A stretch of 64,000 nucleotides of DNA, from contig OX597832.1 of NCBI GenBank assembly GCA_951406725.2, forward strand, positions 63,612,001 through 63,676,000, given 5' to 3'. Positions 1 to 64,000 of this stretch are shown here, one piece after another (positions within the stretch are counted from its first letter, which is position 1; each line of letters begins with the position of its first letter). The translations under genes were made by a program, and so were the position numbers. Origin of the DNA: Octopus vulgaris. Its lineage: Eukaryota. Below the pieces are notes generated by a model. That model did no database searches and had not been told where the DNA came from. It was given only the letters and a program-made list of their open reading frames with translations.

Positions 1-1914
1 TGAAGATCTTCCCAGGGACACACTGAGGAATGCATGCACAAGGTTCTGGAGCCATTTTAAGGCCACTCATTGATACTTTGGGACTTACCCCACTGCCCAG
101 AACTGCTGGTCTTGTACCAAAATTTGAAACCATCATTATTATTTATAAGGTTGGGGAGCTGGCAGAATCATTAGCATGCTGGGCAAAAATGATTTTCATC
201 TGTCTTTTTGTTCCGTGTTCAAATTCCTCTGAGGTCAACTTTGCCTTTCAACATATCAGGGTCAGTAAATTAAGTACCAGTGAAACACTAGGGTCAATGT
301 AATCAACTAGACCCTTTCCTCTAAAAAATTTCAGGTTCCCCCACACACATCTTTTGTAGAAAGAATTATTATTAATAATATTATTATTATTAGTAGTAGT
401 AGTGGTATGTTTAGGCAATACTGCTTTGTACTGGCATTGTGATACTATTATAAAGACATTGTTTAAAAGTGCCATTATCACTAAAAGTAAGACTTTTAAA
501 TACCAATAAAAATGTTATAAGCAGCTCATGAAAATTCCAGACATTTGCCAACTCTTGTCCTGAAAAATCTCTTATCAAAGCAGGCAATGACTAAGGCCTT
601 TGGTATTATGTCATGCTTGAGAAGAAGACCCATCAAGCCGAGCAAAATCGCAGTTGTGGCAGATACAGTGTCATGTAAAAGCACCCATTATACTCTCAGA
701 GAGGTTGGCGTTAGGAATGGTATCCAGCCATGGAAAAGCATGCCAAATCAGACTGGAGTCTGGTGCAGCTTGCCAGCCCAGTCAAACCGTCCAACCCAAG
801 GACAACGGGTGTTAAGTAAAGATGATGATTTTATAAATATATATACATATATATATATATATTGCAATAATCATAACAAATACAAAAATAAAATACAAAA
901 TATTTTATTACAAAAACTTATAAAGATACTTTTTTTCAAACGTTTCATTATTATATATGTGTTCATGTATGTGTGTGTATTACATATATATATATATATG
1001 CATAAATATATATACACATACATATATATATATGTCTGTATAGCTATGTACAAATTTAGACAGAACAATATAAAAAGAAAACCACAATTGCAAGTCTACA
1101 TTTCACAAAAGTGAATGCTTTTAAAAAAAAAAAGAATTTCTAAGAAATTAATATTTATTTTTTTGTTAATTTTAATTGAAATTTAATTTTTTATTTTATC
1201 ATATTAACCTCATATGTGATACCAGACTAAGACCATCTCTGGCCTTATGATACAAATTCCTATTCAAAATGCTTTGCATTAAAACCTTTCATTGAAATAT
1301 CATGAATTTATATTTCCCAAACTAACGTGAGAATTATTTTCATAAAGTCCCCTTTAATTTCAAAATTAATTGAAGTAAAAACAGTTTATTTCAAGAGGAA
1401 TATGGTAAAAGAAGAGCTAAAAGGAGGTAGGAACAAAATTTATATAATATCTGAATTTTTTTCAAAGAAATATATAATTGATACAAAGATGAAGTGGGTT
1501 GATAATGACCTGGCCAAGTCTATAGCATTGACCTGTTAGTTTCAGTGTTTTGTACAAGTTCTAAAGAGAGGAGGTCGGATGAAATATATTAAAGGTGCCA
1601 ACAGGAGAGGGGGGTGTCTATGGCAAAAATGATTAATTTTCCAAAGAACTGTTTTGCAATACTTTTTAAAAACAGGAATCGACCAGTAGTTTGGTACTTT
1701 TTTTTTTACTTATTTCAATAACTGAATCATGACCATGCTGGAGCACTACCTTGAAGAGGTTTTAGTTGAGCAAATCATCCCTACCCCCACTAGTACTTAT
1801 TCTGTTGGCCTCTTATGTTGAACCACTAAGTTATGGGAACATAAACAAACTAACACCAGTTGTCAAGCAGTGGTGGAGGACAAATACACACACACACATG
1901 TATATGTGTGTATG

Positions 1915-1953
<39 letters not shown>

Positions 1954-3577
1954 TCTTCCACATATTTTCCCCTTGCCAAGGCTTTCGCCAGTCCAGGGGT
2001 GATAGAAGACTCTTGCCCAAGGTGCTAACCACACAGCTATGGCTCCAATGAGGAAAACCCTCTGGTCCTGTGATACAAAGACCCTACCCCACCCACTTTT
2101 AAATATTTCACATTAAAATTCAAAACTCCCGTCACAATTTCAAGTTATGTTCCAAACGCATCAATTTAACAATGAATAAATTTTGTTAAATCCCATCCAC
2201 CAAATTTCTCGTTATTCTCAAAATTAATTCTAACACTCTTTGGTACAATGACACAAGACCCCAACACACCCCCATCAAATGTTTATATCAAAATTAAAAC
2301 CTCCTGTTAAAATTTCAAGCATTATTTCAATCATATCAGCTTAATAACGAAAAAGCCATTTTGTTAAATTTCCATTCTCCAAACCTATTTTTTCATTTTT
2401 GCTTTCCTTCAAAATTAACTGAAAATACTTTTCCTAAGAAATATGTCAAGAAAAGATTTTTTTAAAAATCAAGGGAAAGTATACTTTCATTTAAGTTGGT
2501 ATCAAAAGTGCTAAGTAAATATCTCAGGTTGTTTTGTTTATTGTTTATCGTCTTCATCATCATTTAATGTCTGTTGTCCATGCTTCCAGCGTGCCAGCCC
2601 AGTCAAACCGTCCAGCCCATGGCAGCATAGACAACAGACGTTAAATGATGATAGTAAACAATAAGCAAGACATCCTGAGATATTTACTTAGCATTTTCAA
2701 TACCAACTTACATGAAAGTATCCTTTCCCTTGGTCCCAAGACACAAATCCCGCCATTAAATATATTCTCCGTACCTTCTTCTGCCTTGTTCTTTGATTAA
2801 AATTCAACTCATCTCACCATTTAGCTAGTAATGATTATCTCCCTTACAATAACTGGCCAAGGAAAATAGAATTTCGTTGGAATGGTTAAAAGGAAAATAA
2901 TGGATGTTGAAAAAAAAACAAAAAACTATGAATATAGTATAATATATTATACATTGCACTTTTGACTTTGTCTAAAGAATATTTGCAACTTTTTTGCTTG
3001 TTTTTGTTTCATTGATTGGAAGTTAAAATCTGCATTTATTAAAAGAAAAAAATTATTTTTTAATCTGGAAGATTAAAAAAAAACAAAAAACAAACGATAT
3101 AACCTAATGAGAACTAAAGTATTTCAAATACAAAATAAGACTTAAAACTATGGTAGTTGAGTGGTGGGGGTGTGTGAAGTTTTACTATTTTTTTGTGAAA
3201 ATATTTGAAGGAAACATTTTATCTTGTCTTAAAATAGACATGATCTAGAGAATATATTCAAAAGGATGGAGGCAAAAAGAAGAAAAAAAAATGAATTAAA
3301 AAGTGACGTGTGTGTGTGTGTGTGTATATATATGGACAAACAATATAGCTGAGGGAAGAAAAAAGACTTAGATTCCTGGCTATTTTAGATGTTTGGGATT
3401 TTTAAAAAATTTCAAAAATTATTACAAAATAGAATATTTAAAGAATCTTGTTAAATCTATGTTTGTGTTTGATAGGTATTTCTTCAAATGAGAAATAAAA
3501 TAGAAAGAATCATACTACAAATTTACTAAGCAACAGATTATACAAAAATATTCTTTGGAAAAAAATATAGCTTAGAT

Positions 3578-3680
3578 CTACAGTTGAAACATTTTTATGT
3601 ACAAAATGGTTAAAATTACAAGAATCCAACTTATTCTGGAAGAAGCAGCACCACCAATTCGGCATTTCAATGTATCATAC
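3578..3680 (-). CDS. GPR158/179-ectodomain-like gene, last coding exon (GPI-signal-like C-terminus)
   Basis: Acceptor tcttttttag. Encodes YDTLKCRIGGAASSRISWILVILTILYIKMFQL then a stop: small residues followed by a terminal hydrophobic stretch. Confidence 0.82.
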
Positions 3681-6600
3681 CTAAAAAAGAAATAAAACAG
3701 ACAAACAATCATAAATGTTAGTGATGGCATGAATGGTAAAGGCATGAACATCACAACTCTCCTCTCATCCTCGAAGTTAAATGGGCGGATAACTTGCATC
3801 CCAAAAGATGAAGCAACTTCCCTGAAGCTCGCTTCCCAAATGCATGGTTTTGGTTTCAAACCCCACTGCATGGCACCTTGAGCACTTGTCTCCAATAGCT
3901 CCAAGGTGACCAATGCCTTGTGAGTGAATTTGGTAAATGGAAACTGAAAGAAGCCTGTTGTATAAGTGTATATATACATGCGTCGTCGTTTAACATCTGC
4001 TTTCCATGCTGGCATAGGTTGGATGGTTTGACAGGACTGGCAAGCTAGAAGGCTGCACCAGGCTCCAATCTGATCTGGCAAAGTTTCTACAGCTGGATGC
4101 CCTTCCTAACGCCAACCACTCCAAGAGTGTAGTGGGTGCTTTTACGTGCCACCGGCACGAGGGCCAGTCAGACATTACTGGCAATGACCAAGCTCAAAAG
4201 GTGTTTTTTACATGCCACCTGCACGGGAGACAGTCCGGTGGCATTGGCAACGACCACGCTCGAATGTTGGGCAGTGTTAATAACTTCGCATTAAAATTCA
4301 ATACTCAAATGGTTCAAAGAAAAGCATTAATTGAGCAGAGAGGATAATGTGAAATTACATAAATGATGAGAGAAAAGGAAATTACACAATGAATTTCATT
4401 AGCTCACAGCTGTTTCTGCTATGAGATGCAGAGCAGTCATAACTAAGTGCTTGTACGTCACATTTACAGCTTCAGTGGAGCTTCTAAAATGAAGTACAAG
4501 TTTATTTGGGGAATCATTTATATTTGCATCTTACAGCAGAAACAACTGTAAGCTATTGAAACTTATTAACTAGTTTCCTGTTTCCTTGTCATTTATTTAA
4601 TTTCACACACACAAACAATCTGCATGTGTGTGTGTTGTAACTTCACATCGTGAGATAGTTGTAACTAAGTGTCACCATTCTATAAGCAGTGTTCTGGGAA
4701 AACAGATCTGGCCAGGAGGAAATATTACCTCACTTGCAGACAGGCAGGAGTTGGCAACAAGAAAGAACAACTGGGTGTAGAACATCTACCTCAACACATT
4801 CCTTCGTTCTGACCCATGCAAACTTGAAGAAGTAGATGTTAAAATGATGATGGCAACAATGATAAGCATATGTGGCTGTGTGGTTAGAAGCTTGCTTACC
4901 AACCACCTGATTCTAGGCTCATACACTTGCCCAAACTGTGTGGCACCTTGAGCAAGTGTCTTCTACTAAAGCCTTGAGCCAACCAAAGCCTTATGAGTGG
5001 ATTTGGTAGATGGAAACTGAAAGAAGGCCATCATATATGTGTGTGCGTGTATGTTTGTTTGTTCCCCACCATCTCTTTTCAACTGGTGTTGGTGTTTTTA
5101 TCTCCCCATGTCTTAGCAGTTTGGCAATAGAGATCAATAGAATAAGTACCGAACTTTTAAAGGGGAAGTACTGGGGTCAACCAAAAAAACTTAAGATTCT
5201 TGAAGGTGATGCCCCAGCATGGCCACAGTCTACAGACTAAAACAAGATAAAAGATAACATATTCATAAACCTGAAATATATCTGATTAAATCTAACTCAA
5301 TGCTAAATCCCCTTCTGTGTCTGATTTGGCGTGATTCTTATGGCTGGATGCCCTTCCTAACACCAACCACTCCGAGAGTGTAGTGGGTGCTTTTACGTGC
5401 CACCGGCACAAGGGCCAGTCAGGCGGTACGGGCAATGGCCACGCTCAAATGGTGTTTATGATGCCTTTACTCCCATGCATCCCCTTTTATGAGATTCTGA
5501 AGAGAATTATGGGTAGGGCACTGCTCTTCATTCTCAGACAAAGCCTTTTTTATATTTTTTTTACCATACAGCTCAAAACATATTTTACCCGTTTCTATTT
5601 TTGTTGTAGCAAAAATACTGATCTTACCTGTTTGGCTCATTGTTCATCTTTTTCTTGTATTCATCAACCATTGTCTGACCGTTGTAATACCACTGCAGGT
5701 CCTTAAATGGGTATTCATAGCCCTGCTTACATTCACATTTGTAGGAACCTTCTTGGAATTTCAAATGGGATTGCAATGGAACACACTGGAAACAGAAAGA
5801 ATTAACTCTTATTGCATCATATTGTTTCTGATCAAAATCACCGAAAAATATTTAAAAACAAAAATATAGAACAATAAAGAACTAGGAATCTAAAATAGAT
5901 CATAAAGGCAAATAAAAATAATTAGTGATCCAAACATGATCAATGCGAGGGCTGCCTGACTGGTTCCTGTGCCGGTGGCATGTAAAAAACACTCACTACA
6001 CTCTCAGAGTGATTGGCATTAGGAAGGGCATCCAGCTGTAGAAACATTGCCAGATCAGATTGGAGCCTGGTGCAGCTGCTAGCTTTCCAGACCTCAGTCA
6101 AACCGTTCAACTCATGCCAGCAAGGAAAATTGATGTATGATGATGTTGATGATGACAGCACATCTACAAGAGATGTTATTTGGAGAAAAACTGCAGCATC
6201 TTGCCTGTCAAGGGTGTATTAATATAAAGTATGACACGTAGATGGCTGTTTTAATTTTATGCTTTAATTGCATACACTGAGTTTTGATTCAGCTCAATGG
6301 CTATTTGCAATATCAGTGAACGTATTATTAACTGTTTACTATATTGGATGAAAAAAAAATCTTATCTAGGAGTGTGACATGTCATTGACAAAATCAATAA
6401 GGCTAAAATATATTCCTGTGTTCTCTCCAGCTGCTGCCACAATGATTTTTCATCTTTCGTTGAGGTATACATATACACTCATATGTGTATGTGTGCTTGT
6501 AAGTGCAGGTTGTGTAATAAGAAGCTTGCTTCCCAACCACATGGTTCTAGGTTCAGTCCCATTAAACCACTGGATAGCACCTTGGACAAGTGTCTTCTAC

Positions 6601-9600
6601 TATAGCCTCGGGCTGACCAAAGTCTTGTAGGTGGATTTGCTAGACGGAAACTGAAAGAAGCCTGTTGTGTGTGTGTATGTGTGTATTTTCAGTTAAATCA
6701 AGGATATAAAAACTTCTTAAAGGGATGTCAGCATCCAATTTGCTGGATTTCAGATAAGTGCTCTTAATATGAGGGATGTCTAAAACCTTGAAGTTATTTA
6801 GTGATTCAATTAGAGCGATTACGTATTAGAAAGTAAAAGCAGGAAAAATTACATCATAAAAATCACAATAGAGACATGTCCATAATATGAATAATATTGT
6901 ATAAATAAATAAATAAAGTATAGCTATGATTATTTAAAAAGGTTTGAAATGTCTTACGATATCTTATAATCATAGTTATCCCTGTGATTTTTATGATGTA
7001 ATTTTTCCTGCTTTTACGTTCTAATATGATAGTAGTCCACTTGTGACTGAGGAAGACCATTGCTGACCTTCAGGAATATTGTGCGCTCTAGGACTAACTT
7101 ATGTTTTGCATTTGTGACTCCGTTGGTGGCTAGTGAGCCCTGCTCTTGACAAGTATACACGACTGCAAACATTGCAAACCAAGCTTAAGTCCTTCATAAA
7201 GAATACGTACTCTCTCAAAAGTGTCGCCCCCCTCCCCCCACCTTAACCTGCTTCCTCCATCTGTGGTGATTACAGGCATTGTTCTCCCCATCAGTCTCCT
7301 GCATATCACAGGCCTTTAATGGGGACTTGACTTGAAGGACTTGAGGACTTCTAATATATATATATATATGATACCTGTGCTGGTGGCACGTAAAAAGCAC
7401 TATCCAAAAGTGGCTGATGCCATCACCGCCATGACTGGCTTCCGTGCCGGTGGCACATAAAAAGCACCAACCGATTGTGGCCGTTGCCAGCCTCCTCTGG
7501 CCCCTGTGCCAGTGGCACATAAAAAGCACCCACTACACTGATGGAGTGGTTGGCATTAGGAAGGGCATTCAGCTGTAGAAACACTGCCAGATCAGACTGG
7601 AGCCTGGTGCAACCTCCTGGCTTGCAAGACCCCGGCTGAACCATCCAACCCATGCTAGCATGGAAAACGGACGTTAAATGATGATGATGATGATATATAT
7701 ATGAAAAGGAGACAAAAAGTTGTCCTAGAAACAAGTGAGACACTTGTCTTGGCAGCAACTATCGAGACACTTGTCCAATGTTCCATACAATGGGACCGAA
7801 TCCAGAATCACATGGTTGGTAAGCAAACACTACTTAACAATCCAGTCATGCACAATCTAAATACAAACTTACAAAGCTCACAGATATGTATCAACTCTAT
7901 AATGAACAGAATCCAAAGAGACTTATGTAGTTTGTATTGAAAAGACTTGAGTAATTTAGTACAATCAACAGAAAGAGTGCAGTGAACTTGCTGTGGGGGA
8001 ATGGAAAATCCAACATTTCGGATTGAGTTCTTCTTTATAAAAAAGTTGACTGAAGAGGAATTCAAGAAAGAGAGCAGAGCTTTACATCCTCTCTCAATAC
8101 TGCAACTTCTCTAAACTCTTTTTGTCAATTTTACCATGTAAGGAACAGACTTATGCACAGATGGAAAGTATCACAAATAATAGAAAAACTACATAGAAGC
8201 TAAAACACACACACATACACACTTATGTTAACTCTTTTGATACCAACCCACATGAGTTCACCCCTGCTGGTTCTATGATACAAACTCCCCGTTTTAAAGT
8301 GATCTAAGTCAAAGACTTCCATCTAAATTCCTTGTTAATTCATGTTCCAAACACCAGCTTAATAACGACCAAGTTATTTTACTAAATTCTTCATTATTTT
8401 CAAAATTAATTGAGATAAAATCAGAATATCTCAACAGAAATATAACAAAATGGTTAACAAACGTCTATAACAATGAACCTACAAAAAACACACAACATAT
8501 GTACTGTATATACAAATGCTGGCACCGGTGATACTAAAGATGGTGATTCTGCTATCAATAATATTAATTTGCTAGCATCACGTAAAATAAATGTCTTACA
8601 TATGTGCTCTCATAGTCACAACGAGCAGTGTTCTTGAAGGCGTTGGCAACATAAAAATCAGCAGGGCACTGGTCTACATCCAAATGTTTGATGTCAACAT
8701 CAACTGTGACAACTCCCCTGAAATTAAGAAAAAAAAGGTGTGGAAAATATTAGTAAATGATATATATAACAAGGGTTGAACTGAAGAGGTGAGGAGGAAG
8801 AGAGTGAAAAGATTAGTTGAAATATACTTATAGATTAACTAGAAGAGCAATACAGATTAGTAAGGAGCTGCGAATAAATAAGGTAGATAGGTATAGACTA
8901 GTAAGAATGAGCTGTAGATTAGTAAAAGTGACAATAAAGATTAGCAAAAAAGTAAGTACAGAATAGCAAGAAGGAAGAATAGATTAGCAAGAATATGGAT
9001 GCGTGAACTAGATTAGCAAGAACATACAAGAGTGATCATTGCCAGAGCAACAAGCTGGCCTCCATGCCAATGGCATGTAAAAAGCACCATTTGAGCGTGA
9101 TTGTTACCTGCGTCACCTTACTGGCATTTATGCTGGTGGCATGTGAAAAAACATTCGAGTGAGGTCGTTGCCAGTGCTGCTGGACTGGCTCCTGTGCAGG
9201 TGGCACATAAAAAGCAACATTTGAGCATGGCCGCAGCCAGTACTACCTGACTGGCCCTTGTGCCGGCGGCACGTAAAATCACTCACTACATTCTTGGAGT
9301 GGTTGGTGTTAGGAAAGGCACCTAGCTGTAGAAACTCTGCCAGATCAGATTGGAGCCTGGTGCAGCCATCTGGTTCGCCAGACCTCAGTCAAATCGTCCA
9401 ACCCATGCTAGCATGGAAAGCGGACGTTAAACGATGATGATAATGATGGATATAGATTAGGAAAATTATAAATCAAAATTAGCAATACAGAAAGTATAGA
9501 TTAGCAAAATCTGGGTTTAGATTAGCAAGACGACAGATATTGATTATCAAGGAGCTAGGAATAAAGTAGCAAAAAAAGAGTACTAAAAACTTATTAAAGA

Positions 9601-12600
9601 TAAGAACATAAGAATTAGCAAAAATAATGAAAAAGAAAATCAAACATTTAAAAAAAATAATCAAGAATAACAAGAATTTGATGAGATTATTGCTAATCTG
9701 TTTTTGTTCTGGGTAGGACTTTAATCAGTATCCAGTAACAGAACTTAACCCTAATCCTGGTTCTGGGGTTTCCAAAGTTTTGAAAAGTATGAAACCACTT
9801 CTTAACGGCTATTGTCCTTGGGTCAACTCTGATATGAGAGTAGTAATACTATAAGTTAAACAGCAAGTAACTACCCAAACCAGGTTATTTTGAAATCAAT
9901 GGACACAGTATGATGGATGTGAACAAGAAACTAACAGTTAACAGCCACGATAAACCAGTTCAGTTAGCGAACTACTATCATTATAAGCTGTGGAGTACAC
10001 AGGTGAGATACTTCAGCTAGCGAAAGAGCAATGTGACTAAAACTTGGGTCAGGCATTCGTGCCTAATCACTCGATCAGGTTGTCTGGTGTGGAAGAATTA
10101 CACATAGGTCTGGGTAGATTGTCCGACCTGGATGGTGAAAATATCAGTAGAGACTATCACTGCCAATCACTTGAGACTAATTTGCTACTGCTGTTGTTGT
10201 TGTTACTACTACTACTACTACTACCACCACCACCACTTCTACTACTACAATAATAGCAAGCTTCTACTTTAAGGAATTAGCTACATGACTTCACCACAAA
10301 GAAACCATTACTTTTCCTTTCATCACTTTCACTGTTTTGTCACCTGGTCCCAAGAATTCACTACCCACTCCTATCTTTAATCCTTGACATACTTCAGTCC
10401 TTAGACTGCAACCATGCTGGAGCACCACCTTGAAGGGTTTCAGTCAAACAAATTTACTCAAGTGGTTATTTTCTTTTGAGCCTGGTGCTTGTTCTACTGG
10501 TCTCTTTTGCTGCCAAACCACTAAGTGACATAAACAAACCAACACCAGTTGTCAAGTAATGGTAGGGGACAAATACACACATAAATATACAGGTACACAC
10601 ACACACAATGGGCTTCTTTCAGTTTCCATATACTAAATCTACTCACAAGGCTTTGGTCAGCCCAGGGCTATCGTAGAAAACACTAGTCCAAGATGTTGCA
10701 CAGTGGGACTGAACCTTTGATCACAGGGTTGCAAAGCAAGCTGCTCACCCACACAGCCACACCTTGTTACATTTTTTTCTGCAAACATTGACCTACAAAT
10801 GTTGATACTGAACATCAGCCACATTAATGTCTGCATCATGGGACAACCTGAAAAGATCACAGGCACTATTTTGTTGCTTCTGATAAAATGTTTTGTCTTT
10901 ATTATTCTTTCACTAAAGCGGTGAGCTGGCAGAATCGTTAGCACACAGGGCAAAATGCTCAGAGGCATTTCATCTGTCTTTACGTTCTGAGTTCAAATTC
11001 CACTGAAGTCAACTTTGCCTTTCATCCTTTTGGGGTCAAATGTGATTTTTATTTATGCCCCATAACAAAGCAGTTCAACAGAGACTGATAAGATAAGCAC
11101 TAAATCTAAAAATAAAAACTGGGGTCTGGATCAATACAATCACTCCCAAATCCTTCAAAATGGTACCTCCAGCATGGCTGCAGTCCAATAACTGATAAAT
11201 GGGAAAGACAGACAAAAAAAATAGCAGAATTGGTTTGAATCATTACCATATTTGATGGCATAAAAGACACACAAGTATATTTAAATGCACTTAAACATAC
11301 TCAATTTTAGCAGCATGTTATGCAAGAGCAAAAAAATTAGTGCGTTAAAGTGAATGGAAAAACCAACTTTGCACACAGGACCCAGGGTGGTTTTTAAGAT
11401 ATTTGCTTTTGAAACAAAGTGCATCTAATAATCCATCAAATATGGTAGGTTAATTAGCAAAGAGGCAACTTACTTAAACTCAATTTGAGTCTTCAATGTA
11501 TTCATTCCAAAGAATGGAACAACATAAGTGAGGACCCAAGCATCAACTCTGCCATCACACTTAAAGACAGGACGTAACCATTCTCCATCTTCATATTTTG
11601 GTGCATGGTATGTGAGTGGATAATACTCAAATCTAATCAAGCTGGATCCATTGATATCTGACCGAATCATTGGACGAGTTATAAATTTTTCCAGTGATTG
11701 ATAATTAGTTGCCCAACGAGATTTCATGTCAGTAAACCAGCGCTTATTTGTGTAACGCTGCTTGAAACCTGCAAAATCAATTACTCTGGCAGTTGTTTTG
11801 TCACCAGTTTTCCAAGCAAACGGACCAAAATATTCTCGTGTTACTTCATTAACATAGCGTGGGTCAGTGTTATTTCCGGGTGATATCCGGTATTTGTATT
11901 GGTCAAAGAATACACCAGCACCAACGATCTTGAAGTCACCCATGACAGTAGCAATAACCTCTCCATACATCTGGGTATCATGTAAGCGTCGATCACCTCG
12001 AAGAATACCAAATTCTTCATACTCATCAACATTTTGAAGAAAATTACTGAGAAAGTGAGCCAGCCTCAGTGCAGTACGTCCTTGTGATTCAAACTGCTTC
12101 TCAGCACCGAACCCAGCATCTCCTGGAAGAAGCAATTGGTTTGCTGTGCGGCTTCCGCAGTTGTCTTTGTTGGTGTTTTCTTTACGTTCAAGGATTTCTC
12201 GCATTCTCATCCACATGACATTATCAAAGAGATCACGTTTCTTACGAGAAAGAAGGTCTTCTTTTGGAACATGCCGCTTATATTTACTGGGCCGTAATGG
12301 AATGAAATCTTTTGAAGTGTATTTTTTATTTGATTGCAGCCATCTGAGACTCCTGTGGGACTGAGGAAATATAATTTTCAGAAATTCGTCTTTCTCAGAA
12401 CTATAAGATGATATAGACCGTTTCTTCATATTCTCAATAATAGTTGGGTTCTTCTTTGGGATTACCTGAGAAACTAGAAACAAAAAATAAAAAATAAAAT
12501 TAAGTGAATTTTTATCAATCTTTCCTAAAATATCCACAAAACAAACAAACAAAAAACCCATCGTCCTTATTATCATCATTAAATATCTGTCTCCCATGCT

Positions 12601-15600
12601 GGCTTGGGTTAAACAAAAAGACAAACTACACTGGTTGTTTAACCAAAAAAGATCAGTATTCTTTCAACCAAGATGTACTCAAATGTACAACAGCCTAATC
12701 ATAGCTTAGTTGGCTGAAACTTCGAAGTCACTGTCAGTACAAATACTATTCTTGTTTACATTTGTAAATAATGTACATAATTCCTCATCTCTCAAATAAG
12801 GAACTGTACTATTCTTGATAATGGATATTAAATAATTAAATAAGTAGATACACACACACCAGGCTTCTTTTAGTTTCCATCCACCAAATCTACTTGGCTT
12901 TGATTGGTCTGGAGCTGTATAAGACATTTGCCCAAGGTGCCATGCTGAAGGATTGAACCTGAAACCAAGTGGTTGGGAAGCAAACTTCTGAAGCTCACAG
13001 CTATGCTTGCAACCATTCTTAAGGTTAAAATTAATTTTATTATTATTATAAGGTGTTTAGCAGCATTTCATTTGTCCTTATGCTCTGAGTTCAAATTCCA
13101 CCATGGACAACTTTGCCTTCCATCTTTTCAGGGTTGATGTAATCAATTTATTCCCTTCCCACAGAATTCCAGGCTTTGTGCCTATAGAAGAAAGGATTAT
13201 TATATGGTGGTGGTCAGTTGGCTGAATTGTTAGCACATCAGACAAAATGCTTAGCATCATTTCGTCGACCTTTATGTTCTGAGTTCAAACTGTGCTGAGT
13301 CAACTGTGTCTGTCAAGTGCCAGTTGAGCATAAAAAAATAAAACTAGATATTTGTTTCCTCAAGCCATGCCAAGTTTGTGAGGACCGGTTTCCTGGTTTC
13401 ATCATCATCATCATCGTTGTTTAACGTTCACTTTCCATGCTGGCATGGGCTGGATTGTTAAATTGTGAACTGTTAAATCTGATCTGGCAAGGTTTCTACT
13501 GCTGGATGCCCTTCCTAACGCCAACCACCTCAAGAGTGTAGTGGGTGCTTTTTACATGCCACTGGCACAGAAGTGGGGGTGGTAGTCAGGCGGCACTAGT
13601 ATCAATCATGCTCGAATGGTGCTTTTTATGAACTACTGGCACAGGGGCCAGTCAGGCAGCAGTGGCACTGACCATGCTTGAAAGGTGATTTTTATGAGCC
13701 ACTGGTATGGGTACCAGTCAGACAACACTGGCATGTCAGGCAAAATGCTTAGTGACATTTCACCCATAACTATGTCTGAGTTCAAATCCCGCTGAGGTTG
13801 ACTTTGCCTTTCATCCTTTTGGGGTCAATAAATTAAGTACCAGTGAAACACTAGGGTCGATAATACAGTTCTATATTTAAGAGATGAGGAATTATGTACA
13901 TTATTTACATTTGATGGATATTTGCCCTCATCTTGTTTGTTGTTATACCTGATATACCCTCAAGCCTTCATCAGGTGTCGAACCTGTGTTCTCATTCCTA
14001 AGGTATTTTTCATTGTTGTTGTTGTTGTCATCAAAGACACAAGACAAAAACCATACCTGTTAATTGACATGACAGTATCTACTGATACATACATCACAGC
14101 AAAGGAATTTGAAAGACTATCAAAATAGAAGGACCTTGAGATTGAGATATCTAGGACGTGGCAATTAAAAACCAAAACCATCCCTGTTGCTGAAGGTACT
14201 CTAGGAATGATCAAGAAAGGTACTGACAAATTTTTTGACCAAATCCCTGGGAGACAAACAATCTATTAGACTCCAAAAATTGTGTTGATATCAACTGCCT
14301 ACATTCTCAGGAAATTTCTCTCCATCACCTGGGTCCCTGGTTGAGACCTAGTCTGAAGATGAAATTTCAAATTTTGGTACAAGGCCAGCAATTTCAGGAA
14401 GGGGGTAAGTTGATGGCATTGACCCCAGTACACAACTGGTACTTATTTTATCAATCTTGGAATTTGAACTCAGAAAGTGAAGACATATGAAATGCTGCTA
14501 AGCATTTCGCCTGGCATGCTAACAATTCTGCTAGCTTAAGAATAATAATAATAACAAGAACACAAACCTCTGCCAAGACAACATCAATGTCCTCTCAACA
14601 ATTAGGCAGAGATGATTTTTAAAATGAGAATATCTGAAATAAACTCAACTACTCTCACAAGTGAGGATACTAAAACTGAACCCAACCTCTCTCAAAAATT
14701 AAGTTAAAAAAACAGGAAAAATAATCCAAAATCTAATCAGTCATGAGGCCAAACATCTGTGAAAGTTCCATCTGAATCCATCCAGCGGTTCTCAAGATAT
14801 CTTGTTCACGAATAAACAAGACTGAAAAAAATACCTCAACCTTCGCTAAGGCAGAGGTAATAATAATAATAATAATACAGATACATGATCCTTTATCTGG
14901 AGACCCTGGAGACAGTTGTGTTCTGAATTTTAGACTTTTTTAGATTTCAGAAGAAAAGCCAGCTGTCCTACACTGTAAACTAGACATCAAAACAGACATC
15001 CAGCTATGGTAGCAAAAACACATATTATATGTACACACAGTGGGAAAAATATAGAGTAATATACTGATAAATGAAACGGTGAGATAATTAAGATCAGAAG
15101 TAAAATACACAGAGTGGGATAATTTAAAATAAAAATACATGATCCACAAGTCTAGGTATACACATTACCATAATATTTCTGTACAGAGACACATTAGTAT
15201 TCACAATAATTTGAATAAAGAAAGACTACAAACTGTATTACAAACTCGGCTAAATATGTAACTGCAGTTAAGTTGTAAAACAGGGCTTGTCAGTGTCACC
15301 AACATTGTCATCAGGTTGCAGGCAAACTTCTAATGATGGGTCAGAAACAAGATTCTCAACTGACGAAGTTGCACTACAAGAGAGGTCATTTTTAAAGGCT
15401 TCATCAAGTGTCATCTGTCTCATTAGCATAGGTTTCTGTCTGAGCAATGTCTCTTTAATTGAGTAAACTCCCATAAATAATTGCTCACTGATAAATGCAC
15501 GTTGTTCAAGACCAGCTTTACTCTTTTACTTGTTTCAGTCATTTGACTGTGGCCATGCTGGAGCACCGCCTTTAGTCGAGCAAATCGACCCCAGGACTTA

Positions 15601-18600
15601 TTCTTTGTAAGCCTAGTACTTATTCTATCGGTCTCTTTTGCTGAACTGCTAAGTTACAGGGATGTAAACACACCAGCATCGGTTGTCAAGCGATGTTGGG
15701 GTGACAAACACAGACACACACATATATATACATATATAGAATTGGCTTCTTTCAGTTTCCGTCTACCAAATCCACTCACAGTGGGACTGTACCCAGAGCC
15801 ATGTGGTTCGTAAGCAAGCTACTTACCACACAGCCACTCCTACGCCTATGATCACAAGTTTTCATTATATTGTCTGTGGGAATTTTTTCACCCGTGTCCT
15901 CAGTGTCATCATCACTACTGTTTTCATTCTTATCCGTATTTAACACCATTTCAGCAACTTCCCCATCACTCAAGGAATGCACAAGTTCATTACTGCCAAT
16001 GTTTACCGTTTCTTCAATGTCTGCTTCTTCTAGATCACTTCCACAGGATCAATTTTTCATGTACCAGAAGCACGAGCTGATTGCAGGCAAGCTGGACTGG
16101 AAGAAAACTGTAAAATTCTATTGTTCCTAGACAACTGCTCTGCACATCTTCCTGCTGAAGTTCTTGTGAAAAGTAATACTTTCAGCGTTTAGTTGCCTCC
16201 CAATGTTTTGATATCATCTGCTTCTCATTAGAGACACAAAATCCTCAAAACTAGTTATCTATAGGGTTGTTTTCATTAAACATCGTTACTGACCATATTC
16301 TGTGCCAGGCATTTGTTACTGTTGATTTATCAATATCTTTCCAAGCATTTGGAACTGCATAGACGGCATCCTTAACAGTAAACTCTTTCAGGTAGTCTTG
16401 CATTCTCACTCCATTGTTTGACTGCATCAAACACACAGTTCATAAAATTATTTTTATAGTTGTTCTTCATGGAGCGTTAAATTCCTTGGTCACAAAGCTG
16501 TAAACCAGATGTCACATTGGGAGGCAACTAAACGCTGAAAGTATTACTTTTCACAAGAACTTCAGCAGGAAGATGTGCAGAGCAGTTGTCTAGGAACAAT
16601 AGAATTTTACAGTTTTCTTCCAGTCCAGCTTGCCTGCAATCAGCTCGTGCTTCTGGTACACCCATTTTGTCCAGTGTGCTAACAATCTACCAGCTCGCAA
16701 TAATCATCATCGTTTTAACATCTGTTTTCCATGCTGGCATGGGTTGGACGGTTTGACTGAGGACTGGCAAGCTCCAATCCAATCTGATCTGGCAAGGTTT
16801 CTACAGCTGGATGCCCTTCCTAATGCCAACCACTCCAAGAAATAATAATAATCCTTTCTACTATTGGCACAAGGGTTGATTACTTTGACCCCAATGCTCA
16901 ACTGGTGCTTATTTCATTGGCCCCCAAAAGGATGAAGGGCAAAGTCGAACTTGGTAGCATTTGAACTCAAAACATAAAACTGGAAGAAACAATTCCGCCA
17001 GCTTGCTGCCTTACAAATAATAATAAGATAAATGAAATAACTAATGAATTTCCTTACAATCAACTTTGAGACAATCAAAGCCAGTTTCATATTCTTCTTT
17101 TGTAGCAGCTTCTATTTCTACTCCAAGGAATGGTCCATCATGCCACCAGGGATATTTGTATCCAGGTAGGCATGCACACATGTAACCACCACGTCGGAAA
17201 CCAAAACCACTCAAAGGTTCACACTGAAAGAAAATACAAATCAGTTTATTATACATGCATATATGTAAACACACACACACAGACAGTGGCTGAGCATCCT
17301 GTCCTTGGTGGGCAACTTTTAAAACACAATGCCTTGGCAGAGTTTCGGGATAGCACACTCACATAAGCTGGATTTTCTCTATTTTCACAGACATTTTTCA
17401 AAATTTTTTCCACTACATCCTTTACAAACGATGAAATGAAGCTTTTTATGAAAAAATTCTTTGAAAATGCATGAATCTTTCTTCCCCACTTCCAGACTGA
17501 TCTTGTTCAATTTTTTTTGCCCTATGCACTTACAATGGGAAATAAATGCAATTTTGGTAAAAATAAAAAAAAAAAAAAAAAAAAGTAATTCTTTGGAAAA
17601 TTAAAAATTTTTTTCAAATCCCACTCCCCCACTGAGTTCCAAATTTGGCCAATTTTTTTGTTGCCTTGAAGGTTTGAAAGAAGAAAAAAAATTGGAAATG
17701 GCAATCTCCACTTCCTTTATTTTCAAACAGAAAATACAACATAATACTGGAATCTTCAATTTTTTCATTAACCTTTCTTTCCCATCCATAAATTCTGAAA
17801 TTTTCATTAACCCTCCATAAATCCTAAAATTTCGATTTTTTACTAAAATTTTTCTTTAATCATAGTTTTAAAATACAAACAGTCTGAATCTGCAATTTGC
17901 TTCTGTTTATGAGTTCAAAATAATTTTCAGACAAAAATGTGTATGATTTAAGGGAGGCTAAGCTGTTGTTTCTAACACATCCCACAACCACCTGCTACCT
18001 TATGCATTTCTTTGTCACTGTGACAATATCCATTAACAAGAATAGTACAGTTCTATATTTGAGAGAAGAGGAATTATGTACATTTTTTCAATATCCTCCC
18101 CCCCGCCAACATTTTCTGGGATGATGCTGTGGTGGTCTATAGCTAGTATATAAGGCAACAAAAACAACAAAATTTTTAATCCACCATCCTACATCAGGCA
18201 AACCCATGTGTGTGTGTTTAAGAAAAATCATAATTACTAACATAAAAGTATGCTATTAAAATAAATTATCATTTACATACCTTTTGCAAATCACACTGTC
18301 ACCCTAATGAAATTCCATACATACATGCATACACACACACTCAGCATAAGTGATATACTTTTATAGAGAATGAGAGAGAGTGTGATAAAAATGTGTAGAG
18401 ATGGGGAAAGTTTACCATGAGAAAAGCAAAATCGATTTTCAAATTTGGTATATTGATGTACTTTTTCATGCTGAATATGAGTTTGTGATTTGTTTATTCC
18501 AGCAATATTCAAAACGATATATATATAATCGAAATCGATCAATGGAAATCGATCAATGGAAATTGCAGATGTGTTACCAGTGCCGGTGGCATGTAAGAGA

Positions 18601-20951
18601 ACCTTCCGTTTCGCGACCGTTGCCAGCACCGCACCGTTTCGTGTCCGTTGCCAGCCTTGCCTGGCCCTCGTGTCGGTGGCACATAAAAAGCACCATCCGT
18701 TCGTGGCCATTTGCCAGCTCTGTCTGGCACCAGTGCGGGTGGCACGTAAAAAGCACCCACTACACTCACGGAGTGGTTGGCGTTAGGAAGGGCATCCAGC
18801 CGTAGAAACACTGCCAGATTTGACTGGGCCTGATGAAGCCTTCTGGCTTCACAGACCCCAGTAGAACCGTCCAACCCATGCTAGCATGGAAAGCGGATGC
18901 TAAACGATGATGATGATGATGATATATATATATATATATAGCAATAAGAAAATGGAAGGGATCAATAGGTGGTTCATCAATTTTTAGACATTATATTGTG
19001 TCAATTTATTTATACATGTATGCATATTCTTGTAATTGTCATTTTAGTAAATAAATAAATAAATTGACATAATATAATGTCTAAAAGTTGATGAACCACC
19101 TATTGATCCCCTCTATTTCCTTATTGCTCTATAAATTAATGGTAAAATAACTCTTTACCCTCACCCATTTAGTACACTCAGTAATGTAATTGCAATGCAA
19201 TAAAAAACACTTGTGTATTAATAATTGGGTATTCTAGCAGCAGTATAATGAATAGATATTATCCCTTAGTGGGTTGGATTCACAACCTCTAATTTTCTTG
19301 GATATATATATATATATATATGAGGTTTTGGTATCCAGAGGACCCAAGAGGCAGGTAAGGCTAAATAAGCACTATGGAAGGACTGCTGTTAAACTCCTGG
19401 TTCAATAATAGTATGACTGTGGAGTCTAAGGTGGGTCGTTTCTGAGCATGTATATGTTAAATAAAATGAGATAACAAGGCCAGAGCAAAGTGATATTTCT
19501 AGGACATTTATAAAGAAGGTGGTCTTACAGTTGTTTCAGGGAAATAAATGATATCCCATCATCAGAGACATGTTAAGAGAAAACTCTCTTAACAACTTGT
19601 CTCTGATGATGGGATAACATTTATTTCCCTGGAATAGCTGTAAGCCCACCTTTCTATTCATAAATTGCCTTGGCCGTGTTATCTTATTTTAGTTAACACA
19701 CACATATATATCATCATCATCTTCATCATCAAATGTCTGTTTTCCATGCGGGCATGGTCTGGACAGTTTGACCAGAGCCAGTAAGGTCAGAGGCCACCCA
19801 CCAGACTCCATCAAAGAATAAGTCCTGGGGTCAGTTTGACTAAAAAAAAACCTTTAAGGCAGTGTTCCAGCATGGCCACAGCCAAATGACTGAAAAAATT
19901 AAAAGAATATGTATATATTATAGTAAGTTATGGTGTGTAACAATTTCTATTTTCACAAAACTTGTAATCTTTTACAAGACCTTTTAACGTTTACATTTCT
20001 TTTACAATTCTGTGGCAAACAGACAATGATGTCAATGTGTCTTCATAAAAAAAAAATATTTGCTTTGTTCTGCAGTGATGACATTTAAGTTGACACTAAT
20101 TAAATCGAGATATACAACACAATTGAGACTGGCGATAATAAAATTGACAGAAATGGTGGTGAATTCGAGTTTGACATCAATGAAATCAAAATTGATGAAA
20201 TTGAGGAGAAAACTCAGTAAATCTCAACACATCATACACCTGCCACCAGTATTCTTCTCTCAAACCCTCACATTTCCTTGCATTTACTCAAAGACTTTAA
20301 AGGAATCGTTCTCACTAAAGTGGTGGGTTTGCATCGAGCTGTGTTAGCAAAATAGTTTGGTGAGGGATTTCCGTCAGCTATTGGACATGGGTTAAAATCA
20401 ATACGTTCAAATTCCAAATCAACAGTCGTAACAGCCACAAATCTAAAAGAAAAAAATATATAACAAGAGAGTAAAATAAGATAAACAAATAAAACAAAAG
20501 CAAATCTTGCAGTTTATGAAATTATGTATTTTTTTTATTAAGCACTGGAAGACTACACTCTCTGTCTTGAGCAAGAGACTTCATTTTATGTGGTTCTTGT
20601 CCACTCAACTAGCAAAAATGAGTTGTACCTGGAATCCAAAGGGCCGTGGAGTACTCGGCCACTTACATGTTAATTTCAGGAGCTGGCTGTTCTGTTGATC
20701 GGATTGACTGGAACACTCGTAACTAACAGAGTGACAGTTTTACAAAACACACACATATATATATATATTTTTCTTTTACTTGTTTGTCATTTGACTGCAG
20801 CCATGCTGGAGCACCACATTTAGTCAAGCATACTGACCCCAGGACTTATTTATTGTATTGGTCTCTTTTGCTGAGCCGCAAAGTTACGGAGACGTAAATA
20901 CACCAGCATTGATGTTGTGGGGGACAAGCACAGACAAACATATACACACAT

Positions 20952-20985
<34 letters not shown>

Positions 20986-21188
20986 GATCGGCTTCTTCCA
21001 GCTTCCATTTACCAAATCTACTCACAAGGTTTTGGTAGGCTCAAGGTTATATTAGAAGACTCCTGTGCCCCTATATATATATCACCGTGTCCGACAGGCT
21101 ATCAGATGTTGCTACACATCGCTGGTCACAATGCGCTTCGCATTGTTTTAGTCTTCAAATGATGCCACCCCGCTGGCTAAGCAAGCAG

Positions 21189-21248
<60 letters not shown>

Positions 21249-24200
21249 TATATATAAATAACTGCCACAATTTGATGCTAGAACAAACCTGCCAGTCTTG
21301 ACTCCATTTACAAAGATACTTCAAGAACAATTTGGAGTTGTTTGTTATATTTGACTCGAGTTTAAAATTCTGATGCTGTGCATTGCTTCTAAGCTGCACC
21401 AGGCTCCCATCGGATCTGGCAAGGTTTCTACAGATGGATGCCCTTCCTAACACCAACCACTTCGAGAGTGTAGTGGGTGCTTTATACATGCCACCGCCAC
21501 AGGGGTCAGTCAGGTGGTCCTGGCGTTGATCATATTCAGATAGTGCTTTTTACATGCCACTGGCACAGGAGCAAGTCAGCAGGTGCTGGCATTGGGCATA
21601 GTCAGATGGTGCTTTTTACGTGCCACCAGCATGGGATTCAGTCAGGCAGACCTGGCATCAACCACAACAAAACACAATTGTTTCTTAAGAGACTTTCTTG
21701 TGACATAAACATGGTACAGGCAGGCATGCAGTATATATATATATATATATATATATAAGGTTAATCCAAACGGGAAAACAGAAAAAGCAACAACACAAGG
21801 AGGTAGAACAATTAAAGTATTATTATTAGGCGCTCAGGAAAATGGGAAGAAGGAATATATATATATAATAGAAATATGTTACAAAAAGAAAATAGAAACT
21901 ACACATGGAAATGTAAGGGGAAAGTAAGAAGAAAAATAAGCGAAAATGCACATTGGAAATCGAAAAAGTAAAGGCTTTTTATGAAAAGTAACAATAGATA
22001 TATACAATTAGATGAACTGAGGTAGGAATAAAAGTAATAAAAGTCATTATTGTGAATTGTTAAAGAGATTTAAAAACATACTGGTTTCGTAAATTTACTA
22101 ATCATTGCTTTGAATGCACACCAATTAATGAACAGTGTCAGGTCTACTAGTCCCTGAGTAAAAAGATTATGAGTAAGGAAGGTAAGTAGTTCTGGTTTTG
22201 GTGTAATTAGGGTAGATATAGATCTATAATGTGAATGGTGTATGGGATGTATGTGGGTTTGTATTAATTGAAAAGTTAGTAGTATTCTGTATTATGTTAT
22301 GTGTTCATATTGAGTTGGGGAAGATATTTATAGATGAAAGTTGCCTCTTTATTCCTTTTTTGTTGTACTGAGGTGTTCTGTGAACATTGATAGAAGGGGA
22401 AAATTAGGAAATTAGGATTAAGATTCCTAGCACACCTTTCTATGTGTTCACTAACCTGTATCTATCTGTATTGTGGGTGGCGAATTTGTTCTTTGTGGAG
22501 AGTGGCTTTTCGACGGAGTGATATTCCTGCTTGGCCAATATAATTATTACCACACCCTAAGCATGTCATGGCACAGATTAGATTTTCTGAAGCACAGGTG
22601 AAATTTAATTTGATCTTAAATATTTCACCTTCACTTTAAACAAGGTTTGACCACTTCCTGTACCTATATCTTAGAACCATCATGGCCATCCGATGTGGCT
22701 TTTTAAACCAGACAATGTTCTGAAAAGATACCCACACAGATTGCATATCTGATTTAGACCACCAAGAGCTGCAGATAAGTTCTGAACTTTGTGGATCTTA
22801 AAATGTCTTTTGAAGCCTCCTTTGGATTTGCAAACCTAGCATACGCTGCATTCAAAGGTGTGCTCAGACATATAGGCAGAATAATTGGTGGAAATTCGTT
22901 TTCCATGGGTTCACTGATGAGATTTGAGTCCAGCAAAAGACAGGTATGGTCTGTCACAGACTGTGCACACAAAAAGGTCATTGTTATTCACCTTCCTGAT
23001 AGTTACATTCTTCTTTAGATCTCTGAGTCCTACATGCACTATCCTGGGCTCTTCAAATGCTTTCACTCCACTCTACACTTTTATTCGCCATTCAACTCGA
23101 TCCGAAGCAAGGGTTTCTATGTCTTCTGGATCCATTCCAAGTGACTTCATAGTAGTCCTTAAACATCTTTTTTAGGTTTACGCCAATAGTGTTTCCCCTC
23201 TGCAAGATCTGTTTTGGCATGCACTCATCTGCCATTCAAACAATCTGGCCACACCATCTCATTTGCTTCCTCAAAATCATAGCTTTAATTGAGGTGATGA
23301 CTGCAGATGCAAGGACATCTGTGTTTGGGATAAAAGGACTCCATTTAATTTTTTAAAAAAGTTTACATACATATAGGCGCAGGAGTGGCTGTGTGGTAAG
23401 TAGCTTGCTAACCAACCACATGGTTCCGGGTTCAGTCCCACTGCATGGCATCTTGGGCAAGTGTCTTCTGCTATAGCCCCGGGCCGACCAATGCCTTGTG
23501 AGTGGATTTGGTAGACGGAAACTGAAAGAAGCCTGTCGTATATATGTATATATATATGTGTGTGTGTGTGTGTTTGTCCCCCTAGCATTGCTTGACAACC
23601 AATGCTGGTGTGTTTATGTCCCCGTCACCAAGCGGTTCGGCAAAAGGAGACCGATAGAATAAGTACTGGGCTTACAAAGAATAAGTCCCGGGGTCGATTT
23701 GCTCGACTAAAGGCGGTGCTCCAGCATGGCCGCAGTCAAATGACTGAAACAAGTAAAAGAGAAGAGAGAGATACATATACACGTGTTGCCTGAAATCTGA
23801 TGAAAAGATTGGCGGAGAGTAACAGACATGACATATCTGAGGAAACTCAGAAATTCGACAGTGTTTGATTACATTCCACATGAGGAAACATCAATATACA
23901 ACTGTTGCTGAAGGATATTTATATAGTAATCCTAAAGAATAATCTGAAATAATGATATATAGATGTAAACAGGGCAACTTAAAGCTAGGCGTCTGACGCA
24001 GAAACAAATGTTGCATTTTGATACTACTTCCATGTTCGTGTTATATGTCATCATTATCATCATCGGTTAACATATAATATTCTACTTTGATAAAGGGTTC
24101 AACCAAAATGCCATTCTCTTTTCCTTTACTTTTTTGGCGAAAGGTGCACAACTTTGATTCTTATTTTTTGTGTGTGCTTCTATATTCTGTCCATCACTTC

Positions 24201-25486
24201 TCGAATATTAGATCGACTTGTAATCTCTCACGTTGTCCATTTGTACATTACTTATTCCCCCACGTTCTATTTTTCAAATATAGATAGGTAGGATAGATAT
24301 CCAGGAATTTCAAAGTGGAACAGTTGGACTAGCAGTCGAGTGTGCCCAAAGTAAAATAAATGCGTCATTAATTTAAAGTGAAATCATACACATAGCTATA
24401 AACTCGATCCTAATTATTTAACTAAAACTTAATTCGCATTTGTATATTCTTAGGAACATAAAATATGAAAGAGAGAAATATAATATAAATATAATATACT
24501 TACTGAGGTCTTCTTAAATGAGTAAAATTCGAATATCGAGGCATAAACTCAACAACAGGAGATGTTGCACTAACAATCCATTTATTTGATCGTCCACAAT
24601 CAAAATAAGGATCAGTGAAGACAACAGGAAGGATCGTCATTTCTTTAGTACCCGGTTGAGGTGGGCCAAAGAAAGAGGATACTTGGAAAGTGTCGGTAAG
24701 AAATTCACCTGTCTTTTCTGACCGTCGAATACCAATATTGTAGGTATATTTCCTCAGTGTATCTAAATTACTGTTGAGATCAGGTAACCATTTAGAGTAC
24801 CAAGGGCTGTGTTTGTAGGCAGAGTTGGTATAATTATGACTTCGACCGGCTCCAAAATCGTGAATGTCAATCGTATTGTTTGTAGGTTCCCGCAACCAAT
24901 TTGTGGGTTCGTTGTAGTCATCCACTCTCCAGGCTTTGGGGCCAAAAAGGGGTAAAGTACCGTTGATTTTCATCGTCGTGTACCAATTAGGATATGAACA
25001 GTTGTTGTCAAAGAACAGTCCACTACCATTTATCATACTAATTCCAGCGGAAACATCAGCGGCCAAAGAGAAGTAGATATATTCAAAACCTGGTTGTCTA
25101 CCTAAGGCCTCGCTCTTGTTAAGTTCCTGATAGATATAACTGTAGTAAAATGCCCTATTAAGGGCCAAGTTGTGAGCGTGCAACAGAGAAGATCTATTTG
25201 TGTAATAAACAGTCGACAAGAATTTATTATAACGAGGTACTTGGGATATAACACCTTTTTTTAGATCTGTATCCAAACGAAGATCTGTGTAGTGTTTCGA
25301 GCGACAATTTTCTCCAGTTACCGATGTAAACTTATCCATTATTTCATCAAAATTGTCTTTTGAAGAAAGTTCGAAAGGTTTTCCATTACTTGAAGAATCA
25401 CTCCAAGAAAATGAAAATATTAAAATACAAACAAATACCACAAATGCCGAGCTGGGGAAGCCGATACAACTCGGCCTTCTCTTCAT
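3578..25486 (-). CDS. Gene model (7 exons, about 884 aa): secreted/GPI-anchored protein with two tandem GPR158/GPR179-type extracellular (Cache-like + EGF-like) units and no 7TM
   Basis: Exons 25486-24504, 20442-20316, 17223-17058, 12473-11474, 8717-8600, 5785-5628 and 3680-3578 all have GT-AG borders. They join in frame (phases 2,0,1,2,0,2; 2655 nt). Motifs FTDPYFDCGRSNKWIVS / WLRPVFKCDGRVDAWVLTY, IDFNPCP / LDVDQCP and GFRRGGYMCACLPGY / GSYKCECKQGY resemble the GPR158/179/CG31760-type ectodomain. Confidence 0.88.
5628..5785 (-). CDS. GPR158/179-ectodomain-like gene, exon 6 (EGF-like module 2)
   Basis: Acceptor tgtttccag, donor GTAAGA. Encodes CVPLQSHLKFQEGSYKCECKQGYEYPFKDLQWYYNG..., paralogous to exon 3. 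Confidence 0.9.
8600..8717 (-). CDS. GPR158/179-ectodomain-like gene, exon 5
   Basis: Acceptor taatttcag, donor GTAAGA. Encodes GVVTVDVDIKHLDVDQCPADFYVANAFKNTARCDYESTY, paralogous to exon 2. Confidence 0.9.
8805..9625. repeat. Degenerate array of TAGATTAG(C/T)AA cores (about 21-bp period) split by a SINE
   Basis: About 15 cores, at 8811-9020 and 9453-9620, with variable sequence between them. Confidence 0.65.
11474..12473 (-). CDS. GPR158/179-ectodomain-like gene, exon 4 (basic linker with RKKR + second Cache-like unit)
   Basis: Part of ORF 11470..12624. The acceptor tttctag at 12474 restores the frame after the phase-1 intron. Donor GTAAGT at 11473. Confidence 0.9.
13863..14020. repeat. 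Dispersed Penelope-pLTR-like repeat (tacagttctatatttaagagatgaggaattatgtac...)
   Basis: Copies at about 12745-12815 (inverted), 18036-18085 and 57712-57850. This copy has a hammerhead 5' half on the minus strand (acacCTGATGAaggc), but the GAAA half is missing. Confidence 0.5.
14020..14350 (+). mobile_element. 3' fragment of R4/Dong-like LINE (RLE end)
   Basis: Encodes LLIDMTVSTD...KEFERLSK*KDLEIEISRTWQLKTKTIPV..GTLG. Confidence 0.65.
14876..16660 (-). mobile_element. Tigger/pogo (JERKY-like DDE_1) transposon relic with nested SINE and internal inverted duplication
   Basis: Encodes KILLFLDNCSAHLP...LPPNVTS..Q.CDQGI and KEFTVKDAVYAV.NAW. Tigger-like terminus tacag...atcctttatct at about 14876. 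Contains stops and frameshifts. Confidence 0.8.
15517..15848 (-). mobile_element. SINE family A copy nested in the Tigger relic
   Basis: Reverse complement of the 23376 element, with an internal deletion. Confidence 0.8.
17058..17223 (-). CDS. GPR158/179-ectodomain-like gene, exon 3 (EGF-like module 1)
   Basis: Acceptor tttcag, donor GTAAGG. Encodes CEPLSGFGFRRGGYMCACLPGYKYPWWHDGPFLG...FDCLKVD. Confidence 0.9.
18560..18923 (+). mobile_element. SINE family B 3' part with (GAT)n tail
   Basis: ggtggcacgtaaaaagcacccactacactc..gagtggttggcgttaggaagggcatccagc...catggaaagcgga..ttaaacgatgatgat. Copies at about 590-830, 3985-4268, 5940-6155, 7370-7693, 9030-9447, 13400-13735, 21390-21665, 35410-35765 and 38110-38390. 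Confidence 0.8.
19522..19569 (-). ncRNA. Minimal type I hammerhead ribozyme (Penelope pLTR type), intact core
   Basis: Minus strand reads GTCT-CTGATGA-TGGGA(TATCATTTATT)TCCCT-GAAAC-AACT-GTA^AGAC. Stem I is GTCT/AGAC, the core is CUGAUGA + GAAA, stem II is GGGA/TCCC, stem III is short, and the cleavage triplet is GUA. Confidence 0.7.
19599..19646 (+). ncRNA. Second (inverted) hammerhead copy with mutated core
   Basis: Reads gtct-ctgatga-tgggataacatttatttccct-GGAAT-agct-gta-agcc. GAAAC is changed to GGAAT. Confidence 0.55.
20316..20442 (-). CDS. GPR158/179-ectodomain-like gene, exon 2
   Basis: Acceptor tttcttttag, donor GTGAGA. Encodes FVAVTTVDLEFERIDFNPCPIADGNPSPNYFANTARCKPTTL. Absent from the ORF track. 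Confidence 0.9.
21757..22632 (-). mobile_element. Penelope-like retroelement 3' relic (GIY-YIG endonuclease + pLTR)
   Basis: About 22632-22310 translates FKIKLNFTCASENLICAMTCLGCGNNYIGQAGISLRRKATLHKEQI...EHIERCA...FLIFPFY...IYKYLPQLN. A degenerate hammerhead lies at about 22078-22112. Confidence 0.75.
22900..23330 (-). mobile_element. RTE-clade LINE 3' fragment
   Basis: Encodes MKSLGMDPEDIETLASDRVEWR...GVKAFEE followed by a Cys motif, typical of RTE ORF C-termini. Confidence 0.6.
23376..23765 (+). mobile_element. Near-complete tRNA-derived SINE (family A, CORE-like domain)
   Basis: A-box ggctgtgtggtaag, B-box ggttcagtccc, CORE-like tcttgggcaagtg, 3' ccagcatggccgcagtc...gaaacaagtaaaag. Many other copies, e.g. 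about 4870-5255, 6505-6670, 10395-10765, 15517-15848, 20775-21060, 55050-55410 and 61710-62040. Confidence 0.85.
24504..25486 (-). CDS. GPR158/179-ectodomain-like gene, coding exon 1 (signal peptide + first Cache-like unit)
   Basis: Part of ORF 24500..25540. ATG at 25486 (MKRRPSCIGFPSSAFVVFVCILIFSFSWS, hydrophobic signal peptide). Donor GTAAGT at 24503. Confidence 0.9.
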
Positions 25487-26454
25487 TTTTTCCGCCTTTT
25501 TCTCCTCTTCTTTTGTAACTAATTTTCTTTTACAATACAATAATAATCCCGTTAAACGTTTTACAGTTAGTAACTACATCAAAAATGTAGAACACCTTCG
25601 CAGAACACACCTTGAAATACCTGAAACCAGTTCAAAATGGCTTCTGGTTATTAAAAAAATATAACAAAGAAAAGAATATAGTGAAAAAAAAAGAGAAAAA
25701 AAAAGCAGCAACAACAATGTCACAAACCGCCTTCAATAGGTGAGTAACGATGACCTACTAATCGAGTGGCAGGTGATAAAATAGGTTTCATTCTAAATCA
25801 ATCAGTTTTAGAAGACAGTCCTCCGAAAAAGTAGATGTTGAAACTTCTTTAAATGTTAACAGTCTTGTCTTGCTTTATCTTCTGTTTTTAAATAATATCT
25901 ATACAAACTTTCTGTTCAGGACGAGGACGACGTTTATGAAATACAACAGTTTGTCATTAGTATATATTCACCTGTGACCGATGTCCAACAGGTGAGAAGA
26001 AGACGGGAAGTAAAGGACAAGTCCCCCTCCTCTTCCTGTCAACATACATTACTCCATTTACAAGGTACCCGAGAAAAGAAATTTAAAAAAGTCCTATGTG
26101 GGGGGTAAACATTGTGGTGTGCGACCTGTTGCGTGTAAATAAATGTTTAATTTAAAAATTTGCCAGCAAAATCTTATACAATGGCAATGTTCTGAAAGCT
26201 GTACAAGTCTATATGTTATATATGGAAATAAAAGTATTTTATACACTAGTTTAAAAAAATGTATTTAGCAGATGCAACAAAGAGACCCAAGGGCCGTGAG
26301 TTTCGTGCGTTGGCACTCGACTATTGAAGTACCTGTTATTTCTGCTAAGTATTAATTAATTCTTTTCTTATTTCTGCTAAATATTAATAATAATATACAT
26401 ATCCTCATATTTTGAGTTCTATTTTTCCTGCCCGCATCACCACACACACATGTA

Positions 26455-26455
26455 G

Positions 26456-26525
<70 letters not shown>

Positions 26526-26716
26526 TATATATAGATAGATTTTATATATACATATAGATTTTATATATATATACATATAGATTATATATATATATATATA
26601 GATAGATAGATTTTATATATACATATAGATTATATATATATATAGATAGATAGATTTTATATATACATATAGATTATATATATATATAGATAGATAGATT
26701 TTATATATACATATAG

Positions 26717-26770
<54 letters not shown>

Positions 26771-27060
26771 CATACATATAGATTATATAGATCCTATATT
26801 AGATATATATAGATTTTATATATACATATAGATTATATATATATATATATATATATATACATACATATAGATTTTATATATACATATAGATTATATATAT
26901 ATACATATAGATTATATAGATCTTATATTAGATATATATTGATTTTATATATACATATAGATTATATATATATATATATATATTTAGTGAAGAGTAAACA
27001 TGACGATTATATATATATATTAAATAGATTTTATACATATATATATATATACACACAAAT
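26455..27060. repeat. Compound (TA)n/(GA)n/(catatagatt(tt)atata) low-complexity array
   Basis: About 600 bp made almost entirely of TA runs punctuated by the recurring catatagatt motif. Confidence 0.95.
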
Positions 27061-28117
27061 ACATATATTATGTTAATATAGATAATTTACACACACACAC
27101 ATTAGATGTACGTACTTATAAACATATACATAAACAAATGTGCCCCCCCTCCCCGCCTCCCGCATGTTTGAATGTATGACTAGTCACAGAATGAGGTAAA
27201 TAGAAAAAATAAAAGAAAACAATAAAAACACTGCTAAAGTGATCAAGAATTAACTTTGGTAAAGTTTAAAATCTTTTTTTTTATTTCCCTTCGACTTTTT
27301 CTTTGTATTTCTTAATTTTGTATATGTTTATTGTACTTATCTTTGTTTCCCTAAATCATTGCTTATTCTCAGAAAGAGACTAAAATTTAGGCGGAATGAG
27401 GTTGAGAGAGTTAATTTGAACAGAAAAGTGTGATAAACACTGATACACACACAAATGATCTTACACTTTGATCCCCTTATATGTTGGATCAACAGACAAA
27501 AAAAAAATGTACTCCTACAAGTATTTGTAACTCTTATTTTCTTACTGTATACATTGAATAATAAATTTACATACATCTGCACACATAGGTGTGTGCGTGC
27601 TGCCAATACTAACAAGGAAATATTTTATATGAAAGTATAACTTTCATTTCTTCTCGTGGAAAAACTTTAGGTTTTGAGGTACGGTGAGACGTTTTTTAAG
27701 AAATAATATTTATTTCCATGTTTTTCTTTCAAAAGCCCCCTTTGTTTTTAAATTGAAAATTTGGAGTAATTGAACTACATATATAAAATGTATGGATATG
27801 ATACATATATAATACACAAATTGGTTCCTACAGGACAAATTTCAAAATAGACTTTAATTATTTTAGTTAACAATAACCTCAAACAAGGCCGGATACCTTG
27901 CTATTTCTCGAATCAGTGATGTAGAGTGGCTCAGATCTATGCAAGTACTACGGAGGGGCAGGGCAATATATTTATTTGTTATTTCAGTTTTTTTTTTTGC
28001 AATTTTGCGCCCAGGGCAACTGCCTATGCTGTGTGTGTAAGTGTGTCCTCCACTCACCACATGACAAGTGGAGTTGGTGTGTTTATATACTTGTAACTTT
28101 GCGGTTCCACTAGAATA

Positions 28118-28586
28118 GTACCAAACCCTTCAGAGTGGTGCCCTATCATGGCCGTACCAAACCCTTCAGAGCGGTGCCCAAGCATGGCCGTACCAAACCC
28201 TTCAGAGCGGTGCCCAAGCATGGCCGTACCAAACCCTTCAGAGCGGTGCCCTATCATGGCCGTACCAAACCCTTCAGAGCGGTGCCCTATCATGGCCGTA
28301 CCAAACCCTTCAGAGCGGTGCCCAAGCATGGCCGTACCAAACCCTTCAGAGCGGTGCCCAAGCATGGCCGTACCAAACCCTTCAGAGCGGTGCCCAAGCA
28401 TGGCCGTACCAAACCCTTCAGAGTGGTGCCCAAGCATGGCCGTACCAAACCCTTCAGAGCGGTGCCCTATCATGGCCGTACCAAACCCTTCAGAGCGGTG
28501 CCCAAGCATGGCCGTACCAAACCCTTCAGAGCGGTGCCTTAGCATGGCCGTACCAAACCCTTCAGAGCGGTGCCCTAGCATGGCCG
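28118..28586 (+). repeat. 36-bp minisatellite, 13 copies, derived from the SINE-A 3' end
   Basis: Unit ccaaacccttcagagcggtgcccaagcatggccgta, head to tail with no spacers. The last unit runs into the SINE tail gcagtcgaatgaatgaaacaa. Confidence 0.95.
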
Positions 28587-29454
28587 CAGTCGAATGAATG
28601 AAACAAACGAAATTTTAGATTATACAACACACACACACATACATATAGGCTTGGTCAGCTCAAATTTGTTTATTAATAGCCAAAATATATAGGTAAAATA
28701 AGTACATTTAGTTTTTACCTGTATGTTATAGATATTAATGAATTTGGGCGAGGCCATGTACCATTGCTGTATATATATATATGTATGTAATGGTTGGTTA
28801 ATTTGCTTTGTAAAATCACTAAGATAAACAGGTTTCCTGTCATTCGAAACTTACTTAAATATAAATAAAAAGGAAATACAAAACGAGACGACGTTCAGAT
28901 GAAGTGTTAAGAATGGGGGAAAGAGTGCGCGCAGTGGTTGGTGGAAGGACGGTGGTTATGAAGTATATTTTATTGCAACAATAGACATATTTGAATTGAA
29001 TAGATAAGTATTTTCAACTAAAATCTCTTTTTGTGTTTCACTATTAGTGTGTGAAATATCAGTTTTTTCAAGAAACGTATGAATTACAAAAGCAAAGCAG
29101 TAAGGTATGTTTGTAATTTTTTAAATTCTTCCTCTGAGAGAGGAGATAGTTTCTAACAAAGTTACAAAGCTCCATTGTTGGAATGAAGATAAGTAAAACA
29201 CTGTCACATTTTAAACTTGAGAAATGTCTTGCATATTTTTATTGTTTGATTTACAGAGAGTATCTATAATGCATGAGTTAGTATGTATGCATGTGTACTT
29301 CTCTCCAATTTGTTTCCTCTTAACATTCAGAAAAATACATATCTTTTGATAATTTTTTTTTAGATGCCTTCTAAATTGTTAAAATTACGATTATATCGGA
29401 ATATAATGTAAAAATAAAGAAAAATCATGGTACACACACACACACACATAAACA

Positions 29455-30070
29455 GTGATGTTGACAGACTCTACCTAAGAAGAAAGGAAGGTGGTAGAGG
29501 CCTGAGATCAGTGCAAACGGCCTTTGAATGCCGTCTGGTATCACTTAGGTAGCATCTGCTAAACAACAGCAGCAAAAATAAATGTATGAATTGTGTGAAA
29601 AGTGAAGTGAGTAACATTGTACGAGTTGGCAGTGAACTCCTCAAGAAACACTCTCTTCCTAATGATCTCCTATACAGCCCCAAAACAGCTGAACTCTTTT
29701 ACCTCAGAGAAGACCTGGATGGAAAGTAGTCAGCATACAAAAAACAAAAAAAAAAAGAGACTATGCATGGGTATGTTACCTGGAAGCTTGAAGAAGACAG
29801 TAGAATTGGCATGAAACGCAGCCTCTCTTGGACACAAGACCACTTCATTACATTAAACTTTGAAGGTTATGCTTTTGCAATCCAGGAACAGGAGATTGCC
29901 ACAAAGTACCTGGTGAACAAGAGAGACAGTAACGCTCTTGTAATCCCGAGGTGCAACTGCATATGTAGGCTATGTCCCGTTTGTGTAGAAGATATCACGC
30001 ATGTGATTAGCAGCTGTCCTAAAATGTCATAATACTACCTCCCTATGTGGCACGATGTCGTCGCTAAAAC
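29455..30070 (+). mobile_element. Fragment of a second R4/Dong-like LINE
   Basis: Encodes DVDRLYLRRKEGGRGL, AIQEQEIATK and CRLCPVCVEDITHVISSCP. Confidence 0.75.
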
Positions 30071-32370
30071 TGAAACAAACAGTAGTTTGTCCAAAACAGG
30101 CAGAACTATTCATTTCAGTTAGGGAAGTGAAGGAAATCAACAAAAAAATGAGCAACTGGAAGGCCCCGGGACCAGATGGAGTTCAAGGCTACTGGATCAA
30201 ATGATTTGGTGAATGCTGTGCATGAATAGCTGCACAACCCAACACATTGTTAAATGCCAACCAAGCAACACCAGAGTGGTTGACAATGGGTAGGACAGTG
30301 CTGTGCTTGAATAAACATCGGAAAAGGCAATACGGTAGACAATTACAAGCAGATATCCTGCTTGCTACTTATGTGGAAATTAATTAACTGGAATAGTCGC
30401 AGAGTCAATGTACAGACATCTGGGGAAAAAAAAATAGAGTCCTGCCACATGAGCAGAAGGGTTGTAAGCATAAGTGCAGAGGTACCAAGGATTAACTCCT
30501 GATAGACAAGAGTGTACTTAGAGACTGCAAGAAGAGGAAAACTAACTTAGCCATGTCATGGATTGATTATCGTAAGGCATACAATATGATCCCACATTCT
30601 TGAATTATGGAATGTATGAACCTCTTTGGTATTGCATCGAATGTTGAGCGATTGCTTGGAAAAAGTATGGCCAAGTGGAAGATGGAACTGACAGCATATG
30701 GAAGAAATTTAGGGATAATAGATATCAGGAGAGGCATCTTCCAAGGGGACTGCCTGTTCCCACTGATCTTTGTACTGTGCATGATACCACTAACACTGAT
30801 TCTAAGGAAAGTAGATGCTGGGTGTGTATCCAAAAGCTGCCAACCATTTGTTATTCATGGATGACCTCAAACTTTATGGTAAAAATGAATCCCAAGTCAC
30901 TTCCCTTGTTGATACGATGTATAGTTTCAGTGCTGATATCAGAATGGAGTTCGGACTGAAAAAGTGTGCTGTGTTAGTCTTGAAGAGAAGCAAAATCAAA
31001 TGTATGGACGGGCTATCGATACCGTCAGGGGAGGTTATGATGAAGAGAGAAGAGACAGGCTATAAGTACCTAGGGATTTTGGAAATGGAGAAAGAAATGA
31101 CAGAATAATTTAAGGTGGAGTACGTGCGCAGACTGAGACTGGTCCTTAAGTCGAAATTAAACGGACAGAATAAGATTGAAGCTATCAACATCTGGGCCAT
31201 TTCACTACTTAGATATTGAGCAGGAGTAATCACACGGACAGTAGTTGAACTAAACAGCTTAGACAGAAAGACAAGGAAGTTGGTGACTAGACATGGGATA
31301 CTCCACCCAAAAAGTGATACAGACAGACTGTATGTACTAAGAAAAAGAGGAGGAAGAGGACTGATTGGATACAAACACAGCATTAGAGCAGAAGAAAACA
31401 ACATAGCATGGTATGTAAAAAAGAACTGCTATTATTGGAAGTAAGAAGGTCAGGCTTGTATAGGATGGAAGATTACAAAGATAAAGCACTTGAGAATTAA
31501 TGAAACTGAAAATAGATGGATTAAGAAAAGAATGCATGAACAATTTCATAGGGATGTTGAAGATAAGACAGACAGAGAAAAAAGATGGCTATGGATGACT
31601 AAAAGTGATTTAAAACCAGAAACTGAGGCTCTAATCTGTGCTGCCCAAGAGCAAGCATTAAGAACCAATTACAGCAAATACAGAATAGATAACACATCAG
31701 AAAGTGATAAGTGCAGAATTTGTGGACAAATTGGTGAAACCATATGGCATATTACAGTTAATGTAGGCCACTAGCCCAGAAATAATATAAGAGAGATCAT
31801 GGCAATATAGCAAGGATTGTCCATTGGATACTTTGCAACAAGTATGGACTTGACAGAGCAAAAATTGGTATGAACATAAATCCGAAGGCATCATCGAAAA
31901 TAATAATGCAAAGATCCTGTGAGATTTTATGATTCTGTGCAACCATGAGATAGAGAAAAGGAAACCAAACATAGTCTTAATTGAGAAAGAAAGCAAATGA
32001 TGCTGGATCATAGATATAGCATGCCCAGCTGACAATAAGGTATGCGATAAGGAAGAAAGAAAAGCCGATAGATATAACAGGTTAGCTTGGGAGGTTAAGC
32101 AATTGTGGTTCATGAAAAAGGTGGTAGTAGTACCAATAATTGTAGGAGCCCTGGGAACAGTAAGTAAAAATCTTGAGAAGTACATGGAATAAATAAGGGT
32201 GGAGCACTTGCAGAAAAAAGCAGTGATTAGAACCACTTGAATACTCCATATGATGCTCGAAAATAAGGGGTGTTGCCTTAGTTCACTGGTAGTGAACAGC
32301 TGACACTGTAGTACATCTGCAGCATTAGAAGCAGTGCAAAGACAATAAAATAATAATAACAAGAATAACA
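30070..32370 (+). mobile_element. Degenerate R4/Dong-like (RLE) non-LTR retrotransposon, 5'-truncated
   Basis: Fragmented RT (WKAPGPDG, WIDYRKAY, RGIFQGD, HLLFMDDLKLY, YKYLG). CCHC-like knuckle (CRICGQIGETIWHI) and RLE (KPNIVLIEK..IIDIACPAD). Many stops and frameshifts. Ends in a (TAA/CAA)n-like tail. Confidence 0.85.
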
Positions 32371-32844
32371 ACAACAATGTTCATGCTGTTCTTGGTGGTG
32401 AGAGCAGCAATGATGACACAACAGTGATGTTGCAACAAAGAATATATTATGGCGAACCTGTGACCGCATTTCAAAATATTTGTTATTTCTGGTTAAGGAA
32501 TAAGCTTTTTATTAATGTCTTCTATGCAGCTATAAATACACATACATCTATATATATTTATGTGTGTATATATATATATATAGAGAGAGAGAGGGAACTA
32601 AGGCATGACAATGAATATCATTGTATGACAGTAGCATTGAAATTAGAGAGAAATAGTTATTCATTTTTTATAAACAGGTCAAGAACATCCTATTCAATTT
32701 CATGACAGTGACATTGATATTGAAGAGATACAAACGTACACACAGCTAGTTCTTTTATAATAGTTTCAATAGGAGTGAAATCATGCGTTAATACTTATGC
32801 ACAAATGAATGCATATATACATACATATATATATATATACATAA

Positions 32845-32885
<41 letters not shown>

Positions 32886-32999
32886 TACATATACACACAC
32901 ATAGACATGACAGAAGTAAATAGACACCACATAAAATATCGTTTTATGTTTATTCTAACTTGTAAAGGTTTATATTTCTTATTAATCAACATTTTTCTG

Positions 33000-33725
33000 T
33001 CTCAGGTTCTATATGTGACTGTTTAATCATGCCAAATACAAAATAAACCTTCATACTGTCTGAATTTTAAAGAGGCAATTCACCTGAGAGAGAAGGAACC
33101 CACATCACTTCACCCAGGTTGACCAGGGCACTCTGACAGGACCCTTCTCTTTGCTAAGAGAAGTTTGGAGGATAATCCTCATTGCAAGGCCTCTGACATA
33201 ATAGAACAAATTGATGTCAGTCCCTGAACAGCTGTCAAGTATCTCCACAAACTTGGTTACTATGGCAGAGCAGCAAGAAGGAAGCCACTTCTTCGATCAG
33301 CCAACATCAAGCAGAGTAAAGCTTGAGCCAGTGAGATGGTGGAAAGACCACTTGCATCTTAGGACACTGTCATATTCTCTGATGTGTCCAGATTTGCTGT
33401 ATTTCCTATCAGTAGCCGAGTGTGAATCTGGAGACTCTGTGATCAAGAATTTGATGTGAAAAGATTGCAGCTAACAATGAAATACTGCAGCTATTCTGTG
33501 ATGGTCTGGGGAGCAATGGTTGATCAGAGCTAGTGGGGTGTGAAGGAAACATAAACTCAGATAAATATGTGTCCATATTGCAGAAAGGATTTCCTCTAAT
33601 CTTTTCCAGTGGTGAAATGGATTAAAGAAGACTCTTTATTTATGGAAGATGGGGCTCCTTGTCACATGACTAAAATGACCCCAGATTTGTTGGATGAGAA
33701 TGGCATTAAAAAACTTCCATGGCCA
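33000..33725 (+). mobile_element. Tc1-like transposase relic
   Basis: Encodes KYLHKLGYYGRAARRKPLL, VMVWGAM and FMEDGAPCH...NGIKKLPWP. Frameshifted. Confidence 0.75.
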
Positions 33726-33990
33726 AAAAGCACTTCTCTAGAACTGTTCTGACCTTGTCTACAGAATTCATATTTTTTCCACCCAAATGATCTTGAAGTC
33801 TGCACAATAAATCATAATCAGATGGAGCAATGTCCAACAAATATGGTAGGTGGGGCATCATTTCCTATTCAAATTGCTCCAGTCTTTAGAATATCATTTC
33901 CACTGTATGTGGCCGAGCATTATCCTAATGGAAGAACACCTTTCGTCTTGAGACCAATTTGCTGACTTTTCTGATGGCATGCAGGTGTTG
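33726..33990 (-). mobile_element. mariner transposase fragment
   Basis: Encodes DNARPH...PHLPYLLDIAPSDYDLL..LQDHLGGK (YSPDLAP-like motif). Confidence 0.65.
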
Positions 33991-34191
33991 ATGAATGGTT
34001 GAATGAAATTTTGGGGGAGAGGACTAGCTGATTACATTGATGCCAGTGTGTAACTGGTACTTGATTTATCGACCCTGAAAAGATGAAAAGCAAAGTCGAC
34101 CTTCATGGAATTTGAACTTAAAATGTAAAGAAGGACAAAATACTGCTAAGTATTTTGCCCAGTGTGCTAATGGTTCTGCCAGCTCACTGCC

Positions 34192-34223
<32 letters not shown>

Positions 34224-35209
34224 CCTTTCTACTATAGGCACAAGACCTGAAATCCGGGGTGGGGTGGGGACTAGTTGATTACATCAACCCCAGTGTTTCA
34301 TTGGTACTAATTTATTAACCCCAAAAGGATGAAAAGCAAAGTCGACCACAATGGAATTTGAACTCAGAATGCAGCAACAGGTGAAATACCGCTAAGCATT
34401 TTATCCAGTGTGCTAATGATTTTGTCAGTTTGCCACCTTAATAATAATAGTAATAATAATAACGATGATAAGAAGAAAAAGATGAAGAACAACAGCAACA
34501 AGAAGAAATATAATAAATTTTTTTGTATCAAATTTCTTTGAAAATTGTAAATAAAAAAATTCTTAGCAAAATTGTTGCTTATTTACCTTGAAACTTGTTA
34601 AAAAAAATTTTTAGCATTAATTTAATGACTTCAGATTTTTTTGTTTTCATTTTGCAAAAGGTGAAAAACAAATAAAAAACAAAAAAAAATTCAACAATAA
34701 TTTTATTGGAGTAAAGATTATTTGCCAACATAACATGGCAGTCCTGGTTTAGGACGAATGTTGCTGTAATTTAGTCCCAGGAGACATTGTCTCCTGCTAG
34801 CTATATGACATGATCTGTGTCCTTATATTTTTGAACAAATAACCCAGAAATCGTGATACACAGATATTGTTTTGAGCTGAGTGGAGGTGCTAGATTCTCT
34901 TGTTCGAAAATATAAGGACACAAATCATGTCGTATAGCCAGCTGGAGACGATGTCTCCTGGGGCCAAATTACAGCAACGTTGATAAAAATCTTTACTCCA
35001 AAGTGCTGTTGCTGAATATTTCTCATTGTGAGATTTACAAATGGTAATTTTTTAATAATTTTATTTCTTTAAATATAAAACTCCCCAGATATATAAAAAG
35101 ACATCATTTCCACTCTTCTTTATTTTTTGTTTTTGAGGGAGGAAAATAAGGGTCAAGATACAAATAATAGTTGGAGGTAAGTAATCTCTTCAAGGTTGTG
35201 TTTGATTGT

Positions 35210-35351
35210 TCAAATAAAGCAGTTTGATAGAGTGGACTTCAGTTTGGAAATATCCTCTGGATATACACGGCAGCAACCTCCGATCCAACTGGCACCACTA
35301 TTTATCCATTCCTTACTGTACTCAGTGATACTTTTGACACCACCATGCCAC
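35210..35351 (-). CDS. HMT: HMT exon 7 (last)
   Basis: Acceptor ttcttgcag. Encodes WHGGVKSITEYSKEWINSGASWIGGCCRVYPEDISKLKSTLSNCFI then TGA. GGCC carries two Zn ligands. Confidence 0.92.
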
Positions 35352-38300
35352 CTGCAAGAAACAATCAAAGAGAACTTTAAACAGGAATTTAGTTTTACCC
35401 TTCAGCATTCATCATCATCACCATCATTGTCATTTAACGTCCGTTTTCTATGCTGGCATGGGTTGGATGGTTTGACTGAAAACTGGTGAGCCAGAAGAGC
35501 TGCACCAGGCTCCAATCTGATTTGGCAAGATTTCTATGGCTGGATGCTCTTCCTAATGCCAACCACTCTGAGAGTGTTGTGGGTGCTGTTTACGTGCCAT
35601 CAGCATGGGTGCCATTGACCTAACACCGGCATTGGCCACGACGAAGTCTCACTTGGCTTGACAGGTCAACATAAGCATGGTATATCGCCAAGGGTCTTGG
35701 TCACCTGTCACTGCCTCAATGAGACCCAACACTCGATAGGTGCTTTTTACGTACCACTAGCACAGGTGGCAAATGTAAATCTTACTTATCCACCTTGCTT
35801 TTGAATTAATCATATCTTATCTCTTTGTACTTGTTTCTGTCATTTGGCTGTGCCCATGCTGGAGCACCACCTCGAAAGTTTTTGATCGAACAAATCAACC
35901 CCAAGACTTATTTTTAAGGCTAGTACTTATTCTATCAGTAACTTTTGCTGAACTGCTAAGTTATGGAGACCTAAATACACCAACATTGGTTGTCAAGTGG
36001 TGATGGCAGAAGAGACAAACAATGACACAAACACACACAAAAAGTAATGCCATTTTGTTTAGGACAGGTATAATTACCAACACAGGAACATGTATCATAC
36101 ATCAAAATGAAGCTGGTACTCTGTTGATCACATCCCTACTTCTCAATAGCAATGTTCCATCTTGGAATGAGAGCATGTATCCCTGCCCCGTAAAATTCTG
36201 TTGACTGTTCTTTGAGCGAGTTCTTCACAACAGTTTTCACTTCCTCATCACTGGAATAATGTTTGCCTCTCAAACCCTCTTTCATGAGGTCGAAGTTCAA
36301 GATGCAAATGTCAGCTGGAAAAATCATGGCTACTGTCTTTTGGGATCTCAAGGTGTCATCCTGGTCGATTTCTTGCCAAAAGCAAAAACAATAAACTCTT
36401 TGGCCTACATGAGATCCTGAAGAGGCTCAGGGCAAGAATCCAATGAGTAAGACCCAACTTGCCAATCGACAATGTCCTCCTTCTGCGTGACAATGCTGGC
36501 CCACACACAAGCATCAGGACAAGGGAGACAATCGCCTCATTTGGGTGGACAATTTTACCACACCCTCCATACCAGATTTAGCACCTTCAGACTATCATCT
36601 TTTCGGCCCCATGAAAGAGGGTTTGAGAGGCAAACATTATTCCAGTGACGAGGAAGTGAAAACTATAGTGAAGAACTCGCTCAAAGAACAGTCAACAGAA
36701 TTTTACGGGGCAGGGATACATGCTCTCATTCCAAGATGGGACATTGCTATTGAGAGAAACGGTGACTATATTGAGAAGTAGGGATGTGATCCACAGAAGA
36801 CCAGCTTCATTTTGATGTATGATACATGTTCCTGTGTTGGTAATTATACCTGTCCTAAACAAAATGGCATTACTTTTTGACTCACCCTCGTACATGTGGT
36901 CACCCCAGTTTGATTCTACTGACTGAATTTCCTGCTCTCTAGTTCCCACACTTGTCTTTGTCCTTTGTTTTCTGTAAATTTGAACTATATATCCTAAAAC
37001 CATTAGATGGGAAAGCAAGTTTCTTACCACACAGCCACACCTGCGTTTTGTGTGTGCGTGTTTTTGCATTTGTCTTCTACCACTGCATGACAACTGGTGT
37101 TAGTTTGTTTCCTTAACTGTAACTTAGCAGTTTGACGATAGAGACTGATAGAGTAAGTGCAAGGCTTGAAAATGGATTCTGGGGTCAATTTATTTGATTA
37201 AACCTTTGAAGTGTGTGCTCCAGCATGGCCTCAGTCCAATGACTGAAACAAGTAAAAGACAAATGAATTGGATTACTTTCATCAAATAATGGAGAGCTAC
37301 CACTTGAGAGAGAGAGGGAGAGGTGACAGTGCACCAATCTACGTCCTTTCTATACATTGTGTTGAGACAGGATCAAGGCAGAGAACTCTGTTTTATTCGG
37401 ATCATTAACTGAGTAAAAAGAGATAACCACTTCGATAGCATGTTTGTTGTTGTTATTACTGTTATTGTTTAGCTGCAGTTCATCCCTAATCTAGTATTCC
37501 ATCCATGACCGTCCAGTCTTTTAAGACAAAATTTATCCAGGACAATAGTATCCAACTGGTGCTTCCCATTTGAGGACAGTAGGGTATAATCTGAGGCTGA
37601 TCTGACTGTAATTGGATTATTGACATTGAGGTTAGCAATGGCAGGAGTTGTTGATTGACGAAGTGGTTGTTGTTTAGTCTTAAGTCACCTTCGACCATTA
37701 GTCTGTTCAATCTTAGGGATGACCTGAAGTTCAAAACAAAAAACAGCAACAACAATAACAACACCAATGAGAAGACAATGTTAGAAAATGGCTTGATTAC
37801 AAATGTTTCCCAAATGACTGACGAAGGTATTACAATTACGACAACAACACCACTGGGAGATGAGGGTGGGTCGGTACCTACCCCTGTGCGACATTCCATG
37901 TTTCACCACTGTTTGGCTTAACAATGACTGGTTTAGTCAACGGTATGGTCTTGATGCTGTCTAATAAATCATTAATGTATTCGGGACTTGTACAGTTAAC
38001 TCCTGCAGCTATCACACAGCTTGAAGACATAACCTGTTTTATTGCATCACAGAAATTATCTCCACCACACGTCTGCTTTCCGTCCTGAAGATTACAAAAA
38101 CAAAAGAAAATCATCATCATCATTTAACGTCTACTTTCCATGCTGGTATGGGTTGGATGGTTAGACTGAAAACTGGTAAGCCGGGGAGCTGCACCAGGTT
38201 CCGATCTGATTTGGTGTGGTTTCTATGGCTGGATGTCCTTCCTAATGCCAACCACTCCATTGGCAAGGTGTCATTGACCTGACACTAGCACCGGCCACGA

Positions 38301-41300
38301 CTATGGTATCACTTGGCTTCACAGGTCTACACAAGCACGATATATCACCAAAAGTCTTGGTCACATGTCACTGCCTCCATGAGGCCCAAAATAATAATAG
38401 TAAACATTATACATACATACACACACACACACACATATACACACAAACACACACGTGCGAGGGGGTGCTGAAAAGTTCCTGGCTTTGGGTAAAAGAAAAT
38501 ACAGGAGGATCAGTTAATTATGATTTTATTTAACATATTCCTCTCTCAAATTCACAGTTATTGCAGCAGCCCTGTAAAGGAACTTGAAAGGTTGGGCCTC
38601 CAACTAGGCCTTTCACAATACCCTTAAAACCAGGAACTTTTCAGCATTCCTTTGTATATATGTGTATGTTTGTGTAACATATATGCAGCCAATCTGTTTA
38701 TATATGCAACAATTCTAGTAGCTACAGAACACTGCAGCTACTAATTAGCATATCATAAGTTTTAACCCTTTATTTTTAATTATCAGAAGCCTCATCATCA
38801 TCATCACCATTTTAACACCCATTTTTCCATGGATGGAGTTTATTGAGGCAAATTTTTCTCAGGCCGGATGCTCTTGTCATCAACCCTCACCTGTTTCCAA
38901 GTAAAGTAACAAATGACAGTATGCATGATAGCGACACTCACAACTATTGCACAGTATAAAAACAAGGACACACACTCACACTAATATATAAAGGGCTTCT
39001 TTTCAGTTTCTGCCTACTGAATCTGCTTGCAAAACTCTAGTTGGCTCATAGCTATAGTTGAAAACACTTGTGTAAGGTGCTTCACTGAGGGACTGAACCC
39101 AAAACGTGGTAGGTGGGGAGCTAACTTCTCAACCACACAGTCATGCATGGTTTCTACAGACAGTTCCAAAACTGGTAAGTTTTAAGAGAGAGGTAGTTGA
39201 ATATATCGACCTCAGGATTATTGGGGTATTTATTTTGATAGACCCCTGGAGAATGAAATGTAAAGTCGACTTTAGTAGAAATTGAACTCAAAATGTAAAG
39301 GATAAAAACTCAGGAAACATGAAAATCCAGAAACCTTGCAAGAAAAAGTCACCCATCCACGACAGTTTGGAATTTCATTCATGATGTCTAGGACAACAAG
39401 AGCTTCTTTGAGAGATGGAAAGGTCTCCACAGCTAGCATATCCACACCTGCTTCCATCAACAAATCTATTCGAGATTTGTGCCAAGACTTTAGTTCCTGT
39501 GGAAAAGAGAAATCAAAAATTCTTAATGATGCAGCAACTTTTCATGAGATTTCATTAACCCTTTCATTACCAACCCAGATGTGGCTCTGAAGTACAAATG
39601 TCTTGTTTTCATAAGTTTTGAATTAAAGTCTTTCACCAAGCCTTAGTCACAATTAATGTTCCTAACACTAACTTAATGATGACTAAGTTATTTTACTAAA
39701 TTCTTTGTTATGTTTAAAATAATTGAACCCCCCCCCCAAAAAAAAACCCCCAAGCATCTCAAAATAAATACAGTAACGAAAGGGTTAAGTTGCTTAGTGT
39801 TGCAGCCAGTCATAATATCCAACTAAAACAGTCTGTCATAGCCAGTCACAAATATTCCATTCACCGTTTCACTGCAGAAATCAGATAATACATCCATTCA
39901 AAATTTCATTACTCTTAACTGGGAAAAGCTTTTTTATATACCAGTTTATTTTCTTTGTTAAAAAAATGTCACGCTTGAAACTACATACTGTTGAGATATA
40001 TATATACACGACGGGCTTCTTTCAGTTTCTATCTACCAAATCCACTCACAATTCTTTGGTCAGCCCAAGGCTATAGTAGAAGACACTTGCCCAAGGTGCT
40101 ACATAGTGGGACTGAACTCCAAACTATGTGGTTGGCAAGCACCCATAATTTTCAGAGACATTTTTCACACTCAGAATTGTCAAAGCATAGAATAAACTGT
40201 ATAAGTTGTTTGCTGTCAGAACACTGCATTCCTCAAAAATTCCATGCCTCCCAACACACCTATGCACTTTTCCCTCTTTATGGCTCTCATCCAATTAACT
40301 GATCTGTCTCTTTTTTTTCTCTTTTATTCTGTGTGCTGTGCATATCCTTCAAGCTATTACTGCTGTCTTTCTTTGCATGACTGGTTACTTGCCCTTCTTT
40401 TAACTTTTCTGACAAGTCATGGTGCACCTCAGCACTGTATACAATAAGTTGGTTATTATTATTATTATTATTATTATTATAATTATTATTATTATTAGCA
40501 TTAAGGCAGTGAGCTGGTAGAATCACTGGACAAAATGCTTAGCTATATTTCGCCTGTCGCTACATTTTGAGTTCAAATTCCGCTGAGATCGACTTTGTAA
40601 TGCAATGGCTCTCATATTGAGTCTTTCACCATTTGAGACTATAAAGTCAATTATCTGGCTCTTTCTATATTGAATTTTGGACCCCCACAAAAATTTAGGG
40701 GGTACAAGTACACCCCCTGCACCACCTATTCCTGGGCTCTTGGGTATAAGTCTATTTAACAGGGATACTCAGAGCATGTCTGGTAGGAATCGCTCTCAGT
40801 TGATTCACACCAACTTTGGTACATGATTGATATTTATTCAATAAAACTTGGAGGGATAAAAGTCACAGTTAATCCACGTGGGATTTGAACTCAGATTGAA
40901 AAGAGATGAAACTAAATATTGCACAAAATATATATTTACTATTCTACCTCATTCTAAGGTAGATCTGATAGTGAAGGGGACAGAATACTTGAGGTCAGCT
41001 TTGTCTTTCATCCTTTCAGGGTTGATAAATTAAATACCAGTTGAGCACTGGGGTTGATGTTATCGACTTGTCTTTTCCTCTAAAATTGTTGACCTTGTGC
41101 CAAAATTAAAATGGTAGAATATTCTACAGTAGAACAGTCTACCTTCTATTGCAATTCTATTCACTTCTAGGAGGTTTTACAGGAATATTGAAATCAATCC
41201 CAGGAAGGATGAAAGACAAAGTTCATCTTGGTGGAATTTGAACTCAGAATGTAAAGGACCATAACAGTATATCACAACCATTTTGTCCAATGTTCTAACA

Positions 41301-44300
41301 ACTCTGCCATTGGCACAAAACCACAAATTACCAATTTAACAGACCTGGGTACTTGCATTGGTACTTTATCTCATCGACCCTGGGAAGAATAAAATGCAAG
41401 ATATTTAATCAATCCCTCCACAGATTTTGTCTTCAACTACTACTACTACTACTACTACTAATACCACCACCAAGTATAATGATAATGATCCTTTCTAGTG
41501 TAAGCACAAGGCTTGATTTTTAAGGAGAGGGAGACAGTTTATTACATTGACTCCAGTGTACAATTGGTACTTTATCAACCCCAAAAGAATGAAAGACAAA
41601 GTCGATTTCAGCGAAATTTAGAACTCAGAACATCAAGAGCTGAAAAAAATACCACTACATTCTCTCATATACTTCTTCCTTACTTTAGACAGTAGTAACT
41701 GCAATTTAAGGGACATTTGGCTGCTATTTCTAGCAGGTCGAGCAACCATGTAGAGGCTATTAACTTTGGTGGTGGTGATGTGAAACTATAAGCAATAAAT
41801 CCTCCCTAATAATCAGACACACGAGAAAATATACTTTTAACTTACGTTGATCTGCACTGTATTCATGTATTTCCCCGTATACTCGGATCCATCATGTAGA
41901 CAGGCACCATAGGGACCAACGGAGCCAGCGACCAGCAAATGTTGCAGATCTGTGCAGAAGATGAAGAAAGGGAGAAAGGAAAGAAGAAAGAAAAGAGAAA
42001 CTACTTGGAAGAAAGGAAATTTTAATAAGTAAAAAGTATTAGTGTGTGTGTGTGATGGTTGATATATTTGTGTGTCTGTGAACATTTGAGTATTTTGTAT
42101 GCATGTATACATCTGTCTATCTATCTACCTGCTAGCCTGTCTATCAATCACTCTCTCTATATATATATACACACACACATCAAAAGAAGGAGCATCATAA
42201 AGTGTAAAACATAACCATAGATTAGGCTTGGTATGGGTTTCACAACTCCACTCTGGTATCAAGGGGGGATGTGTGAGTGTATATGGGCATTGTGTTGTGT
42301 TCTTGAGCAAGACACTTTATTTCACGTTGCTCCAGTTCACTTGGCTGTAGAAATGAGTTGCGATGTCACTGGTGCCAAGCTGTGTCGGCCTCTTTGCCTT
42401 TCCCTTGGGCAACATCGATGGCATGAAGAGGGGAGGCTGGTATGCATGGGTGACTACTAGCAATCCATAAATAACCTTACCTGGAATTGTGCCTCAGAAG
42501 GTAACTTTCTAAGTGCAATCCTACGGTCATTCATGACTGACGGAGGTCTTTCTTTTATATGTATGTATGTGTGTGTGTGTGTGTGTGCATGGACGGATGC
42601 ATAGATGGATGATTGTATGCATGCATGAATGCATGTGTGTATTTGTGTGTGTGTGGTTGAGAAGTTTGCTTCCTAACCACGAGGTTTTGGGTTCAGTTCC
42701 ACTGTGTTACATCTTAGGCTAGTGTTTTCCACAATAGCTTCTGGTTTGACTTTTGGTTCTTACCTGGGTTTTCCTTTTGAACTTCACACCGAGCTTGTTT
42801 TGCTAAATTCACCCCAATCTTCATCAGGTTTTTGGCCTCCTGTTCAGTCATCTTGAGATGTTTCTGGAAGCCTTCAACACTTGCTTGATATGTTGCTGTT
42901 ACAACAACATCAGAACCAGCAAGGTAAAATCTGGCAAAATGTTAGAAGCAAATAAGCATATCTTTAGAAACAGATTTTTAAAAATGGAGAAAGCAGGACA
43001 AAGTTTTTGTTGCCCTTTTTTAAGGGTCATTTAGCTCCAAATTAGCCCTGATTGTGCAGACCTATGATTGGCTGTGAACACTTGGTCTGTTTTTCAGACA
43101 ATCATCTATCTTAGCTTTTGAACACAGGCAATGGCTGTGTGGTTAGGAAGCTTGCTTCCCAACTACATAGCTTCATGTTCAGTTCCCTGCATGGTACTTT
43201 TGGCAAGTGTCATCTTGGGTTAATCAGAGCCTCGTGAATGGATTTGGGAGATGGAAACTGAAAGAAGTTTGTCACAAATTTGTGTGTGTGTTTATTTGTC
43301 CCAACATTGTGCAATACATGTAAATGAGTCTTTGTAGTGTCATTCATTTCCAATCTTCTGTGAAAACATGTTTGGCCATGAGAAATATAACCTTATTTGG
43401 AAACAGGTGAAGGTTGGCAACAAGAAGGGCATTTGGCCATATAAAATCTGCCTCAACAAATTCTGCCTGCCCAACGCAAGCATGGAAAAGTGTTAGCTAA
43501 AATCATGATGAAAGAGAAGTTAAAATCTAAAGATCCCAGAGAGGCAAAAGGCAACAAAGTTGTCCTCATTAGGATTTGAAATCAAGACTCAAGTACATAC
43601 TGCATGGTATTTTATCAGATGCTCCACTGATTCAATACATTATAGAAGAATGAAAGGCAGTAAGCTGACAGAATAGTTAGCATGGTGGGGGAAATGCTTA
43701 GCAGCATTTTGTCTGCTCTTACATTTTGAGTTCAAATTCCACCGAGGTCGACTTTGCCTTTCATCCTTTTGGGATTGATAAAATAAGTACCAGTTGAGCA
43801 ACTGGGGTCAATGTAATTGACTTAACCACTTCCCCAAAATTGCTGGCCTTGTGCCAAAATTTGAAACCAATACATTACAAAAGAATAAAGAAGGTAAAAA
43901 GAGAAACAAACTTTTTATGGCATTCTTTGATGGCTTCTGGGTTTGTGGAGATCAGTTTGGCACTAAACAGTGCATCTTCCTGAAAAATGATGGAAATGGA
44001 AATAATAATAATAATAGCAAAAAAAAAAAAAAAGTGCCATTGTCATCAAGTGAACGATATTTCATCATCTCGTGTGTCTTCCACAGGTTCAACAAATAAA
44101 CGTGTCAATGAACTTCATTTTGGTTAATATTTATAGAATTGAGGTTACTCCTGCAGAAGGTATAGAAGCGAAAAAATGAAGAGTGCTTCTATACCTATTT
44201 CTTTACTACCCACAAGGGTCCAAACAAGGACAGACAAAAGGATTAAGTCGATTATATCGACCCCAGTGCGTAACTAGTACTTAATTTATCGACCCCGAAA

Positions 44301-44485
44301 GGATGAAAGGCAAAGTCGACCTCGGCGGAACCTTCTGGAGAAGTTACGGCGAAGTTTCGTATGTCGTAGCTCAGATTTCCGTCCGAAACTATGCCGGAGT
44401 TACCTCAATCCTTTAAATATTATCATTATTATTAATAATAATAATAATAATATTATTAATAGACAGCTAATTCCGTGGTAGTGCC

Positions 44486-44520
<35 letters not shown>

Positions 44521-47500
44521 TACTAAATTTGAAATTGTAAAAATAAATCCCTTAAAACTTGAAATTGTGAGAATTTGGAGTATGCAAACTGTAAAGGGTG
44601 CACTTGTAATAATTGGTGAGTTGGGAACTGTAAGTAAAGATATAGACAAATGGTGAATTCTACTTTGGAATTTTCAGAAAATTTTTGTGAATTTATATTC
44701 TACACGTAGGAATTCAGATGTGGTTAATTTTTCTTTTTAAATTACAGTTTAAAATTCGTAAAGTCCGAATTTTTGGCTTAAATCACAGCAATAGACAATT
44801 ATATGTATTTATGAGAAGAATATTGAAAAACACCAATAAGTCGGTGACAAACAAACGATTCGAGTTTTAAAATGTTTCAAACACAGGAACAAGGTCAGAT
44901 GTCGATCATATTAATAACCTTAATTGGCTAATACTTTATTTTATTGACCCCAGATCGATAAAAAGCAAAGTTAACCTCTGCGGAATTTGAACTTAGAATG
45001 TAAAAGACCGCAAGGACACTGAGAATTCTACCAAATCACGACTTTTCGTGTTCTAAAATATTTATTTGTTATATATGCACAAATACCAGCAATTTTTGAA
45101 GGGAGGAACTGGTCAATATCATCGATTCCGGAGGGATAACAGGCAAAGCTGACCTCAATGAAAGAAATACCGCACAGCAGTTGTTTCCGAAAAGAAATTA
45201 ACAAAACAGAATGACGACAGTGAAATACACACAGAAAGATAAATGACTGAAAGCAAATCGTATTTGATGGAATATAAATTCTTTTTCCCAAAACCTTACC
45301 CAGGGTCCTATATAAGAAATCGGATCAATACTACGTGTACAAAAGATTAGTCTTCCCCTTATTATATGCACTGCTAAAATTGGGGAGCATCTAATGGTAC
45401 ATAATATGGAAATAAACAATGTATAGAATGAACAGGTATTTACAAAACATAACAATCATTGATACAAGAAATGAGATTCGCGAAGAGGTTTTCACGACTC
45501 CTGAACCTATTTCTTCACATAAGCTCGTGTAGATGGGATGTAAACAAAGCCACATTGGTTCCATAGTGTCGCTCGAGGTTTTTCTTGGCCATCATCCACG
45601 GCCCTTCATCGATGGTCTCTGTATGGTTCACAATTTCACGAGTATACATATTACCTAAACAAAGATCAGACATCCACTCATCGAAGACCAAATGGGTCCC
45701 TGGTAATACCCATTGCGTTATTATGGACTCGAGTGTTTTGTGTGTCCGATCGGGGACCTCAATCAGACAACATTTGCCTGTGTCCCTATCTACTGCACTA
45801 AATACCCAATGTCCCCTTTGCCACTCTCCTCGCTGATACTTTCGGTGCATCTATTTGGAGTCATTTGTTTCGACGGTGATGGGAAATCCTTTCTCTCCCA
45901 ACCCACCGTGTCGCTGTGGATGAGCTTCTAGGTATTGCTCACATAAATCTCTCGTGTAACCGCACCAGTTAATAAATGGTATTGTTATTGAGTTGCAGTT
46001 AAAAAATCATCTGAGTCTGAGAGTAGTCTCTTACCCATATGTACGGTACATGAGTTGAATTAAAATGGGTAATGATAGATGACTTTTCTCGAAAAAGCAA
46101 CCAGCTCGGATACTACGACTGGGTACTACTTAAGAAAAGTGGTCCCGGTGCGCGTACTCGCTCACCCGCACTAGCTAGTCGACCCTTACTTTGTGCTTTT
46201 GTTTTATTTACTTTGTGTAAAAAAAATTATTTATTTTGTGTTTTATTTACTTTGCTAGGTAGTCGTTGTAGGATAGACTAGCTAGTAGTCATGACTAGCT
46301 AGCGCGAGTACGCGCACCGGGACCAGTCGCGAACAACTCACTAATCTGGTGGGATTATTACATCGATCACATATCACAGTGTTGGCCAACATGTGACGAG
46401 ATGTGAGCCACAGAACCGCCTGTTCGGTGGTGTTCGTCGCTGAGATTAATATGTCGCAGCGGTGTACTTCAGCTGCTAATATCACCAATGCTTAAGATTT
46501 CATCAGAATTTACAAGACGCGTCGGTGCATATAGAGGGGGCATGGTTTCGATCGACGAAGAGCTTGGTTACGTGATATTACAGGATTTCAGTTAACTCCT
46601 TTCGGTTTGTTAGCTTTTAATCTCTTCTATTACAATGAATTTCGATTATTTCAGGATACAAAACCACATGTTTAACCTATCACAACAGAATTTACAATAC
46701 CACGTTGTTGGTATTTCCCGCTGTTTACAAACGTGGTGTCTACCGTAAGTGGGTTACTGTCGTGAGTGTATAAATATATATACATATATATATATGTCTG
46801 TAAATCATAAATCCGGAACAGAAGCGCACTCTAAGTTATAGAGCAGTAGAGTATTTGGATCTTTTCGGTTTGAACGGCAGTTTTTTTCTAGCGGTGTCAA
46901 GTGAAATTGTCACCCATAATTATGACCCTAGTATCGATCTATTGCATTTCAATCTGTTTTAGGGTTAGTTAGGGTTAGTGGTGGGGGGAAGGGTATCTTT
47001 TTTTCTTCACAAATGTAAATAAACCCAATCTGTTTCTTAAACGAGGGACATATTCATACGGCACAGAATGTTTTCTTTTACCTCAATAGACGTCATTGAT
47101 TGATTGAAATTGAAGAAAAACAACAACAAATATCTTACAAATTATAGAATTTTCTGAATAAAGCCAAGAAAAAGATGTATACGAAGCTTAAAAGTGGGTA
47201 CTAGTATCGTAGACTGGACCCGGTTTGCGCACACGCAACTGGGTCCAGTCTACGATACTAGTACCTTCATTTTCATTGATTCCCTCCACCCCCCTCAGTG
47301 GGTGTGCATGTACCTCCTTTTCCCGAGCCTGTGCTCGTGACCATCCCGTTATAATAATTTTTTTTTTTTTTTGTCCAGATGTAGTGTATCTACAATTCTA
47401 TTAAGAAATTTTAGAACTTGGCACTTGGTTGCCCTATTTCGTTATTATTGCGTTACGTAATATTCTTCACATTTAGAAGACAATAGAATGCGGATTACGG

Positions 47501-48000
47501 GAGACTTGCTTGCGATTTCTGGCAGGTCGTGCCACTACATAGAAGTTCCCTTATATGTATTCACACACACATATTTAATTTTTGTATTTGGTTTGCAAGA
47601 TTCTTTATGTAAATTCATGTGCAGGAGCATATTTTGTTGTTCCTGGGGAGAGTCATTCTGTTTAAATGCCTTATTAATTAACGCACTCACCGGTTCAGTT
47701 TCCACTCATGCACTTATTTATTTAATTATATATATATATATATATATCTATATATATATATATATACATACACACACAGAACCCTGCATGTATGCAACTG
47801 CCATATACTTTATTATTATTATTAAAGCTGCAAAATATCACACACACAAAAACTGCTACTTCACGTTCCCGTTCGTCAGGCAGTTGTGATGAAGAATCTT
47901 GTGATGTTTTCGCAGCTTTAATAATAATAATAAGTATATTACCTTACCTCCGCTATTCGAGCACTATTTTTTCCACCTTGTTCCGCAATTATGTGCTTAC

Positions 48001-48047
<47 letters not shown>

Positions 48048-48203
48048 TACAGAGAGAGAGAGATTTGTGACCTTGTGTGTGTGCGTTTATATATAGATGT
48101 TTTATTATAGGGAATAACTTACATCTACTTCTGTAAATCCCATCCGTACAAGTAATGTTCCTGTACCTCCATCTAATATTTTCATTTTCTCACCTTCCAT
48201 CAT
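35210..48203 (-). CDS. HMT: Gene model (7 exons, about 308 aa): homocysteine S-methyltransferase, MmuM/YbgG/plant-HMT type
   Basis: Exons 48203-48123, 43979-43912, 42930-42764, 41949-41846, 39496-39335, 38084-37882 and 35351-35210 join in frame (927 nt). Hallmark motifs ILDGGTGT, TATYQAS, VAGSVGPYGA..DGSEYTG, AVETFPS, GVNC, PNSGE and IGGCCR are present. Confidence 0.93.
36038..36892 (+). mobile_element. mariner element rearranged into a long-armed fold-back
   Basis: Encodes SAGKIMATVFWD, DNAGPH and PDLAPSDYHLFGPMKEGLRG...NGDYIEK*. Right TIR ...tttttgactcaccctcgTA. 36038-36286 is the reverse complement of 36610-36879. Confidence 0.85.
37882..38084 (-). CDS. HMT: HMT exon 6
   Basis: Encodes DGKQTCGGDNF...AAGVNCTSPEYI...VKPNSGETWN (Zn-ligand Cys in GVNC). 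Borders cttcag / GTAGGT. Confidence 0.92.
38456..38656. mobile_element. mariner-type MITE
   Basis: TIRs cgagggggtgctgaaaagttcctgg / ccaggaacttttcagcattcctttgTA. Confidence 0.65.
39335..39496 (-). CDS. HMT: HMT exon 5
   Basis: Encodes ELKSWHKSRIDLLMEAGVDMLAVETFPSLKEA...WVTFSCK. Borders ttccacag / GTTTCT. Confidence 0.92.
39555..39788. mobile_element. piggyBac-type MITE (TTAA-CCCTTT...AAAGGG-TTAA)
   Basis: Ends ttaaccctttcattac ... gtaacgaaagggttaa. Related copies at about 1204-1420, 2055-2445 (two degenerate tandem units), 8228-8456 and 59370-59595. Confidence 0.7.
41846..41949 (-). CDS. HMT: HMT exon 4
   Basis: Encodes LLVAGSVGPYGACLHDGSEYTGKYM. Borders gcacag / GTAAGT. Confidence 0.93.
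42270..42555 (+). mobile_element. SINE family D (V/CORE-like domain)
   Basis: gtgttcttgagcaagacactttatttcac.ttgctccagttcact..gctgtagaaatgagttgc. Copies at about 20560-20740, 50090-50325 and 50860-51085 (inverted). Confidence 0.6.
42764..42930 (-). CDS. HMT: HMT exon 3
   Basis: Encodes FYLAGSDVVVTATYQASVEGFQKHLKMTEQEAKNLMKIGVNLAKQAR. Borders ttgccag / GTAAGA. Confidence 0.92.
43655..43870 (+). mobile_element. SINE family C (Meta-domain-like)
   Basis: aggcagtaagctgacagaat..ttagca...gagttcaaattcc..gaggtcgactttgcctttcatccttttggg..gataaaataagtacc. Copies at about 147-375, 10915-11040, 13050-13330, 13735-13860, 14375-14540, 34015-34440 (two, inverted) and 54490-54615. Confidence 0.8.
43912..43979 (-). 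CDS. HMT: HMT exon 2
   Basis: Acceptor tttttcag. Encodes EDALFSAKLISTNPEAIKECHK. Donor GTTTGT. Confidence 0.88.
44520..44660 (+). mobile_element. Short RLE-LINE 3' fragment after a (TAA)n run
   Basis: Encodes PLKLEIVRIWSMQTVKGALVIIGELGTVSK. Confidence 0.45.
45480..46520 (-). mobile_element. Merlin (IS1595/ISXO2-like DDE) transposase relic
   Basis: ORF 45515..45850 reads RKYQRG..GHWVFSAVDRDTGKCCLIEVPDRT..TL..II...VLPGT....DEW...VNH. The N-terminal part (WLTSRHMLANTVICDRC) is at 46330-46490. Confidence 0.8.
46122..46330. mobile_element. GG-terminal TIR MITE inserted in the Merlin relic
   Basis: Inverted repeats tggtcccggtgcgcgtactcgc (46140) / gcgagtacgcgcaccgggacca (to 46325), plus inner ctagctagtc repeats. 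Confidence 0.65.
46845..47180. repeat. Interspersed repeat with an internal TTAGGG-like tract (possibly Helitron/Helentron-like)
   Basis: ggatcttttcggtttgaacggcag...ttagggttagttagggttag. The class assignment is tentative. Confidence 0.35.
47197..47265. repeat. Near-perfect 69-bp palindrome (TIR-only mini element)
   Basis: ggtactagtatcgtagactggaccc (25 bp), a 19-nt partly paired centre, then gggtccagtctacgatactagtacc. Confidence 0.9.
48123..48203 (-). CDS. HMT: HMT exon 1
   Basis: Encodes MMEGEKMKILDGGTGTLLVRMGFTEVD. Donor GTAAGT at 48122. Confidence 0.88.
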
Positions 48204-49578
48204 GTTATTATTATTGCTGTTGCTATTTAACGATGTTTTTCATTTGTTCAGACTCTCCTCATGGAGAAGCACATCCGTTAAATATTGTTTTGTAATGTCA
48301 AGTGGACTATTGTATTGCGTGGCACTGCTACAGCAAAATATAAACCTGGACAAATCGAAGTCACTGTATATTCTGAATAAAGCGACACACGATCGATTTT
48401 CTTTTATTGTTAGTGGTTGAGGTGGTAGTAGGGTGGTCTATTCGTGTTTAAGGAAAGGTAAGCTTCTTGTTGAAGAAATAAAAGTGAAATATCACTGATT
48501 CAGGAGAAAACTGGCGCCCCCCATCATATATATTTATATAGAGGGAGAACTAATTTAGTAACCGGGACAAAATGAGTAACTTATAATTTCTCGTTATTTG
48601 CTCCCCATCTGTTTGAAATCATTACATTGCAAGTACTGAATCATAATTCTATACTGTTGTATCATCTTTTGGAGTAAAAATTGGTCAACATAATTATTGT
48701 TGAAGTTCAGAAAGTCTGAAACATAGATGGTAGGTCCCCTTTTTTGAAGTAATTTTCCCTCAACTTTCATCCGATTGTGATTGGGGTTACTAATAAAATA
48801 TCTGGATAATTTTTGGTGTTTAACAATAAATATTCTCCACTATTTGGATTCCAAGTCAATTTTCCCCACACTAATGTCTAGTTTGATCATTTTCAAGTTT
48901 CAAAACATGATGTCTAAAATGGGGTAAAATGAGTAATGTCTAATTTCAATAATTTTTCATTAACTGCATGGTGAGTAAATATGTCACAAAGAGGACATTC
49001 CCTGCAGATCGTGAAGAAGATATAAATAATATTTTATGCTGAGTTTTTTTCTTATTTAGTCGAGTTTCATTAATTTCATCTTGTGTACCATTTTTCCCCA
49101 ACCCCCTTTCATTTGACCTAGATGTTTAAAAATTCCTTTGCATTTCTGATCTTTTTGATTTCTAGGGATGGATATTGACATGCATGGGTCTTCTTTCTGG
49201 AGAATTGATGCAGCAAATTTACCTAGCCAAATTTGTCTTTTATATGCTCAAAGAGAACAATGATAATTATCTGAAATAGTGATCAGAATATGTTATAATG
49301 CTTCTAATGCATTTAGGAAAAGCCGTTTGTTTAGCTGATATAGTTTTTGTAAGGTAGAGAACATTTGTAAAAAAATATATTTTGTCTCAAAGTCTATCCT
49401 TCACGTACATCATATTTGTATGGGACTAATTGTATTTTTTCTTTTCTTAAATAAGGAAATATAAAATGCTGAATTTCTCAAATTATAAAAACTGTATTTG
49501 ATGACATAAAAAAACACAGGTAGGTACCCCTGATTTCAGCTGTGCATAATCAAGAAAAAAGTTTTTAAAGCATTAAAG

Positions 49579-50390
49579 CAGTGATTCTCAACAAGTGTCC
49601 ACGTGACCCTTGTGGGTAGGGGTCCATATAAGATTTTGTTGCCAAAGTTGATGTAAAATAAATTGTTTATACTTTTACAATACACAAAATATTTTGACAA
49701 TAGTTTTTAATTATCAAAACATTATGGGACGTTTTTCAACATTGATTTTTTTTGTCTTGCAAGTACTTGGTGACTCTGTCAGTGCAGGTGCCACTTAAAA
49801 GCACCCAGTCACATTGTAGAGTGGTTGGTATTCAGAAGGGCATCCAAATATAAAAACCTTGCCAAAACTGACCTCGCCTGTGCTTGTGTCATGTAAAAAG
49901 CACTAAGTCCACTCTGCTGAGTGGTTGGTGTTAGGCAGGGCATCCAGCTGTATAAAATCCTGCCAAAACAGTCACAGAAGTCTGGTGCAGGCTTCAGCCT
50001 GGCCAACTCTTGTGAAACCATCCCACCCATGCTAACATGGAAGGTAGACATTAAACAATGATGATGCTGATGAATGTTTATGAGAGTAGGGAGTTCAATT
50101 CCCAGACTGGGCTGTAAGTTGTATTCTTGAGCAAGAAACTTTATTTCATGTTGCCTCAGTTCACTTAGCTGTAGAAATGAGTTGCAATGTCACTGGTGCC
50201 AAGCTCTATTGGTTATTGCCCTTTGTTTGGATAACATCTGGTGTGGAGAGGACGAGGATGGTATGCAGGGGCAACAGCTGGCCTTCCATAAACAACTTTG
50301 CTCAGAAGGTAACTTTCTAGGTGTTTTATCTTTACCTGACTAAAATAGGAATTAAAGGGGTCCATAGGCAAAAAATGGTTGAGAACCATG
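49579..50390. mobile_element. hAT/Charlie-type non-autonomous element with nested SINEs
   Basis: TIR-like ends cagtgattctcaac / gttgagaaccatg and repeated ggggtccata subterminal motifs. SINE pieces inside (about 49750-50070 and 50085-50320). Confidence 0.55.
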
Positions 50391-52160
50391 TTATTGCACA
50401 TTTAAAACCTAGGGTGATTTTTTTGGAAAAATAGAGCATCTGATACGTTATCAAATATAATAAATTCATTCGTTTTATGTCCATTTTTCCCCATGGATTA
50501 GTAGAATACGTTGCTTGAGATATTGATGTCCAACCGGATGCAGTTCCTGATGCTAACACTTGTTTGTCAAGTGAAAAACCCCTCATTGCACATAATGTTC
50601 AAATGCCACCACAATTTGTCAACAGGAGAAACTGACAACACCTGCTGCCCTTATATACAAGTGATTGAAGCCCCATTTTCTTCTACCTCTAATGGCACTC
50701 TCCCCATGGTTTCTCTGCTCCTCCCCTTCTTCAATGTTTCTGAAGATTCTCCCTTCCATCCATAATTGTCCTTATAATGTTGGATAGTCCTATATACCAT
50801 TCTACAAAACATACTCTATCATCATCAACCCTGAACATTGTTGTTTTGCGTTGTAGGGCTCAGAGAGCCAGTCAACTGGTTTCTATGGCATATAAGGGAC
50901 CAAGTTCACAACAGTCCTCTTGAACAGGATGGAACTCTGTCACAGGGTTACTTGTTGACAGCTGAGTGGACTGGAGCAAAGCAAGAAGAAGTGTCTTGCT
51001 CAAGAACACAATACACACCCAGCCTGGAAATTGAAACCCTGATCTTATTACTGAGTGGAATACTTAAACCACTAGGCCACATGACTTGGACCCTACCCAG
51101 AAAATACATACGCATAAGAAAGAAAAACCAAACAAACAAAACTTGATTTCTTTGCAAATTTATTAAAATTATAATAAATGTAATAATTTTCTTTTAAATG
51201 AAAAGTAAAAAAAAAAAGACTAGAAATTCAATATGAATTAAGAAGCAGTCAAAACAAGCAGCATTTTTTATCTTTCTTTTTAGAAGCTGATGTTGCAGCA
51301 ACAACAGATAGCATATACATACACACATTCTTGAGTCACTGGAATGGTTAGAGGTTATTAGGATCTTCATGAAAGATTATTTTTAAAATTCATTCTTCCC
51401 AAACAACAATTCTGGGTTGGACAAAGCTCTGAATTTTGGATGTTTGCATGACATTTAAAATTTTTTTTTCCTTTTGAGCAGATAGTTCATGACAACGATT
51501 TTTTCCAGCCCCTTGTATTTGTTTTGTCAATGTGGGTTGATTACAATGCCAGGAAAACTAATTCCCGTTTTGTGGACTCCGAGCAAGTCACATGAATAAA
51601 AGAACTACCTCCTTAAGTTTCACTACTTTAACTGTAAAAAAAAAAAAGTTACTATGGAAACTGAAAGAGCCTTAGAGTTGTCATGAGCCCTAAGGACTCA
51701 TAAGGCCTAAAGCTTCACTGTTTCCATTGCATATGACAGATTACAATGATCCCTCCTGGACAGGATGCCAGTCCATCACAGGGTTAACTCTCCAACACAT
51801 ACTGGAAATGATTTATATAGTTGAGCAGACTTGAGCAAAGTGAAATGAAGTGTTTTGCTCAGAAATGCAAAGGCTTTGCCTGAAAATGCAATATTCTAGC
51901 CATGAGACCATATTCCCTCACAAATGGGGGAACAAAAGAAAAGGACTAAAGAAAACCAATCCTCATCAAAACTGAATGAAAATAATAAAAAAAGTAAAAA
52001 ACTTTTTGAAAATGTTAATGAGATGTTATGTTCTTTTCCTGGCATTAATATCACATTTGGTAGATACAGATAAAGAAAGAATTTTATTCTCAAATGCAGG
52101 ATAATGCTAATATAGCATGAATAGGATAAACTATCCATATTTTGCAGGAAAATGTGTCAG

Positions 52161-52234
52161 TGGCCAGCCATGAGACTTGAACTCACATCCCTGTGATTAT
52201 GTGTCAAGTACTTTACCATTAAACTAAACTGCCC
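52161..52234 (-). pseudogene. tRNA-like pseudogene or isolated tRNA-derived SINE head (CAT in anticodon position)
   Basis: Minus strand gggcagtttagtttaatggtaaagtacttgacaCATaatcacagggatgtgagTTCAAgtctcatggctggcca. It has A-box and B-box and a T-arm GTGAG/CTCAT, but the acceptor and anticodon stems are mismatched. Confidence 0.45.
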
Positions 52235-54813
52235 ACCAACAAATTCTTCTGCAATTTTAGGATATATAAATCTAGCTTTATAAGATGCTATCGTACGTTA
52301 AATTCAAAACTGTGAAGTTAAGGATGTTTGAATACCAGATACTGATCCCATAATGTCATATGTGTAAGTTCAAATCTTATTTCAGTCCTAGTGTTTCTTA
52401 TCCATTTTAGTGAGGCACTGGGGAATCAGTAAAAAATGGCAACTTTGCATCAAAAGTTAAAAAATTTCTGGCATGCATTCTATCATCGTCATCATTTAGC
52501 ACCCATCTTCCATGCTGGCATGGATTGGATGGGTTGACCGGAACCGACAAGCCAGAGAACTGTACCAAGTTCTACTGTCTCTTTTGGCATGGCTTTTTAT
52601 GGCTGGACACCCTTCCTAATGCCAACTACTTTATAGGGAAAGTTTAAAAGTTACCAGCACACTTTTCACCGCAGGTGCTTTTAGGAAGTTTTAAAAACTC
52701 TAACCAATGATACATGAGAAATATTTTTTCAGGATTTCATAATCCAAAGTTAATGACAAGTGTTGAATATATGTGATTATTATAATATATAATTTTGAAT
52801 GTTATCTTCTACTCTGTCCATAATGTGGCTAAATGAACAATTGCATAGTTTTTCTAAAGGAAATCTAGCAAATCTTACAACATTACCAGATCTATTCATG
52901 AGATGGATTGATGGCATCCTCATCACCATGATAATAGTAATGCACAACTTTCTGTGCGTGCATGGATCAGACAATTTATTGAGGCTGATTATATATAGCT
53001 GGATGCCTTTCCTGCTGATAACCCTCACCTATCTCCTTATGACCAGACGTTTTTCATGAAAGACTGGAAACAAACGTTACTTATAAAATGGTGATGCTCA
53101 TTTTCACAAACATCACATGATGTCAAGACAAAGCTCCACCCACACATATATACAATGGGATTCTTTCAGTTTCTGTCTTCCAGATCCATTCAAAAGGCTT
53201 TGGCTGGCAGTGGGACTGAACCCATAACCACATGGTTGGGAGGCAAGCTTCTTAACCAGACAGCCGTGCCTACACCTATAAATATTTATATATGTGTGTG
53301 TGTGTGAGGGCACATGGCCTAACGGGTACGGTGTTGTACTGACTACCTAGTAATTGTGGTTTCAATTCCTACACCTTGTGGTGTGTTCTTGTGCAAAACA
53401 CTTCATTTCACTTTGTTCTGCGATTAATTTGGCAACATCGTGTGTTATGGAATGTCTGAGCAGGAGACAGACTTTGCAAGTTGAATTGTAGATGCAAAAC
53501 ATGTAAGAACACCCCCCCCTCCCAAGTGGCTTCTGCCATGTGTGTGTGTGTATAATGATGTGGACCATGGCTGGTGATGAAACCCGTTTTAATTCATGCC
53601 AGTATGGGAAAAAAACACCCATCTAAAATTATCAAATGATGATGATATGGAAATGATTATCTTTTTAAATATAAAATTATATCATATACACACACATATA
53701 TATATTATGCATGTAAGTATTATTTTTAATGGGCAGAAGTTACAAAGGGACTCAGAAGCCAAAATCTTCAGGCATGGCACTTATTAAACTGCCTTCCATA
53801 CATGAAACTTTCTATCTATCTATCTAGAAAGATATATATATACAGATAGATAGATAGGCAGACAGATTAACTAACGAGATATACATACACACACAAATGT
53901 GGTTCTAAATGCAGGTTTTTTTTTAACCATTACCATCATGTTTTGGTTTGTTTGTCACAGTTAAATTTTGATTTAGTCTTTTTTTTTTAGGTCAGTTGTC
54001 ACATGTTAATTAGTTCTGTCACACCAAAGCTAATATTTTTTTTAGTAATTGCTTTGAATTTGCCACTCTTTGGTCATCAAACTCTTCAGATGTGTGTGTT
54101 GTGTCTGCAAGTTATACCCATTCCCCACCAAACTTAATTTCGATGGAAACTAAGTCCACATTCACAAATGGAATTAACAGCAGACAAGCGTTGTGAGAAA
54201 TCAATGATGACTTGCAGCAAACATTTTTTTTGGTAATGGCATCAAGTTCTTACTTACATTTGCAAAATTCACACATATCGAAATTACTGCCAATAAAATA
54301 ACAACAAAGACAAAAATAAAAAAAACAAAACAAAACAAAGCAACAACAAACATTCCCCCCCACTCCTCTCCATTACTGTAAAAACTTAAACCCCAATTTT
54401 CACAGGAAGAACACTGATATTAAGAATGACTCAGAGATTCTTGTGTGGCACTGAGTTGTGTAGGAATAAATATTAGTTTCAAGTGTTTTGGCACAAGGTT
54501 AACAATTTTTGTGGGGAGGGGTTGAGTCAATTACATCGACTCCCCAGTATTCAACTGGTACTTATTTTATCAACCCTGAAGGGATGAAAGGCAAAGTCGA
54601 CCCTGGCGGAACTTCAATGCAGAATGCAAAATTGGAGTAAATGCAGTTCAGCATTTGGCCCGGTGAGGTACCTTGAGGGTAGGAATAAAACATTAGACAC
54701 AGTCACCACAAGTTGTTTCAATGCAGAGGTTTCTTCACACAGTTCAGACATCAGGATCTCTTTATATGTGTGTGCGTCTGTGTATTCATTATTTTCTCTC
54801 TCTCGTCCTCCTC

Positions 54814-54846
<33 letters not shown>

Positions 54847-54865
54847 AGCAAAACAAAGCAGATTG

Positions 54866-54937
54866 CTAAAACGATAAGCTTTCTTGTTTGGATGCCGTGT
54901 GACTCCAACTAATATTTATATCCAGCAACGACACAAC
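54866..54937 (-). CDS. LTO1: LTO1 exon 5 (last)
   Basis: Acceptor attttcag. Encodes VVSLLDINISWSHTASKQESLSF then a stop. Confidence 0.9.
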   Translation of the reverse strand, partial: VVSLLDINISWSHTASKQESLSF

Positions 54938-57900
54938 CTGAAAATAGAAACAAATAAACAACAGATTAAAAATATAGGTAAAAAAAAATTGGTAGAATTG
55001 GTAGAAAACTGGACAAAATATCTTAGGGCATTTTATCTTTTTTCTTTTATTTGTTTCTGTCATTGGACTGTGGCCATGCTGGAGCACTGCCTTGAAGAAC
55101 TTTAAGTTGAAGGAATCAACCCCAGGGCTTATTTTCCCCATTTTTAAACCTGGTACTTATTATATTGGTCTCTTTTGCCAAACTGCTAAGCTACAGGAAC
55201 ATAAACACACTAACACCAGTTGTCAAGCATAGCTGGGGAACACAGATGCAAAGAAACTCACACACATAATGGGCTTCTTTCAGTTTATGCCTACCAAATC
55301 CACTCACAAAGCTTTGGTCGGCTCCAGACTGAAGTGGAAGGTACTTGCCCAAGGAGTCATGCTGTGGGACTGAACTAGGAACTAAGTGTGTTGGGAAGCA
55401 AGCTTCTTAAGGCAGATTTTGTACAGCTAGATGCCTTTATAGTTGCTGAGCCTCACCAGGTAAGGAAATATTTCATTCTGGTCAGACATGTCTTTCAAGG
55501 AAAACCAGAAATGAACAATTCACTTGCAATGATAGCAACATTCATTTACAATTGTCACACAACATCAAGACATATCTATACACACACAACAGGTTTCTTT
55601 CAGTTTCCATTTACCAAGTTCACTTACAAGGTTTTGGTCAACACAAGGTTATAGTAGAAGACAATTGCCAAGATGCTACACGGAGGAAATGAACCTGAAA
55701 TCATGTGCTTCTGAAGTACACTTAACGACGGAGCTACACCTGTGCCTATAAAGTTATAGAAAGAAATCACACTCTAAGCAAAGAACGTAGCAGGAAAGAC
55801 AAACCTTTTTAAATCTTGCTTGGATCATTTTCAGGTCTGTGACACACGTGCTATTCACAGTTCCAAGAGGATATTTACCAAGAAGAGTTTGCAGAGACGT
55901 TAATGCCTTGGAAGCTCTAAAATGGAAAAGAAATAATATATATTTGCATGTATGTATTTATATATACATATAAATGTATTTAAGCATCTTTTTTTAAAGC
56001 CAAATCAAATGCAAGTTACAAAAATAATACAGGTCAATGGTTTTACCTGGTATGTCAATGTTACAGGGTTAGCCATTGTTCAGGAAATCTTTGTAGAAGC
56101 GGTGTCATTAGCTCACTTCTCTTGTCATGTTTTGTTCTCTACCACAGTCGCCTGCCACTAATACAGCAACCACAGACACATTATAGTGCTTATCCCTTCC
56201 CAACACTCACCATATATCTACATCAAATCACAAAGGAAAAAGAAATCAGCTAACAACATTATTTCTCCAAAGATTTCCTGAGGAAGGGCTCCTAACCCTG
56301 AAATATTAGGTATAATCATCAACCTTATTATTTTTATAACTTGCATTGTTTTGTCTTAAAAAAATTAAAAACATTTATATATATGTGACAATACTTCATG
56401 CAAACTATACAAACGTTAATATATATATATATATGATGGACTCCCGTAGATTTTGATGTATGAGAGTTTTGTTTGATCAACATTAGTTTCTTGGTGTATT
56501 ACAAGAATCTATTCTTCAAACAAAAACAAAGGTCCACGAACATCAAAAAGAAAAGAAAGAACAGAAAAAAAAAACTATTATAACAAGTGTTTAGCTTTTG
56601 TCCTTTAAGATTGAGTGTTCAATTCCTCCAGGATTGATAATGTGTCACAAACAAGCAGAACAGAGGGAATACGAATTGCCCTGGAATAAAAGCTTAACAC
56701 TTTGAACAAGACCTTTAGTTAGTTTGTTAATGGGAAAAAGAGAGAGAAGGGTTTGAACAGCTTTTTATTGCACCTTTGAACTGCTTTTACTCTCACAAAA
56801 TTTTAGTTTCATCAGATGCAACTATTTATAGGGTTGAGAAGATTGGAGTGGCTGGGTATAAAGTGTGCCAAGAGAAGATAACTGTGTTGTGATATGGGCA
56901 GAGAATGAGTATTGGGGAGAAGTGTGCACTATGTGCGTGTGTGTTGCATTGGTGACAATCAATCATGGGAGAGAAAGAAGCAAGAGGAAGTGAGGCCAGA
57001 CTTCAAAACTCACAGATGAGTATCTTCATTACCATCGTTTTAACACCTACTTCTCCATGCTTGCATGGGTCAGACAGCATATACTGAGGTTGAGTCTCTA
57101 TTGTCTCATTCCCTTGCTATCACTAATCACAACCCTTTTCCAAACAACGTAATATTTCCTCACAATATTTTTTCTATGAAAGACTGGCAAAGAAAGAGCG
57201 AGGGCGTGTGTGCACACACACACATACATACAAGGCCTCTTTCAGTTTCTGTCTTCCAAATCCACACAGAAAGTTTTGGACAGCCTGGAGCTTTAGTAGA
57301 AGGAATTTACCCAAGGTACTGTGTAGCAGGACTGAGCCCAAGTAAACTTCTTAATCACACAGCCACAGCCATGTCTTCATTGACCACACTAGGACTTCCT
57401 TATCTAACACGTCCCTCCTGTTTTTAAGATGGTGGAATACGATTTGAATGACGTTTGGTTATTATTTCTAGCAGGTCAAGTGTCTAATCACATAGTGGTT
57501 GCACCAGTGGCCCAGGGTAGATATTCAGATCACAACAGTCGTGAAGTATCTGGTTTAGTACTTACTTCTCTTTAGTATCAGGAGATTGGTCAAGTAACGC
57601 CAACCATGTTGAGACAAATCCCTTTAGGAAGCCGATCTGTAAAGAGTAAACAAGAACACTTCAATGAGATTGTGTGTGCACGCGAGGTCATCCTTAACAT
57701 CATCATGACTCTACAGTTCTATATTTAAGATATTATGTACATTATTTACATTTGACGGATATTTGTTATTATCTTGTTTGTTGCTAACACATTTCAGCTG
57801 ATGTACAACAACGATGAAGACAAATATCCGTCAAACGTAAATAATGTATCATCATGACTGTTTCAGAGTCCACTCTTCAATGCTTGCTTTGGTCAGAAAG

Positions 57901-58265
57901 AATTTGTTGAGGCAGATTTTCTATGGTTGGATGCCCTTCCTGTTGCCAGCCCTCACCTATTTCTCCATAACTGAACATGTTTTCACAGAAGACTGGAAAC
58001 AAGGGACTCTGCTTGTATGAAGGTGACACTCATCCATAACCAGCGACACTCATTCATAACCAGCCTATGATGGTAAGACAAAGAAACACACACATATATG
58101 GCAGGATTCTTTCAGTTTCCGCTTACCAAACCTACTCACAAGATTTTTGAGGAACAAACAATGTTTCCATCTTTCTGAAAAATGCCTGTTAAGGTATTTA
58201 CATTTTAAATCTAAATCTTGCAGTGATTATTACATTATTAAACACCATCTGTGTATTATTCTTAA

Positions 58266-58306
<41 letters not shown>

Positions 58307-61300
58307 CACTGAGAGGTGTGATGCCGAGATTTTTGTCTGAGAGAAAATCCCTTCATAAACTTGTGTTAACTCATTAGCATTCAAATTCCTGTTAAATGTA
58401 ATCCATATTTATTCACATTGTTTTGAATTAATCATGCATTCTCTTGTAGCTTTGATATTTAAATGATATAATTATTTATTTTAAGAATGTCATTGTTGGG
58501 TAGGTGCGAGAGGCTGGATCTGGTTAGCTTAGACATAAGACAAGAATATATTGGCCAGATATGGCTGGTTTAAAGGCTAAAGGGTTAAAACACATGTACC
58601 TTACCTAAATATGTATGTCCACACATGTATATATATATATCATCATCATCATCATTTAACATCCATTTTCCATGCTGGCATGGGTGAGACAGTTTGACAG
58701 GAGCTGGCTGGGTAGAAGACTGCACCAGACTTCACCATCTGTTTCAGCATGATTTTTATGTCAGTAGAGACTCACAAGAATGCTAGAAGCATTTCACCTT
58801 TCTTGGAGTTTGTCAGTGAAGTGTAATGTGGAGGCATGTATTTATACAAGGGCAATACATGTCTTGCATTCCCACGAGCCACTGTTGGATGATGTTCAAC
58901 TAATTACAACATGTATTGTATTTTTCACAACACAACATGTCAAGAGATATTCTCTCAGACAAATCCACAACACCATACCTTTCGAAGGTATGACAGGTAG
59001 TGTTTAATAATTTAATGGCATTTTAATTGCATATACTGAGTTTATTTTAGTCCTGGAAGCTTTCCACAATATCAGTGAATGTATTACCCACTGTCTGTTA
59101 TATATTGGAAGCGACAGATTTCATCCAATCCTGTGACTACAGGGTACATGTCATTAACAATCCTCAAGAAAAGCAAAATGGATCAGGTTTTCCCATGTGT
59201 CACTGTTAGGGCTTGCTCTCACACATATATTGTTTTTAACACAAGTCTATGAAAAGATGTTCTTTCAGACAAAAACTGTAACATTATGCCTGTTGATGGT
59301 GTATATCCATTATGTATGAAATAAAGGTGATGTTTATGCTCTTTCAGTAGCATACATCAAGTCTTTTATTAACCCTTTCGTTAATGGTTAGAGCTGAAAC
59401 TCAGGCTCTGAGTACAAATGTCTTGTGTCCATAAGTCTTGAATTAAAATCTTCCACCAGATCTTAGTCACAAGTTATGTTCCTAACATTAGCTGAATGAT
59501 AACTAAGTTACTTTACTAAATTATTTGTTATATTTAAAGAGTAATTGAAAGAAACACAGAGCATCTCAAAATAAATACAGTAACGAAAGTGTTGAGTTAT
59601 ACGTTTGTTATTTCACAAAACCTCTCAAAATTCCTCATTATTTTGAAAATAAAATACAGAATGCAGAAAATGTATTTTTGTTAGAAATATAGTTGCCAAA
59701 GAATTAAGAGATCTGTATACCTCATTTCCAACACTGCATCCCAAGGAATATCCAAGTTGATAACCATCTTCTTGACCCTTTTCAGTACCATGGTTCAAAC
59801 CAGCCAAATAACCTGCCTTCACAGAACTGTGAAAGAAGAAGGGCCTCATTAAAAATTGGAAACATCATCAGAAGTTAAAATTTACACAAAGATAGACATT
59901 CACATATATATATATATATACATATTGTCTTTGTTTCAGTGACTGGACTGCAGTCATGCTAGGGTACCATACTGAAGTGTTTAAGTCAAACAAATTGACC
60001 CCAGTACTTTTTTGAAGACTGATATATATTCTATCAGTCTCTTTTACCAAACCACTAAGTTATGGGGATGTAAATAAACCAACACTGGTCGTCAATCACC
60101 GGTGTGGGGGTATGAGTTACATGGACACAAAGACACACATGACGGACTTTGTCCTCATTCATTATATTTCCCACTCTCTCACTTCTACTCACCTTGTACC
60201 TTGAGGCTCCACCCAGACACCTGATCGCCACCATCTCTATCTCTTCTCAACCCCATCCTAATCACCCCACATATCAACCACAAGGTTCACCCTTGTTTGG
60301 CACCCACTACTTTCACCACCACCCTCATATACAACCATCTGTCACTCTTATATTCTTATGAAATTATCAAACCCTTCTCCCCCACCCCGGTCCACTGTCC
60401 GGATGCCATTTCGTCGCCAACCTTCACTGGTTTCCTAAGAAGGTTATGTTTACTTCCTCCCACTACCATACGACTGGACATGTTTTCAAGGAAGACTGGA
60501 AACGAATGACACCGCTCGTACAACAGTAATATTTACAACTATCACGCGATATCATACATATATATATATACATATTTATTTACTAATCTGTAATTACGCA
60601 AAGACCAGATTAACATACGGTACAGTTGTAGTTTAACACGTATTCCAATACAATACACAACTAGTTTCAGTGTCTATATAACATGTAATTATGATAAAAT
60701 GTTACCATAATCCACTCACAAGGCTTTTGTTGGCCCAGTGATGAAGCAGAATATACTTGCTCAAGGTGCCAACGCAATCGGACTGGATCCAAAACCATGT
60801 GGTTAGGAAGCAAGAAGTCTTTTGACGAGAACTGTGTGTATTATGGACGTCAATACTTAACATATGAAAGAGAAAGAAGCTCAGGATTTAATACATGAAA
60901 TAGGAATAGAAGTGATGCAAGGTCTCCCTTATAAACCACACCATGTTTTCATATACGACGAACAAATTAATTACAAAAGGTGGAAGAAGTGCTTGTGTTG
61001 TATGTTTAAATATTTGAGGAAAATAAGATAAAGGGATAGAGACGAACCGAGCTTTTACGCAATTAACATGTTAGAAATAGCAGCCGAATTTCCATGAATA
61101 CAACCCCATCGTCTTTCATAAAAGGACACATTGCACAGACAGGTCCCTGATATACAAAAAGATGGGGATAGTCATGTCTGGAACGCCTAGATTTGTGTCT
61201 CCTCAACGAGGTTTGATCTGTGGCGATTAATCAACAATAACAATGTTGGGCAGAGGAAATAAATAAAAATACTCGAAAACCAATTACATTAATTAAATAT

Positions 61301-62143
61301 TCTACCATAATTACATATGTTATATAGACACTGAAATACTAATTTTTCTTCTTACTAATATATATTTAAAAACCAATTTTCTTTATTTACTAATCTGTAA
61401 TTACGCAAAGACCAGATTAACATACGGTACAGTTGTAGTTTAACACAGAAACTTTAAAAATTACATCATTCTGGCATTATTTAGTTGCTAATCATTACAA
61501 TTTCGTATGTTTCGCAACGCAATTAGCAACATTTGGATGGTTTATGGCTTATTCTTCGTTTGGTTCCATATGAAAATTGAACACATTAAACGACAATTAT
61601 GCCTCTTCTTTTCGACTCTTATTAAATATTATATATGTATTATTATCGTTTTCGCTCTTATTTGAATTCGAGCAATTAAAAATAAAAAGAAAAGAAAAGA
61701 AAATAGTTACAAGAAGCTTGCTTCGTAACCACATGGTTTTAGGTTCAGTCCCGAAGTATCTTCTCCTGTAGCCCCAAGTCAACCAAAGCCTTGTGAAGTG
61801 GATTTGGTGTGTGTGTACTTTTGTGTTTGTGCCCCACCACCGCTTAACAACTGGCGTTGGTTTGTTTACGTCTCCACAACTAGCATTTCGGCAAAAAGAA
61901 ACCGGTTGAATATGTACCTTACTTATAAAGAAATAAAAAAAGTAGTGGAGTCGATTTTCGATTAGTTTGACTGAAATTCCTTCAAGGTTGTGCCCCAGCA
62001 TGGCCGCAGTCCACTGTCTGAAACAAGTAAAAGATAAAATACGACATAAAAAAAAGAGCAAACCTTTCTTCTTGCATCACAACAGACTCAAAAATATCGA
62101 CATCATTAGGAACATCGTTGATGTGGATGTTCTCGACAGACAT
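54866..62143 (-). CDS. LTO1: Gene model (5 exons, about 146 aa): LTO1 maturation factor of ABCE1 (ORAOV1)
   Basis: Exons 62143-62064, 59826-59721, 57636-57566, 55916-55805 and 54937-54866 join in frame (441 nt). Shows DIFESVVMQEE, the deca-GX3 motif GYLAGLNHGTEKGQEDGYQLGYSLGCSVGNEIGFLKG, and a C-terminal LSF as in vertebrate LTO1. Confidence 0.92.
55805..55916 (-). CDS. LTO1: LTO1 exon 4
   Basis: Acceptor cattttag. Encodes ASKALTSLQTLLGKYPLGTVNSTCVTDLKMIQARFKK. Donor GTTTGT. Confidence 0.9.
57566..57636 (-). CDS. LTO1: LTO1 exon 3
   Basis: Acceptor ctttacag. Encodes IGFLKGFVSTWLALLDQSPDTKE. Donor GTAAGT. Confidence 0.9.
58366..58587. mobile_element. Second TTAA-bounded MITE family
   Basis: Ends ttaactcattagcattc ... 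ggctaaagggttaa. Confidence 0.5.
59721..59826 (-). CDS. LTO1: LTO1 exon 2 (GX3 repeats)
   Basis: Acceptor ttcacag. Encodes SVKAGYLAGLNHGTEKGQEDGYQLGYSLGCSVGNE. Donor GTATAC. Confidence 0.92.
62064..62143 (-). CDS. LTO1: LTO1 exon 1
   Basis: Encodes MSVENIHINDVPNDVDIFESVVMQEE. Donor GTTTGC. Confidence 0.88.
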
Positions 62144-63018
62144 AGTGGTGACTGAGACAACCAAATCTGTGAACGGTAAACGACGAGGCAGGGAACCCTA
62201 CCGGATGTTATCTAACAAGTACAGGGTGGGTTATCTACATTTGTTTAAAAAAATCTAAATGAATTTCGTTGAATTTGAATGCAAATACTATATAAACATC
62301 AAATTATTAACAAAACTTATTGAAAATATAAGTTAAAATCTAAAACGAAAAAAGATTTTCGTATTCTTTCAAAAATAATTTAATATAACTATATTTATCA
62401 AAATTATGCAAATCAGGTAACCTTGTGTTTATAATTACAATGCTTATTGTAGTATATATAGAAATTCCATAACTGATGCTATTGTGTTGCAAAAAAGGAG
62501 AGACGGTTAGCACTCCCCTTGACAAGGACGGAAGAGATCAATCGATCTTTCTAACACATATGGGCATTGCTCTCTACTTCAGAGCAACCTATTTTTTCTT
62601 TTCGCTTCTACTTTGCGTTCCTGCACACGTCGTTTCTATTTATCATTTACTTGTTTCAGCCACTGAACTGCGGCCATGCTGGGGCACCGCTTTGTATTGT
62701 TCCGTCGAACAAACTAACTGCAGAATTTTTTTCCATCGCTTTGCTTTTGCTGATCCACTAAGTTACTGAAACTTTAATTAACCAACACCGGTTATTAAGA
62801 GGTGGTGGGACACACACACGCACGCAGACGACAGGTTTCTTTCCGTTTCCGTTTACCAAATCCAGTTCCAAGACTTTGGCCGACCTGCGGCTATTCTAGA
62901 AGATACTAGGTGCCATGAAGTGCGACTGAACCCGGAACAATGTTGATGGAAAGCAAACTTGTTACCACACCGCCGCGTCAGCAATGCATACATATATTCT
63001 GTTTTGGCATACCTACAC

Positions 63019-63748
63019 AAGTGTGCCCCTCCTTGAATTTGTTTCCTCATAACTTGCAGAAAAATAGGTATTTTCCAATGAAAATTTCTACAAATAAGCT
63101 TCAGATGGTGTAGATTACTATTATATCGGAATTTAATGTGAAACATTTTTTTTCCAAGCGCAGGCTAGGAAGTTTCGGAAAATTCACACGAATCGGATTT
63201 ATTTCTTCATAACTTTCAGAAAAATGTGTAGTTTTTAGTGAAATTTTCTAAAAGATACCATTCGAATGGTGTAGATTACGATTTTATCCGAAATTTAATG
63301 TGGAAAAAAAAAATTGCTGGGCATGTACACATACATACTGATACACATTACAATTTTATTTTTTTCGAAATTTCGAGTTTCATTTTGCAGATATAAGTTA
63401 TGCGTGTCAGTATGTTTGTGTGTGAGGCAACCATTAAAAAAAAAATATATATATATATATTAAATTCCGATAAAACTGTAATCTACACCCTCTGAAAGGT
63501 ATCTGTAGAAAAATTCTTTAAAAATTACCCATTTTTTCTGAAAGTTATGAGGAAACAAATCCAACCCTTTGAGAATTTTCAGAAACTCCTCTCCCTACCC
63601 TCGGAAAAAATTTTCAACTGCAAATTCCGATATGATCGGGATCTACATCAGCCGAAGCGTATTTGTCGAACATTTCATTAAAAGATACCCATTTCTCCCG
63701 CGCCCTCTGAAAGTTATGAGGAAACAAATTCGGAGCGGGAGCACTCTT
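63019..63748. mobile_element. Fold-back element with two tandem 110-130 bp units per arm
   Basis: Units (atttgtttcctcataac...ggtgtagattac..tatcggaatttaatg) at about 63023 and 63196, inverted at about 63457 and 63620. A solo copy lies at about 29295-29415. Confidence 0.7.
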
Positions 63749-64000
63749 GTGTTGGCAGGTTTCTTTTTCTTTACTCTCGATTCTGTCAATGAACTGCTGG
63801 AACACCACCTTGAAAGATTTAGTCGAATAATTCATTACTTGTTATTTTTTAAAAGTCTGGTATTTGTTCTATCAGTTTCCTTCTGTCAATCCGCTAAGTT
63901 ACAAGAACGTTAATTAATCAATCCCGGTTATCTCGCGGTTGAAGGACAGTTTTCGTCTTCCCGTCTTTCAAATTCACTCTCAAAGCATTGGTCGGGTCAC

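Follow-up and report, generated by a model that had tools for sequence, protein, structure and literature searches.

A seven-exon octopus gene for a 7TM-less protein with tandem GPR158/179-type ectodomains and a GPI-like tail

Two described systems lie close to the locus reported here. The alpha2-delta subunits combine Cache domains with internal cleavage and a lipid-type anchor. For the GPR158-type receptors, a ligand was assigned only recently and the working of the Cache dimer is still being worked out. The structural description of GPR158 places the packing of the dimer at alpha4-alpha5' and reports that the D loop contacts ECL2 of the receptor 7TM (PMC8611064). The window analysed, 64,000 nucleotides of Octopus vulgaris DNA, was found to hold a gene whose product carries the Cache ectodomain of the GPR158/GPR179 kind twice, in the order signal peptide, Cache and EGF-like unit 1, basic linker, Cache and EGF-like unit 2, and GPI-like tail. 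The family to which this protein belongs is itself already in the databases. New here are the predicted pairing of the two units, the distribution of the furin-type site, the loss of the 7TM-docking module and the asymmetry between the pockets of unit 1 and unit 2.

Gene structure and domain architecture

The gene lies on the minus strand and consists of seven coding exons, running from 25486 down to 3578, with all introns of the GT-AG type. The coding sequence of 2655 nt yields a protein of 884 aa, letter-identical to the octopus database protein P0200. This is in good agreement with the seven-exon model and the spliced product with a signal peptide that had been proposed. The coding part of exon 1 (24504..25486, minus strand, as are all features given below; aa 1-328) starts at the first Met after an in-frame stop and encodes the signal peptide and the Cache domain of unit 1. 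The signal peptide, about aa 1-30 (25397..25486), was predicted from hydrophobicity and has a hydrophobic core with a 19-residue KD of up to 2.3. The final Cache strand and the beginning of the EGF-like module of unit 1 are contributed by exon 2 (20316..20442), and the remainder of this module by exon 3 (17058..17223). Exon 4 (11474..12473) holds the basic, mostly disordered linker (aa 426-505) followed by the Cache domain of unit 2, whose final strand is encoded together with the beginning of the EGF-like module in exon 5 (8600..8717); the EGF-like module of unit 2 continues in exon 6 (5628..5785). The coding part of exon 7 (3578..3680) carries the last cysteine, C857, the small-residue run GGAAS (3655-3641), which is the likely omega region, the hydrophobic tail and the stop codon.

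Five of the six exon junctions were supported by spliced contigs from four runs, covering three organisms, which were presumed to be RNA since spliced contigs imply it. The E3-E4, E4-E5, E5-E6 and E6-E7 junctions were observed in all four runs and the E2-E3 junction in three. The E1-E2 junction is inferred from the identical record P0200 and from 1161-1477 further contig letters upstream of E2. Transcripts leading from exon 6 into 7TM-encoding exons had been named as a point to check; exon 6 was instead found spliced to the stop-bearing exon 7. One spliced contig, continuous with exon 7, reached position 2710, about 870 nt beyond the stop codon, which gives a 3' UTR at 2710..3577. Separate contigs of these runs extend the coverage, in stretches, as far down as about 1104, and the 3' UTR may therefore be longer.

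A Pfam scan gave two PF22572 matches (whole-protein E 1.7e-46) and none to 7tm_3, as had been foreseen for tandem GPR158-type ectodomains without a receptor body. The 20 matches to 7tm_3 listed for the genome, a minimum count, all lay outside the contig of the window. The two units could be aligned with each other at 25% identity (E 4e-20), and each has six cysteines in its EGF-like module, corresponding to three disulfides, as in GPR158/GPR179. The acidic EGF positions of the receptors are also retained (D343; D772/D774). In unit 2, all eight cysteines correspond to the paired set of the receptors and, judged from counts, only C163 of unit 1 looks spare. The seven-exon, 7TM-less splicing and architecture are practically certain.

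The protein had been described as stopping right where TM1 would begin, but its actual end lies earlier. Between the last EGF cysteine and TM1, each of the 12 receptors examined carries an additional module with four cysteines, so the protein ends before that module and not at TM1. The four-cysteine part lost here is the D loop (two disulfides, contacting ECL2), which was present in 12/12 receptors and absent from both units.

A protostome-wide family, its linker and its tail

Uncharacterised homologues had been suspected in other invertebrates, and the two-unit family was indeed found to be protostome-wide, with CG31195 (FBgn0051195) as the fly member and AGAP001418 as the Anopheles member. 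The octopus protein shows about 41% identity to this family and shares its signal peptide, two PF22572 units, short hydrophobic tail and lack of a 7TM domain. Its gene is a co-orthologue of CG31195, duplicated in molluscs. The ESM Atlas cluster of the family comprises 1026 members, under the database label 'GPR158/179 extracellular domain-containing protein'. Some records name members 'G-protein coupled receptor 158' although the members scanned lack a 7TM domain, a label that needs correcting. Among the named matches (best 120 of 362; best 150 of 1584, 10 named), no deuterostome, cnidarian or nematode two-unit form was detected. A literature search that reached a minority of subscription journals returned no functional study of CG31195/FBgn0051195, no phenotype cleanly tied to this gene, no title or abstract on the two-unit architecture and no paper for the octopus accession.

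In an unrooted tree with 12 receptors and 13 sequences of each unit, unit 1 and unit 2 each formed a group across phyla, on one side of a 100/98-100 branch. Of the two, unit 2 lay closer to the receptors, and its profile covered the ectodomains of the invertebrate receptors largely or completely (E 1e-45 to 1e-51). The octopus genome also holds two PF22572+7tm_3 loci and a third locus with a receptor-type stalk and a TM1-like segment.

The furin-type site that had been noticed in the linker, RKKR at aa 502-505 (12235..12246), stands immediately before unit 2. It was kept in 59 of 60 spiralian members, compared with 1 of 76 in arthropods. In 57 of the 60 spiralians the site fell within the final 30 linker residues (shuffles: mean 10.5, maximum 18), and 47 of those 57 had it 10-11 residues before aligned position 516. 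In spiralians, furin would probably cut after R505. The arthropod linker is short (median 44 vs 114) and devoid of this site, which indicates that cleavage is not essential to the core job of the family.

The tail was evaluated with a rule of our own, requiring omega-site small residues, a spacer and a terminal hydrophobic run, which was written after the tails had been seen and is not a trained predictor. By this rule, 132 of 135 members, the octopus protein included, have a GPI-like tail, whereas shuffled tails reached 33.6 on average and 48 at most. At C+3, C+4 and C+5, the residue is a small one in 100%, 87% and 99% of tails, respectively. Because of these conserved small residues and the terminal hydrophobic run, the C-terminal tail would likely be replaced by GPI near G860-S864. 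Judged from sequence, the octopus protein is probably GPI-anchored, as had been suggested.

The same tail could be read as an uncleaved single-pass membrane anchor, almost without a cytoplasmic part, on a protein that otherwise works as preferred below. Many tails finish in basic residues after the hydrophobic run, and AlphaFold models residues 869-883 as a helix; a further point against a GPI signal is that the uncharged run is followed by more than 5 residues in 32 of 135 tails. Nevertheless, the near-invariant small residues at C+3 to C+5, the short stretch behind the uncharged run (median 3 residues) and the modest hydrophobicity of the octopus tail (19-residue KD maximum 1.71) argue against this anchor, which we consider improbable.

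Family evidence bears as well on the idea that the gene model is truncated, or that the gene is the decaying remnant of a 7TM receptor. Contigs show the presence of isoforms and not their absence, and the case is based on the joints listed. Yet the E6-E7 joint recurred in every run, the identical type of tail ends the family across protostomes, and a CG31195 amplicon, read by eye, continues through the family tail to the stop. No 7tm_3 was present among the homologue matches listed (66, best 120 of 362, and 4). Truncation or decay is already largely refuted and retains almost no probability. Four proteins have longer fused forms, none of them with 7tm_3, and look like merged gene models.

Predicted pairing of the units and the pocket motif

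AlphaFold2, run on P0200 with a 136-sequence alignment, gave a pLDDT of 86.1 and a pTM of 0.85 across both units, with parts of the linker below 50. The best Foldseek matches were GPR179 (E 1e-11 and 4e-9), a bacterial Cache sensor and GPR158 (E 7e-5), in line with the structural likeness to the GPR158 ectodomain that had been set as a check. Unit 1 matched the Cache fold 3lic (Z 13.9, rmsd 2.6 over 153 residues) and unit 2 matched GPR179 (Z 10.3, rmsd 4.8 over 243 residues). Searches of the PDB by phmmer with single exons gave nothing significant; the family profile alone reached GPR158/179.

The predicted complex of unit 1 with unit 2 scored an ipSAE of 0.80, compared with 0.00 for the best control. 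At least 79% of the contacts were in agreement between runs, the partner pLDDT was at least 71, and the interface comprised 240-272 contacts. Among solved pairs, 51 of 78 microbial and 39 of 65 eukaryotic ones reached the mark used for pairing; among mismatched pairs, 2 of 108 microbial and 2 of 126 eukaryotic ones did. Close cousins of true partners also reached it in 10 of 12 cases. The value of 0.80 may stem from likeness to the solved GPR158/GPR179 homodimers. The strongest predicted contacts join helix I of one unit to helix II of the other, a crossing that corresponds to the packing described for GPR158 (PMC8611064). Interface residues were no more conserved than the remainder of each unit (p 0.32 and 0.29). 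The models point to two units that probably pair internally, as the two halves of a receptor dimer do. Such an internal pseudo-dimer, missed in the original prediction, is the most likely arrangement. Once cut, unit 1 would stay on the anchored unit 2 non-covalently, through the Cache helices and swapped strands of the model.

The pocket motif of unit 1, FTDPYFDC (aa 290-297, 24596..24619), aligns to residues 265-272 of GPR158, which are reported to have a role in glycine binding by that receptor. It is near-invariant in the family (Y in 135/136 members, D in 136/136), and the same motif is carried by 12/12 receptors. The equivalent of unit 2, WLRPVFKC (aa 724-731, 11557..11580), is degenerate. 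The idea of a double ligand-binding protein was not borne out, since the receptor-type motif is intact in octopus unit 1 only, whereas arthropods mostly retain it in both units. The motif does not name a ligand, because GPR179 retains several pocket residues without responding to glycine (PMC11437087). Possibly the pocket of unit 1 takes a small ligand, with octopus unit 2 acting chiefly as a scaffold and as the tether.

A released ligand carrier or decoy would make use of the same features. Here a freed unit 1, or a shed ectodomain, would diffuse away, bind a small ligand, or pair with the ectodomain of a GPR158-type receptor and so tune it. The intact pocket motif in the half that cleavage would free, the conservation of the furin site in spiralians and the receptor-type loci of the octopus genome are consistent with this proposal, as is the 802-aa CG31195 match listed in the fruit-fly accessory-gland secretion proteome (PMC4652233). 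The large predicted interface, the near absence of the furin site from arthropods and the greater distance of unit 1 from the receptors speak against it, and we regard it as doubtful.

Possible roles and comparison with known systems

Expression of the mosquito and fly orthologues is broad, with the highest levels in ovary and glands and low levels in midgut and tubules. The chemosensory role once considered for the octopus protein is therefore unlikely. The gene id from O. sinensis did not turn up in three supplements of a single-cell study of the octopus brain (PMC9712504).

Low midgut and tubule levels, with higher ovary and gland expression, would suit an epithelial-barrier GPI protein of the septate-junction type, similar to Undicht in action without being its orthologue. 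Two 8mer sites for miR-184 are listed in CG31195, with a score of 4.4 for one of them (PMC5727397). The mosquito orthologue was up 1.6-fold in the miR-184 mutant carcass (padj 0.008), as were undicht and three claudin orthologues. This argument, however, goes no further than co-regulation: in the mutant table the mosquito gene stands at row 1042, no miR-184 seed was found at 1001-3577 of the octopus window, and the undicht orthologue is another mosquito gene, AGAP002289. The level of CG31195 in adult surface glia was below that of the brain (-4.4), but CG10217 and sinu were also lower, so this does not discriminate. A barrier function is thus rated as unlikely, albeit with some weight.

Preference is tentatively given to a lipid-anchored, non-signalling, single-chain copy of the receptor ectodomain dimer acting as co-receptor or surface organiser, a reading that could well be correct. 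By analogy with the Cache domain of GPR179, which binds pikachurin, the head formed by both units would recognise an extracellular partner. A bolder and rather unlikely extension would see in protostomes an ancient single-chain, lipid-anchored copy of the GPR158 ectodomain dimer with specialised halves. Unit 1 would keep the ligand pocket and, in spiralians, would be cut by furin and stay on the anchored unit 2 through non-covalent contacts alone. As a sensor head that can be released, it would take up an amino-acid-like ligand and either pass this on to GPR158-type receptors or itself swap onto them. If true, class C GPCRs would have a partner without a 7TM domain, of which the literature searches found no description. 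A conserved, self-paired, receptor-less form would offer a soluble model of the GPR158 dimer with two different pockets, and the fly orthologue CG31195 makes function testable by knock-out, tag and assay.

Drosophila Undicht (CG10217), reportedly described by Petri in 2019 as a GPI-anchored surface protein, is comparable in this respect and as a miR-184 target. Orthology was rejected, since the mosquito orthologue of CG10217 is AGAP002289 and not AGAP001418, and the octopus gene maps to CG31195.

The likeness to alpha2-delta that had been drawn stands as an analogy of design, with Cache domains, internal cleavage and a C-terminal anchor in common. An actual alpha2-delta-like auxiliary subunit of an ion channel is very unlikely. 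Matches at the Cache level to chains of the calcium-channel complex (Z 6.5-7.2) lie within the range common for unrelated folds, and no whole-chain structural match was significant (Foldseek E 0.14-0.29). Signal peptide, two units, linker and tail make up the whole of the octopus chain, and the Pfam scan showed no VWA domain. By cysteine count, unit 2 has no free cysteine to join the halves, and no inter-half disulfide is predicted. The ancestry is also different, from GPR158-type receptors.

With GPR158 (mGlyR) and GPR179 the protein shares the one-disulfide Cache domain and the three-disulfide EGF-like module with its acidic positions; the helices predicted to pair its units would correspond to the dimer helices of GPR158. 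It differs from them in lacking the D loop, the 7TM domain and the cytoplasmic RGS-binding tail, and in having two units per chain, a GPI-like end and the furin-type linker of spiralians.

Gene model and protein anatomy

Long open reading frames and splice signals gave a minus-strand gene of seven coding exons (E1 to E7, window 25486 to 3578), with GT-AG introns throughout and a product of 884 residues. This product is letter-identical to P0200, which its source lists as a hypothetical protein of Octopus vulgaris; there are 6 differing positions relative to an O. sinensis record and 49 relative to an O. bimaculoides record. Four public runs, each from a separate study and presumed to be RNA, supplied the contigs in which splicing was followed. 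The introns from E3-E4 through E6-E7 were skipped in all four runs, exon 6 thereby joining the stop-bearing exon 7, and the E2-E3 intron was skipped in three. One spliced contig extended beyond the stop codon, down to 2710, and three carried 1161-1477 further letters upstream of E2, leaving room for exon 1 and a 5' UTR.

Several repeats accompany the gene: a DNA-transposon fragment in intron 3 (16254-16439, weak DDE_1 match), another upstream (45518-45850, ISXO2-like DDE, E 1.2e-7), a minisatellite (28118-28586; 13 copies of a 36-bp unit, 96% matches, several frames open) and decayed non-LTR retrotransposon fragments (30815-31771; weak RVT_1 and zf-RVT matches).

The protein comprises a hydrophobic N-terminus, unit 1 (about residues 36-425), a basic linker ending with RKKR (502-505), unit 2 (506-857) and a C-terminal tail of 27 residues. 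The Pfam scan returned PF22572 twice and a weak PDC/Cache signal, without any 7tm_3 match, and a family profile matched only GPR158 and GPR179 in the PDB. For the AlphaFold2 model (pLDDT 86.1, pTM 0.85, linker disordered in parts), the Foldseek top ranks were GPR179, a bacterial Cache sensor and GPR158; a Cache fold was found in both units by VIA-align. The tandem GPR158-type ectodomains of the original prediction, and their structural likeness to the receptor, are supported. The expected absence of a 7TM domain also held; a genome search for 7tm_3 gave at least 20 matches, with none of these 20 on the window's contig. Likely true GPR158-type receptors lie at three loci of the genome: on C9 at 49.25-49.36 Mb and C2 at 125.52-125.58 Mb, both with PF22572 and 7tm_3 nearby, and on C1 at 132.93-132.95 Mb, with a four-cysteine loop and a TM1-like segment.

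According to PMC8611064, the GPR158 linker consists of an EGF part (three disulfides) and a D loop (two disulfides), the latter contacting ECL2. A four-cysteine loop preceded TM1 in all 12 invertebrate receptors examined and is missing from both units; the part coupling the head to the 7TM domain has therefore been lost. The chain had been thought to stop directly where TM1 begins; it ends earlier, before this loop. The product is not a GPCR, but it is built from GPR158-type parts.

Family distribution and insect orthologues

Exon 1 as query retrieved 66 long homologues; a springtail member retrieved 362, of which 120 were listed. Matches listed by name came from molluscs, annelids, a nemertean, a brachiopod, flatworms, rotifers, an orthonectid and arthropods, confirming the suspected homologues in other invertebrates; none of the homologues among the matches listed carried 7tm_3. 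A separate look-up added a nematomorph. The family alignment held 136 sequences: P0200, 61 of the 66 (the five excluded being mostly partial), 72 hand-picked from 119 others and two cluster members. It was split into 60 spiralians and 76 arthropods, records without a species name being assigned by the query that retrieved them. In an unrooted tree, all first units grouped together, as did all second units and all receptor ectodomains, with the receptors nearer to unit 2. The unit duplication is therefore older than the spiralian-arthropod split. The two-unit feature is real and conserved.

The whole gene has also duplicated in molluscs. Two octopus paralogues on C1, near 136.97 Mb (L001, L002, L014) and 128.14 Mb (L003, L004, L016), belong to a faster-evolving mollusc clade. 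Furin-type sites are present in them, exon boundaries match across the pieces recovered, and no last exon was found for either. The family is already known in databases under a domain-based label. P0109, P0128, P0132 and P0060 are mislabelled 'G-protein coupled receptor 158' or 'Fras1 related extracellular matrix protein'. Among P0423-P0426, the two-unit protein is fused to WD-repeat (WDR7-named) domains in cestode records and to enzyme domains in one from Seison; such fusions probably reflect merged gene models.

The mosquito member AGAP001418 is paired with FBgn0051195 (CG31195) in the MozAtlas orthologue table (PMC3129592 supplement 5); Undicht was rejected as the fly orthologue. Compared by eye, a CG31195 amplicon (PMC5727397, supplement) agreed with the tail of D. 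simulans P0186 apart from one substitution and then reached a stop. Published mentions describe CG31195 as a two-site target of miR-184 (PMC5727397), as lying inside a Syp intron, where a screened insertion may affect it, and as a mapping marker; an 802-aa match occurs in the Bactrocera accessory-gland secretion proteome (PMC4652233). No functional study was found among papers naming CG31195 in their main text; supplements and subscription journals may contain more. Both insects show broad relative expression (PMC3129592): 0.31 in salivary gland and 0.26 in ovary for AGAP001418; 0.36 in ovary, 0.16 in accessory gland, 0.14 in salivary gland and 0 in midgut for CG31195.

Linker, pocket motif and tail

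An R-X-K/R-R site occurs in the linker of 59/60 spiralian versus 1/76 arthropod members. It falls within the last 30 linker residues in 57 of the 60 spiralians, and in 47 of these 57 its spacing to the first residues of unit 2 takes one of two neighbouring values (shuffles: mean 10.5, maximum 18).

GPR158 265-272 (WSPPYLEC) corresponds in the alignment to unit 1 FTDPYFDC and unit 2 WLRPVFKC. S266, Y269 and E271 are presumably glycine-pocket residues. At the matching unit 1 positions, at least 130 of the 136 sequences have T or S, 135 have Y and all have D. Unit 2 has Y in 61/76 and D in 74/76 arthropods, and Y in 22/60 and D in only 16/60 spiralians. The proposed double ligand binding is not favoured, as the octopus unit 2 motif departs from the receptor type; judged from sequence, a single receptor-type pocket is probable for the octopus protein and would lie in unit 1, the half that the putative cleavage would untether. 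GPR179 keeps several pocket residues, yet shows no glycine response (PMC11437087), so the motif does not fix the ligand.

The last cysteine was alignable in 135/136 sequences. In these 135 tails, small residues stand at C+3, C+4 and C+5 in 100%, 87% and 99%, and family tails finish with a hydrophobic run at the chain end. A GPI-like rule of our own, untrained and devised after the tails were inspected, fitted 132 of the 135 (shuffled tails: mean 33.6, maximum 48); a single-pass membrane anchor is the less likely reading of the tail.

Predicted pairing and possible roles

Folded as separate chains, units 1 and 2 scored 0.80 (best control 0.00), with contact agreement of at least 79% and a partner pLDDT no lower than 71. 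Among microbial pairs, 51/78 solved and 2/108 mismatched ones attained the pass mark; among eukaryotic pairs, 39/65 solved and 2/126 mismatched ones did. The top predicted contacts join helix 554-573 with helix 134-147 and helix 591-604 with helix 96-121, and additional strands cross between the units. In neither unit did conservation at the predicted interface exceed that of the remaining residues (p 0.32 and 0.29).

By analogy with GPR179, which binds pikachurin (PMC11437087), we favour, at slightly below even chances, a non-signalling co-receptor or surface organiser that would display a GPR158-like dimer face. A barrier-junction role, suggested by miR-184 co-regulation, is a less probable alternative; the miR-184 seed was not found in the octopus region checked (window 1001-3577), and glia expression data do not discriminate. 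A ligand carrier or decoy, or a channel subunit, is less likely than the co-receptor or organiser. The analysis adds the predicted internal pseudo-dimer, the lineage-specific furin-type site, the difference between the two pockets and the connection with CG31195.

The predicted helix contacts match the alpha4-alpha5' packing of GPR158 (PMC8611064), and the strand crossing matches the cross-protomer strands of GPR179 (PMC11437087); the pairing score may be due to this likeness. By cysteine count, the eight cysteines of unit 2 all correspond to the paired receptor set, so the halves are not expected to be disulfide-linked. C163 of unit 1 (window 24998-25000), by count the sole apparently spare cysteine, is conserved in 39/60 spiralians and 0/76 arthropods and could form an intermolecular disulfide. 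The halves of alpha2-delta are joined by a disulfide; the two-unit protein, with none expected between its halves, would differ from it in this respect.
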